A stretch of DNA of 64,000 bases from Alphaproteobacteria bacterium (GTDB taxonomy: Bacteria; Pseudomonadota; Alphaproteobacteria; CACIAM-22H2). The notes under the pieces are model-generated. The model had not been told where the DNA came from. It did no database searches and worked only from the letters and a program-made list of their open reading frames with translations. The position numbers and the translations under genes were made by a program. Location of the stretch: NCBI GenBank assembly GCA_016793165.1, contig JAEULA010000096.1:76699-140698 (forward strand). The letters run 5' to 3'. Positions 1-64,000 of the stretch are shown in pieces (the stretch's first letter is position 1; each line of letters begins with the position of its first letter).

Positions 1-1492
1 CGAGGCCGTGCGGCCACACCCGGACCCAAGCGCTCGCCGGCAGGCTGCCGGACGGAAAGCGCACGACGATCTGCTGTCCGGCGACCGTGTCGCCGGATGC
101 GGTGCCGGCGCCGCGCAGGGCGTGCACCGTGAAGGCCAGCGCATCCGGCCGCGCCCCCGCGCCGAACGCCGGCGCCGCGACCGCACCCCACGCGACGTCC
201 ATCACCGGCGCCATGGCGACGGCGACGGCGCCGGTGCGCAGGGTCGTCATGATCTGCGTCGTGGCGGCGTCGGACGTCGTGAGAAAGGGCGCGGCGGCGG
301 TGTTCGCCGCGGCGACGATCCGCGTGTCGCTGTCCGCCTGGCTCGCGACGCTTCGCGTGAGCCCGACGAGATCGGCCTCGATGTCGGTCACCGCGATGCG
401 CGCGAAGTCGCGCGTCAGCGCGGCGGGGAACGCCCCGCCCGTCCAGCCATTGAACAGCGGCACGGCGCCGGGTGCGCCGAAGGGACCGTTCGGGAGCATG
501 CCGATGCGCGGCATCGGCATGTCGTCGTTGGTCGTGCTGGGCGGGCGCAACGCGACCGCGGGGCCCGTGCCGGCGGTGAACAGCGTCGTCGAGGCGCCGA
601 TCGACGTGAGACCGGAAAGGTTGAGCCGCGCGACATGGGCGCTCGAGGCCGGTCCCTCGCTGGGGCCGCAGAACAGCACGACGCGGCCGGCGACGACGCC
701 GGCCGTCGCCTGGTTGCCGGTGCCGAGGGGATCGGCCCACAGATTGCCGAAGGGCGGTCCGCTCAGCGGATTGATCGAGCCCGATGCGAGGTAGCTCCAC
801 CAGTTCGCCACCGCGCCGGGATCGAGCGCACGCCCGCGATCGTCGAACGCCCAGAGCTTCAGTCCGGTCAAGGCGCCGCCGGTGTTGTTCTCCAGGATCA
901 CCTTGTTCGCGAAGGACGGCCGGTGCAGCTCGCGTGCGGGCCGGCGCGCATTGCCGAGGACGCCGCCCTCGAAGTTGAGCCCGACATAGGCGGCCTGGTC
1001 GGCGGGATCGGTGACGTCGGGCGGGAAACCGCCCTCGCGCAGTGCGCCGATCGTCGCGATTCCGCCGAGCGTGCCCGCCGGCACCTCGATCGCGAGGTGG
1101 CGCACGACCGGCCGTCCCGGCGCGCCCGCCGGCGTCGCCACGCCGTCGGGGGACGGGATGACGTTGCTGAGCGCGGCGAGGCGCAGCTCGACCTCGGGCA
1201 GCAGCGTCGCGAGCACGACGAGCGCGCCCGGCGCGAAGGCCTGCGACCCGTCCGCCTGGCGCAGGCCCGCAAGTCCTGCGGGCCGCGGCGCGGTCGCGAT
1301 GAAATAGGACGCGGTGCACCCGGCCGGCGCCCGCCACTGCATGCCCGACGGGAAGCTCGAGAGCGCGACGGCGAGGTCGACGCCGGGGGCGATGAGGTTC
1401 GGCAGCGTCGCGTCGGACTCGTCCTTGAACCACGGCCCGAGCTCCGGCGAGGCGAGGCCCAGTTGATGCGGATCGGGGTTGAGAAGGGCCAT
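1..1492 (-). CDS. Hypothetical protein, N-terminal part only (>=497 aa; runs off the left edge). Third gene of the giant-protein operon.
   Basis: Absent from the ORF track because it is edge-truncated. My own minus-strand translation from the ATG at 1490-1492 (MALLNPDPHQLGLASPELGPWFKDESDATLPNLIAPG...) stays open to nt 1 with GC3-rich codons. GGGAG lies 6 nt upstream, and the start is 11 nt after the stop of the 1083-aa gene. No family motif recognised. Confidence 0.6.
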   Translation of the reverse strand, partial: MALLNPDPHQLGLASPELGPWFKDESDATLPNLIAPGVDLAVALSSFPSGMQWRAPAGCTASYFIATAPRPAGLAGLRQADGSQAFAPGALVVLATLLPEVELRLAALSNVIPSPDGVATPAGAPGRPVVRHLAIEVPAGTLGGIATIGALREGGFPPDVTDPADQAAYVGLNFEGGVLGNARRPARELHRPSFANKVILENNTGGALTGLKLWAFDDRGRALDPGAVANWWSYLASGSINPLSGPPFGNLWADPLGTGNQATAGVVAGRVVLFCGPSEGPASSAHVARLNLSGLTSIGASTTLFTAGTGPAVALRPPSTTNDDMPMPRIGMLPNGPFGAPGAVPLFNGWTGGAFPAALTRDFARIAVTDIEADLVGLTRSVASQADSDTRIVAAANTAAAPFLTTSDAATTQIMTTLRTGAVAVAMAPVMDVAWGAVAAPAFGAGARPDALAFTVHALRGAGTASGDTVAGQQIVVRFPSGSLPASAWVRVWPHGL

Positions 1493-1503
1493 CGCGCGCT
1501 CCC

Positions 1504-4500
1504 TCAGACCAGCGTCGCTTCGGCCGGCACGCTTGCGCGACCGAGCGGATCGATCACCGCGACGCGATAGGTCATTCCGGCGCGCGCGACCGCGGCGGCG
1601 TCGACGCCGCTGATCTTGAAGGGGCCCGCGCCGCCGATCTCCGTCTCGGCGATCAGCGACGTCGAGTCCGGCACGAGCACCCGACCGTCGCCGTCGAGGA
1701 CCGCCGGCGTGACGCGCTCGACGCGCGCGCGATAGCTGCCGACGACGCCGCCCGAGAGCACGCGCGGATGGCTGAAGCGCACGACAACGTCGCTGAACGT
1801 GCCGTCGCCGACCGGCGTCGTCTCGAGGGTCAACGCCGTCGGCGGCTCGGGCGGCTGCGGCGGCACCAGCACGAGGCTCGCCGGATCCGAGGACTGGCTC
1901 CACAGGCCCTCGACGGCGCGGCCCGCGGCGGCGGAGCCGGGCGCCGCCTCGCCCTGGACCTCGGCCACCCAGTGGTATCGGACCCAGGGTTGCAGCAGCG
2001 CGCCCGTCGAGATGACGACCGGCCCGGTGTCGGAGAAGGCGACGCGCTGGCGGCCATCGGGGCCCGTCGCGGGCATCGCGCCGCTGGCGACGATCGGCAT
2101 GCGCAGCGCGTCCGTCGCGCCGAGGCTCGATCGGCGCAGGCGCCATGTCGCGGCCGCGGTGGCGCCGACCGTCAACGCGATCTCGATCACCGCCGCGTAG
2201 GTGTCCGCGTTCGTCAGCATGTCGCCAGGCCTGACCGTGATCGTCGGTCGCGCCGGCGGGTCCGCATTGGGGACCGCATAGACCAGCAGCGGCAGCGTCG
2301 CGAGATCGACGCGCGCGCCGGTCTGCGCCTCGGCGGCGATCCGGTAGAAGTTGAGCACGCGCAGGCTGCCCGAGACCGCGTGCCGGAACAGCTTCTTGCC
2401 CGTCGCGGCGTCCTGCACGACTCCCTGCAGGCGCTCGAAGAGATGCGCCCCGAACAGCGCGGCGTTCTCGCGGTAGCGGGCGGCGCGCGCGGGCGCGTCG
2501 TCCGCGCCGTCGAGGATCGTTGTCCGCCCGATCGCCTCGAGATGCGCGCGCAGCCGGTTCTCGTCGGTGTAGTAGACGGCGAAGTTGGCCTGCCCGGCGA
2601 GCGGCGCCCACTCGTACTCGACCGTCGCCAGTCCGGTGACGTCGGGGCGTCCCGAATACGACAGCTCGTCGGGCGGCGGCGCGAGCTGGCGCGGCGGCCG
2701 CGGGTCGTGCATCCGGATCGTCTGCGGCTCGGATGGGATCGAATCGGTGCCGTTCGTGTCGCGCCAGACCGCGGACATCCGCAGCTTGCGCGTCGACGCC
2801 GCGGCGAGCACGGGCCCGGTGAAGGTGAAGTCGATCGGCGCCGGTGCGCTCGGAACCGCAACGACGTGCTCGATCGTGCCGCCGGTCGGCGCGTACTTGC
2901 CGGTGAGCCGCAGTTCGCGCAGCAGGAACGAGCCCGGCGCGAGCGTCTCCACCGGCGGAACATCGACCTGGATGCGCACGGTTCCGCCCTGCCGCCGCGG
3001 ATCGGCCGGCTGCGCGTAGGTCGCGCGCAGCACCGGCCGCGGCGGCCGCGGTCGCGGGCCGGGATCGTTGACGACCGATGTCCACGGCGACCAGCGGCCG
3101 AAGCGGTCCTCCTGCGCCACACCGTAGCGGATCGGCTCCGCGCCGGCGCCGCGGTCGAACAGGAACCCCGTGCCCGGCTCGGGCGGCGGCGCGATCGCGG
3201 AGTTGGTCGCGCTCATCCCGAGCACGATCGGCAGATGCGCGCCGGCCGCGTTGGCGGCGTTCATCGACGCCGCCGTTCCGCTGGCCGCGGGCGTCTGCTT
3301 CTCCGCGGCGAGCAGGCCACCGGCGAGCACGCCGCCCACGGCCAGCTCGACCTCGCGACGCGCGTCGGGCGGCGTGACGGGCATCCAGCCGACGTGCCGG
3401 GCGGAGTCGATCCGCGGCGCCTGGGGCGGCAGCAGCGGCGCGCTGCGATCGGCGACGCAGAGCGTTCCCAGGCCGACATAGTCGCTGAGTTCCTGCAGCG
3501 GGTCGCCGCGGCCCTGGCTCAGCGTCACGCCGGGAAGCGGCTCGGCGAAGTTGCGCAGCGTGGCGAGCAGATCCTTCGCCGAGGCGAATCGATTGCCCGG
3601 CGGCAGCGCGGCCATCAGGACGTCGAAGGCGGAGCTGCCGAGCACGGGCGACGGGAAGTCCCGGAAGAATCCCGACACCCAGTAGAAGACGAGCGTGTCC
3701 TCCACCGCCGTGAACTCGCGGTCGCGCGCCTTGTAGCCGAGCAGCGCGGCGCAGCCGGGATCGAGCTGGCCCTGGAGGACGCGGTCGATGCGCCGCTGCG
3801 TCGCCGTCCCGATCGCCCGCGTGCCGTCGCGAAGCTCATCGGAGACGATCTGCTGCAGCGGCTCGACGCTCGTGTCGGCGATCAGGCTGTCGAGGTCGGC
3901 GGCGAGCGGCGCCGCGAGCGCATTGACCCGCAGCGCCTCGTAGGCCGGAGTCGCGGCCGGCGCGAACTCCGGGGCGACCATGCCGAGCGTCTCCTGGAGC
4001 GGGCGCCGCTTCGGGGCCTGGTCGAGCACGCGCAGCTCGGCGAGCGCGATCGCGTTCTCGATCGAGACGTAACGCGCCCCGCCGAGATGCGGCAGCGTGA
4101 GCAGGCTCCACGTCATGAAGTCGAAGGCCGGCAGATCGCGCGACTCGAGCCACTCCATGCCGGTGACCGACGCCGACCCTGTCAGGCGGATCTCGACGAT
4201 TCCCGGGCCGCTGAACGCGTAGGGGCGGATGCCGCGGCGGCCGAGCGAGGCCGGGCCGCGAATCGTCGCCGCGAACGCCTCCGCGACCATCCCGAGATTC
4301 GCGGTCGCGGTGCCGCCGGCGTCGGCGGTGCGCCGCGTGCGATCCAGGCGCGCGGCGCGCAGGCGCGAACGCGTGTCGAGCGCCTTCCGGACGGGAGCGG
4401 CGGGCGGCTGCGCGGGGAGACCGCCCCCGAGCGCGTCGGCACGGACGCGCGCCCATATGCAGCTCTCGCCGGGGCGCAGCGGGATGTAGGCGGTCACGGG

Positions 4501-4755
4501 GTTGTCGGCACGCAGCTCGAAGGGCGGCGTGACGATCCTGCGGCTGCTGTCCACGAACAGCGCGTCGCCGCGGAACTTCACGCCTTTTCCCTCCCGGGCG
4601 ACGACGCGGGAGATGAAGAACGGCGCGACGGGCAGCCCGAGCCCGGGATCCGCGTTGATGCGGATGTAATTGCCCGGCGGAACGTGCGGGTCGCTGTCGT
4701 CCGCGGCGAGCACCTGGGCGTTGAACAATGCGGGCGCGACGATCGGCATCGTCAT
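1504..4755 (-). CDS. Large hypothetical protein (1083 aa). Second gene of the giant-protein operon.
   Basis: ORF track 1504..4755. The ATG sits 1 nt after the TGA of the giant ORF (CTG TGA G ATG), with a GGGAGGG SD inside the last codons of the upstream gene. Composition is balanced, unlike the Arg-rich antisense ORFs. Pro-rich linkers (PGPRPRPPRP, PPQPPEPP) separate beta-rich segments. No signal peptide, TM segment or catalytic motif recognised. Confidence 0.75.
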   Translation of the reverse strand: MTMPIVAPALFNAQVLAADDSDPHVPPGNYIRINADPGLGLPVAPFFISRVVAREGKGVKFRGDALFVDSSRRIVTPPFELRADNPVTAYIPLRPGESCIWARVRADALGGGLPAQPPAAPVRKALDTRSRLRAARLDRTRRTADAGGTATANLGMVAEAFAATIRGPASLGRRGIRPYAFSGPGIVEIRLTGSASVTGMEWLESRDLPAFDFMTWSLLTLPHLGGARYVSIENAIALAELRVLDQAPKRRPLQETLGMVAPEFAPAATPAYEALRVNALAAPLAADLDSLIADTSVEPLQQIVSDELRDGTRAIGTATQRRIDRVLQGQLDPGCAALLGYKARDREFTAVEDTLVFYWVSGFFRDFPSPVLGSSAFDVLMAALPPGNRFASAKDLLATLRNFAEPLPGVTLSQGRGDPLQELSDYVGLGTLCVADRSAPLLPPQAPRIDSARHVGWMPVTPPDARREVELAVGGVLAGGLLAAEKQTPAASGTAASMNAANAAGAHLPIVLGMSATNSAIAPPPEPGTGFLFDRGAGAEPIRYGVAQEDRFGRWSPWTSVVNDPGPRPRPPRPVLRATYAQPADPRRQGGTVRIQVDVPPVETLAPGSFLLRELRLTGKYAPTGGTIEHVVAVPSAPAPIDFTFTGPVLAAASTRKLRMSAVWRDTNGTDSIPSEPQTIRMHDPRPPRQLAPPPDELSYSGRPDVTGLATVEYEWAPLAGQANFAVYYTDENRLRAHLEAIGRTTILDGADDAPARAARYRENAALFGAHLFERLQGVVQDAATGKKLFRHAVSGSLRVLNFYRIAAEAQTGARVDLATLPLLVYAVPNADPPARPTITVRPGDMLTNADTYAAVIEIALTVGATAAATWRLRRSSLGATDALRMPIVASGAMPATGPDGRQRVAFSDTGPVVISTGALLQPWVRYHWVAEVQGEAAPGSAAAGRAVEGLWSQSSDPASLVLVPPQPPEPPTALTLETTPVGDGTFSDVVVRFSHPRVLSGGVVGSYRARVERVTPAVLDGDGRVLVPDSTSLIAETEIGGAGPFKISGVDAAAVARAGMTYRVAVIDPLGRASVPAEATLV

Positions 4756-4756
4756 C

Positions 4757-7700
4757 TCACAGGCCCTCCCGCTCGAGAATCGCGGGCACGCCGCGCAGGC
4801 GCCGCCTGCCGACCCGCGGGCCGGCGCTCGTGGTGAACTCCAGGCTCAGCTCGAGATCGCCGGTCGCCGCTAGCGCGATCGCCGCCGCCGGCTTCAGCAG
4901 CAGGCGCGTCCAGCGCGCGTTGACGCGGAACGGCGCCAGCTCGACCCCGGCGGCGAAGCCGCGCAGCGGCGCGATGCGCGTGCCCAGATTGGGCTGTCCG
5001 CCGGCGGCGACGATCGTGCGCTCGCGCTTGAGCGCCTCGAGGCTGTCGACGAGAAGGCCTTCCAGCTTCCAGCTGCCGCCGTCGCGGCGCCACATCGCGT
5101 AGCTGCGCGCCTTGCGAAGCGGCAGCGGGAGCGTGTCGGCGCCGATCGACATCAAGGCGTCGTCGAGCGCGATGTCGCCTTCGACCAAGCCCGTCCCGGA
5201 TGCCATCGTCATGCCGTCCGGGATCACATGGTCGTCCGGCAGGTAGGGCGCGACGCCGCCGACGCGATAGCCGAGCGCCGCGATCAGCTCGTCGGGACCC
5301 GCGTAGCGCGAGGTGCGGAAGCGGGTCGCGCGAACGACCGGCCGGTCGCCGACCTTGCGCGCGAGGATCGTCAGGTCGTAGCCGGCGTCGGGCTGCAGGG
5401 CCATCGTCACCGCCGCGCTCGCGCCGCCGAACGGCGCCGCTTTCGGGATCAGGCAGGGTGCGGTCAGGATCGCCTCGTTGAGGCGGCGATCGCCCGTCGC
5501 GGCGAGATGCGCCGCGGGGTCGAGCCACGCCATCTCGACCTCGAGCGGCGCGGTCGCGTTGGTCAGCAGCTCCGGCGTCGCCTGCGGCGGCGGATCGGTG
5601 CGCCGCACCTCGATCACGAGCTCGCGGCCGTAGATCTCGAGCAACTGTTCGACGTGGCCACAGTCGAAATGCACCCAGATCGGATCGTCGGTGAAATGCG
5701 CGCCGCGGCCGTCGGCCGGCTCGATGCCGATCAGGTATCGCTCGATGTCGCGCGCATCGAAGCGGTACTCGTTGAGCCCGTCCTGCGGCGCGCTGGCGAG
5801 CGACGTATCGTCCGCCGCCGTCCGGAAGCGCCACGTCTCGGTTCCGCCGCTCTGCCATGGCGAGGAATCGAGATCGGGATCGGGCGGCGTCGTCTGGCTG
5901 CCGCTCGGCTGCCAGGACTTCCAGCTCCAGCCGATGACCATCTCGTACTCGGTGTTCGCCGCCAGCGCGATCTCGCGGCGTTCATCGGGTTGCGCCGCGA
6001 GGACATCGACCAGAGAATCGCGCAGCTGAGTCTGCACGGTCATGTCGGTCGCGCGCGCGTCGATCGCGCGCTGATCGACGCCGCAGATCGCGACCAGGGA
6101 GACGACCTTTCCCGGCGGCGCCACGACGCGGAACCCGTCCCAGGGACCGGTCGCGGCACGGGCCGGCTGGAAGACGACGAGGCGGCAGTGCTCGTGCGCT
6201 TGCGTCTCCGGCACGCGCACGGCCCAGGCATCGCGGGGCGTGTCGCCGACGATGCCGGTGACCGTGACGTCGCCGGCGCTCGTCGGAGGCGACAGGTCGT
6301 CGAGGCTCCCCGGCGCGCCCGGCGGCCGTCCCCCCTCCCCGTCGGCCTCGCGGCAGCACACGGCAGCCAGCACCGACTCGCCGCCGCCGCCGGTCAGCTC
6401 GACGACGCGAATGTCCGGCGCGTCGAGGCGGATCGTCTGCAGCTCGCGCTGACGGCCGGTCGTCTGCGCCCGCGCGACACGGCTACCCGCGCCGTTGATC
6501 GCGACGGCGCTCACCGGCTGCGTGGTGAACAGCATCAGCTTGAGATCGACGCGCGTGCAGGGAGCCGTCAGCGTGATGCGCAGGCCGGCAGAGAAGAACT
6601 GGAGCTCGGGAATGCGGTCGACGCCGGGGCGGTCGGGCTCCGGCCGCGCATCGATCTTGTCGACGAGGCGCAGCTCGCGCGCGCCCGAGAGCGTCTCGAA
6701 GCGCAGCCCGCGATGCGCGAGCGTGGCGACGCGATCGACCGTCGGCTTGAGACCCTCGAAATCCACGCAGGCAACGGCGGCGCCGATGCAGCAGATCCGA
6801 TGGATGACCGCCTGGCCCTTGCCGCCCTTGAGCACGATAGTCGCGACCGGCGCCCCGGTCCTGCTCGCGAAGCGCAGCACCTGCGTCACGCGGACCGCCT
6901 CGGTGGAGCGCGCGGCGGCCACGTCGCCGCCCGCCTCGTCGCGGCCGATGCCGTCCACCGGCTCCGCCTCGAACAGCATGACATGGACTTCGACGACGGG
7001 GCAGGGATGCGGCAACGCGATGCGCACGCCGGAGGCCGGGAAGCGGATCTCGGCCGCGCCGTCCTCGCCGGGAAGCGGCGCGACCCGCTCGTCGACGACG
7101 TCGACCGCGCGCAGCCGGCCGCGGCCGTCGAGCGGCGTGAAGACGAAGTCCCTGTAGGTCAGCGTCGTCACCGCGCGGTCGTTCGGCTTCAACGCGTCGA
7201 AGCTTTCGCACACGCGATCCGGCAGCTGCGCTGCGCCGTGACAGCAGATCTTGAAGACGGCCGCCTCGTTGCCGCCGCCGCTCAGGCGCAGCGTGCGGAT
7301 CGCGGGTGCGTCGAAGCGCAGCACGAGCGGCACGGCCTGGCGGAGCGATGTCTGGTCGGTGTCGACGCGCGTGCCGTCGGGAGCGAGCGCCTCGCCCCGG
7401 ACGGCCGCCGCCGTGAACTGCATGACGTGGATCTCGACGTGCGCGCACGGCGTGCGCAGCACGATCTCGATGCCGGAATCGGGAATGCGCAGATCGGCGC
7501 GTCCGTCGCTGCCGTTGCGCGGCGGGTCGACGCCGAGATCGACGTCGTCGGCGAGAAGGATGCGCGCGCGGCTGTCGATCGTGCGGATCGTCATCCCCGG
7601 GCGCTCGAGGACCAGCACCGGATCGGGGTTCGGCGACAGGCCCGCGAAATCGTCGCACGGCGCCTCGGCCGGTTCGTCCGGCCGCTGCGCCGGCGCCTCG

Positions 7701-10700
7701 CAGATCAGCAGCGTGACCGAGGGCCGCGCCACGCGCTGGTCGAAGCGCGCCTCCCAGGGAAGCGCCAGATCGCGCAGGCCCGTCGTCGCGACCTGGCGCG
7801 CCGCCGGCAGCCGGTAGGCGCTCGACACCTCGACGCCGCCGATGGTCGTGTTGAAGGGCATCGCCGTCACTACGCCGGGCACGACGTGGCAGCCGAGCCG
7901 GTCGACGAGCGCCTGCAGGTCGCGACCGACGATGCGCGTCGCGCCGATGCGGACGGCGGACTCCCCGACGACGACGAAGCGGCTCGGATAGGGCGGCAGG
8001 CCCGGCCGCTCCGCGCGCATTTCCACGGCGTGGTGGCCGGCGCGCATGGCCGAGCGGCCGAGGACGCAAGCGGTGCGCGGCGCGGGCTTCGGCGTGCAGA
8101 TGTCCTCGATCGTCTCGGCAGGATCGCCGTCCTGACTCGCACCGCCGTCGTCGAGATTGACGACCCAGGACCACGGGTCCCAGTCGAGGAGCTTGAGGTT
8201 CGGGCCCTCATGTTCGGAGGGCATCGGATTGTCGACGCCGGACGCGTCCGGCTGACGATAGGGTGTCGCCGTCCAGACGGACTGCAGCGCGCCGTCCTCC
8301 GCCGGCGACTCGACCTCGGCATCGTCGCTGGCGCGGCGGAGCACGAGGCTGTCGAGCCGGTAGGCGTATTTGAGCTCGCTCGAGCCGAACCACTTCGGCT
8401 GCGCGGGCGTCGGGCCGGGCAGGAACTGCGCCGCGCTGCCCATCGCGTTCTGGACGTAATGCGCGAAGTGGATCACCGGCGCGGTGTCGGGCCACACGGT
8501 ATTGTTGGCGTCGACGCCCGCCGCCGTTGCGGTCGCCGTCTGCGACGCGGCGTCGGCGGGATCCTGCGGCGGATTGGAGAAGATCGGAGCGTCGGACGGC
8601 GTCCCCTTGGTCGCGACACCCATGATGCGGTCGCGGCGGTCGGTCAGGCTGATGCCCTTCACCGGGCTCGGCGGCGGCGGCGGCTCGGTGTCGACATCGG
8701 GCGCGATCGAGATGCCGACGCAGCCCTCGAGCGAGAAGAAGAGCAGGTCGACCTCGCCGCAGAACTCGCCCTCGATCTTCACCTGCACGTCGCCGGCGCT
8801 CTCGCGCGCCTCGAGCACGAGCTCGCCATGCGCCGAGATCGACGTCACCACCATGTCGAGCTTGCCGGCGACGAACACGCCGCCCTTGATGATCAGCGGC
8901 GCCGTGCCGAAGCCGACGAGCACCTTCGCCGAGGCGTCGAGCTCGATCGGGCCCGCCTTCCAGGCGATCTCCCAGCCCGCACCGAAACCGACCGAGAAGC
9001 CGTCGAAGTCGAAGCGCGTGTCGCCGCCGAGATCCGGCAGGCCGCCCTGCTCGATCATCAGATAGGCCCAGGCGCGCGCGTCGATCACGTCGGGCAGCAA
9101 CGTGAGCGTGACCGGCTCGCCGTAGCGGCCGTGCTGCTCCTGGCCGTCGGAGCCGATGCGCACGTAGACGTCGCCGGGCGTCTCCGGATACGGGAAATAG
9201 GCGGCGAAGGGGACGTTGAGCGTCAGGACCTTCGGGATCGTGTAGGTCGCCGACACCGCGAGCTTGATCGCCTCGTCGTCGATCACGATCAGGCCGGTGA
9301 TCGTGCTCTCGGCGCCGCGCTCGTCCTTCGCGATCAGGTCCGGGACCTTGATGATGTTGACGTCGACGCCGAAGATCACTTCCGGCTCGGGGAAGGCGAC
9401 GACGACCATGCCCGCGCAGCTGAGCGAGAAGCTCACGTCGGGCAGCGTGCCGACCACCGCGCCGATGCCGAGCGCGAACTGGTCCTTCTGCGGGACGTAC
9501 TTGTCCTCGGGCCGCAGGTTCCACCAGTCGAGCTCCTTGAGCACCGGGTCGGGGTTGGCGACCGGTGCCCGCGTCCCGTTCATCGTGAACAGGCCCTTGA
9601 AGCCGTAGATCGCGAGGCCCGACTGCGCGAGCGGCAGCGGGGTCGCGAACTGGACGCCGAGATAGAGCGACAGGAACGCCGACGGCGCGATCTCCGGCGG
9701 CAGGCCGACGGCGAGCGCCGCCTCGCAGCCCAGCCCGAGCGGGATGATGCTCGCGTCGACGCCGGCGCGCAGGATGCCGTTGTCCTCGATGCGCACGCGG
9801 CCTTCGCCCTCGAGCACGCCCGCCACGTTGGCGCTCAGCACGAGGCCGCGCAGCTCGAACACGGGGATCGGGCTGCCGTCGGTGAAGGTGAGGCGGATGA
9901 CCGCCTCGGTGATCTCGATCAGGCCGATCTCGATCGCGACCGCGAGGCGCGCCTCGATCCACAGCGAGCCCGTACCGACGGCGATCTCGACGATGCGCAG
10001 CAGATTGCCGAGCGTGCCCGAGATCTCCCAGCGGCCCGGGTCCTCGATCTCCAGCGACGCGGTGTCGAAGACCACGCCGAAGCGGCTCCAGCCGGTCTGC
10101 GAGCTGTCGTATTCGACGCCGACGCGCTTGTAGCGGATCTTCAGCGGGCTGTCGGGCATCGTCCTCAGCCCGAGCACGCCGCTGTCGATGTGGAGCGTGC
10201 ACACGTAGTCGGTGACGATCCGCACCTGCATGTCCGGGCCCGGATCGGAGATCGATCGCATCTCCGTCTCGAAGGCCGCCGAGGTCAGCGCCACCTTCGA
10301 TCCCGGCTGCAGAATATCGGTCACGCTGCCGACCACGCCGAGCGAGATCATCGCGGCGATGCGCGCCCCCGCGCCGAGCGCGCCGGTCCCGGTCACGCCC
10401 GACATCAGTGCCGGCCCGACCGCGAGCGCCGTCGTCAGCGTCTTGTTGTCGGTCCAGGCGAGGCCGTTGGGATCGCCCTCCGACTTGATGCCCAGCGCGA
10501 CCTTCGTGTAGCCGGTGCGCGTGTCGTGGGTCCACGTCGCGAAGACGGTGAGCACCTCCTTCGCCGGATCGTCGCTGATCGTCACCGGCACCGGCGCGCC
10601 ACCGGCATCGGGCAGCGGCATCGACGTCGGCGTCCAGGAGAACTCCGCCTCGGCGAGGGTCGGGATCGCATCCCGGAGCTCCGACACCGTCGGGCTGTCC

Positions 10701-13075
10701 CAGACGATGCGCAGCTTCACCATGTAGTCGAGCTTCGGCGATCCGGACGGCGCGGCGACGACGTCGCGCCCGGCCGCGGGCACGAGCGAGCGCCTCAGCG
10801 CGGCCCCGGTCAGCGCCTCGTCATCCTTGATCGCCGTGTCCGCCGTCGGCGTGCCGCCGACCGCGTAGATGTCGACCCGGCGATAGGTCTCGCGCACGGA
10901 TTCATGCGAGCTCAGCACGCCGTCCTCGAAGCGCGCATCCGGCCATGCCGTCGATCCCGGCTGCTCGACATGGATCAGGCGGCCGACCAGCTCGATCGCG
11001 GTCTCGTCGTCGAAGCCGTCGCCGGTCGGCGCGCCGCCCGACGGCGACGCCTGCTCGCCGCGGGCAAAGACCTCCGCGCCCGCGAGCGGCGTGCCGAGCT
11101 GGCCGGGCTGCAGGACGGTGAGCAGCGACGTCGCGCGCGTCGCACGATCGGCGGCGAGCGTCGCGTTGTAGACATCGTCGCCGATGTCGTCGCAGCGCCC
11201 GATCACGAGGAACTGCGCGCCCGGATAGCGCGCGGCCCAGGCCAGGAGGTCCGACTGCGAGAGCGCGCCCGACGCCGGCGCGCCGGCGGGTTTGGCCTCG
11301 CCCCAGCGCAGCTCGTTGTCGGTGTCGAAGTCCATGAGGATCTGGACGTGGCGGTCGAGCGCCGGCGCCGGCGCGACCGCATCGGCGACGGTCACGCGCG
11401 CAAGCCCGTCCGCCGGCACGACGACGCCGCGCTTGTCCGCCGACAGCGTCGCCTGCGCGGCGGTCGCGTAGAACGCACCCTCGGCGTGGAAATCGCTGAG
11501 GTCGAAGGTGTTCTCGACCGCGGCCAGCGCCAGCGCCGCGCTCGCGTCGACGGCGTCGAAGACGCCGGCCTCGCAGCCGACGAGAAGCGCCCCGGACTCG
11601 CGGATCTGAAGCTGCAAGCGGGTGAGACGGACGTCGTCGTCGCCGATCGTCTCGCTGAGAACGATCATCCGATCGCCGGCGAGCGTGTCGAGATCGGTCG
11701 CGAAGAAGGTCGGCCCGGTCCAGGTCTCGCTGCGTCCCTCGATCCGCCACTCGAACGTTCCCGGCGTCCCCACCGACGAGACCGCCGTAAACACGGTGCG
11801 CTCGATGTCGGCGGCGATACCGCCGAGATGCGCGACGTTCGTAAATTCCTGGCCCGCGATCTCGGCGTCGATCCTCGGCCCCGTGCCGGAGGCGACGAAG
11901 CGGAACGTGACCTCCGGATGCGGGAAGTCGGTCGGCGTCCCGTCGACGTCCACGACCTCGATCGGCGTGACGCGCAGGACCTGGCCGTGACGCACCGCGC
12001 CGGTCGAGGCGTCACCCTCGTCCTCGGTGCCGTCCGGCCAGGACCACCGCGCCTTCCAGTTCAGCGTCGCGGCGTCACTGGGCGCCGAGGGGACCTGGAG
12101 GCCCGCGGCGATCGTCACCGTGGCCCCCTGCGCGGCAGTGATCGTCACCTTGTGCGCGACGCCGTCGAGCGACGCGCTGGGCAGCAGGTCGGCCGCCGGC
12201 AGCTGGCGGAACTGGAACGACGCCGGATCGAGCGGCGAGCGACCGAACTGGATCTCCAGCTCGCCCTGCAGCCCGACCGGCGACCCGATCAGCACGTTCT
12301 TCACGCCGCCAGAGATGTCACCGAACGCCGGCAGGTTCCGCGGCGCGTAGAACGTGCCCTCGCGGATCGCCACGCCCACCCAGGCCGCGTCCTGGCCGCG
12401 CGCGAGCACGTCGGGCGCGCTGTAGTCGTCGGAGAAGTCGAACAGGATCCGGCCGACCGTGAATCCGAACTCGCTGCCGCCGATGAAGAAGTGCGGCGGC
12501 GTGCATTCCAGCGACATCACCGCCCCGGACGGCAGCGTCGGATCGAGCGGATCGGGACGGTCGACGAACTTGACGGTCAGGCCCGCGCCCGCGTCCTCGA
12601 AGCGAAGGACGGCAGCGCCGGTGATCCTGACGTTCTCTCGCGCAGGGTCGCGGAGAAGATGACGCGGCATCGTGCCGTCGTCGGGCACGAAGATCGCGGG
12701 CTCGAGACCGTCGACGACGAGTTCGAAGGCGTCGAGCATCAGGTCGAGACGCCATGCGGTCGCCGCGGGTTCCAGGTTCTGCGTTCCCGTGAGCGGCGCG
12801 CGGAGGATCCCGAACTGCATCGGGATCCCCGTCTGGAGCAGCGGCAGCTTCAGCGTTCCGATTCCGATCCGGAAGCCGGTCGGAATCTCGGTGAGCGCCG
12901 TGTCGAGCGGCTGCAGCGTCCCGTGATGGAAGATCGCGCCGGCCGCGTGCCGCGTCTCGTGATCGGTGACGACGAAGCGTTCATAGAACGCCTGCACGTC
13001 GTCCGGCAGCAACGCGCTGGCCCGGTTCGCCAGGAACACGAGGTCGATGAGTGGAATCCCCGCCCGGCGAGCCAT
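4757..13075 (-). CDS. Giant hypothetical protein (2772 aa from MARRAGIPLIDL) with an internal OmpA-like module, a beta-rich core, a poly-Pro hinge and three Cys-framed repeats.
   Basis: ORF track 4757..13249. I place the start at the ATG at 13073-13075 because GGAGGCGGGAGGGGGG lies directly upstream, and the 58 codons before it are low-complexity (PGRPRRAGGGG). Coding-like composition runs over 8.3 kb. It is the first gene of its operon, with mlrC-like divergent upstream. Confidence 0.8.
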   Translation of the reverse strand: MARRAGIPLIDLVFLANRASALLPDDVQAFYERFVVTDHETRHAAGAIFHHGTLQPLDTALTEIPTGFRIGIGTLKLPLLQTGIPMQFGILRAPLTGTQNLEPAATAWRLDLMLDAFELVVDGLEPAIFVPDDGTMPRHLLRDPARENVRITGAAVLRFEDAGAGLTVKFVDRPDPLDPTLPSGAVMSLECTPPHFFIGGSEFGFTVGRILFDFSDDYSAPDVLARGQDAAWVGVAIREGTFYAPRNLPAFGDISGGVKNVLIGSPVGLQGELEIQFGRSPLDPASFQFRQLPAADLLPSASLDGVAHKVTITAAQGATVTIAAGLQVPSAPSDAATLNWKARWSWPDGTEDEGDASTGAVRHGQVLRVTPIEVVDVDGTPTDFPHPEVTFRFVASGTGPRIDAEIAGQEFTNVAHLGGIAADIERTVFTAVSSVGTPGTFEWRIEGRSETWTGPTFFATDLDTLAGDRMIVLSETIGDDDVRLTRLQLQIRESGALLVGCEAGVFDAVDASAALALAAVENTFDLSDFHAEGAFYATAAQATLSADKRGVVVPADGLARVTVADAVAPAPALDRHVQILMDFDTDNELRWGEAKPAGAPASGALSQSDLLAWAARYPGAQFLVIGRCDDIGDDVYNATLAADRATRATSLLTVLQPGQLGTPLAGAEVFARGEQASPSGGAPTGDGFDDETAIELVGRLIHVEQPGSTAWPDARFEDGVLSSHESVRETYRRVDIYAVGGTPTADTAIKDDEALTGAALRRSLVPAAGRDVVAAPSGSPKLDYMVKLRIVWDSPTVSELRDAIPTLAEAEFSWTPTSMPLPDAGGAPVPVTISDDPAKEVLTVFATWTHDTRTGYTKVALGIKSEGDPNGLAWTDNKTLTTALAVGPALMSGVTGTGALGAGARIAAMISLGVVGSVTDILQPGSKVALTSAAFETEMRSISDPGPDMQVRIVTDYVCTLHIDSGVLGLRTMPDSPLKIRYKRVGVEYDSSQTGWSRFGVVFDTASLEIEDPGRWEISGTLGNLLRIVEIAVGTGSLWIEARLAVAIEIGLIEITEAVIRLTFTDGSPIPVFELRGLVLSANVAGVLEGEGRVRIEDNGILRAGVDASIIPLGLGCEAALAVGLPPEIAPSAFLSLYLGVQFATPLPLAQSGLAIYGFKGLFTMNGTRAPVANPDPVLKELDWWNLRPEDKYVPQKDQFALGIGAVVGTLPDVSFSLSCAGMVVVAFPEPEVIFGVDVNIIKVPDLIAKDERGAESTITGLIVIDDEAIKLAVSATYTIPKVLTLNVPFAAYFPYPETPGDVYVRIGSDGQEQHGRYGEPVTLTLLPDVIDARAWAYLMIEQGGLPDLGGDTRFDFDGFSVGFGAGWEIAWKAGPIELDASAKVLVGFGTAPLIIKGGVFVAGKLDMVVTSISAHGELVLEARESAGDVQVKIEGEFCGEVDLLFFSLEGCVGISIAPDVDTEPPPPPSPVKGISLTDRRDRIMGVATKGTPSDAPIFSNPPQDPADAASQTATATAAGVDANNTVWPDTAPVIHFAHYVQNAMGSAAQFLPGPTPAQPKWFGSSELKYAYRLDSLVLRRASDDAEVESPAEDGALQSVWTATPYRQPDASGVDNPMPSEHEGPNLKLLDWDPWSWVVNLDDGGASQDGDPAETIEDICTPKPAPRTACVLGRSAMRAGHHAVEMRAERPGLPPYPSRFVVVGESAVRIGATRIVGRDLQALVDRLGCHVVPGVVTAMPFNTTIGGVEVSSAYRLPAARQVATTGLRDLALPWEARFDQRVARPSVTLLICEAPAQRPDEPAEAPCDDFAGLSPNPDPVLVLERPGMTIRTIDSRARILLADDVDLGVDPPRNGSDGRADLRIPDSGIEIVLRTPCAHVEIHVMQFTAAAVRGEALAPDGTRVDTDQTSLRQAVPLVLRFDAPAIRTLRLSGGGNEAAVFKICCHGAAQLPDRVCESFDALKPNDRAVTTLTYRDFVFTPLDGRGRLRAVDVVDERVAPLPGEDGAAEIRFPASGVRIALPHPCPVVEVHVMLFEAEPVDGIGRDEAGGDVAAARSTEAVRVTQVLRFASRTGAPVATIVLKGGKGQAVIHRICCIGAAVACVDFEGLKPTVDRVATLAHRGLRFETLSGARELRLVDKIDARPEPDRPGVDRIPELQFFSAGLRITLTAPCTRVDLKLMLFTTQPVSAVAINGAGSRVARAQTTGRQRELQTIRLDAPDIRVVELTGGGGESVLAAVCCREADGEGGRPPGAPGSLDDLSPPTSAGDVTVTGIVGDTPRDAWAVRVPETQAHEHCRLVVFQPARAATGPWDGFRVVAPPGKVVSLVAICGVDQRAIDARATDMTVQTQLRDSLVDVLAAQPDERREIALAANTEYEMVIGWSWKSWQPSGSQTTPPDPDLDSSPWQSGGTETWRFRTAADDTSLASAPQDGLNEYRFDARDIERYLIGIEPADGRGAHFTDDPIWVHFDCGHVEQLLEIYGRELVIEVRRTDPPPQATPELLTNATAPLEVEMAWLDPAAHLAATGDRRLNEAILTAPCLIPKAAPFGGASAAVTMALQPDAGYDLTILARKVGDRPVVRATRFRTSRYAGPDELIAALGYRVGGVAPYLPDDHVIPDGMTMASGTGLVEGDIALDDALMSIGADTLPLPLRKARSYAMWRRDGGSWKLEGLLVDSLEALKRERTIVAAGGQPNLGTRIAPLRGFAAGVELAPFRVNARWTRLLLKPAAAIALAATGDLELSLEFTTSAGPRVGRRRLRGVPAILEREGL
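6353..7657 (-). repeat. Three tandem protein-level repeats (139, 141, 139 aa; giant protein aa 1807-2241). Each is framed C-x-x-F ... P-C ... C-C.
   Basis: Repeat A runs CDDFAGLSPN...RTPCAHVEIHVMQF...LSGGGNEAAVFKICC. Repeat B runs CESFDALKPN...HPCPVVEVHVMLF...LKGGKGQAVIHRICC. Repeat C runs CVDFEGLKPT...APCTRVDLKLMLF...LTGGGGESVLAAVCC. Boundary codons were checked at 7646-7657 (CDDF) and 6353-6358 (CC). Confidence 0.8.
11036..11353 (-). other. OmpA/MotB C-terminal-like peptidoglycan-binding module inside the giant protein (aa ~575-680).
   Basis: RHVQILMDFDTDNEL...LLAWAARYPGAQFLVIGRCDDIGDDVYNATLAADRATRATSLL...VFARGEQ matches the OmpA_C pattern (F-D-x-x-L; hydrophobic-G-H-T-D-x-x-G-x-x-x-x-N-x-x-L-S-x-x-R-A-x-x-V-x-x-x-L; G-x-G-E). 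GRCDD replaces GHTD. The GRCDD codons were verified at 11186-11200. Confidence 0.6.
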
Positions 13076-13347
13076 CCCCCCTCCCGCCTCCACGATCGAC
13101 GGCAACTCTAGAGAGCGGCGATCGATGGAACAATGCGTCCAGATGATCGAGGGCGCCGTGGCGGCATTGTCACAGGAATTTCGGAGCACAGGCCTCGCGA
13201 CGCGGGCATCCGGACCACCGCCGCCGGCACGACGCGGGCGGCCAGGCATGCGATCGCGCTCCCGCCGTCGGGGCGCGACGGGCGATACTGCGCGACGGGG
13301 CGCGGCGCCGATCGGCGGAGCCGCGCCGTCGTCGGAGATCGCTGTCG
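13076..13347. promoter_or_regulatory. Divergent intergenic region between the giant-protein operon and the mlrC-like gene.
   Basis: A 272-bp gap between two divergent starts. It contains a locally lower-GC patch (13100-13195) with CACAGG repeated at 13171 and 13187 and several CGATCG palindromes. No consensus promoter could be assigned. Confidence 0.35.
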
Positions 13348-14796
13348 ATGCGCATGTTCGTCGCCGCCCTGGGCACCGAGACCAACACCTTCGCGCCGCT
13401 GCCCGTCGACCGCTTGGCCTTCGAGCGCGCGTTCTATGCGCCGCCGGGCCGGCATCCGGAGACTCCGACGCTCACCACGGCGCCGATCGTCGCGGCGCGG
13501 GCGCGCGCCGCGCGCGACGGCTTCACCCTGGTCGAGGGCACTTCGGCCTGGGCCGAGCCGGCCGGCCTGGTGTCGCGCACGGCCTACGAGGGCCTGCGCG
13601 ACGAGATCCTGGACCAGCTGCGCGCCGCGATGCCCGTCGACATCGCGCTGTTCGGCATGCACGGCGCGATGGTCGCCGACGGCTACGACGACACGGAGGG
13701 CGATCTGCTCGCCCGCGCCCGCGAGATCGTCGGCCCCGACGCGATCATCGGCGCCGAGCACGACCTGCATTGCCATCTCACGCCCAAGCGGGTCGCGGCC
13801 GCGGACCTGATCGTGCTGTTCAAGGAGTTCCCGCACACCGACTTCCTGGCGCGCGCCGAGGAGCTCGTGGACCTGGCGCTGCGCGCGGCGCGGCGCGAGA
13901 TCCGGCCGGTGACGGCGCTGCACGACTGCCGCCTGATCGGCGGCGGCTACATGACCAGCAATCCCGTGGGCCGCGCCTTCGTCGAGCGCGTGCGGGCGCT
14001 CGAAGGCAAGGACGGCATCCTCTCGATCTCGATCGGCCACGGCTTCCACGCCGCCGACGTGCCCGAGGTCGGCAGCAAGGTGCTGGTGATCGCCGACGGC
14101 GACCGGGCGAAGGCCGAGGCGCTCGCCGCGACGCTGGGGCGCGAGCTCGTCGCGATGGGGCGCGCCGGCTCGCCGCACCACGTGAAGCCCGAAGAGACCG
14201 TCGCCGTCGCGAACGGCTATCCCGGCCGCCCGATCGTCTTCGCCGATCGCTGGGACAACCCGGGCGGCGGCGTACCGGGCGACGGCGCGATCATGATCGA
14301 GACGCTGCTCGCGCATGCCGACGTGCCGGCGGCGATCGGCGTCCTCTGGGATCCGATCGCGGTCGAGTTCTGCCGTTCGGCCGGCGCGGGCGGCAATCTC
14401 TGGCTCCGTATCGGCGGCAAGTCGACCCCCGTCTCCGGTCGGCCGGTCGATGCCCATGTGGTCGTACGCGCGGTGACCGACGACCTGGTCATCCCCTTCG
14501 AGCAGAGCCTCGTCTCGTTCGGCCCGTCGGCCGCGGTCACGATCGGCACGCTCGACATCGTCCTCGGCTCCAAGCGCACCCAGACCTTCGCGCCGGAGGC
14601 GTTCACGAAGCTCGGCGTCGACCTGGCGGCCAAGAAGATCGTGGTCGTGAAGTCGTCGAACCACTTCCACGCGGCGTTCTCGAGGATCGCCCATGCGATC
14701 CATCACCTCGACACCGGCGGCCCCTTCCCGCCCGACCCGACCCGGGTCACCTACCGGAAGGCCCGGCGCCCGATCGCCCCGCTCGACGCCGTGTGA
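13348..14796 (+). CDS. MlrC-like (microcystinase C family, peptidase M81) protein.
   Basis: 482 aa. The N-terminal MRMFVAALGTETNTF, then GMHGAMV...D.EGDLL...H.DL.CH, and the C-terminal VVVKSSNHFHAAF...LDTGGP are the layout I associate with the DUF1485 plus MlrC_C architecture. Confidence 0.8.
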   Translation: MRMFVAALGTETNTFAPLPVDRLAFERAFYAPPGRHPETPTLTTAPIVAARARAARDGFTLVEGTSAWAEPAGLVSRTAYEGLRDEILDQLRAAMPVDIALFGMHGAMVADGYDDTEGDLLARAREIVGPDAIIGAEHDLHCHLTPKRVAAADLIVLFKEFPHTDFLARAEELVDLALRAARREIRPVTALHDCRLIGGGYMTSNPVGRAFVERVRALEGKDGILSISIGHGFHAADVPEVGSKVLVIADGDRAKAEALAATLGRELVAMGRAGSPHHVKPEETVAVANGYPGRPIVFADRWDNPGGGVPGDGAIMIETLLAHADVPAAIGVLWDPIAVEFCRSAGAGGNLWLRIGGKSTPVSGRPVDAHVVVRAVTDDLVIPFEQSLVSFGPSAAVTIGTLDIVLGSKRTQTFAPEAFTKLGVDLAAKKIVVVKSSNHFHAAFSRIAHAIHHLDTGGPFPPDPTRVTYRKARRPIAPLDAV

Positions 14797-14892
14797 GGCG
14801 GGCGCGCAGGCGCGACGATCGGTTGCGGCCGACTCACGGCCGATGCACGCGGTGCGCTAGACTGCGGGCACCCCAACGAAGGGAGGCCTGCG

Positions 14893-15813
14893 ATGACTCG
14901 ACGAGATCGTCCACGTCTCACGGCACCGGTTGCGGTGCTTGCCGCGCTCGCCGCGGCCACGCTCTGGGCGGAGCCGGCCGCCGCCTGGTGGTTCTTCAAC
15001 AAGGGAAAGGCGGCCGTCGACGCCGCGGACGATGCCGGCAAGAAGCGCGCGTCCTACTACGACAAGCTCGCCGATCCGACGGCGACGGACGCCCAGATCG
15101 ACGCGGCCAAGACCGCCGCGGACACCGCGACGAAGGACGCGCTCAAGAAGACCACCGAGTTCGGCACCAGCGTGCCCGGCACGTCGATCACCGGTCCGCC
15201 GCCGACTTCCGTCAAGGGCGGCATCTGGCAGGCGCTCAAGGAGACGCTGAAGTGGCTCATCTCCTCGACGACCGACCGGCCGGGCCCCAGCGACGCGCAA
15301 CTCGCCGCGGCGATGCCCGAATCCGGCGTGCTCGTCGCCGATCAGACATCGAGCTATCTGGACTTCGACTACGGCACCGATTCCCGCATGGCTCCGGTCC
15401 TGTTCGGCACGGCGCAGTTCACCGCGTCGCTGTCGACCCTCGTCATCGACGGGACCAGCTTCGGCGTCGCGGAGCTGGCGGCCCTGCCGGCGCCGGATCG
15501 TGCGCTCGCCGCGCTCTCCGGCGACGCCGTCGTCGCCGGGCTGACGGGCGAGATCGCGGCGACCTCGCCGAGCTGGGATCCGTTCGACCACCTGTCCGAC
15601 CCGGCGGCCTACCGAGCCGTCTTCGAGGTCGAGTTCACGAGCTTCGATCCTGGCGAGGATGCGATCGGCGGGCGGCTGTTCTATCTCGCCGTCGGACCGT
15701 TCGCCGAGATCGCCGAGCCCGGGACGCTCGCGGTCCTGGCCGGCGCCGGCTGCATCTTCGTCCTGGCGCGCCGACGCCCGGCCGGGCGTTCGCCCGGAAC
15801 GATCGTCGCCTAG
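14893..15813 (+). CDS. Secreted PEP-CTERM-type sorting-signal protein, otherwise of unknown function.
   Basis: GAAGGGAGG SD. N-terminal signal peptide (APVAVLAALAAATLWAEPAAA). C-terminus IAEPGTLAVLAGAGCIFVLARRRP is a PEP-like motif, then a hydrophobic helix, then a basic cluster. Confidence 0.7.
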   Translation: MTRRDRPRLTAPVAVLAALAAATLWAEPAAAWWFFNKGKAAVDAADDAGKKRASYYDKLADPTATDAQIDAAKTAADTATKDALKKTTEFGTSVPGTSITGPPPTSVKGGIWQALKETLKWLISSTTDRPGPSDAQLAAAMPESGVLVADQTSSYLDFDYGTDSRMAPVLFGTAQFTASLSTLVIDGTSFGVAELAALPAPDRALAALSGDAVVAGLTGEIAATSPSWDPFDHLSDPAAYRAVFEVEFTSFDPGEDAIGGRLFYLAVGPFAEIAEPGTLAVLAGAGCIFVLARRRPAGRSPGTIVA

Positions 15814-15912
15814 GTCCCGGGCGGCGGGCGATGTCCCCGCAGCCCCTCGATGGCGGCCGCGGGGCGGCGCCTGGCGCCGCCGCGATCGCGGCGGCGACGG
15901 CGGGCCGGCGGT

Positions 15913-15942
15913 TTGACAAGCCGCCGCGCCCGACGGCTCAAT
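15913..15942 (+). promoter_or_regulatory. Candidate sigma70-type promoter upstream of the cyclase gene.
   Basis: Perfect TTGACA at 15913-15918, followed 17-18 nt later by GCTCAAT (a weak -10). About 115 nt upstream of the ATG at 16057. Confidence 0.25.
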
Positions 15943-16056
15943 GTCGGCGGGGACGAAATCGTCCGCCGCCGCCGGGTCCTGCGGGACCGCCGCCGGCACG
16001 CAGCGTGAAGTGCATGACACCGTTTGTTTTCGGCGCGTGATCACCTCGCAGAGGCC

Positions 16057-17892
16057 ATGCCGATGCAGGTTCGACGTAGTCAGGGCGCTTGGGACGATGC
16101 GATCGCGCGGAGCGCCGTTCCGGCGAACGGCGGCGCGCCGCCTGCGCATCGCCGGCTCGCGGCCGTGCTCGTCGCGGACATGGTCGGCTACACCCGCCTC
16201 ATGCAGGTGGACGAGGAGCTGACCTACCGCCGTCTGACGGCCCTGCGCACGGGCCTGATCGAGCCGCTGGTCGCGGCACATTCCGGATGGATCGCCAAGA
16301 ATACCGGCGACGGGTTCATCGTCGTGTTCGACACCGGCCTCGACGCGGTGCGCTGCGCCATCGAGCTGCAGCGCACGACGGTCGCGCGGGCGCGCGCGGA
16401 GCCGGCCGACCGGCGCATCAGCTTCCGCGTCGGCATCAACATCGCCGAGATCATCGTCGAGCCCAGCGACGTGTTCGGCGACGGCGTCAACGTGTCGTCG
16501 CGCCTCCAGACCTACGCCGAGCCCGGCGGCATCATCATCGCCGACGTCGTCGCGGACCAGCTTGCGGACGAGGCGGGGATCCGGCTGATCGACCTCGGCG
16601 AGCTGCCGCTGCGCAATCGCGCGCGCCCGGTCCGCGCGTTCAGCCTGCGCATGGACGACGGGGCCCTGGACGGCCTCGCGGCCGCCGCCGGCGAGACCGA
16701 GAGCCGCGCATCGATCGTGGTCATGCCATTCCGCGAGCAGGCGGCCGGGCCGGCGTCGTCCTATTTCGCCGAGGGCATCGTCGACGACATCATCCACGGC
16801 CTGTCGGGACTGCGGGAGCTGTTCGTGATCTCGCGCGGCTCCACGCTCGGGCTCGACGATCGCGACGCCGATGCGCGCGCCATCGGCCGCGAGCTCGGCG
16901 TGCGCTACGTGTTGAGGGGGCGTATCGACCGGACGCGGGACCGCATCCAGATCCGCACCGAGCTCGACGATGCGGCGACCGGGACCGTCATCTCCGCCGA
17001 CCGGTACGACGGCGCGATGTCGGAGATCTTCGATCTCCACGGGCGCATCGCGATGCGGGTCGTGAAGACGATCGCCCCGCATGTGCGCGAGCGCGAGCTC
17101 CTGCGCGCGATGCGAAAGCATCCGCAGAACATGACCGCCTACGATCTCCTGCTGCAGGCGCTCGATCCGCTCTTCCGCATGGAGCGCGAGCCGTTCACGC
17201 GCGCCCGCGCGCTGCTGCAGCAGGCCGTTGCGCACGACCCGAGCTACGGCCCGGCCTATTCCTACGCGGCCTACTGGCACCTGCTGCGCGTCGGCCAAGG
17301 CTGGTCGCCGGATGTCGCCGCCGACTCGACCGAGGCCGCGCGCGCCGCGGCCGCGGCCATCGAGCGCGACGGCAACGATGCGCTCGCGCTCGCCATCCAG
17401 GGCCACGTGCATTCGTATCTGCACAAGGACTACGAGACGGCCATGGAGCTGCAGAACCGCGCGGTCGAAGCGGGCCCGAGCTGCGCCATGGCGTGGACGC
17501 TCAGCAGCGCGACCTGCGGCTATCTCGGGCTGGGCGCGGTCGCCGTCGCCCGTGCCGAGCGGGGCCTCGAGCTGTCGCCGCGCGGCCCGCACGTCGTCTA
17601 CCACGAGCACATCCTGTCGCAGGCGCACTACGTCGCCGGCAACCACGACGCCGCCGTCGAATGGGGGCGGCGCGCGGCGAAGCACAACGAGGGCCTGACC
17701 TCGAACCTGCGCTGCCTCGCCGCCGCGCTCGTCGCCGTCGGCCGCATCGACGAGGCCCGCGAGATCGGCCGGCGCATCGTGGCGCTCGCCCCCGAGCTGC
17801 GCCTGCAGGACTTCGCGGCGCGCACGCCGCTGCGCGGCGACGTGCGCGACCGCTTCATCCAACGGCTTCGCACGGCGGGGATCCCGGACTGA
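16057..17892 (+). CDS. Class III adenylate/guanylate cyclase with a C-terminal TPR-like regulatory region.
   Basis: RRLAAVLVADMVGYTRLM...KNTGDGFIVVFD...FRVGINIAEII...GDGVNVSSRLQ is a class III cyclase catalytic core, followed by ~400 aa of helical repeat. First ATG used; the track start at 16024 is TTG. Confidence 0.8.
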   Translation: MPMQVRRSQGAWDDAIARSAVPANGGAPPAHRRLAAVLVADMVGYTRLMQVDEELTYRRLTALRTGLIEPLVAAHSGWIAKNTGDGFIVVFDTGLDAVRCAIELQRTTVARARAEPADRRISFRVGINIAEIIVEPSDVFGDGVNVSSRLQTYAEPGGIIIADVVADQLADEAGIRLIDLGELPLRNRARPVRAFSLRMDDGALDGLAAAAGETESRASIVVMPFREQAAGPASSYFAEGIVDDIIHGLSGLRELFVISRGSTLGLDDRDADARAIGRELGVRYVLRGRIDRTRDRIQIRTELDDAATGTVISADRYDGAMSEIFDLHGRIAMRVVKTIAPHVRERELLRAMRKHPQNMTAYDLLLQALDPLFRMEREPFTRARALLQQAVAHDPSYGPAYSYAAYWHLLRVGQGWSPDVAADSTEAARAAAAAIERDGNDALALAIQGHVHSYLHKDYETAMELQNRAVEAGPSCAMAWTLSSATCGYLGLGAVAVARAERGLELSPRGPHVVYHEHILSQAHYVAGNHDAAVEWGRRAAKHNEGLTSNLRCLAAALVAVGRIDEAREIGRRIVALAPELRLQDFAARTPLRGDVRDRFIQRLRTAGIPD

Positions 17893-17937
17893 GCCCGCGC
17901 CGCGACGGCCGACGAACACGAACCCAGGGAGGGGACA

Positions 17938-18801
17938 ATGACGGGGAACACCGGCAACACGGGCAATACCGGCAACACCGGAAACACCGGCAATGCCGGG
18001 AACGCGGGGCTGGCCGCCGGCGGCTGGTTCTTTCCCGATCGCATCGATCGCCCCTTCGTGTGGGAAGCAGGGGGAACCGCGCAGCTCACGACGCCGACGC
18101 CGTTCCCGGACAACCGCTGGGGACCCGACTGGCTGGCGTGGACGATCCTGCACGACTTCGCCACCACGAACTGGCGCGCCATCTCCTGGAGCGCATCCGA
18201 CGCGATGATCCCGTCGACACCGGTCGCGCAGAAGCGCGAGCTCGACGGCCTGGTGAAGGCCGCCGAGGACGAACGCGCCGACGCGCTGGGCGAGATACTC
18301 GCGCAGAACCAGGAGTTCCTCAGCTGCTTCGTGGCGCTGCTCGGGATCTCGACGAGCTCGCATCCGAACACGCGCCAGCTGCTGCATGCGGCCGAGCTCA
18401 TCGGCACCTTCGTCGTCATGCACTTCAAGCGCATGGTCAATCGGCCGCGGCCGAGCCAGCTGTGCCCGGCGCTGATGCCGCCGGTCGTGGTGCCCGGCCA
18501 CGCCGCCTACCCCAGCGGCCACGCCACGCAGGCGCATCTCGCGGCTCTCTGCCTCGAGGAGATGCTGTCCGGGGTTCCGTACTTCACGCCGGCATTGCCG
18601 AACGCACTGGGCGCGCTCGCGCGGCGCATCGCGCGCAATCGCGAGATCGCGGGGCTCCACTATCCGACCGACTCCGCTGCCGGCCGTGAACTCGCGATCG
18701 GGGCGCTCGGCCTGCTCAAGACCGCCATGCCGGTCGACGCAGACGGCAAGTCGCGCTTCACCCTCGTCGTCGAGGCGGCGCGCCGGGAGTGGACGACATG
18801 A
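17938..18801 (+). CDS. PAP2 / vanadium-haloperoxidase superfamily protein (soluble type) with an N-terminal (TGN)n repeat.
   Basis: All three superfamily motifs are present: K-x6-RP (HFKRMVNRPRP), PSGH (AYPSGHATQ) and R-x5-H-x3-D (ARNREIAGLHYPTDS). No TM segments. GGGAGGGG SD. Confidence 0.75.
   Translation: MTGNTGNTGNTGNTGNTGNAGNAGLAAGGWFFPDRIDRPFVWEAGGTAQLTTPTPFPDNRWGPDWLAWTILHDFATTNWRAISWSASDAMIPSTPVAQKRELDGLVKAAEDERADALGEILAQNQEFLSCFVALLGISTSSHPNTRQLLHAAELIGTFVVMHFKRMVNRPRPSQLCPALMPPVVVPGHAAYPSGHATQAHLAALCLEEMLSGVPYFTPALPNALGALARRIARNREIAGLHYPTDSAAGRELAIGALGLLKTAMPVDADGKSRFTLVVEAARREWTT
17941..18003 (+). repeat. Imperfect 9-bp tandem repeat encoding (TGN)5(AGN)2 at the N-terminus of the PAP2-like protein.
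   Basis: acggggaac accggcaac acgggcaat accggcaac accggaaac accggcaat gccgggaac gcgggg. The units differ mainly at wobble positions. Confidence 0.85.
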
Positions 18802-19865
18802 GCCCCGCGGGCGGGATCCCCGGATCACCGGGGCAGCTCGAGGCCATGATCGAGGCGCTGCAGGATCGCGTGCTTCCGGTGAAGCCGCTTGCCGGCGAGG
18901 ACTTCGATCCGATGACAGCGTCGCAGCAGGAGCTCATCGAGGTCGGCCTGCCGCCAAGGCCGGCCGTGGCCGATCCGGGAGTGCTGCAGGCGTGGCGCAA
19001 GGTCGTCGGGCCGCTGCCGCTGAAGATCCTGGCCTGGCGCCTCAGCCAGCTCGACTCGACGCTCGACTATCGCGTCGGCGCGGCCCGGGGTCCGGCATCG
19101 GGGCGCAGCGGCACCAGCCGCAACTGGTCGGGGATCGTCGTGACCGCGCGCGACGACGCGACACGTCCCGGCGCCACGATGTTCGACCAGGTCTTCGGCA
19201 GCTGGACGGTGCCGATGCCGACCTTGCCGGCCGACCATGCCGCCGACGCTGTCTATCGCTGCTCGACCTGGATCGGGATCGACGGTCATCGCCGCCTGTC
19301 GTCGTCGCTGCCGCAGATCGGCACGACGCTCGTCGTCGAGGTGGTCGGCGGCCAGCCCCGGCCGCCGCGCATCGAGGTGTGGTGGCAATGGTGGCTGCGC
19401 GAGCATTTCTTCGGGCCGGTCCCGATCGCGAACTTCGCCGTCGACTTCGGCGACGAGATCGCGGCCGCGCTGACGGCGATCGATCCGAGGCTCGTGCGAT
19501 TGAACCTCCGCAATGTCACCCGCAACGACCCGCCGCATGTCGTCTCGATCGCGGCGCCGACCGTCATCATCGGTCCCGGCATGAACGCCAGCGCCGCCGC
19601 GCGCGGATTGACCGCGGAGTGGATCGCCGAGCGCCCGACGGCCCTGAACGACACGTGGCTCCATCCGCTGCCGGATTTCGGCGCCGTCACGTTCACGGGT
19701 TGCTACGCGATCGAATCCGGCGGCGCGCTGCGCACCCTGGCGGCGGGCAGGAACGTGCGCATGGTCGCACGGCAGCAGAGCCCGGCACGCGTCGCGGTGC
19801 TGTCGCGCCCCGACCCGCCGCCGCACGCCAGCGCCCTCGATCGGACGATCCGCTTCGTCGGGTAG
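18798..19865 (+). CDS. Peptidase G1 (eqolisin / scytalidoglutamic peptidase-like, Pfam Peptidase_A4) homologue.
   Basis: SRNWSGIVV, STWIGIDG...LPQIGTT and TAEWIAERP align with the SNWGGAIL, AWVGIDG...ILQTG (catalytic Gln) and AEFIIED (catalytic Glu) blocks of scytalidoglutamic peptidase as I remember them. There is an ATGA overlap with the upstream PAP2-like gene (ATG 18798, TGA 18799-18801). Confidence 0.65.
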   Translation: MSPAGGIPGSPGQLEAMIEALQDRVLPVKPLAGEDFDPMTASQQELIEVGLPPRPAVADPGVLQAWRKVVGPLPLKILAWRLSQLDSTLDYRVGAARGPASGRSGTSRNWSGIVVTARDDATRPGATMFDQVFGSWTVPMPTLPADHAADAVYRCSTWIGIDGHRRLSSSLPQIGTTLVVEVVGGQPRPPRIEVWWQWWLREHFFGPVPIANFAVDFGDEIAAALTAIDPRLVRLNLRNVTRNDPPHVVSIAAPTVIIGPGMNASAAARGLTAEWIAERPTALNDTWLHPLPDFGAVTFTGCYAIESGGALRTLAAGRNVRMVARQQSPARVAVLSRPDPPPHASALDRTIRFVG

Positions 19866-19976
19866 GCGCCGGCGACGACCGGGTCCGCGGCGGCCGGCGC
19901 GCGACACCGTCGACATTGCGCGCCGTGCCGGGCGGTGGTCACACTCGCCGCGTTCGCGACGACGCCGAGAGGACGA

Positions 19977-21134
19977 ATGACCACGCAGGACGAGGCGGCC
20001 GCCGGCTACGGCGCCGAGAGCGCCGCCATGGCGGCCTATCTGGCGGCCGGCGCGCAGCGCGCAGCGACGCTGGGCAATCGCGGGCCCATCCGCTTCGACG
20101 CCGGGGGCCGCGTCGCGCCCGACATCCTCGAGGCCTACTGGCGCTGCGGCTTCTACGTTTTCGAGGGCGTGCTCGATCGCGCCGAGCTCGCCGAGATCGA
20201 GGCGGAGGTGAAGGATCTCCTCGATCGGCTGCCGAGCCGGCAGGGCGCGCCGGTGGACGCCAAGGGTCGGCCGGCGGTCGCCGTCGACTGCAAGGCCCCG
20301 ACGCTGTTCTGGGCGAAGCCGCTCGGCGATCCGATGGGCGGGACGTCGTTCGCCAACGGCCGCCATCCGGTGAAGATGTTCGAGCCCGAGGCGGCCGCCG
20401 GCGCGCCCGACGAGGTCGTCTATCTCATCCTCGGCTCGCTGCAGTTCCTCGAGACCCAGCTGCGCGTCTACGGCCATCCCGGCCTGCTCGCCGTCGCCGC
20501 CGCGGTGAACGGCGAAGACTTCGCGCCGTTCAACGAGGCGCTGTTCATCAAGGAGCCCGGCCTCGGCGCATCGGTCGCCTGGCACCGCGACGGCGTCACG
20601 CACTGGGACAGCCCCGACTGGGACGAGGGCTCGCACGGCTTCAACTTCATGGCGCAGCTCTACGGCTGCACGCCGGCGAACGGCGTGTGGGTCGTGCCCG
20701 GCTCCCACAAGCTGCGCAAGGTCGACATCAGGGCGATGGTCGCGCAGGCCGGCAGCGACCGGCTGCCCGACGCGGTGCCCATCGTCTGCAAGCCGGGGGA
20801 CGTTGCGATCACCAACCGCCAGGCCGTGCACGGCTCCTTCGCCAACACCAGCCGCGACTGGCGCGTGACTCTGAACTTCGGTTTCCACCGGCGCCGCTCG
20901 GTGCTCGGCGTCAAGGGCGGCGGCCTGCACAATGCGCCGGCGATCTACGACGAGGCGCGCATCCGCGCGCGCGCGCGCGTGATCGGCTACGCGATCGACG
21001 CGCGCCGGTCGCGCTTTCCGGAGGAGGCGCCCTTCGCCTATCGCCCGCATGTCGACGGCGGCGAGCTTTGGACCTGGGACGCCGCCGCGAAGGCGTCGAT
21101 GAAGGACTACAACCTCCTCGACCTGAGCATCTGA
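19977..21134 (+). CDS. Phytanoyl-CoA dioxygenase (PhyH) family Fe(II)/2-oxoglutarate oxygenase.
   Basis: WHRDG...(H-x-D facial triad), VVPGSHK and NRQAVHGS. GAGAGGA SD before the ATG at 19977; the track start at 19935 is GTG. Confidence 0.7.
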   Translation: MTTQDEAAAGYGAESAAMAAYLAAGAQRAATLGNRGPIRFDAGGRVAPDILEAYWRCGFYVFEGVLDRAELAEIEAEVKDLLDRLPSRQGAPVDAKGRPAVAVDCKAPTLFWAKPLGDPMGGTSFANGRHPVKMFEPEAAAGAPDEVVYLILGSLQFLETQLRVYGHPGLLAVAAAVNGEDFAPFNEALFIKEPGLGASVAWHRDGVTHWDSPDWDEGSHGFNFMAQLYGCTPANGVWVVPGSHKLRKVDIRAMVAQAGSDRLPDAVPIVCKPGDVAITNRQAVHGSFANTSRDWRVTLNFGFHRRRSVLGVKGGGLHNAPAIYDEARIRARARVIGYAIDARRSRFPEEAPFAYRPHVDGGELWTWDAAAKASMKDYNLLDLSI

Positions 21135-21169
21135 GCGCCGCCGCCGGCGGCTGGCGGCTCGGGCGCGCG

Positions 21170-21940
21170 TCAGCGCATCAGGAAGCCGCCGTCCACGGCC
21201 AGCACGTGTCCGGTGATGTAGCTCGCGAGATCGCTGGCGAGGAACACGGCGCCGCGCGCGCATTCGAGCGCCGTGCCCATGCGGCCGAGCGGAATGCGGG
21301 CGCGCGCGGCGGCGAGCGTCTCCGGCGTCATGCCCGTGCGCTGCATCGGCGTGTCGATCGATCCGGGCGACAGCGTGTTGACCGTGATGCCATGGGGGCC
21401 GAGCTCCTTGGCGAACGATTTCGTGAGCGTGATCGTGCCGGCCTTGGTGACCGCATAGGCGGTCGCGCCGACGAAGCCGCCGACGACCCCCGCGCCGCTC
21501 GAGAAGTTGACGATACGCCCCCAGCGCCGCGGCTTCATCGCCTCGCCGGCGGCGCGGCAGAGGAAGTACTGGCTGCGCAGGTTGACCCGCATCAGCCGCT
21601 GCCACTCGGCCTCGTCGATCCCGTCGAGATCGAGACGGCGAAGGACCGCCGCGACGTTGAGCAGGATGTCGAGGCGGCCCTCGCGCGCGAGGCTGCGGGC
21701 GACCAGGCTCTCGCAGGCCGCGAGGTCGCCAATATCGACGATCTCGGTCGTGTGCCCGCCCCCGCGCAACGCCGCGCCGGCGGCGGCGAGGCCGGCGGTG
21801 TCGACGTCGCACGCGACGACGCGCGCGCCGGCGGCGGCGAGGATCTCGGCGGCGGCGCGGCCGATGCCCGAGGCGGCGCCCGTGACGATCGCCACGCGGC
21901 CGGCGAGACCGAGAGTCGCAAGCGGGAATCCGGCGCTCAT
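21170..21940 (-). CDS. SDR family oxidoreductase.
   Basis: 256 aa. VAIVTGAASGIGRA (TGxxxGIG), NVAA and YAVTKAG (YxxxK). ATGA overlap with the upstream SDR. Confidence 0.85.
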   Translation of the reverse strand: MSAGFPLATLGLAGRVAIVTGAASGIGRAAAEILAAAGARVVACDVDTAGLAAAGAALRGGGHTTEIVDIGDLAACESLVARSLAREGRLDILLNVAAVLRRLDLDGIDEAEWQRLMRVNLRSQYFLCRAAGEAMKPRRWGRIVNFSSGAGVVGGFVGATAYAVTKAGTITLTKSFAKELGPHGITVNTLSPGSIDTPMQRTGMTPETLAAARARIPLGRMGTALECARGAVFLASDLASYITGHVLAVDGGFLMR

Positions 21941-22698
21941 CGCAGCATCAGCCCGCCTTCGACGTCGAGCGTGTGGCCCGTCACGTAGCTGCCCCAGTCC
22001 GAGACCAGGAACAGGATCGCATCGGCGACCTCCTCGGCGCGGCCGGCGCGGCGCAGCGGCACCTTTGCGGCGAAATGCGCATCCCAGCTCGGTCCGGTGA
22101 AGCCGTGCCGCCCCATCGGCGTGTCGATGCCGCCGGGGCAGACGGTGTTGACGAGGACGCCGTCGGCGGCGAACTGCCGGGCGAGCGACTTCGTGAGCGC
22201 CAGCACGCCGCCCTTCGAGATCGCGTAGACCGACGAGTTGTCGGCGCCGCCATTGAACGCCGCAGTCGAGCTCACATTGACGATGCGACCGTCGCGCCGG
22301 CGGCGCATCGGGCGCGCCGCCGCGCGACACATCGCGAACTGGCTCAGCAGGTTCGCGTCCATCACCTCGTCCCACAACGCCGCGTCGGTCTCGGCGATCG
22401 ATACACGGCGCAGGATGGCGGCGGCGTTGACGAGGATGTCGAGGCGGCCCTCGCGCGCCAGCACCTCGTCGACGACGCGCTCGCACGCCGCGGGCTTCGC
22501 CAGATCGGCCGCGATCGCATGGTCGCAGGCGCCGGGTGCGATCGGCTTCACGTCGACGCCGGTCACGCGGGCGCCGGCGGCCACGAGGCGCGCGGCGGTC
22601 GCGCGGCCGATTCCCGATGCCGCTCCCGTGACGATCGCCACCTTGCCGTCGAGCCCGAAGCCTGCGCCGGGATCGTCGACCGAATGGGAAGGATTCAT
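21937..22698 (-). CDS. SDR family oxidoreductase (tandem paralogue).
   Basis: 253 aa. VAIVTGAASGIGRA, NAAA and YAISKGG. Confidence 0.85.
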   Translation of the reverse strand: MNPSHSVDDPGAGFGLDGKVAIVTGAASGIGRATAARLVAAGARVTGVDVKPIAPGACDHAIAADLAKPAACERVVDEVLAREGRLDILVNAAAILRRVSIAETDAALWDEVMDANLLSQFAMCRAAARPMRRRRDGRIVNVSSTAAFNGGADNSSVYAISKGGVLALTKSLARQFAADGVLVNTVCPGGIDTPMGRHGFTGPSWDAHFAAKVPLRRAGRAEEVADAILFLVSDWGSYVTGHTLDVEGGLMLR

Positions 22699-22862
22699 TC
22701 ACGCGCTCCAGGGTACGGCGGCGCCGGCCCGGCCGCAGGATCGCTTCGACCAGCCCGATCCGGCCGGGGCGGCCTTCGTGCCTGCCCCGCGCCTCGCGCA
22801 CCATCCGGCTTTTCGCGTGGCGAACCGGCGTTCCCGATCGTTTGCCGTGGCGTCGGGACCCT

Positions 22863-24218
22863 TCAGCGATACCCCGTCACGACGCTCGCGTCGGCGGGCA
22901 GGCCACCCTTGATCTCGGTGAAGCGCTCGTCCGCGAGACCGGTCTCGACCAGGACCTCGCGCAGGCCCTGCTGCGAATCGACATGGACGATCGCCGTATT
23001 GCGGGTCGTCGTCCGGGCGCCGTCGACCTTCGCGACCGCCTCGCCGCGCTGGGGCCGGAAGCGCAACGCCGCGTTGGGCAGCCGCGGCACGCGCTCGCGC
23101 TCGTCGACCTTCACGCGCACCGTCGCGGTCATGCCGGGCCGCAGGAGCCGCTCGGGATTGGCCGCCGAGATGATCGCGATGTACGTCACGACGTTCTGGA
23201 TCAGCAGCGGCGCCAGCCGCAGCTGCTGGATCTCGCCGGAGAAGCTGCGGCCGGGAAATGCGGCCACGCGGAAGTCCACCGCCTGCCCCTCGCGCAGCGA
23301 TCCGACATCCGCCTCGTCGACGAAGAGCTCGAGCTGCATCTGCCCGAGGTCCTGGGCGATGGTGAACAGCACCGGCGCCTGCAGGCTCGCGGTGACGGTC
23401 TGCCCCACCTCCACATTGCGCTCGATCACGACGCCGGCCATCGGCGCATGGATCGCCGTCCGATCGAGATCGAAGCGGGCGCGGTTCAGCGCCGCCTCGC
23501 GCTGGCGCACGGTCGCCTCGGCGACCAGCGCCTCGGCCTCGGTGGTGCGGATCGCCGCCTGGGCAGCGTCGGCGGCGGCGGCGAGCGAGCGCACCTGGAG
23601 CTCCGCGGCGAGCCGGCCCGCGGCAGCGCGATCGAGCTCGGCGCGTGCGCGGTCGCGCTCGCTGCCCGACACGAACTGCTCGCGGCCGGGCGCCGTGCGG
23701 CGCTGGAATTCGGCACGCGCGAAGGCGAGCGAGGCATCCGCGACGGCGCGTTCCGCCTCGGCGCCCTCGGCACGCAACCGGGCGCCCGCCGCCTCGGCGG
23801 ACTGCTGCGCGCTGCGGCTGCGCGCGACGGCGAGCCCGGCCTGCGCAAGCTCGACCTCGGCGGCGGCCTCGGCGACGCGGGCGCGATAGATGTCCGACGC
23901 CAGCTCGGCGAGCAGCTGGCCCTCGCTCACCGGGCTGTTGAAATCGACGGCGATACGCGCGACGCGGCCGGAGATCTCGGAGCCGACCTGGACGCTGCCG
24001 CGGGCGACGACCGTGCCGGTGGCGTCGACCTGCCGGACGACCGGACCGGGCTCGAGGCGCACGGTTGCAAAGGCGGCCGGCGGCGGTCGCGCGACCATCA
24101 GCCCGCTCGCCACCAGCCCGCCGCCGCCGAGGAGCGCCAGCAGCGCCGCCCATAGCGGCCAGCGCTTGCGCGCACGCGACGGCGAGGGCGATGAGGGGTT
24201 CGGCGACGGTTCGGTCAT
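22863..24218 (-). CDS. HlyD/MacA-type periplasmic adaptor (membrane fusion protein).
   Basis: N-terminal TM anchor (WPLWAALLALLGGGGLVASGL), a long Ala/Arg/Glu coiled-coil hairpin, and barrel motifs (IHAPMAGVV..RNV.VGQTV, FTIA.D...M). The ATG at 24218 is preferred over the track start at 24233. Confidence 0.8.
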   Translation of the reverse strand: MTEPSPNPSSPSPSRARKRWPLWAALLALLGGGGLVASGLMVARPPPAAFATVRLEPGPVVRQVDATGTVVARGSVQVGSEISGRVARIAVDFNSPVSEGQLLAELASDIYRARVAEAAAEVELAQAGLAVARSRSAQQSAEAAGARLRAEGAEAERAVADASLAFARAEFQRRTAPGREQFVSGSERDRARAELDRAAAGRLAAELQVRSLAAAADAAQAAIRTTEAEALVAEATVRQREAALNRARFDLDRTAIHAPMAGVVIERNVEVGQTVTASLQAPVLFTIAQDLGQMQLELFVDEADVGSLREGQAVDFRVAAFPGRSFSGEIQQLRLAPLLIQNVVTYIAIISAANPERLLRPGMTATVRVKVDERERVPRLPNAALRFRPQRGEAVAKVDGARTTTRNTAIVHVDSQQGLREVLVETGLADERFTEIKGGLPADASVVTGYR

Positions 24219-24319
24219 CGAGGTCGGCACCATAGCGGCCGGTCCCCGCGATAGAAACCGATCCGGCCGCGGACTCGGCTGTTCCCAAGTGCCGCCCGGC
24301 GCGCGACCATGGCCGCGCC

Positions 24320-25660
24320 ATGTCCTGGGCCACCACGCTCCACGAGGCGTTCCGCGCGCTGCGCGCGCGCCTCGGCCGCGCCTCGCTCGCCGTGCTGATG
24401 ACGGCGGTCGGCGTCGGAACGGTGATCGTGCTCGTCGGCATCCTCGGCGGCGCGCAGCGCGACGTGGCGCGCCGCATCCAGGCGCTCGGCTCGAATCTGG
24501 TGTCGGTCTCGCCCGGCGTGGTGTCGTCCGGCGGCGCGCGGCTGGGCTACGGCTCGCGCCCCTCGCTCACCCAGAGCGACATCGACGCGATCGTCCGCGA
24601 GGTTCCCGGCGTCGTCGCCATCAACGGCATCTGGTGGAGCGGCGGTCAGGCGATCGCCGGCGCGCGCAACTGGACGACGCGCATCCACGGGGTCATGCCG
24701 GGCTACTTCGTGGTGCGGAACTGGGCCGCCGAGCGCGGCCGCGTGATCGACGAGGACGACATCGCGGGCTTCGCCAAGGTCGCCGCCATCGGCTCGACCA
24801 TCGCCGAGAAGCTGTTCCCCGGCCAGGACGCCGTCGGCCAGGACCTTCGCCTGCGCAACGTGCCGTTCCGCGTGGTCGGCGTGCTCGAGCCGAAAGGCCA
24901 GAGCTTCAGCGGCCAGGACCAGGACGACATCATCCTGGTGCCGCTGTCGACCGCGCGGCTGCGACTCAACACGCAGCTCGGCGCGGAGTTCAGGCGCGTG
25001 AGCGCGATCTCCGGCCGCGACCGCTTCCGCAATCCCGGCGAGGTGGACTCGCTGCAGCGGCGCGGCCCGCTCGTCAGCAATCCCGCCGCTTTCCAGGCGC
25101 GCGCCGTCAACCTGATCACGGTGAAGATGGACGACGGCCAGGACATCGCGGCCACCGAGGCGACCATCGCGGACGTGCTGCGCCAGCGTCGGCCTGCCGG
25201 CGAGGTCCAGGGCGACAACTTCCAGGTCCGCGGCCATACCGAGCTCTGGCGCGCGCAGTCCGAGACGACGCGGATGCTGGGCCTGATCGTGTCGATCGCC
25301 GGCGCGCTCGCGATCATCACCTCGGGCGCCGGCATCATGAACACGATGCTGATCGCGGTGTCGGAGCGCATCCCAGAGATCGGCGTGCGGCTGGCGGTCG
25401 GCGCGCGGCGGCGCGACATCCTCGGCCAGTTCCTGATGGAGGCCGCGATGATCGCCGGCCTCGGCGGCCTGTTCGGCCTGCTCGCCGGGCTCGGCGCCGT
25501 CGGCGCCATCGTCGCCTTCAACCTCTCCGCACCGGTCCTGTCGGCGGGCTGGGTCGGCGCGATCGTCGCGGCCGCGATCGTCACCGGGCTGTTCTTCGGA
25601 TTCTACCCCGCCTGGCGCGCCGCGCGCCTCGACCCCGTCAGCTGCCTGCGCACACCGTGA
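24320..25660 (+). CDS. MacB/FtsX-type ABC transporter permease (MacB periplasmic domain plus FtsX). No ATPase domain.
   Basis: 446 aa. N-terminal TM, then a large periplasmic domain (RNVPFRVVGVLEPKG), then a C-terminal 3-TM FtsX module (ERIPEIGVRLAVGARRRDILGQFLMEA). No Walker motifs. Confidence 0.8.
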   Translation: MSWATTLHEAFRALRARLGRASLAVLMTAVGVGTVIVLVGILGGAQRDVARRIQALGSNLVSVSPGVVSSGGARLGYGSRPSLTQSDIDAIVREVPGVVAINGIWWSGGQAIAGARNWTTRIHGVMPGYFVVRNWAAERGRVIDEDDIAGFAKVAAIGSTIAEKLFPGQDAVGQDLRLRNVPFRVVGVLEPKGQSFSGQDQDDIILVPLSTARLRLNTQLGAEFRRVSAISGRDRFRNPGEVDSLQRRGPLVSNPAAFQARAVNLITVKMDDGQDIAATEATIADVLRQRRPAGEVQGDNFQVRGHTELWRAQSETTRMLGLIVSIAGALAIITSGAGIMNTMLIAVSERIPEIGVRLAVGARRRDILGQFLMEAAMIAGLGGLFGLLAGLGAVGAIVAFNLSAPVLSAGWVGAIVAAAIVTGLFFGFYPAWRAARLDPVSCLRTP

Positions 25661-26433
25661 TCACGCGCCGACGACTCGCCCGCTCGGTGCCGCTGATCGC
25701 GCTCCCCGCCCGGTCGCGCGCGGCGGCCGAGCCGCTCGTCGCGGCGGCGTCCGACCTGAAATTCGCCCTGGAGGCGATCGCCGCCCGCCACGCGACGCAG
25801 GGCGGCGCCCCCGTCCGACTCGTCTTCGGATCCTCGGGGCAGCTCGCGACGCAGATCGCGCAGGGTGCGCCGTTCGAGGTCTTCCTGTCGGCCGACGAGG
25901 CCTTCATCCAGCGGCTGGTCGCGATCGGCCGCGCGCGCGACGAGGGGCGCCTCTACGCCCTCGGCCGCATCGCGCTGTTCGCGGCGTCGCGATCGTCGCT
26001 CGCGGTCGATCCGGCCCTCGACGGCCTCGCCGCCGCCGTCGCCGCGGGCGCCATACGACGCTTCGCCGTCGCCAACCCCGAGCACGCCCCCTATGGCCGC
26101 GCGGCCATCGAGGCGCTGCAGCGGCGCGGGCTGCTGGACCGCCTGCGGCCGGCTCTCGTCTTCGGCGAGAACGTGAGCCAGGCGGCCCAGTTCGCCGCGT
26201 CGGGCAGCGCCGAGGGCGGCATCATCGCCTTGTCCCTCGCCAGCGCGCCCAACCTCGCCGGTGCCGGCCGGTTCGCCGTGATCGACGCGAGCTGGCATGC
26301 ACCGCTGCGCCAGCGCATGGCCGTGATCGCCGGCGCCTCCGCGGCGGCGATCGCCTTCCACGACTTCATTGCCGGTCGCGAGGGACGCGAGATCCTCGTA
26401 GGTTTCGGCTTTGCCCCGCCTCCGGAGTCCTGA
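25657..26433 (+). CDS. modA: Molybdate ABC transporter substrate-binding protein.
   Basis: This is the C-terminal 258 aa of track ORF 23890..26433. It has a GTG start in a GTGA overlap with the permease stop. TRRRLA-type signal, then LVAAASDLKFALEAI...FGSSGQLATQIAQGAPFEVFLSADE, typical of ModA. Confidence 0.75.
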   Translation: MITRRRLARSVPLIALPARSRAAAEPLVAAASDLKFALEAIAARHATQGGAPVRLVFGSSGQLATQIAQGAPFEVFLSADEAFIQRLVAIGRARDEGRLYALGRIALFAASRSSLAVDPALDGLAAAVAAGAIRRFAVANPEHAPYGRAAIEALQRRGLLDRLRPALVFGENVSQAAQFAASGSAEGGIIALSLASAPNLAGAGRFAVIDASWHAPLRQRMAVIAGASAAAIAFHDFIAGREGREILVGFGFAPPPES

Positions 26434-26472
26434 GGCGCACGGGCTTGGCAACGTGAGGCCGAGAGTGACGAC

Positions 26473-27141
26473 ATGGACGTGACGGCGCTGCGGCTCTCCG
26501 TCGTGCTGGCTGCCGCGACGGTCGCGGCGCTCGTGCCGCTCGCGATGATCGTCGGCCGGGTGCTCGCCTTCCGCCGTTTCCGGGGCCGGCGCGTCGTCGA
26601 GGCGGCGCTGGCGCTTCCCCTGGTCCTGCCGCCGACCGTCCTCGGCTTCTATCTCCTTGCCGCCTTCGCGCCCGACGGCACGCTCGGCCGCATGCTGGCG
26701 GCGGTCGCGATCCCGCCGCTCGCCTTCACGTTCGAGGGCCTCGTCGTCGCGAGCATCATCGCCAATATCCCGTTCGCGGTGCAGCCCATCCAGCGCGGGT
26801 TCGAATCGATCCCGGCGGAGCTGCGCGAGGCGGCGGCGTGCAGCGGGCTCGGCCCGTGGTCGACGTTCCTCCAGGTCGAGCTGCCGCTGGCCTGGCCCGG
26901 CATCGTTTCGGCGACCGCGCTCGTCTTCGCCCATACGCTGGGCGAGTTCGGCGTCGTGCTGATGGTCGGCGGCTCGATCCCCGGCGAGACGCGGACCGCC
27001 TCGATCGCGATCTACGACCGGATGCAGGCGTTCGACACCGCGGGCGCCGGCATCCTGGCGGTGACGCTGCTGGCGGTGTCCATGGTCGCGCTCGCCGTCG
27101 TCCACGGACTCGCCGGCCGGCGCGGGACCGGCCATGGCTGA
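26473..27141 (+). CDS. modB: Molybdate ABC transporter permease.
   Basis: 222 aa. EAA loop (ELREAAACSGLGPWSTFLQVELPLAWPGI), 5 TM segments, and position between modA and modC. Confidence 0.85.
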   Translation: MDVTALRLSVVLAAATVAALVPLAMIVGRVLAFRRFRGRRVVEAALALPLVLPPTVLGFYLLAAFAPDGTLGRMLAAVAIPPLAFTFEGLVVASIIANIPFAVQPIQRGFESIPAELREAAACSGLGPWSTFLQVELPLAWPGIVSATALVFAHTLGEFGVVLMVGGSIPGETRTASIAIYDRMQAFDTAGAGILAVTLLAVSMVALAVVHGLAGRRGTGHG

Positions 27142-28255
27142 GAGCGCGATGCTCGAGGTGGCCTTGCGGCAGACGAGCCCGATCCCGCTCGACGTGCGAT
27201 TCACCTGCGCCCGGCGCGAGCTGATCGCCCTCGTCGGACCGTCCGGCGCGGGCAAGACCTCGGTCCTGCGCGCGATCGCGGGGCTCGTGCGGATCCGCGC
27301 CGGACGGATCGCCGTCGGCGGCGAGACCTGGCTGGACCCGGCAGGCGCAATCGACGTCCCGCCGCATCGCCGCGAGGTCGGCTTCGTCTTCCAGAGCTAC
27401 GCCTTGTTCCCGCACATGTCGGCGCTGGGCAACGTGGCGGCGGCGCTCGGCCACCTGCCGTCCGCGGCGCGCCATGCCGAGGCGCGCGACTGGCTGCGCC
27501 GGATGCATCTCGAGGGCCTCGAGGACCGCAGGCCGGGCGCGCTGTCGGGCGGCCAGCAGCAGCGCGTCGCGATGGCGCGCGCGCTCGCGCGGCGGCCCAA
27601 GGTGCTGCTGCTCGACGAGCCCTTCGCGGCGGTCGACAAGGTGACACGGCGCAAGCTCTATGCCGAGCTCGCCGAGCTGCGCAGCACCCTCGACATCCCC
27701 TGCGTGCTGGTGACCCACGATCTCGACGAGGCGGCGATGCTCGCCGACCGGATGGCGATCCTGCGGCGCGGCGCCACGATCCAGCTCGGCACGCCCGAGG
27801 ACGTCATGCGTCGGCCGGCGAGCGTCGACGTGGCGCGGCTCATCGACCTGCGCAACATCTTCGCCGGGCGCCTCGTCGCCCACGAGCCCGAGAAGGCGCT
27901 CAGCAGGCTGGAGTGGGCCGGCGCGACGCTGGAGACCGCGCACCGGCCGGACATCGCACCCGGCACGCCGGTCACCTGGTGCATTCCGCCCTCCGACATC
28001 GTGCTGCACCGGCGCGACCGCCCGTCGCGCGGCGAGCGCGAGAATCCCGTGCGCGGCAGCATCTTGCAGGCGCTGCGCCTCGGCGACACGACGCTGGTCG
28101 CGCTGCGGCCCGACACCGCGCCGTCGGCGACGCTGTACCTGTCGATCCCCTCGCACGTCGCCATGCGCAACGGCCTGCAGCCGGGCACGGCGGTCGGCGT
28201 CTCGCTGCTCGCCGGCGGCATCCATCTGATGCCATGGGATCCGACCTTCGCATGA
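27134..28255 (+). CDS. modC: Molybdate ABC transporter ATP-binding protein with a C-terminal TOBE-like domain.
   Basis: Walker [10 protein letters not shown], signature LSGGQQQRV, Walker B LLLDEP, and a ~130-aa C-terminal extension. 8-nt overlap with modB. Confidence 0.85.
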
Positions 28256-28932
28256 CGACCGCACCCGATCCGCTCGCGCCCTTCCCCAAGCTTGCCGCGC
28301 TCGAGCCCGAGGCCCGCGCCGCGCTCGTCGCGGCCGCCCAGCCGATCTCCGCGCCGGCCGGCGCGGTGCTGTTCCGCCCGGGCGACGCCTGCGAGCGCTT
28401 CGTGATGCTGCGCGCCGGCACCGTGCGCGTGCAGCTGCTGTCCGACACCGGGCACGAGATCGTGCTCTACCGCGTCCGCCCCGGCGAGACCTGCGTGATC
28501 ACCACCTCGTGCCTGATCGCGCACGACGCCTACAGCGCGGAGGGCATCGCGGACGGTCCGGTCGACGCGCTGGTCGTGCCGATGGCGGTGTTCGAGTCTC
28601 TGCTCGCGACCTCGCCGGTATTCCGCGGCTTCGTGATGGGCGCGTTCGGCACGCGGCTCGCCGAGCTCATGCACCGGATCGACGACGTCGCCTTCCGGCC
28701 GATCGACGCGCGGCTCGCGGCCCGGCTGCTGGCGAGCGCGGGCGACGAGGTCGCGACGACGCATCAGGCGCTCGCGATCGAGCTCGGCACCGCGCGCGAG
28801 GTGATCAGCCGGCGGCTGAAGCTGTTCGAGCGCGACGGGCTCGTCGCGCTGGGCCGCGGCACGGTCGAGCTGCGCGATCGCGAGGGGCTGCGGCGCGTTG
28901 CCGCGGCCGGCGGTGTGCCGCCGCCAGCGTGA
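28252..28932 (+). CDS. Crp/Fnr family transcriptional regulator.
   Basis: 226 aa. A cNMP-binding-like beta-roll (FRPGDACERFVMLRAGTVRV) and a C-terminal HTH (THQALAIELGTAREVISRRLKLFERDGLV). ATGA overlap with modC. Confidence 0.8.
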   Translation: MTTAPDPLAPFPKLAALEPEARAALVAAAQPISAPAGAVLFRPGDACERFVMLRAGTVRVQLLSDTGHEIVLYRVRPGETCVITTSCLIAHDAYSAEGIADGPVDALVVPMAVFESLLATSPVFRGFVMGAFGTRLAELMHRIDDVAFRPIDARLAARLLASAGDEVATTHQALAIELGTAREVISRRLKLFERDGLVALGRGTVELRDREGLRRVAAAGGVPPPA

Positions 28933-29035
28933 CGAAGTCACGGAGCCGCGGGCAGCCGCGTGCTCCTCTCCTCCTGCGCGCGGATCCCCTGTCGAGGCGA
29001 CCGCGCCCGTCGGAACGCCAAGGAGGAGTGCATCC

Positions 29036-29236
29036 ATGTCTCGCAATGTCGGAACCATCGACCGCGTGCTGCGCGTCGTCGTCGGCCTCGCCCTGATCGG
29101 ACTCGCCGCGACAGGCAAGATCGGCGTCTGGGGCTGGATCGGCGTCGTGCCCGTGCTCACCGCGCTGGTCGGCTTCTGCCCGGCCTACACGCTGCTCGGC
29201 CTGACGACCTGCCCGCTCACCGGCCGCAAGACCTGA
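29036..29236 (+). CDS. DUF2892 (YgaP-like) small membrane protein.
   Basis: 66 aa. MSRNVGTIDRVLRVVVGLALIGLA...FCPAYTLLG is the characteristic two-helix DUF2892 pattern. Strong AAGGAGGA SD. Confidence 0.75.
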   Translation: MSRNVGTIDRVLRVVVGLALIGLAATGKIGVWGWIGVVPVLTALVGFCPAYTLLGLTTCPLTGRKT

Positions 29237-29247
29237 CGGGCGCTCGG

Positions 29248-29283
29248 CTGCCCGCGCGCCGCGCTCGCGCGGCGGGCGGGCAG
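29248..29283 (+). other. GC-rich intercistronic stem-loop (16-bp stem with one mismatch, loop CTCG).
   Basis: CTGCCCGCGCGCCGCG-CTCG-CGCGGCGGGCGGGCAG, between the DUF2892 gene and the first yeeE-like gene. No U-tract follows. Confidence 0.5.
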
Positions 29284-29306
29284 CGCGTCCAATCCGGAGT
29301 CACTCC

Positions 29307-29822
29307 ATGAACGCTCTCAAGGCGCGCGCCTGGTCGCCCTATGCGGCCGGTGCCGTGATCGGCCTCCTGCAGATCCCGGCCTTCCTTCTGCTCGGCACCG
29401 CGCTCGGCGCCTCGTCGTCCTACGTCACCGTCGCCGGCACGATCGCCGCGATCTTCGATCCGGCGATCGAGCGGATCGACTACGTCGCCAGGCACCTCGC
29501 CGGCGCGAAGAACTGGTGGCAGGTCGCGCTGGTCGTCGGCATCGCGCTCGGCGCGATGCTGTCGGCGCGGTGGAGCGGGACCGCGCGCCACGGCGTGGCG
29601 CCGGTCTGGCATGCGATGCTCGGGCCCGAGGCGGCGAGACGGCGCCCTGCGATGGCCTTCGCCGGCGGCTTCCTGATGGTGTTCGGCGCGCGCATCGCCG
29701 ACGGCTGCACCAGCGGCCACGGCATCTCGGGCATGGCCCAGCTGGCGGTGGGCTCGACCATCGCCGTCGCCGCCATGTTCGCCGGCGGCATCGCCGCCGC
29801 GGCCGTCATGCCACGGCGCTGA
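29307..29822 (+). CDS. YeeE/YedE family sulfur-compound transporter, half-size subunit.
   Basis: 171 aa. The motif GARIADGCTSGHG is the conserved Cys loop of the YeeE/YedE (sulphur transport) family. Confidence 0.75.
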   Translation: MNALKARAWSPYAAGAVIGLLQIPAFLLLGTALGASSSYVTVAGTIAAIFDPAIERIDYVARHLAGAKNWWQVALVVGIALGAMLSARWSGTARHGVAPVWHAMLGPEAARRRPAMAFAGGFLMVFGARIADGCTSGHGISGMAQLAVGSTIAVAAMFAGGIAAAAVMPRR

Positions 29823-29848
29823 GACGCGACCCCACAGGAGACACCGTC

Positions 29849-30460
29849 ATGTCCGTCCTCAATGCCGTCATCCTCGGCCTCGCCATGGGCGCCGCCTTCG
29901 GCATCGCGCTCGAGAAGTCGCGGGTGTTCGAACCCGGGATCATCGTGGGGCAGATGCGCCTCACCAATTTCCTGATGCTGCGGATCTTCCTCACCGCGGT
30001 CGCGGTCGGCGCCGTCGTGCTTGCCGTGCTGACCAGCTACGCCGGCGTGAAGCTGGTGCCGAAGGCGACGCTTTACGCCGCCGACATTCTCGGCGGCGTG
30101 ATCCTCGGGATCGGCATCGCGATGGCGGGCGCCTGCCCCGGCACCGTTCTCGCGCAGGTGGGCGCCGGCTACCGCGACGCCTGGTTCACCCTGGGCGGCG
30201 GGCTGGTGGGCGCGCTCGCCTTCTCCTACCTGGAGCCGTCACTCAAGCCGCATCTGTTCGTCGACGGGCCGGGCAAGCTCACCTTCGACCGCCTGCTCGA
30301 CGTCGGCTATGCGCCCGTGGCGCTGGGGTTTGCCGCGACCCTCGCGCTCGCCCTCTACGGCCTCGAGGCCTGGCGGCCCTGGCGGCAGGAGCTCGGCCCC
30401 GAGGCCGATGGCCGGACCGAGCCGCCGGTCGCGCCGGCGGCACCCGCCGTCGCCGCCTGA
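29849..30460 (+). CDS. YeeE/YedE family sulfur-compound transporter, second half-size subunit.
   Basis: 203 aa from MSVLNAVILGLAMGAAFGIALEKSR, with GIAMAGACPG. It is the in-frame tail of track ORF 29516..30460. Confidence 0.7.
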   Translation: MSVLNAVILGLAMGAAFGIALEKSRVFEPGIIVGQMRLTNFLMLRIFLTAVAVGAVVLAVLTSYAGVKLVPKATLYAADILGGVILGIGIAMAGACPGTVLAQVGAGYRDAWFTLGGGLVGALAFSYLEPSLKPHLFVDGPGKLTFDRLLDVGYAPVALGFAATLALALYGLEAWRPWRQELGPEADGRTEPPVAPAAPAVAA

Positions 30461-30570
30461 CCTGGGGGCGCGGCGCGCTTCCGGCGGGTCCGGACCCTGG
30501 TGTAGCCTTCCTCGAAGCTCGGCTCTCAGAAGCCGGGCTCAACGAGGCTTCACCAGGGAGGTTCAGGCGC

Positions 30571-31884
30571 ATGCGCTCTAGGAAACTCGCCGCCGCTTTG
30601 ACCGGCGCTGCATTGTTCGCCGCCGTGCCGGCAGTCGCGCAGGAGCAGTTCGTGCCGCTGCTCGTCTACCGCTCGGGCGCCTACGCGCCCAACGGCATCC
30701 CGTTCGCCAACGGCGTCGCCGACTACATGGCCCTCATCAACGAGCGCGACGGGGGCGTCAATGGCGTGAAGCTGGCCTACGAGGAATGCGATACCGCCTA
30801 TCAGACGGATCGCGGCGTCGAGTGCTACGAGCGCCTCAAGGGCAAGGGCGCGCCGACCGCCAGCTCGTTCGCGCCGCTGTCCACGGGCATCACCTTCGCC
30901 CTCACCGAGAAGGCGCCCGGCGACAAGATCCCGCTGCTGACCATGGGCTACGGCCGCTCCGAATCCGCCGACGGCCGCGTGTTCCAGTGGAACTTCCCGC
31001 TGCTCGGCACCTACTGGTCGGCGGCCGACATCATCATCCAGCACCTCGGCGCCGTGAACGGCGGCCTCGACAAGCTGAAGGACAAGAAGATCGCGCTCGT
31101 CTACCACGACAGCCCGTACGGCCGCGAACCGATCCCGCTGCTGGAGCGCCGCGCGCAGATGCACGGCTACCAGTTGAGCAAGCTGCCGGTGACGGCACCC
31201 GGAATCGAGCAGAAGGCCGTGTGGCTGCAGGTCCGCCAGCAGCGCCCGGACTACGTGCTGCTCTGGGGCTGGGGGATCATGAACTCGACCGCGATCAAGG
31301 AAGCCGTCGCGGTCGGCTATCCGCGCGAGAAGATGTTCGGCGTGTGGTGGTCGGGCGCCGAGCCCGACGTCCTTCCCGCCGGCGTCGGTGCCAAGGGCTA
31401 CAACGCGCTGGCGATGAATCCCGCCGGCAAGGGCTTCAAGGTGCACCAGGACATCGCGCAGCACGTCTACGCGAAGAACAAGGGCGCCGGCCCCGAGTCG
31501 ATGGTGGGCGAGGTGCTCTACAATCGCGGCGTGATCGACGGCATGCTGCGCGTCGAGGCGATCCGCACGGCGATGGCCCGGTTCGGCAACAAGCCGATGG
31601 CGGGCGAGCAGGTCCGCTGGGGCTTCGAGAACCTGAACCTCGACGCCGCCCGGCTGCGGGCGCTGGGCTTCGAGGGGCTGATGACGCCGATCAAGGTCAG
31701 CTGCGAGGACCACGAGGGATCGCGCAAGGCGCGCATCCACCAGTGGGACGGCACCAAGTGGGTGTTCAAGTCGGACTGGATCGAGGCCGACAACAAGCTC
31801 CTGCGGCCGATGGTCGACGCCGCCGCGGCGAAGTACGCGGAGGAGAAGAAGATCACGCCGAGCAAGTGCGGCGCGAGCAGCTGA
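30571..31884 (+). CDS. ABC transporter substrate-binding protein, Liv (branched-chain amino acid / Peripla_BP_6) type.
   Basis: 437 aa. Signal peptide (AALFAAVPAVAQE), then the YRSGAYAPNGIPFANG...INERDGGVNGVKL pattern of type I SBPs. AGGGAGG SD. Confidence 0.8.
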   Translation: MRSRKLAAALTGAALFAAVPAVAQEQFVPLLVYRSGAYAPNGIPFANGVADYMALINERDGGVNGVKLAYEECDTAYQTDRGVECYERLKGKGAPTASSFAPLSTGITFALTEKAPGDKIPLLTMGYGRSESADGRVFQWNFPLLGTYWSAADIIIQHLGAVNGGLDKLKDKKIALVYHDSPYGREPIPLLERRAQMHGYQLSKLPVTAPGIEQKAVWLQVRQQRPDYVLLWGWGIMNSTAIKEAVAVGYPREKMFGVWWSGAEPDVLPAGVGAKGYNALAMNPAGKGFKVHQDIAQHVYAKNKGAGPESMVGEVLYNRGVIDGMLRVEAIRTAMARFGNKPMAGEQVRWGFENLNLDAARLRALGFEGLMTPIKVSCEDHEGSRKARIHQWDGTKWVFKSDWIEADNKLLRPMVDAAAAKYAEEKKITPSKCGASS

Positions 31885-31901
31885 GGCACCGGAACTGAAG
31901 G

Positions 31902-31931
31902 CCGGGACCGGCGCAGGCGCGCCGGTCCCGG
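31902..31931 (+). other. Perfect 13-bp GC-rich stem-loop between the SBP and ATPase genes.
   Basis: CCGGGACCGGCGC-AGGC-GCGCCGGTCCCGG, starting 18 nt after the SBP stop. No U-tract follows. Confidence 0.55.
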
Positions 31932-31961
31932 TCGATCCCGAACCGCCCCCGATCCGCGCCC

Positions 31962-32828
31962 ATGCCAGCCCCGTCCCCGACTCCGGGTGCCGCCGCCCCG
32001 CGCGGCGCGGCCGCCACGCTCGGCGTGCCCGCGCTGCTCGCGGTCAAGAACATCGAGGTCATCTACAACCATGTCATCCTCGTGCTGAAGGGGGTGAGCC
32101 TCGAGCTGCCGCAGGGCGCGGTCGTGGCGCTGCTCGGCGCCAACGGCGCCGGCAAGACCACGACGCTCAAGGCGATCTCAAACCTGCTCAAGGCCGAGCG
32201 CGGCGACGTCACCAAGGGCTCGATCGAATACAAGGGCGAGCGCATCGACCGGCTCACCGCCAACGATCTCGTGAAGCGCGGCGTGATCCAGGTCATGGAA
32301 GGCCGCCACATCTTCGGGCATCTGACGGTCGAGGAGAACCTCCTCACCGGCGCGTACACGCGCAACGACGGCCGCGCCGCGATCGCGCGCGACCTCGAGA
32401 TGGTCTACGGCTACTTCCCGCGCCTGAAGGAGCGTCGCGGCAGCCAGGCCGGCTACACCTCGGGCGGCGAGCAGCAGATGGCCGCGATCGGGCGCGCGCT
32501 GATGAGCCGGCCGAGCACGATCCTTCTCGACGAACCCTCGATGGGCCTGGCGCCGCAGCTGGTCGAGGAGATCTTCGAGATCGTGAAGCAGCTCAACCGC
32601 GAGCAGAAGGTCAGCTTCCTGCTCGCCGAGCAGAACACCAACATCGCGCTGCGCTATGCGCATTACGGCTACATCCTGGAGAACGGCCGCGTCGTGCTCG
32701 ACGGCTCGGCCGACAGCCTGCGCGGCAACGAGGACGTGAAGGAGTTCTACCTCGGTGTCTCCGCCGCAGGTCGCAAGAGCTTCCGCGACGTCAAGCACTA
32801 CAAGCGCCGCAAGCGCTGGCTCGCCTGA
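31962..32828 (+). CDS. LivF-type ABC transporter ATP-binding protein.
   Basis: Walker A GANGAGKTT, signature TSGGEQQMAAIGRAL, Walker B ILLDEPS, and a basic C-terminal tail (KHYKRRKRWLA). Confidence 0.85.
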   Translation: MPAPSPTPGAAAPRGAAATLGVPALLAVKNIEVIYNHVILVLKGVSLELPQGAVVALLGANGAGKTTTLKAISNLLKAERGDVTKGSIEYKGERIDRLTANDLVKRGVIQVMEGRHIFGHLTVEENLLTGAYTRNDGRAAIARDLEMVYGYFPRLKERRGSQAGYTSGGEQQMAAIGRALMSRPSTILLDEPSMGLAPQLVEEIFEIVKQLNREQKVSFLLAEQNTNIALRYAHYGYILENGRVVLDGSADSLRGNEDVKEFYLGVSAAGRKSFRDVKHYKRRKRWLA

Positions 32829-32858
32829 CCCGGTCCGGCGCGGCTCGCCGCGGCCGCG

Positions 32859-33824
32859 TCAGAGGACGAAGGTCCGGTGTCGCACCGATGCGCTCGCCAG
32901 CGCCCAGAAGATCGCCGCGGCGCGCGGCAATCCGAGCGCGATGCGGGCGAGCCGCAGGACCGGATTGCCGAAGCGGCCGCCGTTGTGCCAGCGGACGACG
33001 ACATAGGGCAGGATCGCGAGCAGCGCCGCCGGATGCAGCGCCAGCGCCGCGACCGCCGCGACCACCGCCAGCGCGAATGCCGCGGTCTCCGGCGACAGAA
33101 AGCAGCCGAGCCAGAGCTCGCCGCGCAGTTCGGGGAACTTGCGAACGAGCTCGGGCCAGACGCCGAGGCGCAACGGCTCCTTGAGCCAGGCGAGCAGCGG
33201 CGCGGCGAAGACCTCGTGATGGACCAGCGCCGCGGGCGCGAAGCCGCGCCGCCATCCCCGGCGCAGCACCTTCCAGCCGAGATCGGTGTCCTCGCCGTAC
33301 CAGCGTCCGTGATACTCGGGCGAGAAGCCGCCGACGCCGAGGATGGCCTCGCGGCGATAGAAGATGTTGCAGGTCTCGAAATACGGCGTGGCGTCGCGGA
33401 TCTCGATCGTCTTCTCGAGGAAGCGCCGCGGCTGGTCGGGGCGCGGGAGCGTGCAGCCCTGCACGACCCCGATCCCGTCCGCGAAGCCGGCAACGCCTGC
33501 CGACAGCCAGTCCGCCGTCGCCTCGCAGTCGTCGTCGGTGAAGGCGAAGATCCCGCCGGTCGCCTCGCCGAGGGCGAAGTGCCGCGAGTCCGTCGGCGCC
33601 GCATAATCCTTGCGCCAGTAGCGCAGCGCGACGGGCGCCCCGGCCGCCAGCGCCGCGACCGCCTCCTCCGTGCCGTCGGGCGTCCAGTTGTGGATGACCA
33701 GGATCTCGAATCGGTCCTTCGGATAGGTCTGCGCGAAGAGCGAGCGCAGCAGGCGCAGCAGCATCTCGCGCCGCCCGCGCGTCGGCACGATCACGGAGAC
33801 GAAGGGCGGCAACGCGGTCGTCAT
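32859..33824 (-). CDS. GT2 family glycosyltransferase with a C-terminal membrane extension.
   Basis: 321 aa. VSVIVPTRGRREML...FTDDDC...CNIFYRR...DTDLGWK. ATGA overlap with the upstream GT4. Last gene of the long EPS operon. Confidence 0.8.
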   Translation of the reverse strand: MTTALPPFVSVIVPTRGRREMLLRLLRSLFAQTYPKDRFEILVIHNWTPDGTEEAVAALAAGAPVALRYWRKDYAAPTDSRHFALGEATGGIFAFTDDDCEATADWLSAGVAGFADGIGVVQGCTLPRPDQPRRFLEKTIEIRDATPYFETCNIFYRREAILGVGGFSPEYHGRWYGEDTDLGWKVLRRGWRRGFAPAALVHHEVFAAPLLAWLKEPLRLGVWPELVRKFPELRGELWLGCFLSPETAAFALAVVAAVAALALHPAALLAILPYVVVRWHNGGRFGNPVLRLARIALGLPRAAAIFWALASASVRHRTFVL

Positions 33825-34948
33825 TCGTGCAGGGCCGCATAGCGCGGCCCGAGCGCGGCCCAGCCGAAGCCGGCCGCATGCGCGCGGCATCGCGCGCTCG
33901 TCTCGGGGTCGCGCGCAAGGTCGAGCGCCTCGCCCAGCGCGACGACCAGGCCCGCGACGTTGTCCGACTCGCCGCGCAGGCGGCCCGGGGCGAACAGCCG
34001 CCCGATGCGGCGGTCGGAGACGACGTCGGGGATTCCGCCGTGATCGCAGCCGACCACCGGCGTGCCGGCCGCCAATGCCTCGACGAGCACCATGCCGAAG
34101 GCTTCCCAGATCGCCGGCAACGCCAGCACGGCGGCCTCGGCATAGATGCGCGGCAGGTCGGCGACGTTGCCGGGGCCGAGGAACCGGATCGCGGCGTGCG
34201 CATCGGGATCGGCGGCGGCGAGGATGCGCTGGCGGGTCGCGTCCGACGCCGCGCCGGAGAAGGTGAGCGTCGCCGCCGGGACGTCGCGACGGAGAACGCC
34301 GAAGGCGCGCGCCAGGAGCGCCGCGCCCTTGCGCTCTTCGTCGGCCGAGCCCGAGAACAGGATGTCGTTGGCCGGCGGCGGCTTGGGCTGCGCGGTGAAG
34401 AGATCGATCGATGCCGGCGGCGGCAGGATGACTCCCTCGCGTCCCCAGTCGCGCCGCAGCGCCTCGCGCGCGGCCTCGCTGATGACCAGGACCTCGCGCG
34501 CCGCCCGCATCGCGCGGTGGAACATGAGCCACTCCGCCGGGAGCCGACGGAAATAGGCGCGCGCCGGGATGCCGACGCAATGCAGCACGAAGCGCGGCCG
34601 GCCGGCCGCGCGCGCCGCCGCGAAGCCGTCGAAATGGCTGAGGCAATGGATCGAGTCGAATCCGTCCCCCAGCACCGACGCGGCGCGGAAGCCGAAGCCG
34701 ATCTTCGCGTCGAAGAAACCGGGCCAATTCGGCCCGCGATGCTGCGGCACGACCCGGGCCGCGACGCCGTCGGGCGTCACCACGCGCGCCGGATCGAGCG
34801 CCGAGACGACCATGCTCACCGCATTGCCGCGCCGCGCCAGATAGCCGGACAGCTCGTTGAGCAGGCGCTCGGACCCGCGGCGGACCTCGGGCCAGCAGAA
34901 AGGATTGGCGATCGCGATGCGGCGCGACGATGCGGCGCTCGAGGTCAT
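33821..34948 (-). CDS. GT4 family glycosyltransferase.
   Basis: 375 aa. The GT-B C-terminal signature EAFGMVLVEALAAGTPVVG. ATGA overlaps on both sides. Confidence 0.8.
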   Translation of the reverse strand: MTSSAASSRRIAIANPFCWPEVRRGSERLLNELSGYLARRGNAVSMVVSALDPARVVTPDGVAARVVPQHRGPNWPGFFDAKIGFGFRAASVLGDGFDSIHCLSHFDGFAAARAAGRPRFVLHCVGIPARAYFRRLPAEWLMFHRAMRAAREVLVISEAAREALRRDWGREGVILPPPASIDLFTAQPKPPPANDILFSGSADEERKGAALLARAFGVLRRDVPAATLTFSGAASDATRQRILAAADPDAHAAIRFLGPGNVADLPRIYAEAAVLALPAIWEAFGMVLVEALAAGTPVVGCDHGGIPDVVSDRRIGRLFAPGRLRGESDNVAGLVVALGEALDLARDPETSARCRAHAAGFGWAALGPRYAALHE

Positions 34949-35994
34949 CGCGGCAGCACCCGGTCGTCGGCGACCATCGGGGCCGTCTCGGCGCCCGGAA
35001 TGACCCGGCGGCGCAGGCCGCCGAGGGCCCGCGACGGCAGCCAGCGGCGATCGAGCAGGCGATCGACGGTCGACTCCGGGACGCGCCGCCCGGACTGCGT
35101 CGCCCGGCGCAGGGCCAGCGTCGCCCCGAGATTGCGGAGGTTCCACAGCAGGGCGCGGAGCTTCGCGCGACGGGGCGTGCGAACGGCCATGTCGAGCAGC
35201 GCATAGAGGAGGTAGCCGCCGAGCATCGCGGGCAAGCCGCCGGTGCCGCGATTGCGCAGCACCGATCGCAGGCGGTTCTTGGTGTAGTGGAACACGATCT
35301 GCGGCGAGGAGTGGCCCGCCGCGGTGCCGGTCCGGTGCCTGCAGGCGAGGTCCGGGCGCACGACCGCGCGCCAGCCCGCGAGGCAGGCCCGCCAGCCGAA
35401 ATCGGAATCCTCGTAGCCGTAGAAGAACTCCGCGTCGAAGCCGCCCGTCGCCTCGAGCGTCTCGCGTCGGACCAGGCACGCGGTGCAGTTGATCCAGAGC
35501 CGGTCGGCCGGCGCGTCGGCGCTCGCGGCCGGCTCGCCCTCCAGCGCATCCCAGCCCAGGCCGATCGCGCTGAGCTCGCCGCCATAGGCGTTCAGGCGAT
35601 CGGGCTCATGGTCGTAGAGCACCTTGCCGCCCACGAGTCCGATCGTGGGGTCCGCCTCGAGGGCGGCGACGGCGTTGGCCAGCCAGCGGGCCTCCAGCGT
35701 GACGTCGCTGTCGATGAAGGCGATGTAGAGCGCGCTGCCGCGCGCCGCGCCGACGTTGCGCGCGAAGGCCGGGCCACGCGGCTCGTTCGGGACGTGCACG
35801 ACCCGGAACGGCCAGCGCGACGACTGGGCCGCGAGCATCGCCCCGGTGCCGTCGGTCGAGCCGTTGTCGACGACGTGGACGACCAGGTCGTCCGCCGGCC
35901 AGCCCTGCGCCGCGATCCCGTCGAGCGTCAGGACGAGGTCGTCGCGACGGTTGAACGTCGGAATGACGATGTCGACGCGGCGCGGGCTGTTCAT
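34945..35994 (-). CDS. GT2 family glycosyltransferase.
   Basis: 349 aa. VDIVIPTFNRRDDL...VVDNGSTDGT...FIDSDV...EDSDFGWR. Confidence 0.8.
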   Translation of the reverse strand: MNSPRRVDIVIPTFNRRDDLVLTLDGIAAQGWPADDLVVHVVDNGSTDGTGAMLAAQSSRWPFRVVHVPNEPRGPAFARNVGAARGSALYIAFIDSDVTLEARWLANAVAALEADPTIGLVGGKVLYDHEPDRLNAYGGELSAIGLGWDALEGEPAASADAPADRLWINCTACLVRRETLEATGGFDAEFFYGYEDSDFGWRACLAGWRAVVRPDLACRHRTGTAAGHSSPQIVFHYTKNRLRSVLRNRGTGGLPAMLGGYLLYALLDMAVRTPRRAKLRALLWNLRNLGATLALRRATQSGRRVPESTVDRLLDRRWLPSRALGGLRRRVIPGAETAPMVADDRVLPR

Positions 35995-37514
35995 GCGGCA
36001 GCGTCGCGGGTCTCGGCGAGTGCCGGCGCGGCGTTGAGCAGCGCCAGGACGACCGCGAAGGACTGAAGGTTGACGTCGTTCCAGAGCGAGAAGTCGCCGA
36101 TCTGCTGGACGCACTGGGCGGCGACGCCCCAAAGCAGGCCGAGGCACACCAGCCGCACCGGTCCCGTCGCGCGTCGGACCGCGATCACCCCGACCCGCAG
36201 CGCCCCGCCCAGCAGCAGGACGAACGAGACGAGGCCGAGCGCGCCCGACTCCGACAGGACGAGGAGATAGACGTTGTGCACCGGCGCGAAGGTGCGAACC
36301 GAGATCTTCGCATACTGGTCCTCGTTCTCGCGGTTCATGTCGGCGAGATCGGCCGCGTAGCTGCCGAGCCGATAGCCGAAGTTGTTCGCGCCCACGCCGA
36401 TCACCGGGGATTCGGCCCAGATGTCGATCGCCGCCTCGTTGTAGCGGGCGCGGAAGTCGACCGACCGCTCGAGGTCGCCGAAGACGCGCCGCTCGATCCG
36501 CTCCCATTGCCACAAGCCCAGACCGCCGACGACCAGGCCGGCGAGCGCCCCGCCGACCAGCACGTGTCGGATGTCGAGAAGACGCATCGCGACCATGCTC
36601 ACGACGAGACCGCCGATGGTCAGGACCGAAAGCGCGGTCGGGCTGCGCGACTGCGAGGCGACCACGCCGACGAGGCCGATGGCGGCGACGGCGAGGGCGA
36701 TGCGCCGGAGCCAACCGGCCGGGCTGCCCAGGGCGAGAGCCCAGGCCGCGGGCAGCAGCATCAGCAGATACGGCGCATAGACGTTCGGGTGCGCGGTGGT
36801 CCCGTTCGCGCGATGGCTGATGCGGGCGGACTCGTCGTAGACCTCCTCGACCGGCGCCGGCGGCGCGCCGAACAGCGCCATGATCCCCTGGTTGGTCCCC
36901 GCGGCGGCCTGGGCGATTCCGATCAGCGACTGCAGCGCGACCGCGGCCAGCAGGCCGATCGCCGCGGCGTTCCAGATGCCGGGCGCCAGGACGCGACGCA
37001 GAAGCCACAGCATCAGCCCGACCTTGAACAGGCGGATCGTGTCGAAGAGCGCCGGCATCGGCTCGACGGCGCCGATGGCGCTCAGGAGATTCGCCAGCGC
37101 GAAGGGCAGGAAGATCGGCCACAGCGGCGCGCCCCAGCGGCGATCGGCGGGCTTGCTCGTCGCGTACTCGTAGCCCCAGATGACGATCGCGAGCAGCAGC
37201 AGCATGTCGCTCGGGACCCAGTAGAGTCCGCGCGGTCCCCAGGCCGAGCCCACGAGCCCCTCGAACGAGTAGTACTGCCGGTCGTAGCCGAGCGACACGA
37301 CCCATGTCGCGATCACCACGGGGAGCGGTCGCCTCGACACCAGGGCCGCCGCGAGGAGCCCGACGCCGGCGACGACGAGCGCGATCTGCTTCGTGCCGAG
37401 CTCCGCGAGCACGGCGGTGCCGATCCCGACCGCGACTCCGATGGCGAGCGCGAGCGCATGCGCCGGCAGGCCGCCGGCGAGCGATCCGGGCGAGCGCACC
37501 GCCCCCACGTTCAT
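35991..37514 (-). CDS. Wzy-type polymerase / O-antigen-ligase-like membrane protein.
   Basis: 507 aa and ~10-12 TM segments. AHPNVYAPYLL...SQSRSP and PVHNVYLLVLSESGALG match the Wzy_C (O-antigen ligase) motif H-N-x-x-L-x4-E-x-G-x-x-G. ATGA overlaps on both sides. Confidence 0.75.
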   Translation of the reverse strand: MNVGAVRSPGSLAGGLPAHALALAIGVAVGIGTAVLAELGTKQIALVVAGVGLLAAALVSRRPLPVVIATWVVSLGYDRQYYSFEGLVGSAWGPRGLYWVPSDMLLLLAIVIWGYEYATSKPADRRWGAPLWPIFLPFALANLLSAIGAVEPMPALFDTIRLFKVGLMLWLLRRVLAPGIWNAAAIGLLAAVALQSLIGIAQAAAGTNQGIMALFGAPPAPVEEVYDESARISHRANGTTAHPNVYAPYLLMLLPAAWALALGSPAGWLRRIALAVAAIGLVGVVASQSRSPTALSVLTIGGLVVSMVAMRLLDIRHVLVGGALAGLVVGGLGLWQWERIERRVFGDLERSVDFRARYNEAAIDIWAESPVIGVGANNFGYRLGSYAADLADMNRENEDQYAKISVRTFAPVHNVYLLVLSESGALGLVSFVLLLGGALRVGVIAVRRATGPVRLVCLGLLWGVAAQCVQQIGDFSLWNDVNLQSFAVVLALLNAAPALAETRDAAA

Positions 37515-39682
37515 GGCGCGCGCTGGAACTCGATCGCCGCCACCGAGGTCGGCGGCAGCGTCACGACGATGCCGTCGGCCGTCGCCGCCGCGGTCGAGGT
37601 CGTCACCGAGATCGCCTCGGGCCGGCCGCGATCGAAGCCGTTGCCGCCGGGCATGTTCGCCTGGCGGCCCCAGGTCAATCCCGGCACGCGGGGCATGTCC
37701 GTCCCGACATGCGAGTCCGGCCCCTCGCCGCTCAGCAGGCGGATCTCCGCGTTGCCGGCGGCGCGGAAGCCCTTGAGCGCGATCGCGACCTCGGCGGGCT
37801 GCGTGAGATGCTTGTTGTTGACGATCAGCCGCATGCGGCGGCCATCCCCGACGAGGCTCGCGCTGCCCTCGACATAGGGGATGCCGGTCGCGCGATCGAC
37901 CCAGCCGATGGGCTTGCTGTCGTAGGTCGGGCTCTCGGTGCGCGACGCCACGAGCCGGTCGCCGAAATGCCGGCTCCACAGCTCGAACGCCATCAGCGAC
38001 GCGTTCGCCGTCGGCACGCCGCCGCGCCGGCCGATCCACCCCATGAAGCCGTGTTCGCTGAGCTTGAAGAAGTTCGCGACGTCGGTCTGCGGCGAATCGA
38101 GCATCGTCTTCATCATGCTCGAGACGTAGACGGCCGAGCCCAGCGTCTTCACGTGGTCGATCCAGCGCGACTTCGGATCGACCGCGAAGAGCGGGCCCCA
38201 TTCGGTGACGGCGAGCTTGATGCGGCCGGCATGCGACGGCGACGCCTCGGCGATCTGACGCGCGTTGGTCTCGAGGTTGCGGCCTGCGAGGATCGGGTAG
38301 GCCAGCATCGCGGCGTAGACGTCGGCGGGATCGGCCCCCTCGGTCGCCGCGGCGATCGGGGCATAGCCGTTGTGCACGGCGAAGAAGTCGATCTTGTCGG
38401 CGACCGCCCGCAGCACGATCCGGTTCCAGTCCGGATAGGAGTTGAACTGGAGCCGGCCGAAATTCTCGAGGCCGATCGCGCCGATCTTGATCGTCGGGTC
38501 CACCGCGCGCATCGCCGCGACGAACTGCAGGACCTTCTCGGCGTAGCGTTCCGGCGGCAGCGAGCCGCCGGTGATGTCTCCCTTGTGGTAGAGCTCGTTG
38601 CCGATCTCCCAGTACTCGACGCGATCGACGCGCGGCGACTTGCCGCCCTCGCCGTTGACGTAGCGGACCCAGTCGGCCGCCAACTCCGGCGTGCCGCTGC
38701 CCGCATTCACGGTGATCAGCAGCCGGCCGCCGACCGCGCGCGCGAAGGCGAGCGCCTCGTCGGTTCCGAAGACGTGCTGCGACTGCTCCTTGTCGCCCGG
38801 ATAGAGCGGCTTGCGCGGACGCGAGGCCGGCGGGGCCCCGACGCCGTCGCGCCAGAAGTAGTAGTCGGACCATGCGCCGCCGGGGAACCGAATCAGCGAC
38901 ACGCCCGCGGTGCGGGTGAGCGCGATGATGCGCTTGTCGATGCCGCTCTCGGCGCGGTTCCACAGCCCGTTGCCGTCGCGGATCCACTCGACATTGGTGC
39001 CGAAGATCTCGCGCGGCACGGCGCGCCCGGGACGCGCGGCATCGACCTCGATGCGCGCGCGGATCGCCGCGGCGGCGGGCCGACCGGCGACCGGCGCCGG
39101 AGGAGTCGGCGACGCCGCGACGTTCGTCTTCGTGCGCAGCGAGAGATCGTCGACGAAGCCGCGTCCCTGCTGGCCCTCGACCGCCGCGAAGATGACGATC
39201 GTCTCGATGTCGCTTTGCGCCGGAACGTCGATCTCCGTCTCGAACGGCTCGAGGGCGCCGGTGCTCGTCGACGTGCGCCGCAGGTTGCCCGAGGCGGCGA
39301 CCGAGCCGTTCTTGCGCAGGACGGCGACGCCGATCACCATCGTCGCGCCGTCGCGTGCGCCCAGCCAGGCGGAGGCGTGGAGCGTGAGGCCGCGAAGCTC
39401 GGCCGCAGGCACCAGCTGTCCCAGCCCCAGCGGCTGCGGGCCCGGCTTGTTGTTCTCGTTGGGCGCGAGCTCGAGGACCGCACGGCCGGCGCGCCGCATG
39501 TCGGCCGACTGCACGATCTTCCCCTTGCCGCGCACCTCGTTGGCGATCGACCAGCCCGTGGGCGAGTCGCCGGAGAAGGCGAACCGGCCGTTGACGACGA
39601 GCTCGCGCGGGGCCTGCGCGGGCGCGCAGGCGGCGACGAGCCAGAGGACGATCCCCAATCCCAAGGACGTCAGCGATTTCAT
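37511..39682 (-). CDS. Lipoprotein glycoside hydrolase (clan GH-A (beta/alpha)8 fold) with an N-terminal CBM4/9-like module.
   Basis: 723 aa. Lipobox LVAAC. N-terminal jelly-roll-like module (VVNGRFAF..GW...FVDDLSL). Catalytic pair candidates YWEIGNELY (acid/base N-E) and KLAVTEWGP (nucleophile). The family (GH39/51/79-like) cannot be fixed by eye. Confidence 0.65.
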   Translation of the reverse strand: MKSLTSLGLGIVLWLVAACAPAQAPRELVVNGRFAFSGDSPTGWSIANEVRGKGKIVQSADMRRAGRAVLELAPNENNKPGPQPLGLGQLVPAAELRGLTLHASAWLGARDGATMVIGVAVLRKNGSVAASGNLRRTSTSTGALEPFETEIDVPAQSDIETIVIFAAVEGQQGRGFVDDLSLRTKTNVAASPTPPAPVAGRPAAAAIRARIEVDAARPGRAVPREIFGTNVEWIRDGNGLWNRAESGIDKRIIALTRTAGVSLIRFPGGAWSDYYFWRDGVGAPPASRPRKPLYPGDKEQSQHVFGTDEALAFARAVGGRLLITVNAGSGTPELAADWVRYVNGEGGKSPRVDRVEYWEIGNELYHKGDITGGSLPPERYAEKVLQFVAAMRAVDPTIKIGAIGLENFGRLQFNSYPDWNRIVLRAVADKIDFFAVHNGYAPIAAATEGADPADVYAAMLAYPILAGRNLETNARQIAEASPSHAGRIKLAVTEWGPLFAVDPKSRWIDHVKTLGSAVYVSSMMKTMLDSPQTDVANFFKLSEHGFMGWIGRRGGVPTANASLMAFELWSRHFGDRLVASRTESPTYDSKPIGWVDRATGIPYVEGSASLVGDGRRMRLIVNNKHLTQPAEVAIALKGFRAAGNAEIRLLSGEGPDSHVGTDMPRVPGLTWGRQANMPGGNGFDRGRPEAISVTTSTAAATADGIVVTLPPTSVAAIEFQRAP

Positions 39683-41001
39683 GTCCCGGTCCCTCGCAGT
39701 CGAAATGTCACGACGCCGATGCTGATCGAATAGCGGTGGCGCGCCCAGAGCCAAAGCAGCACGGCGACCAGCACCGCCGACCCGGCGGCGCCGAACGCGG
39801 CGCCCTCGATCCCGATCGTCGGAACCAGCAGCAGGTTCAGCGTCGCGTTGAGCGCCATCCCCGCGATCACCGCCGCTATCACCACGCGATTCTCGCCGGT
39901 GAACGAGGCTAGCACCGCGCCCGGGCCGAACAAGGAGGCGACCGCCTGCCCGGTCACCAGGATCGCGAGGGCGGAGTGGGCCTGCTCGTAGATCGGACCG
40001 AACATGCGCAGTGCGACACCGCCGAGGAGAAGGGTCGCGACCAGGGACGCCGTCGTGACCGCGGCGATGAGCCGCGCGGTGTGGCGCATCTCCCGCTCCA
40101 TGGCGACGCCGCGGCCGAGCCTGAGGTCCGGCGCGAGGGCCGCGATCCGTGGCGCTGCCGTCGCGCCGAGCGCGTTCACGACGAAGATGACCACCTGCGC
40201 ACAGCGCGAGCCGGCACCGTAGATCGCCGTCGGCTCGGCGCCCGCCAGGGCACTGAGCATGAGCAGGTCGACGCGCTCGGCCAGGCCCGCGGCGATCAGC
40301 ACGACGCTGAACGAGGCGGCGAAGCCGAACCAGGGCCGCACCTCGTAGCGAGGCCGTACCGTCAGGATCCGGCGCCCCACGACGGCGACGGCGACCGCGG
40401 CGGCGACCAGCGCGACGACGGTCGCGAAGATGTTCCATGACAACGCCTCCACGGCGGTCATCCGCTGCGCGGCCAGCCACGCGACGCCCACCGGGACCGC
40501 GAGCAGGACGACCCGCAGCAGGCCGACCAGAAGCTCGGCCAGGACGACGCGATGGAGTCCCTGGAGGATGCCGGCAAGCGCGAGGATGAGCACGGTGGGA
40601 ACCGTCAGCGCCGCGGCCAGCAGGCCCGCGGTCGTCGACATGCCCAACAGGCTGTCGCCGGCGATCAGGACGATCAGGGCGAGGATCCCCGCCGCCAGGG
40701 TCCCCGCGACGAGGCTTGCGCCCAGGGCGAAGCGGGCGGCCCCGGCGGCCAGATCCGGCCGCGACTGCGACTCCGCCTCGGCGATGAAGCGCAAGGCCAC
40801 CGCCGCGGCGCCGAAGCAGCCGACCGCCGAGGCGATGGCGTAGGCGGCCAGCAGCACGACGAGTTCGCCGAACATGGCCGGCGACATGACGCGCGCGAAG
40901 CCGACATAGACCACGAGCGACAGCGCGGCGCCGAGCAGCTTCAGCGCCGCGGCGATGGCGCCATGGCGCGGCGTCGATCGTGTCGGTGAAGCGGTCCCCA
41001 T
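39679..41001 (-). CDS. Wzx-type polysaccharide flippase (MOP superfamily).
   Basis: ~440 aa and ~12 TM segments, in the position typical of EPS operons. The start is ambiguous: ATG 41001 is used here, while the track start at 41037 is TTG and would overlap the upstream gene by 25 nt. Confidence 0.7.
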   Translation of the reverse strand: MGTASPTRSTPRHGAIAAALKLLGAALSLVVYVGFARVMSPAMFGELVVLLAAYAIASAVGCFGAAAVALRFIAEAESQSRPDLAAGAARFALGASLVAGTLAAGILALIVLIAGDSLLGMSTTAGLLAAALTVPTVLILALAGILQGLHRVVLAELLVGLLRVVLLAVPVGVAWLAAQRMTAVEALSWNIFATVVALVAAAVAVAVVGRRILTVRPRYEVRPWFGFAASFSVVLIAAGLAERVDLLMLSALAGAEPTAIYGAGSRCAQVVIFVVNALGATAAPRIAALAPDLRLGRGVAMEREMRHTARLIAAVTTASLVATLLLGGVALRMFGPIYEQAHSALAILVTGQAVASLFGPGAVLASFTGENRVVIAAVIAGMALNATLNLLLVPTIGIEGAAFGAAGSAVLVAVLLWLWARHRYSISIGVVTFRLRGTGT

Positions 41002-41012
41002 CGCGGAGGATC

Positions 41013-41645
41013 TCACCGGAACCGGCGATACAGCCAACCGGGCATCCGATGACGATGGTAGTTGAGGACGGCACCGAGGATCTCGACCCGATGCGCCGCG
41101 AGCTCGGTGCAGGTCCGCTCGACGAGCTGGCGCGGCGACCGGTCCGCCGGCACCACCAGCAGCGCCGCGCCGGCAACCTCCGCGGCCAGGATGCCGTCGA
41201 CCCGCGAGAGCGGTGGCGGCGCATCCACGAGGATCGGTCCGCTGGTCGGCGGCGCCTCGGCGATCAGCCGCCGCAGGCCGGCGATGGCGTCGGGCCCTGC
41301 GTCCGACGCGGGCTCGGGACCGATGCCGACGAGATTGAAGCCCCGCGGTCCGCGGCGCACGACATCGGCGACGCCGACGCGACCCTGGCCGAGAGCGCGC
41401 AGGCCGCTCGCGCCCGCGTCGCCGAACCGCGCCGACAGGCCCTTGGGGCCGCCGATGAAGTCGACGGCGATGGGATCCAGGCCCTGCCCCTCGACCATCC
41501 AGGCCGCCATCATCGCGACGATCGTCGTGCAGCCGGCGCCGGGCTCGATTCCCACGACCGCCACCACCCGCCGTGCGCCGTCCCGCAGGCGGGCCTGCAG
41601 GGCGGCACTGGCGAGCTTCACGCTCTCGTCGATCGCGATCTTCAT
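41013..41645 (-). CDS. BY-kinase-like P-loop protein with a degenerate Walker A (Lys replaced by Cys).
   Basis: 210 aa, directly downstream of the PCP gene. VVAVVGIEPGAGCTT occupies the place of the (S/T)SxxPGEGKS(T/F) Walker A. ILVDAPP matches the Walker A'/B region. There is no C-terminal Tyr cluster. Confidence 0.6.
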   Translation of the reverse strand: MKIAIDESVKLASAALQARLRDGARRVVAVVGIEPGAGCTTIVAMMAAWMVEGQGLDPIAVDFIGGPKGLSARFGDAGASGLRALGQGRVGVADVVRRGPRGFNLVGIGPEPASDAGPDAIAGLRRLIAEAPPTSGPILVDAPPPLSRVDGILAAEVAGAALLVVPADRSPRQLVERTCTELAAHRVEILGAVLNYHRHRMPGWLYRRFR

Positions 41646-41664
41646 GTCACGCCGCACGGGGCCG

Positions 41665-43149
41665 CTACCCGAAGCGCCCGATGCGCGCGGACTGCGGAAT
41701 CGCGCCGAGGACCGGCGCACGCAGGTAGCGAGCGAGCTCGTCCACCGTATGAATACGGTGGTCGAGGAACTCCAGCAGCCCGATCCAGGCGATCCCGGCG
41801 AGCAGCCCGGCGACGGCCGCGAGGCCCAGGAGCAGGCCGCGACGCTGGACGGCGGCACTGGTCGGCTCGGTCGGCGGCTGGACGACGGCGACGTTCGCGA
41901 TGCGCGCGGCGTCGAGGGCGGCGACCGCGCGCGCCTCCTCGAGCTTGCGCTCGTGGAACTGGTTGTTCTCCTCCGCCGACCGCGCCTCCCGGCGCAGCAG
42001 GCGCCAGCGCACTTCCGTGCCATGCAGACGCTGGAGCTCGGCGGTCAGGGCATCGCGCCGCGCCGTCGCCAGCGCCAGCGCCTCCTGCTTCTCGCGCAGC
42101 GCCGCCTGCACATGGCCCGACAGCGACGTCAGCATGGACTCGATCTCGCTCTGCAGGCGCTTGAGACCCGAGCCGCCCGCCTCGCGGGCCGCGAGCGCGT
42201 CGCGCTCGGCACGCAGCTTCGCGATGTCCAGGACGAGCATCTGGCCGACGCTTCCGGTCTCGAAGGCGCCGACGCCGAGGCCGTCGCTGCCACGCGCCCG
42301 CTCCACCGCCTTCACGCGCAGCTCCGCGATGTCGCGATCCGCCGTGGCCTGCGACAGCCGGATCTCCACCTCGGAGAGCTGGCGCAGCAGCGCCATCTTC
42401 TGTTCGTCGAGGAGCTGGATGCCGTTGGCGCTCTCGAAGGCGCCGAGTTCGGAATCCGCCACGGCCAGGCGCCTGCGCGACTCGGCGCGCAGTTCCTCGA
42501 AGAACCGCACCGACGAGGCGCCGGCGGCGGCGCGCTGGCGCAGTTCCTGGTAGGCGGCGATGTAGTGCTGCAGGACGGCGCTCGCGCCCTCGCGCCACGG
42601 CCAGCGGAGCGTCGCGACGACGACGTTGCTGTTCGGCTGGACCGTGACGGCGATCGCGCCGGTCAGGATGGCGACGAGCTCGTCGGTCGGCGACAGACGC
42701 TCGCGCAGGCCGACGGAGATCAGCGCGTCGTTGATCACCGAGCGCACGGCCCGGACGGCCGCCTTGATCTCGAATTTCAGGCGCCGCACGAACCCGTCGG
42801 GGCGTGCGGGCGGCGCGACGAGCGCCGACAGGTCGAGCCGGTCGACGACGGCCGTGAACAGCTCGCGCGAGCGCAGGATGTCGAGCTCGGAGTTCACGTC
42901 GCTCGGCGAGCGCGTCACCACGACCTGGCGATCGAGCATCATCGTGGGGGGCGGACCGCTCTCCTGCCCCAGGCGGATGAGCAGCCGCGCCTCGCTCTCG
43001 TAGAAGGCCTCCTGGATGACCAGGACGTAGAACAGCGCGGCGGCGACGGCGCCGAGGAACACGCAAGCCAGCGCGCGCCAGCGTCGGAAGACGATGATCG
43101 CCAGATCGCGGAGCGTCACGGCGGCGACGGCGGCTTGCTGGACACTCAT
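41665..43149 (-). CDS. Polysaccharide co-polymerase / chain-length determinant (GumC/ExoP N-terminal type).
   Basis: 494 aa. An N-terminal TM (ALACVFLGAVAAALFYVLVI), a long coiled-coil periplasmic region, and a second TM near the C-terminus (LLLGLAAVAGLLAGIAWIGLL). Confidence 0.8.
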   Translation of the reverse strand: MSVQQAAVAAVTLRDLAIIVFRRWRALACVFLGAVAAALFYVLVIQEAFYESEARLLIRLGQESGPPPTMMLDRQVVVTRSPSDVNSELDILRSRELFTAVVDRLDLSALVAPPARPDGFVRRLKFEIKAAVRAVRSVINDALISVGLRERLSPTDELVAILTGAIAVTVQPNSNVVVATLRWPWREGASAVLQHYIAAYQELRQRAAAGASSVRFFEELRAESRRRLAVADSELGAFESANGIQLLDEQKMALLRQLSEVEIRLSQATADRDIAELRVKAVERARGSDGLGVGAFETGSVGQMLVLDIAKLRAERDALAAREAGGSGLKRLQSEIESMLTSLSGHVQAALREKQEALALATARRDALTAELQRLHGTEVRWRLLRREARSAEENNQFHERKLEEARAVAALDAARIANVAVVQPPTEPTSAAVQRRGLLLGLAAVAGLLAGIAWIGLLEFLDHRIHTVDELARYLRAPVLGAIPQSARIGRFG

Positions 43150-43325
43150 GACGGATCGGATTCCAACCTCGAGGCTAATCGAAGGCCTTGGCCTGTCGCG
43201 ACGGCTCGGCCCGGGTCAGATGGACCCCGCGTTCCTGGCGAGGACGCGGCAAGAGGCTCGATATGAGCAAGAATCGCCCGATCTGGCTAATCCGCAGTTA
43301 ACGACGCCGTTGCCGGGCGCCCGCG

Positions 43326-44207
43326 TCAGGGGCGCGCGACGAACACGACGTGGTGCAGGTTCGGGCCGTCCTTCGTGCCGCCGTAGCGGAAGCGGGCCAG
43401 CTCCTCGACCCGGCCAAATCCGGCGTCGCGGATCATGGCCCGGATCGTCTCCGCCCCGAGGCGCCACCACACGTTCTCGCCGGCACCGCCCTCGTAGACC
43501 ATCCCGCGGCGCTCGGGCCAGCGGTCGAGGTCCGGCCAGAAGCAGTCCGAGATGATCGCCGTCTCGCGGGTGACGGATCGGACGCACGCCAGCGCGCGGA
43601 CGGGGTCGCGCAGGTGCAGCAGCACGTCGCCGATATGCACGAGATCGAACAGGCCGTGGCGCTCGGGGGACAGGTCGTAGACGCTCGCCTCGACGCGCCG
43701 GACCTTCGATTTCAACGCCTCCGCCGCGAGCGCGAATCCGCCGCCGAAGGGGCGGGCGAGCTCCTCGGCGGACATCGCCGCGCGTCGCGGCGCCGACAGG
43801 TCGAGGCCGGCGGCATTGGGCAGGTCGAGGGCCACCACCTCGGCGGCGCCGCGGCGCTCGAACTGGAAGGCCCAGTAGCCGTCGAAGGTCGCGACATCGA
43901 GGACCCGTTTGCCCGCCAGGCTCTCCGGCAGCCGATAGAGCGGCAGGTACGGATCGTGGTCGAAATAACCCGGCGTCCGCACGCCGTTGCCGAGGTCGAT
44001 CGTGTGATACCAGCGATGCGCCGCGATCGCATTCGCCAGGGAGCCGGCATCGTCCGCCGGGCCGCGCGCCGGCGGCTCGGGGGCGTGGTTCGGCGGCGGG
44101 ATCACCGCCGGCGTCGGCAGGCGAACCGAGGCCTCGAAGGCGATGCGTTGGCGCGTGAGGAGGGCGCTGAGGGTGATGCCGAGCGCGGACAGGTTGAACC
44201 AAGCCAT
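43326..44207 (-). CDS. Class I SAM-dependent methyltransferase (CmoB/DUF1698-like).
   Basis: 293 aa. WYHTIDLGNGVRTPGYFDH...GKRVLDVATFDGYWAFQFERRGAAEVVALD (motif I). Confidence 0.65.
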   Translation of the reverse strand: MAWFNLSALGITLSALLTRQRIAFEASVRLPTPAVIPPPNHAPEPPARGPADDAGSLANAIAAHRWYHTIDLGNGVRTPGYFDHDPYLPLYRLPESLAGKRVLDVATFDGYWAFQFERRGAAEVVALDLPNAAGLDLSAPRRAAMSAEELARPFGGGFALAAEALKSKVRRVEASVYDLSPERHGLFDLVHIGDVLLHLRDPVRALACVRSVTRETAIISDCFWPDLDRWPERRGMVYEGGAGENVWWRLGAETIRAMIRDAGFGRVEELARFRYGGTKDGPNLHHVVFVARP

Positions 44208-44226
44208 GGCGGGATTTCCGATTCGA

Positions 44227-45150
44227 TCAGGCTGCCGCGTTTATCACGATCTGGTGCATGTTTCTCGCACTGTCTCGCAAGGGGATGTCGAACCGGGCGA
44301 CCACGCGCACGTCGTCGAAGCCCGCATCGCGCACCATCTGCACCAGCGACTGCTCGCCGAATCGCCACCAATTGCAGTTCACGGTACCGCCCCGATACTC
44401 GATCAGCGAAACGCCGGGCTGCCAGTCAAGGTCGGGATCGACCGTCTCGGAGATGATGGCGGTGCCGCGGGTCACGCCGCGCATGCGGGCGAGGGCATGG
44501 GCCGGGTCGCGGAGATGGACGAGGACGTTCCCGATATGGGTCAGGTCGTAGGTTCCCCACTGCTCGGCCGCCATCGTGTAGACGGACCCTATGCGACGCT
44601 CGACCCGCGAGCCCAGCGCCGCATGCGCGATCACGAAGCCCCGGCCGAGCTTGGCCGCGAGCTCCTCGGCCGGGATCTTGTCCCGGGCGCGCGGCGGCAG
44701 GTCGAGATCGCCGAAGGTGTCGAGATCGAGAGCGACCACCTGGGACGCGCCGCGGCGCTCGAACTCGAAGGCCCAGAAGCCGTCGAAGGTCCCGATGTCG
44801 AGCACCCGCTTGCCGTCCAGCCGCTCGGGGATCCGGTAGCGCTGCAGGTGATGGCGATGGTCGAATTCGCCCGGCGTGACGACGCCGTTGCCCAGGTCGA
44901 TGGAGTGGTACCAGCCCTGCGCCGCCACGCGCGCCTGAAGCGCCGCGGTCGCGGCATCGCCGGGCCCGGTCGGCGCGGGGTCGGCCTTGAGCTTCCTCGC
45001 CTCGTTGCGCGTTCGCTTTCGCCGCTCGACGAGCGTGGCGTAGGCTTGCTCCCACCAGGCCCCGCCGATGCGCATTCCGACGAAAGCCCCGCTTCGATTG
45101 CCGGATATCCCGGCCGAGAACTGTCCCAATCGAATCCTGCGACTTGGCAT
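44227..45150 (-). CDS. Class I SAM-dependent methyltransferase, tandem paralogue of 43326..44207.
   Basis: 307 aa. WYHSIDLGNGVVTPGEFDH...GKRVLDIGTFDGFWAFEFERRGASQVVALD. The start is uncertain (alternative ATG at 45075). Confidence 0.65.
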   Translation of the reverse strand: MPSRRIRLGQFSAGISGNRSGAFVGMRIGGAWWEQAYATLVERRKRTRNEARKLKADPAPTGPGDAATAALQARVAAQGWYHSIDLGNGVVTPGEFDHRHHLQRYRIPERLDGKRVLDIGTFDGFWAFEFERRGASQVVALDLDTFGDLDLPPRARDKIPAEELAAKLGRGFVIAHAALGSRVERRIGSVYTMAAEQWGTYDLTHIGNVLVHLRDPAHALARMRGVTRGTAIISETVDPDLDWQPGVSLIEYRGGTVNCNWWRFGEQSLVQMVRDAGFDDVRVVARFDIPLRDSARNMHQIVINAAA

Positions 45151-45343
45151 CCATCTGCTCCCGAGAAGGTCAAGTGCGAGAAACGAAGGGCGTCCTCGAA
45201 TCGCCGCGCGTCATCATGAGTCGCAGTCGACAACAGAGGATTAAGGTCTGCAGTCTAATGTCCCGGTGCCGGTCGGTCGCGCGCCGCAGTGAGCGAATCG
45301 GCGTCCGTCGCTCGCCACCTTCCGTCCTTGCGGTCTCTTGCCC

Positions 45344-46003
45344 ATGAACGATGCAGAGCAGAAGCTGACCGCGCGGGCCAATCGCGCTCACGGCGTCGCG
45401 CACGCCTTGATGCGCCGGTTCCGTGCCGCGCGCATGAGGTTCTTCGTGGAGCGCTTCGGCATCACGGACGCCACGCGCATCCTCGACATCGGCGGCACGG
45501 CCTTCAACTGGACCCTCATCGAGCGGCACCCGCAGGTCACGATCATCAATGTCGACGGGCCCGAGGGCCGCGAAGGCAATCTCGAGTACCGCCGCGCGGA
45601 CGGCCGCGCGCTCCCCTTCGCCGACAACAGCTTCGACATCGCGTACTCGAACTCCGTCATCGAGCATGTCGGCGATGCCGACAAGCGCGCCATCTTCGCC
45701 GCCGAGTTGCGCCGCGTTGCGCCGCGCTATTTCGTCCAGACGCCGGCGCCCGAGTTCTTCTTCGATACCCACACGCTGACGCCGTTCTTCCACTGGCTGC
45801 CGCTCGATCGACGGCGCCGCTGGTTCCGGTACGCGACGGTCCTCGGATGGATGGTCCGCCCGCCGGCGCCGATCGTCGACTTCCTGGTCGACGGGACGGA
45901 GCTTCTGCAGGGCGACGAGATCCGGCGGCTGTTCCCGGACGGCCGCATCCATCGCGAGACCTTCCTCGGGATGACGAAGGCCTATATCGCCTACAAGGTT
46001 TGA
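45344..46003 (+). CDS. Class I SAM-dependent methyltransferase (Methyltransf_11-like).
   Basis: 219 aa from the first ATG (the track start at 45338 is TTG). RILDIGGTAF (motif I), LPFADNSFDIAYSNSVIEHV. Confidence 0.7.
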   Translation: MNDAEQKLTARANRAHGVAHALMRRFRAARMRFFVERFGITDATRILDIGGTAFNWTLIERHPQVTIINVDGPEGREGNLEYRRADGRALPFADNSFDIAYSNSVIEHVGDADKRAIFAAELRRVAPRYFVQTPAPEFFFDTHTLTPFFHWLPLDRRRRWFRYATVLGWMVRPPAPIVDFLVDGTELLQGDEIRRLFPDGRIHRETFLGMTKAYIAYKV

Positions 46004-46948
46004 TCAGCCGCCCACGCCGCGGTCCTTGCCCAGGACGGTGCGGAACCTGCGGCGCCAGCGCGCCATGGCGCCCGCCTCGCCAAGGATGCCGGGAAAGAGC
46101 TTGCGCACGTCGTCGAAGCGTTGGGCCGGCACCAGGTTGGCCGGCACGAAAGCGTCCTCCGAGGGCACGCACAGGACATTGACGTCGCCGAGCGCGCCGA
46201 ACGGGTTCTCGGCATTGCGGGCGAAGTTCCCCGGATTGAAGCCGGCGATCCCGTGCCAATAGGACCGGTAGCCGAGGGCTCGGATCCTATCCAGCAGCGA
46301 GTCCCCGGTTTCCGGCCGGTTGACCTCGAGATAGATCAGCGGGCGCAGGCGACGGATCACCGACTGGGCGCCGGCGAGAACCGCCCCTTCCATGCCCTCG
46401 ACGTCGATCTTGATCAGGCGAAGTCGCGTCGCATCGGCGAACACGTCGTCGAGTCTCTGGCAGGACACCCACTCCGGCCCGCCGTCGCCGGCGGGCGCGC
46501 CCGCGTTCGCCTCGATCTTCGAGTCCGCCAGCGACACGGCGCTGTAGTTCCCCACCGCGCGGTAGTCGACGGCCGGAATGGCGATCCGGCCGGGCTCGCT
46601 TCCGACGGCGACGTTCTGCGGATGCAGCGCCGTCGCGTCGTTGATCACGGCGTTCGCGCACAGCAGGCCGAAGAGATAGCGCTGCGGCTCGAAGGCGAGC
46701 ACGCGTCCTTTCGGGCCGACCCACTTCGCGAAGGGAACGGCATGGGCCCCGATGTTCCCGCCGACATCGGCGATGACATCGCCCGGCCTGATGAGCGGCT
46801 CGAGCAGCGCCAGCTCCGCCTCCGCCCACTCGCCGTACATCTCGAGGAACCGGCCGATCAGATCATTGCGGGTGCAAAGGAAGGTCCCGCGGCGCCCCTC
46901 CAGCACCATCAGGCCACGGCGATCATGGGGGGCAAGATCGATCTTCAC
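46004..46948 (-). CDS. FkbM family methyltransferase.
   Basis: 314 aa. DVGGNIGAHAV...VLAFEP...LIKIDVEGMEGAVL is the FkbM signature. GTG start with GGAG upstream. Confidence 0.75.
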   Translation of the reverse strand: MKIDLAPHDRRGLMVLEGRRGTFLCTRNDLIGRFLEMYGEWAEAELALLEPLIRPGDVIADVGGNIGAHAVPFAKWVGPKGRVLAFEPQRYLFGLLCANAVINDATALHPQNVAVGSEPGRIAIPAVDYRAVGNYSAVSLADSKIEANAGAPAGDGGPEWVSCQRLDDVFADATRLRLIKIDVEGMEGAVLAGAQSVIRRLRPLIYLEVNRPETGDSLLDRIRALGYRSYWHGIAGFNPGNFARNAENPFGALGDVNVLCVPSEDAFVPANLVPAQRFDDVRKLFPGILGEAGAMARWRRRFRTVLGKDRGVGG

Positions 46949-46960
46949 GTGCGGCTCCGC

Positions 46961-47974
46961 TCAGAGGACGAGGCAACGGTAGCGCAGGCTGCCGTAAACG
47001 AGCGTCATGGCCATGATCCCCACGCGGGCGATGTTGAGGACCGTCTCCACGATCCGCCGCGGGAAGTCCGACAGCCGGAAAGGCCGGAGGCCGACCAGCG
47101 CACGCAGGAAGATCACCGGAACGGCGAGCCAAAGCAGGGCCGGCGCGACGGCCATGGCCGCGATCGCCAGCAGCAGACCCAGGTAGATGATGAGCGTACC
47201 GGGAAAGAAGAAAAGGCGTGCGGTCAACAGGACCCGGCGCAGCTCGGGATGCTTGCGCAGCAGCAACGGCATCACGAAGAGACGCGTCGGCTCGATCAGC
47301 CACAGCTTCAGCGGCAGCGTCTCGATCTCGTGATAGACGATCGCCTCTGGCACGAAGGTGCGGCGTCGACCCGCCTCGAGCATGCGCCAGGCGAGATCGG
47401 TGTCGGCGCACTCGACCGCGCGATCGAACGGATCGCGGAAGCTCAGGGTTACGTCGAAGCCGCCGAACTCGAGGAAGACGTCGCGGCGATAGAAGATGTT
47501 GGCGGTCGGAAACCCGGGATGGTCCCAGGTTCGCTCCGCCGAAAGCTTGCTCAGGAACTGGACCTGCTGCCCCGGCTTGTAGAGGACGACGCCCGTGGCG
47601 AAGGCGATGTCCGGCGCCATTGCCGCCAGCCCGTTCTCGAGCCACCCCGGCGCCGGCCGGCAATCGCTGTCGGTGAACGCGACGATCGGCCCGCGCGCCA
47701 TTCGGGCGCCGAGATTGCGCGACGGCGACGGGCCGCCGTCGACGTCCATGCGATGGTACCGGAGCTCGAACTTGACCCGTGCGCGCCAGTCTTCGATCAG
47801 CCCGGCGATGTCGTCGGTCGACTGGTTGTCGAGGATGATCACCTCGAACCGCGACGGATCCAGGGTCTGAGAGGCGAGTCCCCTGAGCGCGTCGGCCAGC
47901 AATCCGACACGGTTCTTGGTCGAGATAACCACGGAGACGTGGATATCCCCCTGCAGGGCAGACGCGTCAGTCAT
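46961..47974 (-). CDS. GT2 family glycosyltransferase with a C-terminal membrane extension (paralogue of 32859..33824).
   Basis: 337 aa from MTDASALQGDIHVSVVISTKNR, with FTDSDC, ANIFYRRD and DTDLAWR. The upstream 46 codons of the track ORF are Cys/Arg-rich junk. Confidence 0.8.
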   Translation of the reverse strand: MTDASALQGDIHVSVVISTKNRVGLLADALRGLASQTLDPSRFEVIILDNQSTDDIAGLIEDWRARVKFELRYHRMDVDGGPSPSRNLGARMARGPIVAFTDSDCRPAPGWLENGLAAMAPDIAFATGVVLYKPGQQVQFLSKLSAERTWDHPGFPTANIFYRRDVFLEFGGFDVTLSFRDPFDRAVECADTDLAWRMLEAGRRRTFVPEAIVYHEIETLPLKLWLIEPTRLFVMPLLLRKHPELRRVLLTARLFFFPGTLIIYLGLLLAIAAMAVAPALLWLAVPVIFLRALVGLRPFRLSDFPRRIVETVLNIARVGIMAMTLVYGSLRYRCLVL

Positions 47975-48023
47975 TGGGCGAAGTGTGGCAGGTCCACCTG
48001 TTACGGCAACACTTCGCCCGCAG

Positions 48024-48701
48024 TCATGCGGCCGCGATGCGGCGGCGACGCAACAGCACGAGCGATCCCAGCGACACCAACGCGAGGCCGAACGGCTCCG
48101 CGACGACGGCATCGAGATGGCGCTCCGCGGCGACGATGATCTGTCCGCCCGCCCAGATCAGCGAATGCAGTCCGGGGCCGACCGCGAAGGTCACGGATTC
48201 GCCGGCGGCGACGATGACGGTGATATCCGAATCGATGATCGGCAGTTCGAGCGACGCGATCGCCGCGGCGATGCCGGTCGGCTCTGCGCCGCCGTCGGTC
48301 GACGTCGGCGTGTCGAAGGCGATCCCGTTGACCGTGAGCGACCCGCCATCTTCGGAGAACAGCACGAGGCCCAAACCGCCGAGCTTGTTGAAGAGCGCTG
48401 CCGTGCCGTCGACGGCCACGGCGACACCGCCGACGATGCCGCCGAAGAAGCACGTCGTGACGGCGGAACAATCCGAAGTCAGCGTGGGCCCGATCGGGAA
48501 GGTGGCGACCACCGCGCCGCTCGTGACCGGTGTCGTGGTGTCCGGCAGCGTGATCACATCGACCACGGTGAGTCCCGAAAGGTTGACGCTATAGGATGCG
48601 CTCGCGATCGCTGTCGCGGATGCGGGCACCGGCACGGCATGCGCCTGCCAAGTGAACATCGCCCCGGCCAAGATCGACAGGATTTGGAATCTGGTACGCA
48701 T
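48024..48701 (-). CDS. PEP-CTERM sorting-signal protein embedded in the EPS cluster.
   Basis: 225 aa. Signal peptide (ILSILAGAMFTWQAHA). C-terminus VAEPFGLALVSLGSLVLLRRRRIAAA. Thr/Gly/Val-rich mature part. Confidence 0.75.
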   Translation of the reverse strand: MRTRFQILSILAGAMFTWQAHAVPVPASATAIASASYSVNLSGLTVVDVITLPDTTTPVTSGAVVATFPIGPTLTSDCSAVTTCFFGGIVGGVAVAVDGTAALFNKLGGLGLVLFSEDGGSLTVNGIAFDTPTSTDGGAEPTGIAAAIASLELPIIDSDITVIVAAGESVTFAVGPGLHSLIWAGGQIIVAAERHLDAVVAEPFGLALVSLGSLVLLRRRRIAAA

Positions 48702-48838
48702 GACGAGAGCCCCCGAACGCTGTCTTGAATTGGCCCCAATCTATCCTGGGAACCGCGAAAGGCGAAGGAAGACGTATAGTTAACGGCGGGTTCATTGGAG
48801 GGATCGGCTGCGACCCGGGGACCGAGCGGACTACGCCC

Positions 48839-49393
48839 TCAAGACCAGTCCCGCATCATTCGCCCCGCTGCCGGCAGGTACTGTCGGGCCACCACGATCG
48901 CCGCCAGATAGGCGATCGTCAGCGCGGTTAGCGACCAAGCCACCCCCGGACCCGGATCGACCGGGGGCCCCATCCGCTTGACGCCGAAAATCACCATCAG
49001 AGCCACGGCGACGCCCGCCACCACGTCCACGGGCGGATGCGCGGCCCCGGCAGCCCGTCCCGTCGCGACCAGGACCACGAGCGCGACGACCACCGAAGCA
49101 AGCCGGCCGCGGCTCCGACGGTCGACGGCCAGCAGGAGAGTCAGGCCCAGGACCAGGGTGGTTACGCCGACGTGCCCGCTGGGGAAATAGGCGCCCGCGA
49201 CCGGCTCGAACCACCCCATCTTCGCCGCCAGGCGCAGCAACACCAGGGACAGGACGCCGACGGCGACGCCGGCGAGATAACCCGCCGCGCGCGCCCGATC
49301 CCCGCGTGCGAGACCGAGGCCGACGACGACTGCGAGGACCAACATGGCGGCCGGCTCGCCGAGGAGTTCGGCGGCGGCCACGAGCAGCGCCAT
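48839..49393 (-). CDS. Small PAP2-superfamily membrane phosphatase-like protein (first motif missing).
   Basis: 184 aa and ~5 TM segments. PSGH (YFPSGHVGVT) and a partial third motif (AAHPPVDVVAG). No K-x6-RP motif. The start is 11 nt after the gmd stop. Confidence 0.55.
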   Translation of the reverse strand: MALLVAAAELLGEPAAMLVLAVVVGLGLARGDRARAAGYLAGVAVGVLSLVLLRLAAKMGWFEPVAGAYFPSGHVGVTTLVLGLTLLLAVDRRSRGRLASVVVALVVLVATGRAAGAAHPPVDVVAGVAVALMVIFGVKRMGPPVDPGPGVAWSLTALTIAYLAAIVVARQYLPAAGRMMRDWS

Positions 49394-49404
49394 CGGCCGG
49401 CGCC

Positions 49405-50391
49405 TCAGCCGCCCGGAGGCGCCCGCCCGGCGAGCTGGGCGACGGCCGCGTCGGTCATGCGCCGCGAGACGTCCTCGGCGAGAAGCGTCGGCTGCCAGCC
49501 CAGCTCGCGTCGCGCCTTGCTCGAGTCGCCGGCGCTGAAAACCTGGTCGGAGGGACGGAGAAGCAGCGGATCGATGACCACGTGGTCGCGCCAGTCGAGG
49601 CCGACATGGCGGAAGCACATCGCGACGTAGTCCTGGAGCGAGATCGCCTGACCGGTCGCGATGACGAAATCGTCGGGACGCTCGTTCTGCAGTATCCGCC
49701 ACATCGCCTCGACATAGTCGGGCGCCCAGCCCCAGTCGCGCAGCACGTTGGTGTTGCCGAGCCGAAGCTTCTCGCCGGAACCGGCGCGGATGCGTGCAGC
49801 CGCCAGCGCGATCTTCTGCGTCACGAAGCGCGCCGGCCGCAGCGGCGATTCGTGATTGAACAGGATGCCGGAGCAGCAGAAGAGCTTGTAGCTCCGGCGG
49901 TAGCTGGCGCAGGTCCAGAACGCCGCGCTCTTGGCGACCGCATAGGGGCTCAGCGGCCGGAACGGCGACTGCTCGTCGGCGAGCTTGTGTCCCGTGTCGC
50001 CGAAGCACTCGCCCGAGCCGGCGCTGAAGAAGCGCGCATCGAGGCCGAGGATGCGCAGCACCTCGAGGATGTTGGTCGCGCCGAGCGCGATGCTCTCGAG
50101 CGCCTCGACCGGCTGCGAATAGGACAGCGAGACCGACGTCTGGCCGGAGAGGTCGTAGATCTCGTCCGGCTGGACCGCGCGGATGACCGCCAGGATGCTG
50201 CGGAAGTCCGTCGTGATCGCCGAGTGCGTCTTCACGCGCTCGTGGATGCCGAGCCGGCGGAGATTGGTGAAGGCGTTCTGCTCGGAATCGCGCGAGGTGC
50301 CGTGGACGACGTAGCCCTTGTCGAGCAGCAGCTGAGCCAGATACGCGCCGTCCTGGCCCGAGACTCCGAAGATGAGGGCTTGCTTGCCCAT
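49405..50391 (-). CDS. gmd: GDP-mannose 4,6-dehydratase.
   Basis: 328 aa. ALIFGVSGQDGAYLAQLLLDKGYVVHG, SPYAVAK (YxxxK), FNHESPLRPARFVTQKI. It is the C-terminal third of track ORF 49405..52002. Confidence 0.85.
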   Translation of the reverse strand: MGKQALIFGVSGQDGAYLAQLLLDKGYVVHGTSRDSEQNAFTNLRRLGIHERVKTHSAITTDFRSILAVIRAVQPDEIYDLSGQTSVSLSYSQPVEALESIALGATNILEVLRILGLDARFFSAGSGECFGDTGHKLADEQSPFRPLSPYAVAKSAAFWTCASYRRSYKLFCCSGILFNHESPLRPARFVTQKIALAAARIRAGSGEKLRLGNTNVLRDWGWAPDYVEAMWRILQNERPDDFVIATGQAISLQDYVAMCFRHVGLDWRDHVVIDPLLLRPSDQVFSAGDSSKARRELGWQPTLLAEDVSRRMTDAAVAQLAGRAPPGG

Positions 50392-50411
50392 GTCGCCGCG
50401 CTCCTGCCGTC

Positions 50412-51962
50412 CTAATACGCGTCGCGGCCGAAGATCAGGGCCCCGGGAGTCCGGGCAAGGATCTTCAGGTCGAGCGCGAGAGACCAGTTTCGTACATAGG
50501 TCAGGTCGTGGCGAAGGCGGTCGGTCGCCTTCTCCTCGGAGTCGACCTGCCCGCGGTTGCCGTTCACCTGCGCGAGGCCCGTCAGCCCCGGCTTCACCTT
50601 GTGGCGGGCCGCGTAGCGGCTGAAGCGCTCGTGGTAGTAGTGGTCGGCGACGCGCATCTTCACGGGATGCGCACGCGGCCCGACGAGCGACATGCTGCCG
50701 TCGAGGACGTTGAGGAGCTGGGGCAGCTCGTCGAGGCTCGTGCGGCGCAGGAAGCGCCCGACCCGCGTGACGCGCGAGTCGTCGCGCGTCGTGCTCGCCT
50801 CGCCGCTGGGATCGCTGCGATCGATGTACATGGTCCGCAGCTTCCAGATCTCGAACGGGCGGTTGTTGAAGCCGAGGCGATTCTGCCGGAAGAAGACGGG
50901 CCCCGGCGATTCCAGCCGGATCGCGATCGCGGCGACGAGCAGGATCGGCGCCGCGAGCAGCAGCAGGACGCCGCCCAGCACCCGATCCTCGATCGCCTTC
51001 ACGATCACGGACCAGTCCTTCATCGGCGAGACCTCCGCCTCGAGGATCGGCAGTCCGGCGAGGTCGATCACGCCGAGGCCCAGCATCCGCTCGGGCGGAT
51101 CGTTGAAGGCGACCCAGACGTCGGAGGTGAGGTCGCGCAGCCGCTCGACCCCGGCGGTCACGGCCGGGCACATGAGGTCGTCGGTCGCGACGCAGACGAT
51201 GTCGAAAGGCGTGCCGCGTCCGATCGCGACCACCTCGTCGACGGTGCGCTCGAAGGCCGCGGTGCTGCCGTCCGCCGGCGCTCGTGCCAGCCCGATATGG
51301 TAGAGATTGCGCACCGCGGGCGCTTCGAACCGCGCCCGCATGCGCTCCATCCGCTCCGGCGACGCGATCAGGGCGACCCGGCGCACGAGCAGGCCGCGGG
51401 CGATCAGGTGCGATGCCACGGCCGTGAGGACGAGACGGTTGGCCACGAGCCCGACCCCGCCGAGCACCGTCCACATCGCCACCCAGATCCGCGAGAACTG
51501 GCTGGACGCCTGCAGGAAGAAGCCGAAGCCGGCCATCAGGAGCAGGCCGAGGCCCCACAGCGCGAGCGTCCAGCGCACCTGGAACTGAAGCTTTGCCAGG
51601 ATGCGCACCGAATAGATCGACGCGGCGTGCCAGATGAAGGCCATCAGCGTGACGGCGAGGCCAGTGACCGCGAGGTAGTTGCCCCACTGGTACCAGCCGT
51701 GCAGCACGAAGCCCACATGACCGACGAAGGCGGCCAGGGCGGCGCCGAGGACGACGGCGATGTCGGCGACGGCGAGAAGCCCCGCGAGCAGCGGCCAGGA
51801 AATCCGCATGAGTCGCCAGTGCACCGGCGCCCGCAGCTCGGGCATCGCCGCCGTCGAAACGCGCCCGGGCGCGCCGACGGCATGGCCGCCAGCATCGTCC
51901 TGTCCGCGTTGATGCGACATGTCGACCTTCATTGCGATGATTTCGGTGTCCCGGACCCGCAT
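50412..51962 (-). CDS. Polyprenyl-phosphate glycosyl-1-phosphate transferase (bacterial sugar transferase; WbaP/ExoY-EpsB type priming enzyme).
   Basis: 516 aa. N-terminal TM bundle, central Rossmann-like region, and the C-terminal motif RPFEIWKLRTM...DELPQLLNVLDGSMSLVGPRA...KPGLTGLAQV. Exact start uncertain. Confidence 0.85.
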   Translation of the reverse strand: MRVRDTEIIAMKVDMSHQRGQDDAGGHAVGAPGRVSTAAMPELRAPVHWRLMRISWPLLAGLLAVADIAVVLGAALAAFVGHVGFVLHGWYQWGNYLAVTGLAVTLMAFIWHAASIYSVRILAKLQFQVRWTLALWGLGLLLMAGFGFFLQASSQFSRIWVAMWTVLGGVGLVANRLVLTAVASHLIARGLLVRRVALIASPERMERMRARFEAPAVRNLYHIGLARAPADGSTAAFERTVDEVVAIGRGTPFDIVCVATDDLMCPAVTAGVERLRDLTSDVWVAFNDPPERMLGLGVIDLAGLPILEAEVSPMKDWSVIVKAIEDRVLGGVLLLLAAPILLVAAIAIRLESPGPVFFRQNRLGFNNRPFEIWKLRTMYIDRSDPSGEASTTRDDSRVTRVGRFLRRTSLDELPQLLNVLDGSMSLVGPRAHPVKMRVADHYYHERFSRYAARHKVKPGLTGLAQVNGNRGQVDSEEKATDRLRHDLTYVRNWSLALDLKILARTPGALIFGRDAY

Positions 51963-52172
51963 GTAGTATCCGTTCGATGCGACATCGGAGACAATCCAGC
52001 ATTTGGAGTCACGCCGATCGCACCCGTGCCGCCGACCCGGAATGCGGCAGGGCGCCGAATTTCGATGCAGCTCCAGGCACGAAAAGCGCGTCGCGGAAGC
52101 ACGCGCTCAAGACGTTCTTAGGGACTCGCGAATTAGATTCGGTTATCGGATCCTTGACGAGGGGAGCGGTCG
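51963..52172. promoter_or_regulatory. Divergent promoter region between the priming transferase and the exporter gene.
   Basis: A 210-bp gap with the lowest local GC of the cluster (e.g. gaattagattcggttatcggatccttgac). GAGGGGA SD before the GTG at 52173. Confidence 0.4.
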
Positions 52173-53408
52173 GTGCGGCGGCGTAGCGTGTTCCAGTTTG
52201 CGGCACTCCTGTTAACCTTGATCGTGTCGATCGTGCCGCCGTCGCCCGGCGCGGCCGCCGCCGAGCCGGCGTACGTCCTTGGGACCGGGGATCGCCTGCG
52301 CATCACCGTGCACGAGAAGCCCGACCTTTCCGGCGAGTTCGCGGTCGGACCCGGCGGCGGCCTCTCGCTACCCGTCGTCGGCCGCCTGCCGGCCGGCGGC
52401 ATGACGCTGGCCGAGCTCGAGGCCGCGCTCGCCGACCGGTTCATGGTCGCCGCAGGCATCCGCGACCCGCGGATCGCCGTCGAGATCGTCGAGTACCGTC
52501 CCTTCTTCATCATCGGCGCCGTCGAGACCGCCGGCCAGTACCCGTACGTGAACGGCATGACGGTGCTGCACGCGATCACGATCGCGGGCGGCTTCCGGCG
52601 CGGCGAATCGCAGGACGTCATCGTGCAGCTCGAGGCCGCGCGCGCGCGGGAGCGCATCCAGACGGCGCGGCAGAACATCGCCGTGGCCTACGCGCGCCGG
52701 GCCCGGCTCTATGCCGAACGCGACCAGCGACACGCGATCGATTTCCCGCCGGCGCTGGCCGACTTCGCCTCGCCCGAGCGCGTCGTCGAGCTGACCGCCA
52801 ACGAGACCCGGGTGCTCGAGCAGCGCACCCAGTCGCTGGAGGCCGAGCGCGCCCTGTTCGAGGTGCAGAAGACGGTGCTCGGCGAGGAGATCACGGCGCT
52901 GGAAGGACAGCTCGCCTCCAAGGGCAAGCTGATCGAGTTCGTCCAGCAGGAGACGGCCGAGATCGAGAAGCTCCGGCAGCGCGACCTCGTGCCCCTCACC
53001 CGCATCCTGGCGCTGCGGCGCTCGGCGACCGAGCTGGAGGCCGACCGCCGCCAGCTCATCGCCCACATCGCCCGTGCCAAGCAGGAGATCGCGCGGGTCG
53101 ACCTGCAGATCCTCAACACGCAGCGCAGTCGGAGCATCCAGATCGCCGAGAGCATCAAGCAGGCCGACGACGACCTCGCCCAGCACGGCGTCACGCTGCG
53201 CGGGGCCGAGGACCAGCTCGCGAAGGCCGAGGCGATGATGAGCCGCACCACGGTGCAGCCCGTGTTCTCGGAACAGAACGGCGAGGTCCGCATCCTCCGC
53301 CGCGAGGCGAGCGGCGCGAAGGAGATCCGTGCCGCCGACGACACGCCGGTGCTGCCCGGCGACGTGATCAAGGTGCCGTCGCGGCCGCCCTCGCCGGCCT
53401 ATCGCTGA
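52173..53408 (+). CDS. Polysaccharide export protein (Wza/ExoF family, Poly_export plus SLBB) with a long coiled-coil insert.
   Basis: 411 aa. Signal peptide. YVLGTGDRLRITVHEKPDLSGEF.V...G.LSLP.VG...GMT..ELE is the Poly_export motif. The ExoF-like length includes a helical region. Confidence 0.8.
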   Translation: MRRRSVFQFAALLLTLIVSIVPPSPGAAAAEPAYVLGTGDRLRITVHEKPDLSGEFAVGPGGGLSLPVVGRLPAGGMTLAELEAALADRFMVAAGIRDPRIAVEIVEYRPFFIIGAVETAGQYPYVNGMTVLHAITIAGGFRRGESQDVIVQLEAARARERIQTARQNIAVAYARRARLYAERDQRHAIDFPPALADFASPERVVELTANETRVLEQRTQSLEAERALFEVQKTVLGEEITALEGQLASKGKLIEFVQQETAEIEKLRQRDLVPLTRILALRRSATELEADRRQLIAHIARAKQEIARVDLQILNTQRSRSIQIAESIKQADDDLAQHGVTLRGAEDQLAKAEAMMSRTTVQPVFSEQNGEVRILRREASGAKEIRAADDTPVLPGDVIKVPSRPPSPAYR

Positions 53409-53414
53409 CGGGGC

Positions 53415-54569
53415 TCAGCGCCGCGCCGCGATCCGATCGATCTCGGCGTCCACGGTCTCCACGAAGTGCTCCCAGGTGAACAGCGGCGCGCGCGCGAGGC
53501 CGCACTGGCCCCAGGCCCGCGCGCCGGCCTCGTCCGCCGCGAGGGCCCGCATCGCCGCAGCGAAGGCCTCGGGCGTGTCGGGCAGCAGCCGGCCGGTCTG
53601 GCCGTCGACCACGACCTCCACCGGGCCGCCGCGGTTCACGGCCAGCACCGGCTTCGCCGCCGCCATCGCCTCGACCGGCGTGATGCCGAAATCCTCGTTG
53701 AACGCCGTGAACAGTGTCGCCCAGCAGCGATCGTAGAGATCGCGCATCTCGGCATCCGACGGATCGAGGCGGAACTCGATCGCCGGATCGCCGGCCGCCA
53801 TGTCGCGCAGCCGCTGGAGATAGGGCTGGCTCTTGCGGTCGACCATGCCGGCGACGACGAGGCGGAACGGGAACTCGGCCTCGGGGGTCGTCTCGCGGAT
53901 GCGCCGGAACGCCGCGACCGCGAGCTCGATGTTCTTGGTCCACATGATGCGTCCCGGCAGGAAGAAGAACGGCTCGAAGGTCGAGCTCGGCCGGATGCGA
54001 TCGCGCGAGATGCCGGGATAGACGAGGCTGACCTCCTTGTCCCAGAGGCCGGCCGCGGCGATGCGCCGCCGCACCGTCTCGCTGATCGCGACGACCGCCG
54101 AATAGCGGCGCCATGCGGCGCGATCGATCATCCGCCATGCGGCCTCGACGAGGCCCAGCGCGGGCCGCAGGATGCCGGCCCGGGCATGGACTCGCGCGCG
54201 ATACTCGTGGTCGTACACCGGTCGCAGCGGCGTGCAGCACACGTTGAGGATCGGCCGATCGTCGTTGCGGAAGTTGATCAGGCTGCCGAGCCCCTCGCAG
54301 CAGACGATCATCGCGTCGAACGCGCTCGTGTCGAGCCGCGTGCGCCCGATGATCCAGCCGGCCTTCGCGACCGACAGGTAGTCGCGGCTGACCGGGACAT
54401 GCCCGACCTCGACGACGCCCATCGACTTGAGCTCGGGATATGTCGCGTCCCGGTCGTAGTGATGCGTGAGGATCGAGATGTCGTGCCGGCTGCGGCGCTT
54501 GAGCTCGACGATGATCCGCTCGATGCCGCTCTTGACGTAGACCCAGGGGTAATAGACCGCCACGCGCAT
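53415..54569 (-). CDS. GT4 family glycosyltransferase.
   Basis: 384 aa from MRVAVYYPWVY, with EDFGITPVEAMAAAKPVLA. Start 4 nt after the upstream GT4 stop. Confidence 0.8.
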   Translation of the reverse strand: MRVAVYYPWVYVKSGIERIIVELKRRSRHDISILTHHYDRDATYPELKSMGVVEVGHVPVSRDYLSVAKAGWIIGRTRLDTSAFDAMIVCCEGLGSLINFRNDDRPILNVCCTPLRPVYDHEYRARVHARAGILRPALGLVEAAWRMIDRAAWRRYSAVVAISETVRRRIAAAGLWDKEVSLVYPGISRDRIRPSSTFEPFFFLPGRIMWTKNIELAVAAFRRIRETTPEAEFPFRLVVAGMVDRKSQPYLQRLRDMAAGDPAIEFRLDPSDAEMRDLYDRCWATLFTAFNEDFGITPVEAMAAAKPVLAVNRGGPVEVVVDGQTGRLLPDTPEAFAAAMRALAADEAGARAWGQCGLARAPLFTWEHFVETVDAEIDRIAARR

Positions 54570-54573
54570 CGCG

Positions 54574-55719
54574 CTATCGCCTCGGCCGGGAAGGCGCCGC
54601 GGGCGCGGCGAGGATCTCGCGGTAGACCGCCTCGAGCCCCGCGCCGTGCGCGGCCCAGGTGAAGCACTTCGCGCGCTCGCGATTCTCCTCGGCGGCGCGG
54701 GCGCAGGCGTCGCGATCCTCCCACAGGCGCCGGATCGCATCGGTCACCGCCTGCGCGTCGCCGGCCTGCACGCGCGCGCCGGCGAACGGAAGTCCCACGC
54801 TGGAGACCACGGCACAGCCCGACGCCATCGCCTCGGCGACCGCGAGGCCGAACGTCTCGGCATGCGACGGCAGGACGAACAGGCGCGCGCGCGCGAACTC
54901 GGTGAAGGCCGCCGGCCCGCGCTCGTAGGGGACGAAGGTCGCGTTCGCGGGTGCGCGGGCCGCCCACTCCCCGAACGCCTCGCCCCAGCCGACGATCCGG
55001 AAGGGGATGTGGGGCAGCGCCGCGGCGGCGGCCAGCACCTCGCCGATGCCCTTGCGAACGTCCACCTTGCCGATGAACAGCACCGTGTCGGACTTCGCCG
55101 CGCCGGGCGCGAAGCAGCGCTCGTCGATGCCGGGCGGCACGACACGACAGCGCGCCGGATCGGCGCCGAAGGCGACGCCGACGTCCCGCGAACCGTCGGA
55201 GAGAAACAGGATGCGATCCGCCAGGCCGCGCATGAGCACATGCTCGCCGGCGATCCGCAGCCGGCCGGCGATGGCGCCGCGCATGTCGAGCCACGCCTGT
55301 CCGAACAGGCCGAGGACGCCGAGCACGCAGGGCTTGCCTGCGAGCCGCGCGCCGAGCATCCCGGCCCAGGCCGCGTTGTAGGTGAAGGTATGCACCAGAT
55401 CTGCGTCGCGGGCGGCGCGCGCGACCGACGCGACCGCCAGGTTCATCATGTGGCGCGGCCGACGCAGGCGCCGGGTCGCGATCCCTTCGTAGGCCCGCAT
55501 CGCCGGGTCTCCGGCGCAGAGCACGCGGACCGACATGCCGCGAGCCTGCAGGATGCGGGCCGCCTCCAGCACCACGTACTCGCCGCCGCCCCGGAAATCC
55601 GGCGCGAACATCTCGTGGACGAGCAGGATCCGCAGGCTCGGCCCGGCCGCCACGAGCGGATCCCGGTCGCCGGCGCGATCGACGGGCGGGCGCTCGAGGA
55701 CGTCCCGTGAGACGAGCAT
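54574..55719 (-). CDS. GT4 family glycosyltransferase.
   Basis: 381 aa from MLVSRDVL, with LRILLVHEMFAPDFRGGGE and ETFGLAVAEAMASGCAVV. Confidence 0.8.
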   Translation of the reverse strand: MLVSRDVLERPPVDRAGDRDPLVAAGPSLRILLVHEMFAPDFRGGGEYVVLEAARILQARGMSVRVLCAGDPAMRAYEGIATRRLRRPRHMMNLAVASVARAARDADLVHTFTYNAAWAGMLGARLAGKPCVLGVLGLFGQAWLDMRGAIAGRLRIAGEHVLMRGLADRILFLSDGSRDVGVAFGADPARCRVVPPGIDERCFAPGAAKSDTVLFIGKVDVRKGIGEVLAAAAALPHIPFRIVGWGEAFGEWAARAPANATFVPYERGPAAFTEFARARLFVLPSHAETFGLAVAEAMASGCAVVSSVGLPFAGARVQAGDAQAVTDAIRRLWEDRDACARAAEENRERAKCFTWAAHGAGLEAVYREILAAPAAPSRPRR

Positions 55720-55727
55720 GTCGACCG

Positions 55728-56759
55728 TCACGCCGCCGGCTTCGCCTGGCGGAGATGGTCGCGATACCAGTCGATCGTCTCCCGAAGCCCGTCGCGGAGG
55801 CTCCACTGCGGCTGCCAGCCGAGCAGGCGCCGGGCCTTCGCCGCAGTCAGGTACTGGGCCGGGATCTCGGACTTCGCCTCGTTCAGGATCACCGGCGGCA
55901 GCGTCTCGAGGACGCCCATGAGGTCCAGGATCGTGCGCGTGATGTCGAGCACCGAGAGCGGCCGGTCCGAGCTCAGGTTGAACGCCTCGCCGTCGATCCC
56001 CGGACCCATGCGCTCCGCCAGCAGCAGATAGGCCCGTACGACGTCGCGGATGTAGATGTAGTCGCGGACCATCGTGCCGTCGCTGCGCAGCACCGGGCGC
56101 TCGCCCTGGAGCACGGAGCGGATCACGCTCGGCACGATGCGGTTCCAGTTCAGATCGCGGCCGCCGTAGAAGTTGCCGCAGCGCGTGATGCACACCGGCA
56201 GGCCGTAGGTCTCGAAATAGGTGCGCGCGATGAGGTCGGTGCAGCTCTTCGACACGTCGTAGGGATGGGACCCCTTGAGCGGCATCGTCTCGTCGTAGGG
56301 CAGCCGGTCGGCGATGCCGTAGGCCTTGTCCGAGGACGCGACGACCACGCGCTTGACCGTCTTCACCTGCCGACACGCCTCGAGCAGGTTCCAGGTCCCG
56401 CGGATGTTGGTCTCGAAGGTCGCCAGCGGATGGCGGTTGGCGATGCCGACGATCGGCTGCGCGCCGAGATGGAAGACGGTGTCGATCTCGTACTCGTTGA
56501 TCGCCCGCAGCATGACCTCGTGGTCCTCGAGGCGCCCGGCGACCTGGTGCACGGGCTGGGTCGGAAGGCCCTGCGCGGCGATCATCGTCTTGTGGACGTC
56601 GCGCACCAGGCCGACGACGACCGCGCCGCGCCGGTTCAGCTCCTCGATCAGCCAGCCGCCGAGGCAGCCGGTCGCGCCGGTCACGAACACGGCGCGGCCG
56701 CGCCAGAAGTCGCCGGCACCCCCGGCCGAGGGCCCCGTCTCGATCTCCGTCATCGACAT
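55728..56759 (-). CDS. rfbG: CDP-glucose 4,6-dehydratase-like NAD-dependent dehydratase.
   Basis: 343 aa. FWRGRAVFVTGATGCLGGWL, SSDKAYG, YDVSKS (YxxxK). The call is supported by its position next to the cytidylyltransferase. Confidence 0.65.
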   Translation of the reverse strand: MSMTEIETGPSAGGAGDFWRGRAVFVTGATGCLGGWLIEELNRRGAVVVGLVRDVHKTMIAAQGLPTQPVHQVAGRLEDHEVMLRAINEYEIDTVFHLGAQPIVGIANRHPLATFETNIRGTWNLLEACRQVKTVKRVVVASSDKAYGIADRLPYDETMPLKGSHPYDVSKSCTDLIARTYFETYGLPVCITRCGNFYGGRDLNWNRIVPSVIRSVLQGERPVLRSDGTMVRDYIYIRDVVRAYLLLAERMGPGIDGEAFNLSSDRPLSVLDITRTILDLMGVLETLPPVILNEAKSEIPAQYLTAAKARRLLGWQPQWSLRDGLRETIDWYRDHLRQAKPAA

Positions 56760-56772
56760 CTGGAGGGCGGCG

Positions 56773-57501
56773 TCAGGCAGCCGCGCGCAGCGGGCGCATC
56801 CAGGGCGGGCTTCCCTGCTCCATCAGCCGGTCGATCTCCTGCTGATCCTTGTACGTGTCCATCGACTTGAAGAAGCCCTTGTGGCGCAGCGCGTAGAGCA
56901 TGCCCTTCGACTGCAGCACCGGGAACACCTCGCGCTCGAGATTGCCGCCCTGCCAGTCGCCGAAGATCGCCTTGTTCATCACGAAGAAGCCGGCATTGAT
57001 CCACATGTTGTCGAGCGTCGGCTTCTCGCGGAACGCCGTGATCCGACCGTCGGAGTCGCAGTCGACGGTGCCGTACTGCGAGATCAGCGGCACCGTGGTG
57101 ATCGTCGCATGGCCGCGATGGCCTTCATGGAAGGCGAGGAGCGCGCCGAGGTCGACGTCGCAGAGGCCGTCGGAATAGGTCGCGAAGAAGCGATCGCCGA
57201 GGCGGTCGCGGCAGTTGAAGATGCGGTCGCCGGTGTCGGAATCCACGCCGGTATCGACGAGATCGACCTCCCACTCGAAGCGCCGCCCCTCGAAGTAGTC
57301 CATGATGATCTCCTTGCGGTAGCCGAGCGACACGACGAACTTCGTGAAGCCCTGGCGCGCGAAGATCTCCATCACGCGGACGAGGATCGGGCGACCGCCC
57401 ACCGGCATCATCGGCTTGGGCAGGTATTCGGTATAGGGATACGCCCGCGTGCCCCGCCCCCCGGCGAGAATCACCACCTTGATGTCTGACTGCTTGCTCA
57501 T
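56773..57501 (-). CDS. rfbF: Glucose-1-phosphate cytidylyltransferase.
   Basis: 242 aa from MSKQSDIKVVILAGGRGTRAYPYTEYLPKPMMPVGGRPIL, with LVDTGVDSDTGDRI and GFFKSMDTYKD. Confidence 0.75.
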   Translation of the reverse strand: MSKQSDIKVVILAGGRGTRAYPYTEYLPKPMMPVGGRPILVRVMEIFARQGFTKFVVSLGYRKEIIMDYFEGRRFEWEVDLVDTGVDSDTGDRIFNCRDRLGDRFFATYSDGLCDVDLGALLAFHEGHRGHATITTVPLISQYGTVDCDSDGRITAFREKPTLDNMWINAGFFVMNKAIFGDWQGGNLEREVFPVLQSKGMLYALRHKGFFKSMDTYKDQQEIDRLMEQGSPPWMRPLRAAA

Positions 57502-57853
57502 CTGATCGAACTCCTCGGCTGGCGGTTGCCCGGCGGGCGCACGCAACGTAGAGGCCGTCGCTTGCGAGCATCAACGTCACGTGCGGGTTACGGATCCGGC
57601 ACTTCGGTGGTAACCGGCGACATCGGACGTCGTTAACGTCAACGGCCTTCGCGCCCCTGCGCCGGGGCGATGTCGCGGACACGCCGATTTCTGCACAATC
57701 GTGGCGCGCCGCCAACGGTCTTCCCGCAGAGCGGCGCCCCTCCCGCACCGGCGCGGTGCCCGTCGAACGGGCAAGCACCGCCGGACCGGCCGCGCTATAC
57801 ACTGCCCCGGCGAGATTCGGCGCGCGTCGCGCCCCTTCGGCGAGTCCCCCTGC

Positions 57854-59107
57854 ATGAGCGATCACCTCGACGAGCTTGAGACCCGCGATCCCGAGCAGCG
57901 GGAGCGCCAGCAATTCGCGGCGCTGGCCGAGCAGATCGCGAACGCGAAGGTAAACGCCCCGGGCTTCGCCGCGGCGCTCGCGGGCGTCGATCCCGACGCG
58001 CTCGCGGACCGTGCAGCGCTCGCGCGTCTGCCCGTGCTGCGCAAGTCGGATCTCATGGCTCGCCAGGCCGAGGGGCCGGATTCGCACCGCCCGTTCGGCG
58101 GGCTCACCGCGGTGAAGACCGGGCGGCTGGCACGCATCTTCGTCTCGCCCGGCCCGATCTACGACCCGGAGGGGCGCGGCGAGGACTGGTGGCGCATGGC
58201 GCGCGCGCTCTATGCGGCCGGGTTCCGGCGCGGCGACATCATCCACAACTGCTTCAGCTACCACTTCACGCCGGCCGGCATGATGCTCGAATCCGGCGCG
58301 CACGAGATCGGCTGCGCCGTGATTCCCGCCGGCGTCGGCAACACCGAGCAGCAGGTCCGCACCATCGCCGACATCCGGCCGACCGGCTATGTCGGCACGC
58401 CGTCCTTCCTGCGGATCATCCTCGAGAAGGGCAAGGAGCTCGGCGGCGACCTCACCTCGATGAAGCGCGCACTCGTCTCCGGCGAGGCGCTGCCGCCCAG
58501 CCTGCGCGCCGAGCTCAAGGGCCACGGCATCGACGTGCGGCAATGCTACGCGACGGCCGATCTCGGCCTGATCGCCTACGAGTCGATTCCCGACGCCGGT
58601 CTGATCCTCGACGAATGGGTGATCGTCGAGATCGTCCGGCCCGGCACCGGCGATCCGGTCGCCGACGGCGAGGTCGGCGAGGTCGTCGTGACGACGCTCA
58701 ATCCCGACTATCCACTGATCCGCTTCGCGACGGGCGACCTGTCGATGCTGCTGCCAGGCGTCAGCGCCTGCGGCCGCACCGCCCCGCGCCTGAAGGGCTG
58801 GATGGGACGCGCCGACCAGACGACGAAGGTGCGCGGCATGTTCGTGCATCCGAGCCAGGTCGCGGAGATCTGCCGGCGACATCCGGCCATCGCCAAGTGC
58901 CGCGTCGTCGTCGATCGCGACGGTGCCAACGACACCATGACGTTCCGCGTGGAGGTCGCCGCGGCCGACCGCGGCGCCGCGCTCGAGGCCGCGATCGGCG
59001 CGGCGATCCAATCGGTCGCGAAGCTGCGCGGCGACGTCGTCTTCGTCGACACCGGCTCGCTGCCGAACGACGGCAAGGTGATCGAGGACGTGCGCAAGCA
59101 CGACTGA
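57854..59107 (+). CDS. Phenylacetate-CoA ligase (PaaK) family adenylate-forming enzyme.
   Basis: 417 aa from MSDHLDELETRDPEQRE, with GTPSFLRIILEKG, SGEALP, YATADLG and TKVRGMFVHPSQV. Confidence 0.75.
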   Translation: MSDHLDELETRDPEQRERQQFAALAEQIANAKVNAPGFAAALAGVDPDALADRAALARLPVLRKSDLMARQAEGPDSHRPFGGLTAVKTGRLARIFVSPGPIYDPEGRGEDWWRMARALYAAGFRRGDIIHNCFSYHFTPAGMMLESGAHEIGCAVIPAGVGNTEQQVRTIADIRPTGYVGTPSFLRIILEKGKELGGDLTSMKRALVSGEALPPSLRAELKGHGIDVRQCYATADLGLIAYESIPDAGLILDEWVIVEIVRPGTGDPVADGEVGEVVVTTLNPDYPLIRFATGDLSMLLPGVSACGRTAPRLKGWMGRADQTTKVRGMFVHPSQVAEICRRHPAIAKCRVVVDRDGANDTMTFRVEVAAADRGAALEAAIGAAIQSVAKLRGDVVFVDTGSLPNDGKVIEDVRKHD

Positions 59108-59279
59108 AGCGACATCGCGCATCTCCGCATTTCCGCCACGATCCGCCCGCAATGACGACGAATTCGAATCGCAGTTTCACGATCAGGGAACGGGCGACAT
59201 CGCGCCTCCCGTCGTCCTGTCATCTCTCCCCCGTCGAGGCCCCCCGGACTCCATCCTCGACGGTAACTCGCGCGATGGC

Positions 59280-59305
59280 GGGCCGGCCGCGCAAGCGGCT
59301 GGCCC
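59280..59305 (+). terminator. Candidate terminator hairpin: 11-bp stem with a GCAA tetraloop.
   Basis: GGGCCGGCCGC-GCAA-GCGGCTGGCCC (one G-U pair), followed by GCTCTTTCCTT. It lies ~170 nt after the paaK-like stop. Confidence 0.35.
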
Positions 59306-59320
59306 GCTCTTTCCTTGCCC

Positions 59321-59380
59321 CCGCCGTCCTTCTCCCCGCCGGCCTTCTCCCCGCCGGCCTTCTCCCCACCGTCCTTCCCC
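59321..59380. repeat. 15-bp tandem repeat x4 in the intergenic region upstream of ccmA.
   Basis: ccgccgtccttctcc / ccgccggccttctcc / ccgccggccttctcc / ccaccgtccttcccc. Confidence 0.85.
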
Positions 59381-59441
59381 ACGTCGCCTCCTCGCTCGCC
59401 CGTCTTCCGTGCGCCGCGCCACGCGCGGGTTCGCCCGGCCG

Positions 59442-60068
59442 ATGAGCGCCCGGCTCGAGGCCCGATCGCTGACCTGCACCCGCGGCGGCCGGGTCGTCTT
59501 CCACGACGTGGCGCTGTCGCTGAACGCAGGCGAGGCCCTGTCGCTGCGCGGACCCAACGGCAGCGGCAAGTCGTCGCTGCTGCGCATGCTCGCCGGCCTG
59601 CTCGCGCCCAGCGCCGGCACGATCCGGTGGAACGGCCACGACATCGCCGAGGATCGCGAAAGCCATCGCGGCCGCGTGGGCTATCTCGGCATGCTCGACG
59701 CCCTCAAGCCCACGCTCAGCGTCTCGGAGAACGTCGCCTTCCATGCCGCCTTGCACGGGGGCGTCCCGGCGCGCGCCGAGCAGGCCGTGGCCGCCGTCGG
59801 CCTCGCGGCGCAGGCCGGGACGCCGGCCCGCCGGCTCAGCCAGGGCCAGCGCCGCCGCGCGGCGATCGCCCGCCTGCTCGTCCAGGACTCGCCGCTCTGG
59901 CTGCTCGACGAGCCGACCCTCGCGCTCGACCAGGACGGACTCGCGCGGCTCGGCCAGGCGATGCAGGCGCATCTGGCCGGCGGCGGTATCGCGATCATCG
60001 CGACCCATGTCGAGCTGCCGGCCGTGACGGCGGCAACGCTCACCCTCGGCGCCGGAGCCGCGCCGTGA
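59442..60068 (+). CDS. ccmA: Heme exporter ATP-binding protein CcmA.
   Basis: 208 aa. GPNGSGKSS, LSQGQRRR, LWLLDEP. First gene of the ccm cluster. An alternative GTG start lies at 59409. Confidence 0.85.
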   Translation: MSARLEARSLTCTRGGRVVFHDVALSLNAGEALSLRGPNGSGKSSLLRMLAGLLAPSAGTIRWNGHDIAEDRESHRGRVGYLGMLDALKPTLSVSENVAFHAALHGGVPARAEQAVAAVGLAAQAGTPARRLSQGQRRRAAIARLLVQDSPLWLLDEPTLALDQDGLARLGQAMQAHLAGGGIAIIATHVELPAVTAATLTLGAGAAP

Positions 60069-60073
60069 ACGCG

Positions 60074-60730
60074 ATGCGCGCCCTGATCGGCCGCGACCTC
60101 CGTCTCGCGCTGCGCAGCCCGCAGGAGAGCCTGACGGTGCTCGCTTTTTTCGTGATGGCCGCCGTCCTCTTCCCCTTCGGCATCGGCCCCGAGCCGCAGC
60201 TGCTCGCGCGCGTCGCCAGCGGCGTGCTCTGGGTGATGGCCCTGCTCGCGGCGCTGCTTTCCTTCGAGCGGCTGTTCCAGCTCGACCACGAGGACGGCAC
60301 GCTCGACCTGATCGTGCTCGCACCCGCGCCGCTCGAGCTGCTGGTGCTGTCGAAATGCCTCGCCCACTGGCTGACGACCGGGCTGCCCCTGATCGTCATC
60401 GCGCCGGTCGCCGCAATGATGCTGAACCTGCCGCCCGAGGGCCTACCGGTGCTTATGCTGAGCCTGCTGCTCGGCACGCCGACGCTCAGCCTGCTCGGGG
60501 CGATCGGCGCCGCCCTGGTCCTCGGCGCCCGGCGCGGCGGCGTGCTGCTGCCCCTGCTCGTCATGCCGCTCTACATCCCGATCCTCATTTTCGGGGTCTC
60601 GGCTGTGGAGGCGAGCATCGCCGACCTCTCCGCACGGCCGCACCTGCTGCTCCTCGCCGCCTTCCTGGCCGGCGCCGTCCCGCTCTCGGCGGTCGCCGCC
60701 GCCGCGGGCCTGCGCCAGGCCGTGGAATGA
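60074..60730 (+). CDS. ccmB: Heme exporter permease CcmB.
   Basis: 218 aa and 6 TM segments. FERLFQLDHEDGTLDL is typical of CcmB. An alternative GTG at 60065 forms a GTGA overlap with ccmA. Confidence 0.85.
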   Translation: MRALIGRDLRLALRSPQESLTVLAFFVMAAVLFPFGIGPEPQLLARVASGVLWVMALLAALLSFERLFQLDHEDGTLDLIVLAPAPLELLVLSKCLAHWLTTGLPLIVIAPVAAMMLNLPPEGLPVLMLSLLLGTPTLSLLGAIGAALVLGARRGGVLLPLLVMPLYIPILIFGVSAVEASIADLSARPHLLLLAAFLAGAVPLSAVAAAAGLRQAVE

Positions 60731-60805
60731 CGGGCACGTGCTGCGGTTTGTCGCTGCGACGCGACTTGGACACGCCGGGGCCGGCGGGCTAAATCAACCC
60801 GATCC

Positions 60806-61549
60806 ATGCAGCGCTTCGCCAATCCCCGACGATTCAAACGGCTTTCGGCCGCCCTCCTGCCGTGGACCGGCCTCGCCACGCTGGGCCTGTTCGCGGTCGG
60901 CGCGTGGCTCGCGCTGCTCGGCTCGCCGAAGGATTACCAGCAGAGCGACACCGTCCGGATCATGTACGTGCATGTCCCGGCCGCGTGGATGGCCATGTTC
61001 GTGTACGCCAACCTGGCGCTCGCCTCGGCCGTCGCACTGGTCTGGCGTCACCCGCTCGCCGAGGTTGCCGGCAAGGCGATGGCGCCGATCGGCGCGTGCT
61101 TCACCGCGATCTGCCTGGTCACCGGCTCGCTCTGGGGCAAGCCGATGTGGGGCGCCTGGTGGGTCTGGGATGCGCGCCTGACCTCGGTGCTCCTGCTCTT
61201 CTTCCTGTATCTGGGCTACATGGCGCTCGCGAACGCCTTCGACGACGAGGCTCGCGGCGCGCGCGCGGCGGCGATCCTCGCCATCGTCGGCGTGATCAAC
61301 CTGCCGATCATCAAGTTCTCCGTCGACTGGTGGAACACGCTGCACCAGCCGGCCTCGGTCGGCCGCATGGGCGGCCCATCGATCCATCCGTCGATGCTCA
61401 CGCCGCTGATGGTTATGGCCGTCGCCTACGGGATGTTCTTCGTGACGGTGCTGCTGTGGCGCATGGAGGCGGCCCTGATCGAGCGCCGCCTCGCCGCGCG
61501 GCGCCTGCTCGCCGAGATGAGCCCCGGCGCGGGGGCGCAGCGCGCATGA
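60806..61549 (+). CDS. ccmC: Heme exporter protein CcmC.
   Basis: 247 aa. WWD-type motif GSLWGKPMWGAWWVWDARLTS. Confidence 0.9.
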   Translation: MQRFANPRRFKRLSAALLPWTGLATLGLFAVGAWLALLGSPKDYQQSDTVRIMYVHVPAAWMAMFVYANLALASAVALVWRHPLAEVAGKAMAPIGACFTAICLVTGSLWGKPMWGAWWVWDARLTSVLLLFFLYLGYMALANAFDDEARGARAAAILAIVGVINLPIIKFSVDWWNTLHQPASVGRMGGPSIHPSMLTPLMVMAVAYGMFFVTVLLWRMEAALIERRLAARRLLAEMSPGAGAQRA

Positions 61550-61701
61550 GCGAGTTCTTCGCCATGGGCGGCTACGCCTTCTTCGTCTGGTCGTCCTACG
61601 CGGTCGTCGTCGCCGGGCTCGGCACGCTCGCCGGCGCCAGCTGGCTCGCGCGCCGGCGGGCACTGGCCGCACTCGACGCCCAGGACGGCGATTCGCCGTG
61701 A
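61546..61701 (+). CDS. ccmD: Heme exporter protein CcmD.
   Basis: 51 aa single-TM protein (MSEFFAMGGYAFFVWSSYAVVVAGLG). ATGA overlap with ccmC. Visible only as the tail of track ORF 60862..61701. Confidence 0.75.
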   Translation: MSEFFAMGGYAFFVWSSYAVVVAGLGTLAGASWLARRRALAALDAQDGDSP

Positions 61702-62150
61702 GCCGCAAGCGCCGCCGTCTCTACGTCCTGCTCCTGTGCCTCATCGGCCTGGGCACCGCGACGGCACTGACGCTGGTCGCGTTCCAGGACCATCTCGTCT
61801 TCTTCTACACGCCGACCGACATCGCGACGAAGCCGGTGCCGCGCGACCGCAACCTGCGCATCGGCGGGCTGGTCGAGGTCGGCTCGGTCGAGCGCGCCGG
61901 CGACCGCCCCGAGATCCGGTTCCGCGTCACCGACCTGGAGAAGGCGGTTCCGGTGGTCTTCTCGGGCGTCGTTCCCGACCTCTTCCGCGAGGGACAGGGC
62001 GTCGTCGCGAACGGGCGGCTCGGCGCGGACGGCATCTTCCGCGCCAACGAGCTGCTGGCGCGCCACGACGAGAACTACATGCCGACCGAGGTCGCCGAGG
62101 CGCTCAAGCGCTCCGGCCGCTGGCAGGAAGCCGTCGGCAAGGGCAAGTAG
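61698..62150 (+). CDS. ccmE: Cytochrome c-type biogenesis heme chaperone CcmE.
   Basis: 150 aa. N-terminal anchor, the LRIGGLV OB-fold region, and the heme-binding LARHDENYMP. GTGA overlap with ccmD. Confidence 0.9.
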   Translation: MSRKRRRLYVLLLCLIGLGTATALTLVAFQDHLVFFYTPTDIATKPVPRDRNLRIGGLVEVGSVERAGDRPEIRFRVTDLEKAVPVVFSGVVPDLFREGQGVVANGRLGADGIFRANELLARHDENYMPTEVAEALKRSGRWQEAVGKGK

Positions 62151-62169
62151 GCGAGAGGCGCAAGCCCGG

Positions 62170-64000
62170 ATGATCCCCGAACTCGGCCACGTCGCGCTGA
62201 TGCTGGCGCTGGCGGCCTCGATCGCCCAGGCGATCCTGCCGCTGGTCGGTGCACAGCGCGGGGATCCGCGCCTGATGGCGGTGGCCGCGCCCGCGGCGCA
62301 CGCGCAGTTCGCGATGGTCGCGCTGGCCTTCCTCTGCCTGACCTGGAGCTACGTGACGTCGGACTTTTCGGTCGTCAACGTCGCGCAGAACTCGCACACG
62401 CAGAAGCCGCTCCTCTACAAGATCACCGGCGTATGGGGAAACCACGAGGGCTCGCTGCTGCTCTGGGTCTTCATCCTCGCGGTCTTCGGCAGCGCGGTCG
62501 CCGCCTTCGGCGGCAACCTGCCGCTCGGCCTCAAGGCGCGCGCGCTCAGCATCCAGGCGATGATCGCGGTGGCCTTCCTCGCCTTCATGATCCTGACGTC
62601 GAACCCGTTCCTGCGCATCGATCCGGCGCCGATCGAGGGCCGCGACCTGAATCCGATCCTGCAGGACCCCGGCCTCGCCTTCCATCCGCCGTTCCTCTAT
62701 CTCGGCTATGTCGGCTTCTCGATCGTGTTCTCCTTCGCCGTCGCGGCGCTCATCGAGGGCCGCGTCGACGCGGCCTGGGCGCGCTGGGTGCGGCCGTGGA
62801 CGCTCGCGGCCTGGGCGTCGCTGACCCTCGGCATCGCGCTCGGCTCGTGGTGGGCCTATTACGAGCTCGGCTGGGGCGGCTGGTGGTACTGGGATCCGGT
62901 GGAGAACGCGAGCTTCATGCCCTGGCTCGTGGGCGCCGCGCTGCTGCACAGCGCCCTCGTCGCCGAGAAGCGCGACGCGCTCAAGACCTGGACGATCCTG
63001 CTCGCGATCCTCGCCTTCGCGCTGTCGCTGATCGGCACCTTCATCGTGCGCTCCGGCGTGATCACCTCGGTGCACTCCTTCGCCTCCGACCCCGCACGCG
63101 GCGTGTTCATCCTGGGCATCCTGGTGGTCGCGATCGGCGGCTCGCTCGCGCTCTACGCCTGGCGCGCGCCGCAGCTCCGGCCCGGCGGCGTGTTCGCGCC
63201 GGTGAGCCGCGAAGGCGCGCTGGTGCTCAACAACCTGCTGCTCGCCACGGCCTGCGCCACCGTGTTCATCGGCACGCTCTATCCGCTGTTCCACGAAGGC
63301 GTCACGGGCGGCAAGCTCTCGATCGGCGCGCCGTTCTTCAACGCGACCTTCGTGCCGCTGATGCTGCCGCTCATCGCGGCGATGGCGGTCGGGCCGCTGC
63401 TCGCCTGGAAGCGCGGCGACCTGCCCGGCGCGCTGCGCCGGCTCTGGTTCGCCGCGATCTGCGCCGCCGCGAGCGTCGCGGCGGCGCTCGCGCTCGGCGG
63501 CGAGGCGCCGGTCCTCGCCTATGCCGGCCTCGCCCTCGCCGCGATGTTGGCCGCCGGCGCCGCGATCGAGTTCGCCGAGCGCATCGGCGCGGCACGCCTG
63601 GGCTGGCGCGCGAGCCTGCATCGCGCCCGCAACCTGCCGCGCGCCGCCTGGGGCGCCACCATCGCGCATCTCGGCGTCGCGGTGTGCGTCGCTGGCATGG
63701 TCGTCTCGTCCGCATGGCAGGCGGAGGCGATCCGCCTGATGAAGCCTGGCGAGTCGCTCGACATCGCCGGCTGGCGGGTCACCTTCATGCGGACCGTGCT
63801 CGAGGAGGGGCCGAACTACACGGTCCGGCGCGGCTATTTCGAGGCGCGCAGCGGCGGCGGCCCGGCGATCGTCCTGTCGCCCGCGAAGCGCTACTACCCC
63901 TCCACCGGCATGATCACGACCGAGGCGGCCATCCGCACCTCCGGCTTCGCCGACCTCTACATCACCATCGCCGATCCGAGCGAGGGCAGCGCCCAGGGCG
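62170..64000 (+). CDS. ccmF: Cytochrome c heme lyase subunit CcmF (N-terminal ~610 aa; runs off the right edge).
   Basis: Absent from the track because it is edge-truncated. My own translation gives MIPELGHVALMLALA...GVWGNHEGSLLLW...WAYYELGWGGWWYWDPVENASFMPW (WWD motif). Confidence 0.9.
   Translation, partial: MIPELGHVALMLALAASIAQAILPLVGAQRGDPRLMAVAAPAAHAQFAMVALAFLCLTWSYVTSDFSVVNVAQNSHTQKPLLYKITGVWGNHEGSLLLWVFILAVFGSAVAAFGGNLPLGLKARALSIQAMIAVAFLAFMILTSNPFLRIDPAPIEGRDLNPILQDPGLAFHPPFLYLGYVGFSIVFSFAVAALIEGRVDAAWARWVRPWTLAAWASLTLGIALGSWWAYYELGWGGWWYWDPVENASFMPWLVGAALLHSALVAEKRDALKTWTILLAILAFALSLIGTFIVRSGVITSVHSFASDPARGVFILGILVVAIGGSLALYAWRAPQLRPGGVFAPVSREGALVLNNLLLATACATVFIGTLYPLFHEGVTGGKLSIGAPFFNATFVPLMLPLIAAMAVGPLLAWKRGDLPGALRRLWFAAICAAASVAAALALGGEAPVLAYAGLALAAMLAAGAAIEFAERIGAARLGWRASLHRARNLPRAAWGATIAHLGVAVCVAGMVVSSAWQAEAIRLMKPGESLDIAGWRVTFMRTVLEEGPNYTVRRGYFEARSGGGPAIVLSPAKRYYPSTGMITTEAAIRTSGFADLYITIADPSEGSAQG

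Follow-up and report, generated by a model that had tools for sequence, protein, structure and literature searches.

Do three adjacent giant genes that resemble no described family constitute a single system, and if so, what could such a system do? We addressed this question for a locus at the left end of the window, i.e. the whole 64,000-nt stretch of alphaproteobacterial DNA analysed here. The original prediction, made from the nucleotide sequence, described an operon of unassigned giants and proposed either a peptidoglycan-tethered envelope machine or a delivered toxin or adhesin. The three genes are called A, B and C below, and the features of the locus are collected in Table 1.

Gene organisation and translational coupling

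The three genes had been described as co-directional on the minus strand, with gaps of 1 nt and 11 nt and with a GGGAG-type SD each, and open reading frames, third-codon-position GC (GC3) and junction sequences all agree with that description. GC3 is 0.92 along the whole frames of A, B and C in a genome of 72% GC, so these ORFs were considered real genes. The sequence 5' of gene A reads '...GGAGGCGGGAGGGGGGATG' and holds a GGGAG-type SD. At the A/B junction ('GAGCGGGAGGGCCTGTGAgATG') the gap is 1 nt and the SD of B lies within the last codons of A (L-E-R-E-G-L), and the B/C junction ('TGAGGGAGCGCGCGATG') comprises an 11-nt gap and a GGGAG-type SD. An in-frame extension upstream of A (13076-13249) has a GC3 of ~0.82, below that of the gene body, and the homologues of A begin at 'MxRxAGIPL'. 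The intergenic region presumably houses the operon promoter; scanning upstream of A for sigma-70 promoters and terminators gave neither a sigma-70 consensus nor a terminator.

Table 1. Features of the three-gene locus (nucleotide positions in the window; aa, residues of protein A)
Feature	Position (nt)	Strand	Basis and remarks
Gene A	4757..13075	-	ORF and GC3; giant multidomain protein of 2772 aa; stop codon 4757-4759
Gene B	1504..4755	-	ORF of 1083 aa
Gene C	1..1492	-	First 497 codons of a ~1100-aa protein, running off nt 1
Intergenic, A to divergent M81/MlrC peptidase gene	13076..13347	.	Sequence; SD GGAGGCGGGAGGGGGG
A, N-terminal region, aa 1-590	11306..13075	-	Conservation 0.53-0.60; without assignable fold
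A, OmpA-like peptidoglycan-binding module (predicted), aa ~600-740, 'GRCDDIGDDVYNATLAADRA'	10856..11278	-	Family profile against solved structures
A, hydrophobic Gly-zipper segment, aa 878-920	10316..10444	-	AF2: two-helix hairpin
A, beta core, aa 927-1457	8705..10297	-	AF2 and conservation; some 25-30 antiparallel strands, long and amphipathic
A, proline hinge EPPPPPSPV, aa 1464-1472	8660..8686	-	Sequence; 'PPxPPxPV' consensus family-wide
A, post-hinge conserved region, aa 1473-1806	7658..8659	-	Distal end modelled as beta sandwich
A, three tandem ~145-aa Cys-framed repeats	6353..7657	-	aa 1807-1955, 1956-2102, 2103-2241
A, C-terminal region, aa 2242-2772	4760..6352	-	Conserved; last codons hold the SD for gene B

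A, B and C form one translationally coupled operon, which is co-conserved across its relatives. Across phyla the gap between A and B has a median of -1 nt and lies between -10 and +20 in 54 of the 61 loci; the SD is located inside the last codons of A in 53 of these 61, and the gap between B and C has a median of 12 nt.

Distribution and mobility of the cassette

A scan of 185,579 species genomes returned 120 encoded relatives, and 78 loci, spanning at least eight phyla, were retained. The neighbourhood comparison that had been suggested as a check of co-occurrence gave a clear answer, since B comes after A wherever a locus extends far enough, C stands third in about 50 loci and is missing from one subclade, and the order A-B(-C) is constant everywhere; the genes are thus co-conserved and tightly coupled across phyla. 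For the A and B of the window, no existing record holds the exact sequence. Identities across phyla range from 30 to 79% while A, B and C retain full length and tight coupling, which indicates purifying selection on all three genes. If the cassette is functional, as this conservation says, it represents a widespread protein machine that has so far gone unstudied; a literature search (DUF6603, accessions, keywords) found no paper on this protein family.

Clustering of the flanks of about 80 loci revealed no conserved neighbour gene family, and the flanks in the window share zero synteny with those of loci L003 and L004, whose A proteins are 76-79% identical to that of the window. The cassette is carried by the Paracoccus plasmid pAMI4, and a variant on a Mycetohabitans megaplasmid adjoins transposases and toxin-antitoxin genes. 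Because flanks are not conserved even at 76-79% identity of A, and because copies reside on a plasmid and a megaplasmid, the A-B core, usually together with C, is a self-contained, horizontally mobile cassette. With its three genes in about 15 kb and without helper genes in the vicinity, it is also compact. Its neighbours do not include a conserved immunity-like gene, an absence that is unusual for antibacterial toxins.

Domain architecture of the three proteins

Homologues of A fall into 85 clusters, which are mostly full-length (coverage 50-100%) and have no assigned function. The N-terminus is conserved in the manner of a structural element, and residues 204-275 resemble residues 168-240 of a DUF6603 protein of Mycetohabitans (BLASTP E=0.001). 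The OmpA-like module that had been proposed for A was recovered by the family profile: as a single sequence, A stayed below threshold against OmpA-like models (Pal model E=0.057; no Pfam match), and the A family profile matched OprF (5u1h, E=1e-5) among solved structures, followed by further OmpA, Pal and YiaD chains at E values of 0.003-0.6. No other part of A was matched in this comparison. The peptidoglycan-binding signature sought was the Asp and Arg for diaminopimelate, 'TD...NxxLSxxRA'. Among 45 homologues, R627, N637, L640 and R644 are invariant and D629 and D630 at least 90% conserved; the module is also present in distant relatives of A, and its N, L and R positions are nearly invariant in 20 distant giants. 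Sequence match and conserved signature together point to a peptidoglycan-binding domain of the PF00691 type, as in Pal and YiaD. In the Gly-zipper segment that follows, two helices were predicted by AF2 (model residues 119-132 and 140-159) at a low pLDDT of 56-60; residues 900-918 have a Kyte-Doolittle value of 1.61.

A core of beta strands had been placed in ~450 aa (8696-10078). The strands were reproduced by one AF2 model covering residues 760-1800 (pTM 0.47) and the stated extent proved too small, the core running over the residues given in Table 1. Its pLDDT is mostly 80-94, and it is the most conserved part of A (conservation 0.69). One face of the strands has a mean Kyte-Doolittle value of +2.3 and the other of -0.65. 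The solved folds nearest to the core model in Foldseek are giant beta barrels, i.e. SlpA (8ae1, E=4e-5), FimD, SprA and LptD, with E values from 4e-5 to 1e-3 and low TM-scores of 0.15-0.29; among viral structures only porin-like noise was obtained. The modelled strands are amphipathic; they may close into a barrel, but would fit an open sheet or groove just as well. With a profile of the core, 1,396 representative proteins were recovered at E<=0.001, 482 of them at E<=1e-30; the best 150 of the 1,396 are nearly all giants of 2,200-2,960 aa, and none of the family members checked is characterised or labelled beyond a DUF.

An open hydrophobic groove, bridge-like or of the ApoB-belt type, could belong to a wall-anchored lipid-handling machine that moves or extracts phospholipids, the PLD-fold partner (see below) binding their head groups. 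The long amphipathic strands with one strongly hydrophobic face, the fold of that partner and weak Foldseek matches to LptD and to the beta belt of ApoB100 are all consistent with this proposal. We nevertheless consider it very unlikely, as the ApoB100 match has a probability of only 0.3-0.5 and a TM-score of 0.03-0.13, the secondary structure of the core model shows no repeating five-strand-plus-helix unit, the Pfam families AsmA, TamB, DUF490 and Chorein gave no match, an N-terminal anchor is lacking and the cassette is rare.

The proline hinge announced for A is present, and the conserved region beyond it contributes the invariant Cys pairs 1660/1670 and 1792/1807. The three Cys-framed repeats, likewise part of the original prediction, align with one another at pairwise local z-scores of 31-38; their profile matched no Pfam family and no solved structure. 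As they are the most variable part of A (conservation 0.39-0.44), we propose that they form an exposed binding surface. Their Cys columns are gained and lost pairwise (phi 0.90-0.96), which suggests that the cysteines of A form structural disulfides and argues for a C-terminal half that folds outside the cytoplasm.

For B, the claim that no family features could be recognised did not stand. AF2 modelled B, at a mean pLDDT of 87, as some eight FN3/Ig-like beta sandwiches in a row with a single alpha/beta insert at aa ~235-405, and Foldseek returned generic FN3/Ig arrays only (titin-filament proteins, cytokine receptors, mastigoneme, complement MG domains, lambda gpJ). None of the 56 clusters of B homologues has a Pfam domain, and the B family profile retrieved nothing among solved structures. 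The 1322-aa Mycetohabitans protein and a 1225-aa R. tropici protein matched B at E=0.02-0.07, which is not significant (hhalign, BLASTP); three collinear short motifs are common to B and these counterparts, and homology is suggestive.

Signal-less giants with FN3 domains and a peptidoglycan-binding module are typical of virion proteins. In addition, Foldseek weakly matches B to the tail tip of lambda (gpJ, E about 1e-7), and a Phage_tail_beta/pectate-lyase gene comes after one distant trio. On these grounds the cassette might derive from a structural part of a phage or another mobile element, e.g. an ejection apparatus or a tail tip, that has decayed or been domesticated and no longer serves the cell. 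This is highly improbable in our view: the cassette is absent from 50,697 phage records and from IMG/VR viral contigs, for which reason a prophage module was rejected, no PHROG was matched, no phage genes lie beside the cassette in the loci examined, and the purifying selection deduced above from length, coupling and identity acts on all three genes.

Inverse autotransporters (type Ve; intimin/invasin) are built in the order peptidoglycan module, barrel, linker, Ig-like repeats and distal domain, with disulfides, and A follows the same order, with a barrel-like sheet in place of the barrel. Its first two modules are also reminiscent of OmpA, SlpA and OmpM, which combine a wall-binding module and a large antiparallel beta sheet in one chain; SlpA, a 30-strand barrel (Deinococcus, diderm Firmicutes SlpA/OmpM), is the top match to the core at TM-scores of 0.15-0.16. 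Together with the FN3 chain of B, as found in many surface fibres, and with Cys pairs that look disulfide-like, these parallels would fit a structural component of the producer's own surface or envelope, i.e. a peptidoglycan-anchored adhesin, a surface-layer-like assembly or a wall-membrane tether, with no role against other cells. Several observations make such a component unlikely, however. With 120 relatives in the genomes scanned, the cassette is much too scarce and scattered to serve a core function of the envelope; A has no Sec signal, and monoderm hosts have no outer membrane; the PLD-fold partner and the canonical PLD of the Mycetohabitans variant fit conflict better. The likenesses are partial as well. 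Inverse autotransporters have a 12-strand barrel, whereas A has a sheet of about 25-30 strands, no Sec signal, two obligatory partners and monoderm hosts, and inverse-autotransporter barrel, LysM and Big domains gave no Pfam match in A. Unlike OmpA and SlpA, which are abundant core proteins of the envelope, A is a rare accessory protein of ~2,800 aa without signal peptide, with large extra N- and C-terminal regions and with monoderm hosts.

The part of C encoded in the window shares 78% identity with aa 1-482 of the third gene product of L003, a protein of 1097 aa. In the relatives of C, the C-terminal part, which corresponds to sequence beyond nt 1 and outside the window, has a degenerate PLD-like fold. 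Over ~340 C-terminal aa the C family aligns with the canonical PLD of Mycetohabitans (hhalign probability 94.6%, E=6.5e-8), which itself matches PLDc_2 at 1e-16, and the third gene of the R. tropici trio is matched at a probability of 99.6%. Of 39 C homologues only one reached even E=0.1 in Pfam (PLDc_2), so the connection to PLD is based on profile-profile and pairwise comparisons. Catalytic PLDs were defined by two HxK(x)4D(x)6GSxN motifs. C retains the order of the motif scaffold ('YxET...', '...VDD....G..H'), with the first HKD motif substituted by 'ERxExAA...' and the second reading 'LHMASTTVIVDD...G..H', in which the Lys is gone and the His is 60-90% conserved; the R. tropici homologue has lost at least the second, HxK-bearing motif. 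C hence belongs to the PLD superfamily at the level of the fold, devoid of both catalytic motifs. With the HKD catalytic residues lost, its probable role is that of an accessory which binds lipids or phosphodiesters, not that of an enzyme. PLD-superfamily effectors (T6SS Tle5-type phospholipases, Nuc-type nucleases) have a similar fold, from which C differs by its missing HKD motifs and a 690-aa N-terminal extension. The C family profile matched nothing among solved structures, and C is unrelated to both A and B according to hhalign.

OmpA-like peptidoglycan-binding domains (ZorB) and PLD-fold effectors (Mokosh) are known in defence systems, and the cassette might be an anti-phage or other defence system that guards or senses the envelope, the OmpA-like module detecting peptidoglycan or muropeptides, and on infection perforates the membrane by means of the amphipathic sheet, with C as a PLD-fold effector or adaptor. 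Its patchy, horizontal distribution across phyla and its variable neighbourhoods would agree with this, as would toxin-antitoxin, HTH or transposase genes beside some copies; a defence system could moreover operate without signal peptides, in monoderms and diderms alike, and would need no immunity gene. We regard it as improbable given that neither A, nor B, nor the stretch of C inside the window matched a PADLOC-DB v2 family at E<=1, that the libraries revealed no ATPase, helicase or nuclease motif (nor was a catalytic motif found in A or B), and that housekeeping genes, not defence islands, surround the cassette in most neighbourhoods examined. The covariation of the cysteines further implies an oxidising compartment for the C-terminal half of A, and the PLD-like domain of C is without catalytic residues.

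Export, proposed function and nearest known systems

The three proteins are unassigned giants, as originally predicted: A, B and C gave no significant match in Pfam, NCBIfam and PHROGs, and the Foldseek comparison suggested at the time yielded the folds described above, generic arrays for B and giant barrels for the core of A, and no characterised family. In particular, no confident match was obtained to the families that had been named as possible counter-evidence (eCIS or baseplate proteins, Tc toxins, TamB/AsmA, known adhesins). The following candidates were rejected: (i) a Tc toxin, as VRP1, TcA_TcB_BD, SpvB and RHS/YD are absent (Pfam, NCBIfam) and the top 50 Foldseek matches of B and of A aa 760-1800 include no Tc, Rhs or teneurin structure; (ii) an eCIS or phage-tail-like particle, with no Pfam or PHROG match and no sheath, tube, baseplate or spike genes in the annotated neighbourhoods; (iii) Rhs/RTX, haemagglutinin and cadherin adhesins and inverse autotransporters, with no Pfam match at E<=0.1 in A or B; (iv) an AsmA/TamB lipid transporter, with neither TamB nor VPS13 among the top Foldseek matches, besides the missing Pfam match and anchor; and (v) a resident outer-membrane protein, in view of the missing signal peptide and the monoderm hosts.

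A Kyte-Doolittle scan of A, B and C found no signal peptide, Tat motif, lipobox or strong transmembrane segment, in line with the earlier statement that no N-terminus looks like a Sec, Tat or lipoprotein signal. The export route had been said not to be encoded in the window; this holds and can be widened, as no export or secretion gene is conserved beside the cassette in about 80 loci and none is encoded next to it in any genome examined. The lack of a signal peptide and of conserved secretion genes counts against an exported complex. Furthermore, Actinomycetota or Chloroflexota account for 28 of the 78 loci, isolate genomes included, and Actinomycetota are monoderm. The cassette is therefore not simply an outer-membrane resident, and a BAM-assembled barrel is not its general state.

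As a tentative best explanation, we favour an exported, peptidoglycan-binding, membrane-active toxin- or adhesin-like complex encoded by a mobile coupled operon. Entry into a membrane, exposure outside the cell, the part played by each protein, the target and the way of export are all inferred in the following arrangement. A would be the scaffold, whose OmpA-like module would bind peptidoglycan and whose hydrophobic hairpin and large amphipathic beta sheet would engage or enter a membrane. Past the proline hinge, A would display fast-evolving beta-sandwich repeats stapled by disulfides, together with its conserved C-terminal domain, B would serve as an extended FN3/Ig-like stalk or binding arm, and C would contribute a PLD-fold module as a lipid- or phosphodiester-binding accessory, the product of the operon being an extracytoplasmic complex that acts on the cell envelope. 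The invariant peptidoglycan-binding signature and the Cys pairing support the original prediction in part and would fit either of its alternatives, a tethered envelope machine or a delivered toxin or adhesin. By analogy, the logic of the cassette resembles that of a multi-component toxin or of a giant inverse-autotransporter-type adhesin used in conflict, rather than a housekeeping function. A more far-reaching version seems doubtful to us, namely a new autonomous three-protein machine that penetrates envelopes by a toxin-delivery or secretion principle of its own, with Sec/Tat-free export, BAM-free insertion and OmpA-like anchoring to peptidoglycan; there, the giant single-chain barrel A would carry the variable repeats, B would be the FN3 arm and C the PLD-fold cargo or adaptor.

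A rare three-gene cassette that matches no characterised system and has moved between at least eight phyla is a candidate for a new cell-envelope-acting machine. Its mix of features is odd, i.e. a peptidoglycan-binding module, a barrel-like sheet, disulfide-type cysteines and no signal peptide, in hosts of both Gram-positive and Gram-negative type, and bears on the question of whether Sec and BAM are indispensable for the export and insertion of large beta-sheet membrane proteins. Tc (ABC) toxins resemble the cassette in being three co-transcribed giants of comparable sizes, self-contained, without classical signal peptides, with Ig-like domains and spread horizontally. They differ from it by an alpha-helical channel, where the core of A is beta, and by a hypervariable toxic C-terminus, which the cassette does not have.

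The nearest named family is DUF6603 (PF20248), itself uncharacterised, whose gathering threshold is 27 bits. The A protein of the window gave no DUF6603 match at E<=0.1, its Demequina and P0082 relatives score 20.7-24.1 bits, and 4 of 20 distant giants matched (best E 9.6e-13). On sequence grounds, A is a related member of the DUF6603 superfamily and not a formal one. In the DUF6603 giant of the Mycetohabitans endofungorum megaplasmid, aa 355-837 align with aa 1003-1477 of A (E=6e-14), so the core is homologous, and an N-terminal motif and the type of Cys-framed repeat are common to both proteins. The Mycetohabitans operon encodes this giant, a canonical PLD protein and the 1322-aa beta-rich protein; it differs from the cassette by a permuted gene order, a giant with ConA-like lectin domains (weak, sub-cut-off matches) and no OmpA-family Pfam match, and a PLD that is catalytically canonical, which C is not. 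If the cassette turned out to encode a toxin, adhesin or defence system, a new family would join the known inter-organismal conflict systems and DUF6603 would acquire a function.

Gene structure and junctions of the cassette

The G+C content of the window is 72%, so long ORFs occur in many of its frames. A coding signature was found in only three minus-strand frames, with a third-position GC of 0.92 over their whole length. They correspond to the three giant-protein genes at the left end (nt 1-13347) that the original prediction had correctly recognised, hereafter A, B and C.

Coordinates of the cassette genes, of the hinge of A and of neighbouring genes (nt of the window unless marked aa)
Feature	Position	Strand	Length or remark
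Gene A	4757-13075	-	2772 aa
Gene B	1504-4755	-	1083 aa
Gene C	start 1492, runs off nt 1	-	497 aa inside the window
Proline hinge of A	aa 1464-1472		after the core
M81/MlrC metallopeptidase	13348-14796		
Class III cyclase with TPR repeats	16024-17892		
PAP2 phosphatase, peptidase A4, PhyH dioxygenase, SDR, MacB-like ABC permease	within 13348-25660		

The predicted junctions were also borne out by the sequence. The A/B junction reads GAG CGG GAG GGC CTG TGA g ATG, i.e. a 1-nt gap with the Shine-Dalgarno (SD) motif of B lying within the last codons of A, and the B/C junction reads TGA GGGAG CGCGCG ATG, with an 11-nt gap. The A ORF can be extended by 58 codons to an ATG at 13249 (window 13076-13249). 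As GC3 is lower in this extension, which is present in no homologue, and as the SD of A precedes the ATG at 13075 (upstream sequence GGAGGCGGGAGGGGGG-ATG), the 2772-aa product was considered to be the real A.

The C-terminal residues L-E-R-E-G-L of A are encoded by GAGCGGGAGGGCCTG (window 4757-4780), which is also the SD of B. Because the same codons form this motif, part of the protein conservation at the end of A is an RNA-level constraint, and the conserved EREGL is at least partly the footprint of the ribosome-binding site of B. Distant relatives end in ...WEE(TD), whose Glu-Glu, judging from the protein sequences, would normally be encoded by the SD-like GAGGAG.

Architecture of the three proteins

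No significant match to A, B or C was obtained in Pfam, NCBIfam, PHROGs or PADLOC, and neither a signal-like N-terminal segment nor a strong transmembrane helix was seen in any of them. An OmpA-like module was detected in A by comparing the family profile with solved OmpA-like domains (aa ~611-735; OprF 5u1h, E=1e-5). In its signature, GRCDDIG..YN..LA..RA, residues N637, L640 and R644 are invariant and D629 and D630 nearly so, and the signature is kept in relatives with only ~20-28% identity over the modelled segment.

The AF2 model of A aa 760-1800 had a mean pLDDT of 76.8, core blocks reaching 80-94. The Gly-zipper stretch (aa 878-918) was modelled with low confidence as a two-helix hairpin. 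The core that follows (aa 927-1457) is the best-conserved part of A (0.69) and was modelled as a meander of ~25-30 long antiparallel strands, connected mostly by tight turns; the mean length of the 25 long strands is 12.6 residues, and they have a strongly hydrophobic face (mean Kyte-Doolittle +2.3) opposite a polar one (-0.65). With Foldseek, the nearest folds were the largest known beta barrels (SlpA, E=4e-5), together with FimD/PapC ushers, the SprA type 9 translocon, LptD, BtuB and porins. Since TM-scores against beta barrels were low (0.15-0.29), the core is described, as far as the evidence goes, as a predicted barrel-like amphipathic sheet and nothing more specific. As a reading of the whole cassette, a lipid-transfer groove appears quite improbable.

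The proline hinge leads into a conserved region containing Cys pairs that do not vary, and this is followed by three tandem repeats of ~145 aa (pairwise alignment z-scores 31-38). These repeats are the least conserved part of A (0.39-0.44), and their profile matched nothing in Pfam or among solved structures. Across 45 homologues, the Cys columns of A act as pairs: 1439/1452, 1660/1670 and 2297/2331 are invariant, Cys 1792 and Cys 1807 are each present in 44, and the repeat pairs are both present or both absent together, i.e. 2025/2096 (phi 0.96; 24 both, 20 neither), 1877/1945 and 2103/2240 (phi 0.91 each) and 1944/1956 (phi 0.90). Coordinated gain and loss of cysteines is the usual signature of structural disulfides. 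This pairing argues that the C-terminal half of A would fold in an oxidising, extracytoplasmic place, which is at odds with the lack of an export signal.

B was modelled confidently (pLDDT 87) as some eight beta sandwiches strung together, with a single alpha/beta insert, and for this model Foldseek returned only generic FN3/Ig arrays (thick-filament proteins, cytokine receptors, mastigonemes, complement MG domains) and a weak match to the lambda gpJ tail tip. The window contains the N-terminal 45% of C, a protein of ~1100 aa; this portion is 78% identical to the third gene of L003, a related locus in another genome. The last ~340 residues of the C family, which for the present copy lie beyond nt 1, align with canonical phospholipase D (PLD; hhalign probability 94.6%, E=6.5e-8). 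Both HKD catalytic motifs have been lost in this family, and only one of its 39 members barely reached PLDc_2.

Distribution, mobility and distant relatives

Among 5.8 billion proteins, A has 85 homologue clusters, most of them full-length (2,650-2,970 aa); every one either has no name or is annotated as 'hypothetical' or 'OmpA family'. The 56 clusters of B include none with an assigned domain. A scan of 185,579 species (one genome per species) yielded 120 encoded relatives. Their hosts are Alpha-, Beta- and Gammaproteobacteria, Actinomycetota (including isolates of Demequina, Planotetraspora, Ornithinimicrobium, Herbidospora and Pseudactinotalea), Chloroflexota, Gemmatimonadota, Acidobacteriota, Myxococcota, Bacteroidota and one Nitrospira bin; 28 of the 78 loci kept belong to Actinomycetota or Chloroflexota. 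A structural adhesin or tether of the producer seems unlikely, the cassette being too rare for such a role, occurring in monoderms and having a PLD partner.

Wherever a locus extends far enough to reveal the order, B lies downstream of A and in the same orientation. The median distance from A to B is -1 nt; among 61 loci, 54 have values between -10 and +20, and 53 carry an SD-like motif inside the last codons of A. C follows B in about 50 loci, at a median gap of 12 nt. In an A-B-only subclade (Demequina, Sabulicella, Psychrobacter, several Paracoccus, Sphingomonas, a Nitrosomonas bin and others), C was absent within the available downstream sequence (L002, L020, L023, L025, L027, L031, L036, L052, L058 and L064, with <1 kb in L064); it is therefore dispensable or replaced elsewhere, and protein lengths gave no evidence of a compensating extra domain. 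In a Burkholderiales MAG (L061), ~6.5 kb separate A (ending at ~6870) from B (starting at ~13437), against the median of -1 nt, which could reflect an insertion (IS element, extra genes) or a misassembly.

Clustering of flanking ORFs across all loci gave no family in more than 10 loci, those found being generic, and annotated neighbourhoods are made up of unrelated housekeeping genes. No flanking synteny with the window was found, even for copies whose A is 76-79% identical. The cassette is present on the Paracoccus plasmid pAMI4; it was found neither in 50,697 phage records nor among IMG/VR viral contigs. The trio is thus a conserved, self-contained and mobile cassette, and we regard a phage remnant as highly improbable. 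Its distribution, like the lack of export signals, would fit an envelope-guarding or abortive defence system, but this is an unlikely role given that PADLOC gave no match for A, B or the window part of C, that the loci do not lie in defence islands, and that the paired cysteines argue otherwise.

A distant trio (2480, 1225 and 1087 aa) is carried by replicon pRtrCIAT899c of R. tropici CIAT 899; its first protein has an OmpA-like match and its third matches the PLD-like domain of C (probability 99.6%). The same arrangement (2358/1197/1116 aa) was found on a metagenomic JGI contig carrying homologue P0083. The gene after that trio (15264-17578) encodes Phage_tail_beta and pectate-lyase-like domains; no other phage-like neighbour was seen at any locus. 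A permuted version of the system resides on a Mycetohabitans endofungorum megaplasmid (L082, NZ_CP062180.1, 8444-21465), with transposases and RelE/ParE toxin-antitoxin genes on its flanks. Its members are a 1322-aa beta-rich protein, in which the Cys-framed repeat appears to occur once, a canonical PLD with two HKD motifs (PLDc_2, 1e-16) and a 2496-aa 'DUF6603 domain-containing protein' whose core aligns with A aa 1003-1477 (E=6e-14) and which ends in putative ConA-like lectin domains.

Searching a protein library clustered at 50% identity with the core profile gave 1,396 representatives at E<=0.001 and 482 at E<=1e-30. Nearly all of the best 150 of the 1,396 are 2,200-2,960 aa long with the core at residues ~900-1500, and 20 distant members showed only DUF6603 (PF20248; 4/20) and traces of OmpA. 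A is therefore a member of a large and uniformly uncharacterised superfamily, touched by Pfam only as a DUF; a literature search on DUF6603 and this superfamily found no paper mentioning the latter.

Function of the cassette and remainder of the window

After profile, structure and neighbourhood searches, the cassette matches no characterised system, which justifies the original caution on assignment; only single folds can be recognised in it, namely OmpA-like, FN3/Ig, a barrel-like sheet and a degenerate PLD. It is mobile, rare and self-contained; A keeps a putative peptidoglycan-binding site, a large amphipathic sheet and variable disulfide-type repeats; and it has an FN3 arm and a partner with a PLD fold (a true PLD in one variant). 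These features point to an accessory 'conflict' module acting on a cell envelope, not a housekeeping one. As to mechanism, we infer, tentatively, a toxin- or adhesin-like complex that would be exported, bind peptidoglycan and act on membranes; the export route and the choice between barrel and groove are the two points where this interpretation could still change.

The order of A (wall-binding module, barrel-like sheet, hinge, Ig-like repeats, distal domain) resembles an inverse autotransporter at giant scale, and the three-giant-gene layout resembles that of Tc toxins. The defining domains of both families were tested and are absent, so the likenesses are analogies only. Because it lies outside every known kind of system tested, the cassette was rated as categorically new, i.e. 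uncharacterised.

Beyond the intergenic region upstream of A, the genes at 13348-25660 are unrelated to the cassette. Between ~32800 and 41600, where no long ORF passed the GC3/GC2 filter, the phase with high third-position GC changes at intervals of 1-2 kb, there is a strongly positive AT skew, and overlapping ORFs of 800-1200 aa show poor codon signatures.

What the first reader, a model, noticed from the sequence alone, without database searches (positions are those of the whole stretch)
17938..19865. Translationally coupled pair: soluble vanadium-haloperoxidase/PAP2-like protein plus a G1 (eqolisin) glutamic peptidase homologue, neither with a signal peptide
The upstream protein carries the full K-x6-RP / PSGH / R-x5-H-x3-D motif set of the acid-phosphatase/vanadium-haloperoxidase superfamily but has no TM segments. 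Its stop overlaps (ATGA) the start of a protein that has the SxNWSG, WIGIDG...Q and AEWIxE blocks of peptidase family G1. To my knowledge that family is mostly fungal and only sporadically reported in bacteria, and its members are acid-active and secreted.

Here the homologue has a ~110-aa N-terminal extension (a possible propeptide) and no Sec signal. I am not aware of a described functional link between these two families. The tight coupling suggests a two-component module of unknown role.
Basis: partly seen in the sequence, partly recalled or inferred. Interest (0 to 1): 0.65.

Follow-up and report, generated by a model that had tools for sequence, protein, structure and literature searches.

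The report
Conserved cyclase–phosphatase–protease gene trio
The two overlapping genes are real, but they are two-thirds of an apparently undescribed three-gene cassette found in hundreds of soil and water bacteria, which joins a signalling protein, a normally secreted type of phosphatase with a peculiar repeat tail, and a dedicated protease, all kept inside the cell.

Summary
ORF 17938-18801 is a PAP2 enzyme with all catalytic motifs. ORF 18798-19865 is a G1 glutamic peptidase with its Gln/Glu dyad. They overlap by ATGA, and neither has a signal peptide or membrane segment.

The unit is a trio, not a pair. The upstream gene (16024-17892) encodes a class III adenylate cyclase fused to a TolB_N-like/TPR region. 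In about 140 loci from other genomes the order cyclase-TPR → PAP2 → G1 is almost invariant.

The PAP2 protein looks like a periplasmic class A acid phosphatase, not a vanadium haloperoxidase. It always starts with 3-12 tandem tripeptides (here GNT/GNA).

The peptidase keeps a pro-region that it shares with secreted bacterial relatives. It has lost the signal peptide and changed the otherwise conserved Glu69 to Gln.

A sister cassette of similar size replaces G1 with a leaderless S8 subtilase and carries other repeat tails. In Rhizobium, Phaeobacter and Palleronia the cyclase is replaced by a DNA-binding domain.

My best reading (about 0.35) is a cytoplasmic, proteolysis-gated signalling module. 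I found no description of it in the literature. The function is inferred, not shown.

The parts
16024..17892 (+). CYCX: a 622-aa class III adenylate/guanylate cyclase fused to a TolB_N-like region and TPR repeats. The start is the TTG given by the ORF list; the true start may be the ATG at residue 12 or 14.
   Evidence: Pfam finds Guanylate_cyc and TPR families. The cyclase domain matches PDB 3mr7 at E 6e-39 and also Ma1120. An orthologue (480-1010 bits, against ≤430 for paralogues) lies directly upstream of PAPX in about 58 of 60 and 78 of 80 loci. No membrane segment is predicted.
16144..16644 (+). Cyclase catalytic domain, residues about 41-207.
   Evidence: The metal-binding Asp52 and Asp96 and the GDGVNVSSRL Asn/Arg motif are conserved across 57 orthologues. 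The domain aligns to 3mr7 over residues 41-207.
16696..17796 (+). TolB_N-like middle region plus TPR repeats, residues about 225-591. This is the presumed sensor or partner-binding part.
   Evidence: TPR_2, TPR_14 and ANAPC3 hits cover residues 435-591. An NCBIfam CadC-like stretch covers 247-414. This part is retained when the N-terminal output domain is swapped for a winged-helix domain in Rhizobium, Palleronia and Phaeobacter.
17927..17934 (+). Shine-Dalgarno sequence GGGAGGGG in front of PAPX.
   Evidence: Read directly from the sequence.
17938..18801 (+). PAPX: a 287-aa leaderless soluble PAP2 enzyme that resembles class A acid phosphatases.
   Evidence: Pfam PAP2 scores 33.7 bits. PDB 7f17 acid phosphatase matches at E 1.4e-9. 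Foldseek finds class A acid phosphatases at TM 0.73.
17941..18009 (+). N-terminal tandem tripeptide tail, (GNT)5-6 then (GNA)2, encoded by a 9-bp repeat with synonymous differences between copies.
   Evidence: Tandem Repeats Finder reports period 9, 5.2 copies. AlphaFold2 pLDDT is below 50 here. An exact tripeptide repeat is present in 112 of 117 distinct cassette PAPX proteins.
18022..18057 (+). Conserved linear motif G-W-F-F-x-D-R-x-D-x-P-F, between the tail and the helical core.
   Evidence: D34, R35 and P39 are invariant and F40 is nearly invariant, although the region is predicted to be disordered. That pattern is typical of a partner-docking or cleavage motif. This reading is an inference.
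18121..18786 (+). PAP2 helical core, residues 62-283. Catalytic motifs: K164-x6-RP (18427-18453), PSGH (18511-18522) and R-x5-H-x3-D (18640-18672).
   Evidence: All motif residues are invariant in alignment A3. The helices are modelled at pLDDT above 90.
18798..18801 (+). ATGA overlap of the PAPX stop and the G1X start, indicating translational coupling.
   Evidence: Read from the sequence. The same junction occurs in 65 of about 115 loci. Metatranscriptome contigs span it: X31 at 18668-18868 and X25 at 18709-18859.
18798..19865 (+). G1X: a 355-aa leaderless pro-form of a G1 (eqolisin) glutamic peptidase.
   Evidence: Pfam Peptidase_A4 scores 91.8 bits. The AlphaFold2 model has pLDDT 87. Foldseek matches 2ifw and 1y43.
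18798..19106 (+). Pro-region, residues 1-103, including the conserved F36-D-P…G-L-P-P-R-P55 motif at 18903-18962.
   Evidence: Helices 11-24, 43-48 and 60-70 are confidently packed. A low-confidence linker at 98-102 sits just before SRNWSG, the position of the pro/mature junction in fungal G1 enzymes. The same motif follows Sec signal peptides in non-cassette homologues L067, L068 and L079.
19107..19817 (+). G1 catalytic β-sandwich. Catalytic Gln173 is at 19314-19316 and Glu278 at 19629-19631. The clade-specific Gln197 (WQWW) is at 19386-19388.
   Evidence: The profile alignment to scytalidoglutamic and aspergilloglutamic peptidases is. Residue counts are: Q53 132/132, E136 131/132, and E69→Q in 127/132 cassette copies against E in all 14 leader-bearing homologues.

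Best explanation
The finding is the distal two-thirds of a self-contained cytoplasmic three-protein module. I read it as a proteolysis-gated signal-transduction unit.

**The three parts**
- **CYCX** is the transducer. Its TolB_N-like/TPR half is a peptide- or protein-binding receiver. Its N-terminal class III cyclase domain is the output (cAMP or another cNMP). In about a quarter of the fetched loci a neighbouring Crp-type regulator probably reads that output.
- **PAPX** is an acid-phosphatase-type PAP2 enzyme kept in the cytoplasm. Its disordered N-terminus carries a lineage-specific tandem di- or tripeptide tail plus a conserved docking motif.
- **G1X** is made 1:1 with PAPX by translational coupling. 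It is a zymogen-form glutamic peptidase.

**Proposed sequence of events**
1. A trigger activates G1X; cytoplasmic acidification is the obvious candidate for a G1 zymogen.
2. G1X cuts the PAPX tail or docking region, or the tail–TPR complex.
3. That cut changes both PAPX activity and the state of the TPR receiver, and so changes cyclase output.

**Shown here**
- The gene trio is obligate.
- All three enzymes keep their catalytic residues.
- All three lack export signals.
- The repeat tail is universal.
- The protease slot is filled by unrelated protease classes.
- The output domain of the TPR protein swaps between a cyclase and a DNA-binding domain.

**Inferred, not shown**
- Who binds or cuts whom.
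- What the trigger is.
- That the nucleotide product is cAMP.
For: - **Obligate linkage.** The order CYCX → PAPX → G1X holds in about 58 of 60 loci found with the G1 query and 78 of 80 found with the PAP2 query. The taxa are Bradyrhizobium, Bosea, Reyranella, Methylobacterium, Acetobacteraceae and a few Chloroflexota/Burkholderiales MAGs. No other gene is conserved beside the trio.
- **Coupling and transcription.** The ATGA or TGATG junction occurs in 77 of about 115 loci. RNA-derived contigs span the PAPX/G1X junction and the CYCX/PAPX gap.
- **Catalytic competence.** The residues are intact in G1X, PAPX and CYCX.
- **Cytoplasmic location.** No signal peptide or membrane segment is found in any of the three; pI values are 6.4-7.9. 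Secreted relatives of G1X have the same pro-region behind a real signal peptide.
- **Clade-specific active-site change.** The eqolisin residue Glu69, called 'strictly conserved' in PMC6154417, is Gln in 127 of 132 cassette copies. It is Glu in all 14 leader-bearing homologues.
- **Proteolysis is the required function.** A sister cassette keeps cyclase-TPR + repeat-tailed PAP2 but uses a leaderless S8 subtilase in several gene orders. The genome scan for it found 426 relatives; 80 were fetched.
- **Transducer logic.** In the Rhizobium leguminosarum complex (62 chromids, including pRL12 of strain 3841), Palleronia and Phaeobacter, the TPR protein carries a SARP/OmpR-type winged-helix domain instead of the cyclase. 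PAP2 + S8 remain.
- **Crp-type neighbour.** A Crp-type cNMP-binding regulator ORF lies in the flanks of 63 of 246 fetched loci. This includes every Bosea locus fetched with the G1 query, directly upstream of CYCX.
- **The tail is a recognition element.** It is always at the extreme N-terminus and is predicted disordered. The unit stays conserved down to about 64% core identity while copy number drifts. Tails differ between paralogous cassettes of one genome.
Against: - There is no experimental datum, and no structure prediction of the complex was possible.
- Neither PAPX nor G1X has a recognisable cNMP-binding or other receiver domain, so the direction of information flow is unknown.
- G1 peptidases characterised so far work at pH 2-5 (PMC3009609). 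Activity at cytoplasmic pH is unproven.
- The Crp-type neighbour is absent next to the cassette in this window and in about three-quarters of loci.
- A cytoplasmic non-specific acid phosphatase is expected to be harmful. That fits a toxin/effector reading at least as naturally as a signalling one.
- The cassette sits at several different chromosomal positions within Bradyrhizobium, and its sister cassettes lie on plasmids. That pattern is also seen for accessory conflict systems.
Confidence: 0.35

Rival explanations
1. **Protease-activated toxic effector (abortive-infection or stress-suicide type conflict system).** The leaderless acid-phosphatase-like PAPX is a latent toxin. It would strip phosphate from nucleotides, sugar phosphates or lipid carriers, and it is held off by its N-terminal tail. 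The TPR protein senses an invader or damage signal. The dedicated protease removes the tail and unleashes PAPX. The logic matches bacterial gasdermins and other protease-activated effectors.
For: - Class A acid phosphatases are normally exported; here the enzyme is kept in the cytoplasm with intact catalytic residues.
- The protease partner is replaced by an unrelated class (G1 or S8).
- The tails are hypervariable.
- Several paralogous cassettes can sit in one genome.
- Genomic position varies within Bradyrhizobium, and related cassettes are plasmid-borne.
- The cyclase gives a weak PycC hit.

These are all features common in conflict systems.
Against: - PADLOC finds nothing for PAPX or G1X.
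- The neighbours are ordinary metabolic genes, not defence islands.
- In Bosea the locus is syntenic across eight species, as for a core gene.
- Replacement of the cyclase by a DNA-binding domain points to gene regulation rather than cell killing.
- A Crp-type regulator is a frequent neighbour.
Confidence: 0.22
2. **Peptide-producing (RiPP-like or pheromone-like) system.** The tandem repeat tail is a multi-copy core peptide fused to its own processing enzyme. The protease releases many identical di-, tri- or oligopeptides, possibly after modification. These act as ligands of the TPR receptor, as in RRNPP-type peptide sensing, or are exported.
For: - The tail consists of 3-12 identical short units at the extreme N-terminus.
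- Unit identity is conserved while copy number drifts.
- TPR domains are the peptide receptors of RRNPP systems (general knowledge).
- A protease is always present.
- In Rhizobium leguminosarum the triad is followed by an aKG-HExxH peptide β-hydroxylase (TIGR04267, 72 bits) and a ThiF-like enzyme. Most tail units contain Asn or Asp (171 of 188). Whether those residues could be hydroxylated was not tested.
Against: - No modifying enzyme, transporter or immunity gene is conserved with the trio.
- The HExxH/ThiF genes are seen only in Rhizobium.
- Di- and tripeptide products would be indistinguishable from ordinary peptide turnover.
- The role of a fully conserved PAP2 active site is not explained.
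Confidence: 0.15
3. **Non-classically secreted acid hydrolases.** PAPX and G1X leave the cell by an unknown leaderless route, with the repeat tail as export tag. They scavenge phosphate and peptides in acidic micro-habitats, and the cyclase merely regulates expression.
For: - Both enzyme families are normally extracytoplasmic and acid-active (PMC3009609; class A acid phosphatase structures).
- Many hosts come from acidic soils and peat, including Acetobacteraceae, Rhodopila and Bradyrhizobium.
- In locus L040 the tail is fused directly to G1X.
Against: - No secretion-system genes are linked.
- pI values are near neutral, unlike acid-stable secreted G1 enzymes.
- The tail sequence is too variable to be one export signal.
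- The Glu69→Gln change tracks loss of the signal peptide, suggesting adaptation to a different milieu.
- The S8 partners are also leaderless.
Confidence: 0.08
4. **Chance neighbours.** PAPX and G1X are unrelated genes that happen to be adjacent, with no functional link.
For: None beyond the absence of experimental data.
Against: - Adjacency and orientation are conserved in about 140 of 140 informative loci across several orders and phyla.
- The start/stop overlap is conserved.
- An analogous trio exists with a different protease.
Confidence: 0.01

Closest known systems
MEROPS family G1 (eqolisins): scytalidoglutamic peptidase, aspergilloglutamic peptidase, Alicyclobacillus pepG1
   Same: - The β-sandwich fold matches at TM 0.80-0.84.
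- The Gln53/Glu136 dyad, Asp43, Trp67 and the four conserved glycines are present.
- The protein is made as a pro-form.
   Different: - It has no signal peptide.
- The pro-region is about 100 aa and is of a bacterial type.
- Glu69 is replaced by Gln and Pro72 is lost (WQWW motif).
- Its pI is near neutral.
- It is obligately linked to PAP2 and cyclase-TPR genes.
- Its pH optimum is unknown.
Class A non-specific acid phosphatases (PhoN, PhoC, E. blattae and P. aeruginosa acid phosphatases; PAP2 superfamily)
   Same: - The whole helical core superposes at TM about 0.73.
- All three signature motifs are invariant.
   Different: - It has no signal peptide.
- It has a roughly 60-aa disordered N-terminus with a tandem tripeptide tail and a DRxDxPF motif.
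- It is in an operon with a protease and a cyclase.
- Its substrate is unknown.
Vanadium-dependent haloperoxidases
   Same: It shares the PAP2-type active-site residues.
   Different: - Fold similarity is much weaker (E ≥ 8e-3, TM normalised to target about 0.3).
- The protein is half the size and lacks the second helical bundle.
Receptor-type class III adenylate cyclases and SARP/CadC-like wHTH-TPR regulators of Alphaproteobacteria
   Same: CYCX has the common cyclase–TolB_N-like–TPR architecture. Sister cassettes use a wHTH–TPR architecture.
   Different: I found no description of such a cyclase or regulator with an obligate PAP2 + protease partner pair (literature searches).
Protease-activated effector systems (bacterial gasdermin operons) and RRNPP peptide/TPR signalling
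   Same: The parts list is similar: a dedicated protease of interchangeable class, a TPR sensor, and a partner protein with a removable terminal peptide.
   Different: - There is no homology of the effector.
- The removable element is an N-terminal simple repeat.
- The output is a cyclase or DNA-binding domain.
- Everything is cytoplasmic and in Alphaproteobacteria.
- This is a resemblance in logic only and was not tested.
Pycsar (cyclase + cNMP-activated effector anti-phage systems)
   Same: The first gene encodes a class III-type cyclase, with a weak PycC hit of 20 bits.
   Different: - The partners have no cNMP-binding, membrane or TIR effector domain.
- The cyclase carries a large TPR region.
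- The cyclase can be replaced by a DNA-binding domain.

Membership tests
MEROPS G1 / Pfam Peptidase_A4 (G1X) | Sequence match to the family model above the curated threshold | tested here: met
   PF01828 scores 91.8 bits against a cutoff of 22.3.
MEROPS G1 / Pfam Peptidase_A4 (G1X) | Catalytic dyad Gln53 / Glu136 (scytalidoglutamic peptidase numbering) | tested here: met
   Q173 and E278 align to Gln53 and Glu136. They are conserved in 132/132 and 131/132 cassette copies.
MEROPS G1 / Pfam Peptidase_A4 (G1X) | Two-sheet β-sandwich 'half-pipe' fold | tested here: met
   The AlphaFold2 model has pLDDT 87. Foldseek matches 2ifw at E 3e-11, TM 0.80, and 1y43_B at TM 0.84. This rests on a predicted structure.
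MEROPS G1 / Pfam Peptidase_A4 (G1X) | Other conserved residues: Asp43, Gly8/41/44/55, Trp67 | tested here: met
   D43 is present in 127/132, each glycine in 132/132, and W67 in 123/132 (F in 9).
MEROPS G1 / Pfam Peptidase_A4 (G1X) | 'Strictly conserved' Glu69 and highly conserved Pro72 (PMC6154417) | tested here: not met
   Position 69 is Gln in 127/132 cassette copies (Q197 here), and position 72 is Ala, Val or Leu. Glu is kept in all 14 leader-bearing bacterial homologues.
MEROPS G1 / Pfam Peptidase_A4 (G1X) | Secreted pre-pro-enzyme (signal peptide + pro-segment) | tested here: not met
   A pro-region is present, but there is no signal peptide and the frame is closed upstream. Homologues L067, L068 and L079 do carry one.
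MEROPS G1 / Pfam Peptidase_A4 (G1X) | Pepstatin-insensitive endopeptidase activity with an acid optimum | not testable with these tools
   This needs the purified protein.
PAP2 superfamily / class A non-specific acid phosphatase (PAPX) | Signature motifs KX6RP, PSGH and SRX5HX3D | tested here: met
   K164…R171P172, P192SGH195 and R235…H241…D245 are all invariant. PF01569 scores 33.7 bits against a cutoff of 27.2.
PAP2 superfamily / class A non-specific acid phosphatase (PAPX) | Soluble all-helical class A fold | tested here: met
   Foldseek matches 7f17, 9qcj, 1d2t and 2a96 at E 6e-7 to 1e-3, TM about 0.65-0.73. 7f17 matches at E 1.4e-9 by sequence.
PAP2 superfamily / class A non-specific acid phosphatase (PAPX) | Periplasmic or secreted location (signal peptide) | tested here: not met
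   The N-terminus is a Gly/Asn/Thr repeat, and the maximum hydropathy is 1.27.
PAP2 superfamily / class A non-specific acid phosphatase (PAPX) | Phosphomonoesterase activity through a phospho-His intermediate | not testable with these tools
   This needs an enzyme assay.
Vanadium-dependent haloperoxidase (PAPX) | Two four-helix-bundle architecture of about 450-600 aa that binds vanadate | tested here: not met
   The core is 225 aa with a single bundle. The best haloperoxidase matches have E ≥ 8.5e-3 and TM (target) about 0.3. Vanadate binding itself is not testable here.
Class III nucleotidyl cyclase (CYCX) | Cyclase homology domain with two metal-binding Asp and the transition-state Asn/Arg | tested here: met
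   PF00211 scores 33 bits and 3mr7 matches at E 6e-39. D52, D96 and the GDGVNVSSRL motif are conserved; the substrate-specifying Lys92 is conserved in only ≥70%. Product identity was not tested.
Pycsar anti-phage system | Cyclase gene paired with an effector that carries a cNMP-binding domain plus a membrane or TIR domain | tested here: not met
   No such domains are found in PAPX or G1X. PADLOC gives only a 20-bit PycC hit for the cyclase.
RiPP biosynthetic cluster | Short precursor peptide with conserved modifying enzyme(s) and usually a transporter | tested here: inconclusive
   A repeat tail that could be a core peptide and a protease are present. No modifying enzyme or transporter is conserved with the trio. 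An aKG-HExxH hydroxylase is adjacent only in Rhizobium.

The most novel reading that the evidence does not exclude
The cassette and its S8 and winged-helix sister forms would be a previously unrecognised class of bacterial signalling system.

- A hypervariable N-terminal di- or tripeptide-repeat 'code' on a cytoplasmic PAP2 phosphatase is read by the TPR domain of a dedicated transducer.
- The same code is erased or released by a dedicated zymogen protease.
- This converts a proteolytic event, for example acid activation of an intracellular glutamic peptidase, into cAMP synthesis or direct transcriptional control.

As a corollary, G1X would be the first glutamic peptidase adapted to work inside a neutral cytoplasm, through the Glu69→Gln change.
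Probability: 0.3. Interest if true: 0.85.

Novelty: categorically new. Interest (0 to 1): 0.78.

Why it matters
- **Two families out of place.** G1 glutamic peptidases and class A acid phosphatases are regarded as secreted, acid-active hydrolases. Here both are kept in the cytoplasm with intact active sites and locked genetically to a signal transducer.
- **A new kind of regulatory circuit.** If the proposed logic is right, it couples proteolysis, a phosphatase and a peptide-repeat recognition code to cAMP or transcription.
- **It is common.** Each genome scan found more than 400 relatives among 185,579 species genomes. The PAP2 family has 587 clusters at 50% identity, mostly in Alphaproteobacteria. 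It occurs in important plant-associated and environmental bacteria: Bradyrhizobium, the Rhizobium leguminosarum complex, Bosea, Methylobacterium, Phaeobacter and Acetobacteraceae.
- **It bears on enzyme mechanism.** A natural Glu69→Gln switch coincides with loss of secretion. That makes the long-standing question of why eqolisins need low pH directly testable.
- **It is genetically tractable.** Model strains carry sister cassettes, including R. johnstonii 3841 (pRL12, RL_RS36040-36050) and P. inhibens.

Tried and rejected
- **Vanadium haloperoxidase label.** Rejected in favour of class A acid phosphatase on fold ranking.
- **Collagen-like triple helix for the (GNT)n tail.** Rejected. Several homologues keep Asn, not Gly, as the periodic residue (SNV, ANT, TNS, INT units). 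Sister tails are dipeptide repeats.
- **Phase variation by repeat slippage.** Rejected. All units are multiples of 3 bp and differ at synonymous sites. No length variants were seen in four metagenome runs, but those are assembled contigs, so this evidence is weak.
- **Known defence system.** PADLOC and PHROGs found nothing for PAPX or G1X.
- **Downstream PhyH dioxygenase (19935-21134) as a fourth member.** It is not conserved.
- **A third protease class.** A 439-aa HEFGH-motif protein sits beside a cyclase-TPR + PAP2 pair in metagenome loci L162-L164. It has no family hit and is not related to aKG-HExxH hydroxylases. I do not count it as an established protease.
- **Covariation of tail unit with S8 or TPR divergence.** No clear signal was found.
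- **Look-up of the window's own contig.** It is not on record.
- **First genome scan with the 36-sequence G1 alignment.** It failed for lack of a conserved stretch and was repeated with 12 sequences.
- **Literature searches.** Seven searches found no description of the trio.
- **Structure of a complex.** Not possible with the tools. Model coordinates are not returned, so I could not check whether the pro-region or the tail sits in the G1X cleft.

Full report
**1. The observation**

The window is about 72% G+C. It comes from an uncultured bacterium that recurs in activated-sludge metagenomes.

- ORF A (17938-18801, +, 287 aa) and ORF B (18798-19865, +, 355 aa) are exactly as described.
- They share ATGA at 18798-18801, and ORF A is preceded by GGGAGGGG.
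- Pfam assigns A to PAP2 (33.7 bits, cutoff 27.2) and B to Peptidase_A4 (91.8 bits, cutoff 22.3).
- Neither has a hydrophobic N-terminus or a membrane segment. The maximum 19-residue hydropathy is below 1.35.
- The frame of B is closed just upstream, so no leader is hidden.

**2. The peptidase (G1X)**

A single-sequence search of the PDB found nothing. A 36-sequence profile found aspergilloglutamic and scytalidoglutamic peptidases. It aligns Q173 to Gln53 and E278 to Glu136.

The AlphaFold2 model is confident (pLDDT 87, pTM 0.89). Its best structural matches are those two enzymes, at TM 0.80-0.84.

Residues 1-103 form a helical N-terminal region that packs on the β-sandwich. It is joined by a low-confidence linker (98-102) immediately before SRNWSG, the position where fungal G1 enzymes are cut to maturity.

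The same region, with its FDP…L…YGLPPRP motif, follows a typical Sec signal peptide in more distant bacterial homologues that are not in the cassette (L067, L068, L079). It is therefore a bacterial G1 pro-region, and the cassette clade has lost the leader.

Across 132 cassette copies the counts are as follows:

| Position (scytalidoglutamic peptidase numbering) | Cassette copies |
|---|---|
| Gln53 | 132/132 |
| Glu136 | 131/132 |
| Gly8, Gly41, Gly44, Gly55 | 132/132 each |
| Asp43 | 127/132 |
| Glu69 | replaced by Gln in 127/132 (WQWW motif; Q197 here) |
| Pro72 | lost |

Glu69 is called 'strictly conserved' and positions Gln53 (PMC6154417). All 14 leader-bearing homologues keep Glu at this position. 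So the change tracks the loss of secretion. I infer, without a test, that removing a buried carboxylate may adapt the enzyme to near-neutral pH. Characterised G1 enzymes work at pH 2-5 (PMC3009609).

**3. The PAP2 protein (PAPX)**

- All three signature motifs are invariant in 37 homologues.
- By sequence the closest solved structure is a Pseudomonas aeruginosa acid phosphatase, 7f17, at E 1.4e-9.
- By fold, class A non-specific acid phosphatases (7f17, PhoC, PhoN, E. blattae) lead at E 6e-7 to 1e-3 and TM about 0.7. Vanadium haloperoxidases appear only at E ≥ 8e-3.

PAPX is therefore an acid-phosphatase-type enzyme without its usual signal peptide.

Its first roughly 60 residues are predicted to be disordered but are conserved in a peculiar way.
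- After Met-X come tandem tripeptides, here (GNT)5-6(GNA)2.
- They are encoded by a 9-bp repeat whose copies differ at synonymous sites.
- They are followed by G-W-F-F-x-D-R-x-D-x-P-F, with D34, R35 and P39 invariant.
- An exact tripeptide repeat of 3-12 copies is present in 112 of 117 distinct cassette homologues. The commonest units are GNT 44, GND 23, GNA 11 and GNE 9, and 110 units contain Asn or Asp.

**4. It is a trio**

I fetched loci with a G1 alignment (L001-L080) and with a PAP2 alignment (L081-L159, from 434 relatives). I scored their six-frame ORFs with my own profiles.

- Every full-length cassette-type G1 with upstream sequence has PAPX directly upstream.
- All 80 PAPX loci have G1X directly downstream.
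- The window's upstream gene (16024-17892) has a specific orthologue directly upstream of PAPX in about 58 of 60 and 78 of 80 loci. Those orthologues score 480-1010 bits, against ≤430 for paralogues.

That gene encodes a class III cyclase domain (3mr7, E 6e-39). The metal-binding Asp residues and the Asn/Arg motif are conserved. It is followed by a TolB_N-like region and TPR repeats.

No fourth gene is conserved, and the downstream PhyH dioxygenase is not part of the cassette.

The PAPX/G1X junction is ATGA in 65 and TGATG in 12 of about 115 loci. Short contigs from metatranscriptomes cover all three genes. They span the PAPX/G1X junction (X31 18668-18868; X25 18709-18859) and the CYCX/PAPX gap (X25 17780-17930). 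Possible DNA carry-over in those runs limits this evidence.

**5. The wider family**

An exhaustive profile search gave 587 clusters at 50% identity with E ≤ 1e-30. More distant members also begin with short tandem repeats of quite different composition (SM, MEMQ, DMF, GAGDS, GGGDS…).

Their contexts and a further genome scan (426 relatives, 80 fetched) show a sister cassette. It has cyclase-TPR + repeat-tailed PAP2 + a leaderless S8 subtilase. The gene order varies: S8 is either divergent upstream or downstream on the same strand.

The sister tails are 3-12 copies of di- or tripeptides such as (GAD)n, (GMD)n, (SAD)n, (SSD)n, (MD)n, (FD)n, (GTG)n, (GTS)n, (NQ)n and (NE)n.

- The unit is kept down to about 64% core identity.
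- It changes by concerted single-residue switches (DM/DF/DV, GTG/GTA, NQ/NE).
- Copy number drifts.
- One genome can hold both cassette types with different tails: Roseomonas sp. HF4 has GNE and SAD, and Siccirubricoccus sp. G192 has GNT and GMD.

A third architecture is found on chromids and plasmids:

| Host | TPR protein | PAP2 tail |
|---|---|---|
| Rhizobium leguminosarum complex (62 records, including pRL12 of strain 3841, RL_RS36050/45/40) | SARP/OmpR-type winged helix | (NK)n |
| Palleronia | SARP/OmpR-type winged helix | (NR)13 |
| Phaeobacter inhibens | winged helix | (NSF)6 |

In all three the PAP2 + S8 pair is retained and the winged-helix domain replaces the cyclase.

A Crp-type cNMP-binding regulator ORF lies in the flanks of 63 of 246 fetched loci. 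This includes every Bosea locus fetched with the G1 query, directly upstream of CYCX. It is not adjacent to the cassette in this window.

**6. Interpretation**

Three comparative facts constrain the mechanism.

- The protease slot is filled by unrelated protease classes. Proteolysis itself is therefore required, and G1X is not merely a lectin-like β-sandwich.
- The TPR protein swaps its N-terminal domain between a cyclase and a DNA-binding domain. This is the hallmark of a signal transducer whose constant part is the receiver.
- The PAP2 partner always carries a lineage-specific, extreme-N-terminal, disordered repeat plus a conserved linear motif. This is the kind of element that is bound by a TPR groove or cut by a protease.

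All components are leaderless.

I therefore favour, at about 0.35, a cytoplasmic proteolysis-gated signalling module. In it the zymogen protease acts on the PAPX tail or docking region, and this changes the state of the TPR receiver and hence cAMP or transcription output. Cytoplasmic acidification is a plausible trigger for the G1 version.

The main rival, at about 0.22, is a protease-activated toxic phosphatase of the abortive-infection type. The points in its favour:
- A cytoplasmic acid phosphatase would be expected to be dangerous.
- The protease class is interchangeable.
- The tails are hypervariable.
- Cassettes occur in several copies per genome.
- Genomic positions vary in Bradyrhizobium, and related cassettes are plasmid-borne.

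The points against it:
- The neighbours are ordinary metabolic genes.
- The locus is syntenic across Bosea species.
- The output is a DNA-binding domain or goes through a Crp-type regulator.

A peptide-producing (RiPP- or pheromone-like) reading, at about 0.15, is kept alive by the multi-copy tail. It is also supported by an aKG-HExxH peptide β-hydroxylase next to the Rhizobium triad. However, no modifying enzyme is conserved with the trio.

Leaderless secretion (about 0.08) and chance adjacency (about 0.01) are unlikely.

**7. Comparison with known systems, and novelty**

- G1X meets the defining sequence, dyad and fold criteria of family G1. It fails the secreted pre-pro organisation and the Glu69/Pro72 conservation.
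- PAPX meets the PAP2/class A motif and fold criteria. It fails the periplasmic location.
- CYCX is an ordinary class III cyclase-TPR protein.

Each protein is thus a new variant of a known family. The three-gene system, with its repeat tail, protease displacement and output swapping, matches no known kind of system that I could find. PADLOC and PHROGs have nothing for PAPX or G1X. Seven full-text literature searches found no description. A 2025 preprint mentions soluble PAP2 versions only as unpublished observations.

I rate the system as categorically new at the level of the system. The function rests on comparative inference only.

**8. Limits**

- There is no experiment and no prediction of the complex.
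- ORF-level analyses in high-G+C DNA include shadow ORFs. I relied on profile scores and positions rather than on ORF clusters.
- The locus sets overlap: some genomes appear in both the G1-based and the PAP2-based sets. Counts are therefore of loci, not of independent lineages.

Noticed in passing
L040:7818-8894 (uncultured alphaproteobacterium MFD06714.bin.3.94): This locus has the cyclase-TPR gene and G1X but no PAP2 core. The G1X ORF starts MAANFEGNAGNEGNEGNAGNA…, so the PAPX repeat tail is fused in frame to the peptidase pro-region. It is either a functional 'tail + protease' minimal form or a deletion or assembly artefact of a nanopore MAG.
   Followed up: partly
L023:5797-7944, L026:6106-7962, L031:5854-7869, L037 (Roseomonas sp. 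HF4, Rhodospirillales MAG, Reyranella soli, Reyranella MAG): These PAPX variants carry an insertion of about 320 aa between helix 1 and helix 2. It consists of three tandem β-rich repeats of about 100 aa (G.G.C..D…G.Y.L.C…F.L..P.G…F.L..G…F..GD.F.I.V). It has no Pfam or PHROG match.
   Followed up: partly
L249:10000-12617 (R. johnstonii 3841 pRL12) and L247:8435-11171: Directly after the Rhizobium wHTH-TPR/PAP2/S8 triad lie three more genes: an aKG-HExxH-type peptide β-hydroxylase (TIGR04267, 72 bits), a ThiF-family adenylyltransferase and a 65-73-aa ORF. This looks like a RiPP-like set. It may or may not act on the (NK)n tail.
   Followed up: partly
L162-L164 (metagenome contigs): A cyclase-TPR + (SM)n-tailed PAP2 pair faces a convergent 439-aa leaderless protein with a HEFGH motif. 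That protein has no family assignment. It could be a third, metallo-type protease partner.
   Followed up: partly
L248:8434-12191 (Palleronia sp. THAF1 plasmid pTHAF1_a): Here the triad ((NR)13 tail) is followed by a heme peroxidase family protein and a C1 (papain-type) peptidase.
   Followed up: no
Flanks of L022, L025, L032, L041, L046, L047, L050-L052, L055, L056, L060 (Bosea) and about 50 other loci: A Crp/FNR-type cNMP-binding regulator ORF lies next to the cassette in roughly a quarter of all fetched loci, of both the G1 and S8 types. That is more than I would expect by chance, but I did not test it statistically.
   Followed up: partly
window 14893-15813 (+): This 306-aa ORF has an N-terminal signal-like segment. 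Its C-terminus (…AEPGTLAVLAGAGCIFVLARRRP) looks like a PEP-CTERM sorting signal. It lies just upstream of the cassette.
   Followed up: no
window 19935-21134 (+), 21170-22698 (-), 22863-24233 (-): The downstream neighbours are a PhyH-type dioxygenase (64 bits), two tandem SDR-like ORFs and an HlyD/MacA-like membrane-fusion protein. They are ordinary metabolic and transport genes, not a defence island. Only PhyH was checked against Pfam.
   Followed up: partly
window 27142-28929 (+): This large ORF gives an 87-bit match to my Crp/cNMP-binding profile. It is the only such ORF in the window and lies about 7 kb from the cassette.
   Followed up: no
L160:4444-5970: In one S8-type locus the TPR protein keeps only a remnant of the cyclase domain (18 bits, profile positions 97-155). 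A Crp-type regulator and a Usp gene lie nearby, so cyclase activity may be dispensable in some lineages.
   Followed up: no
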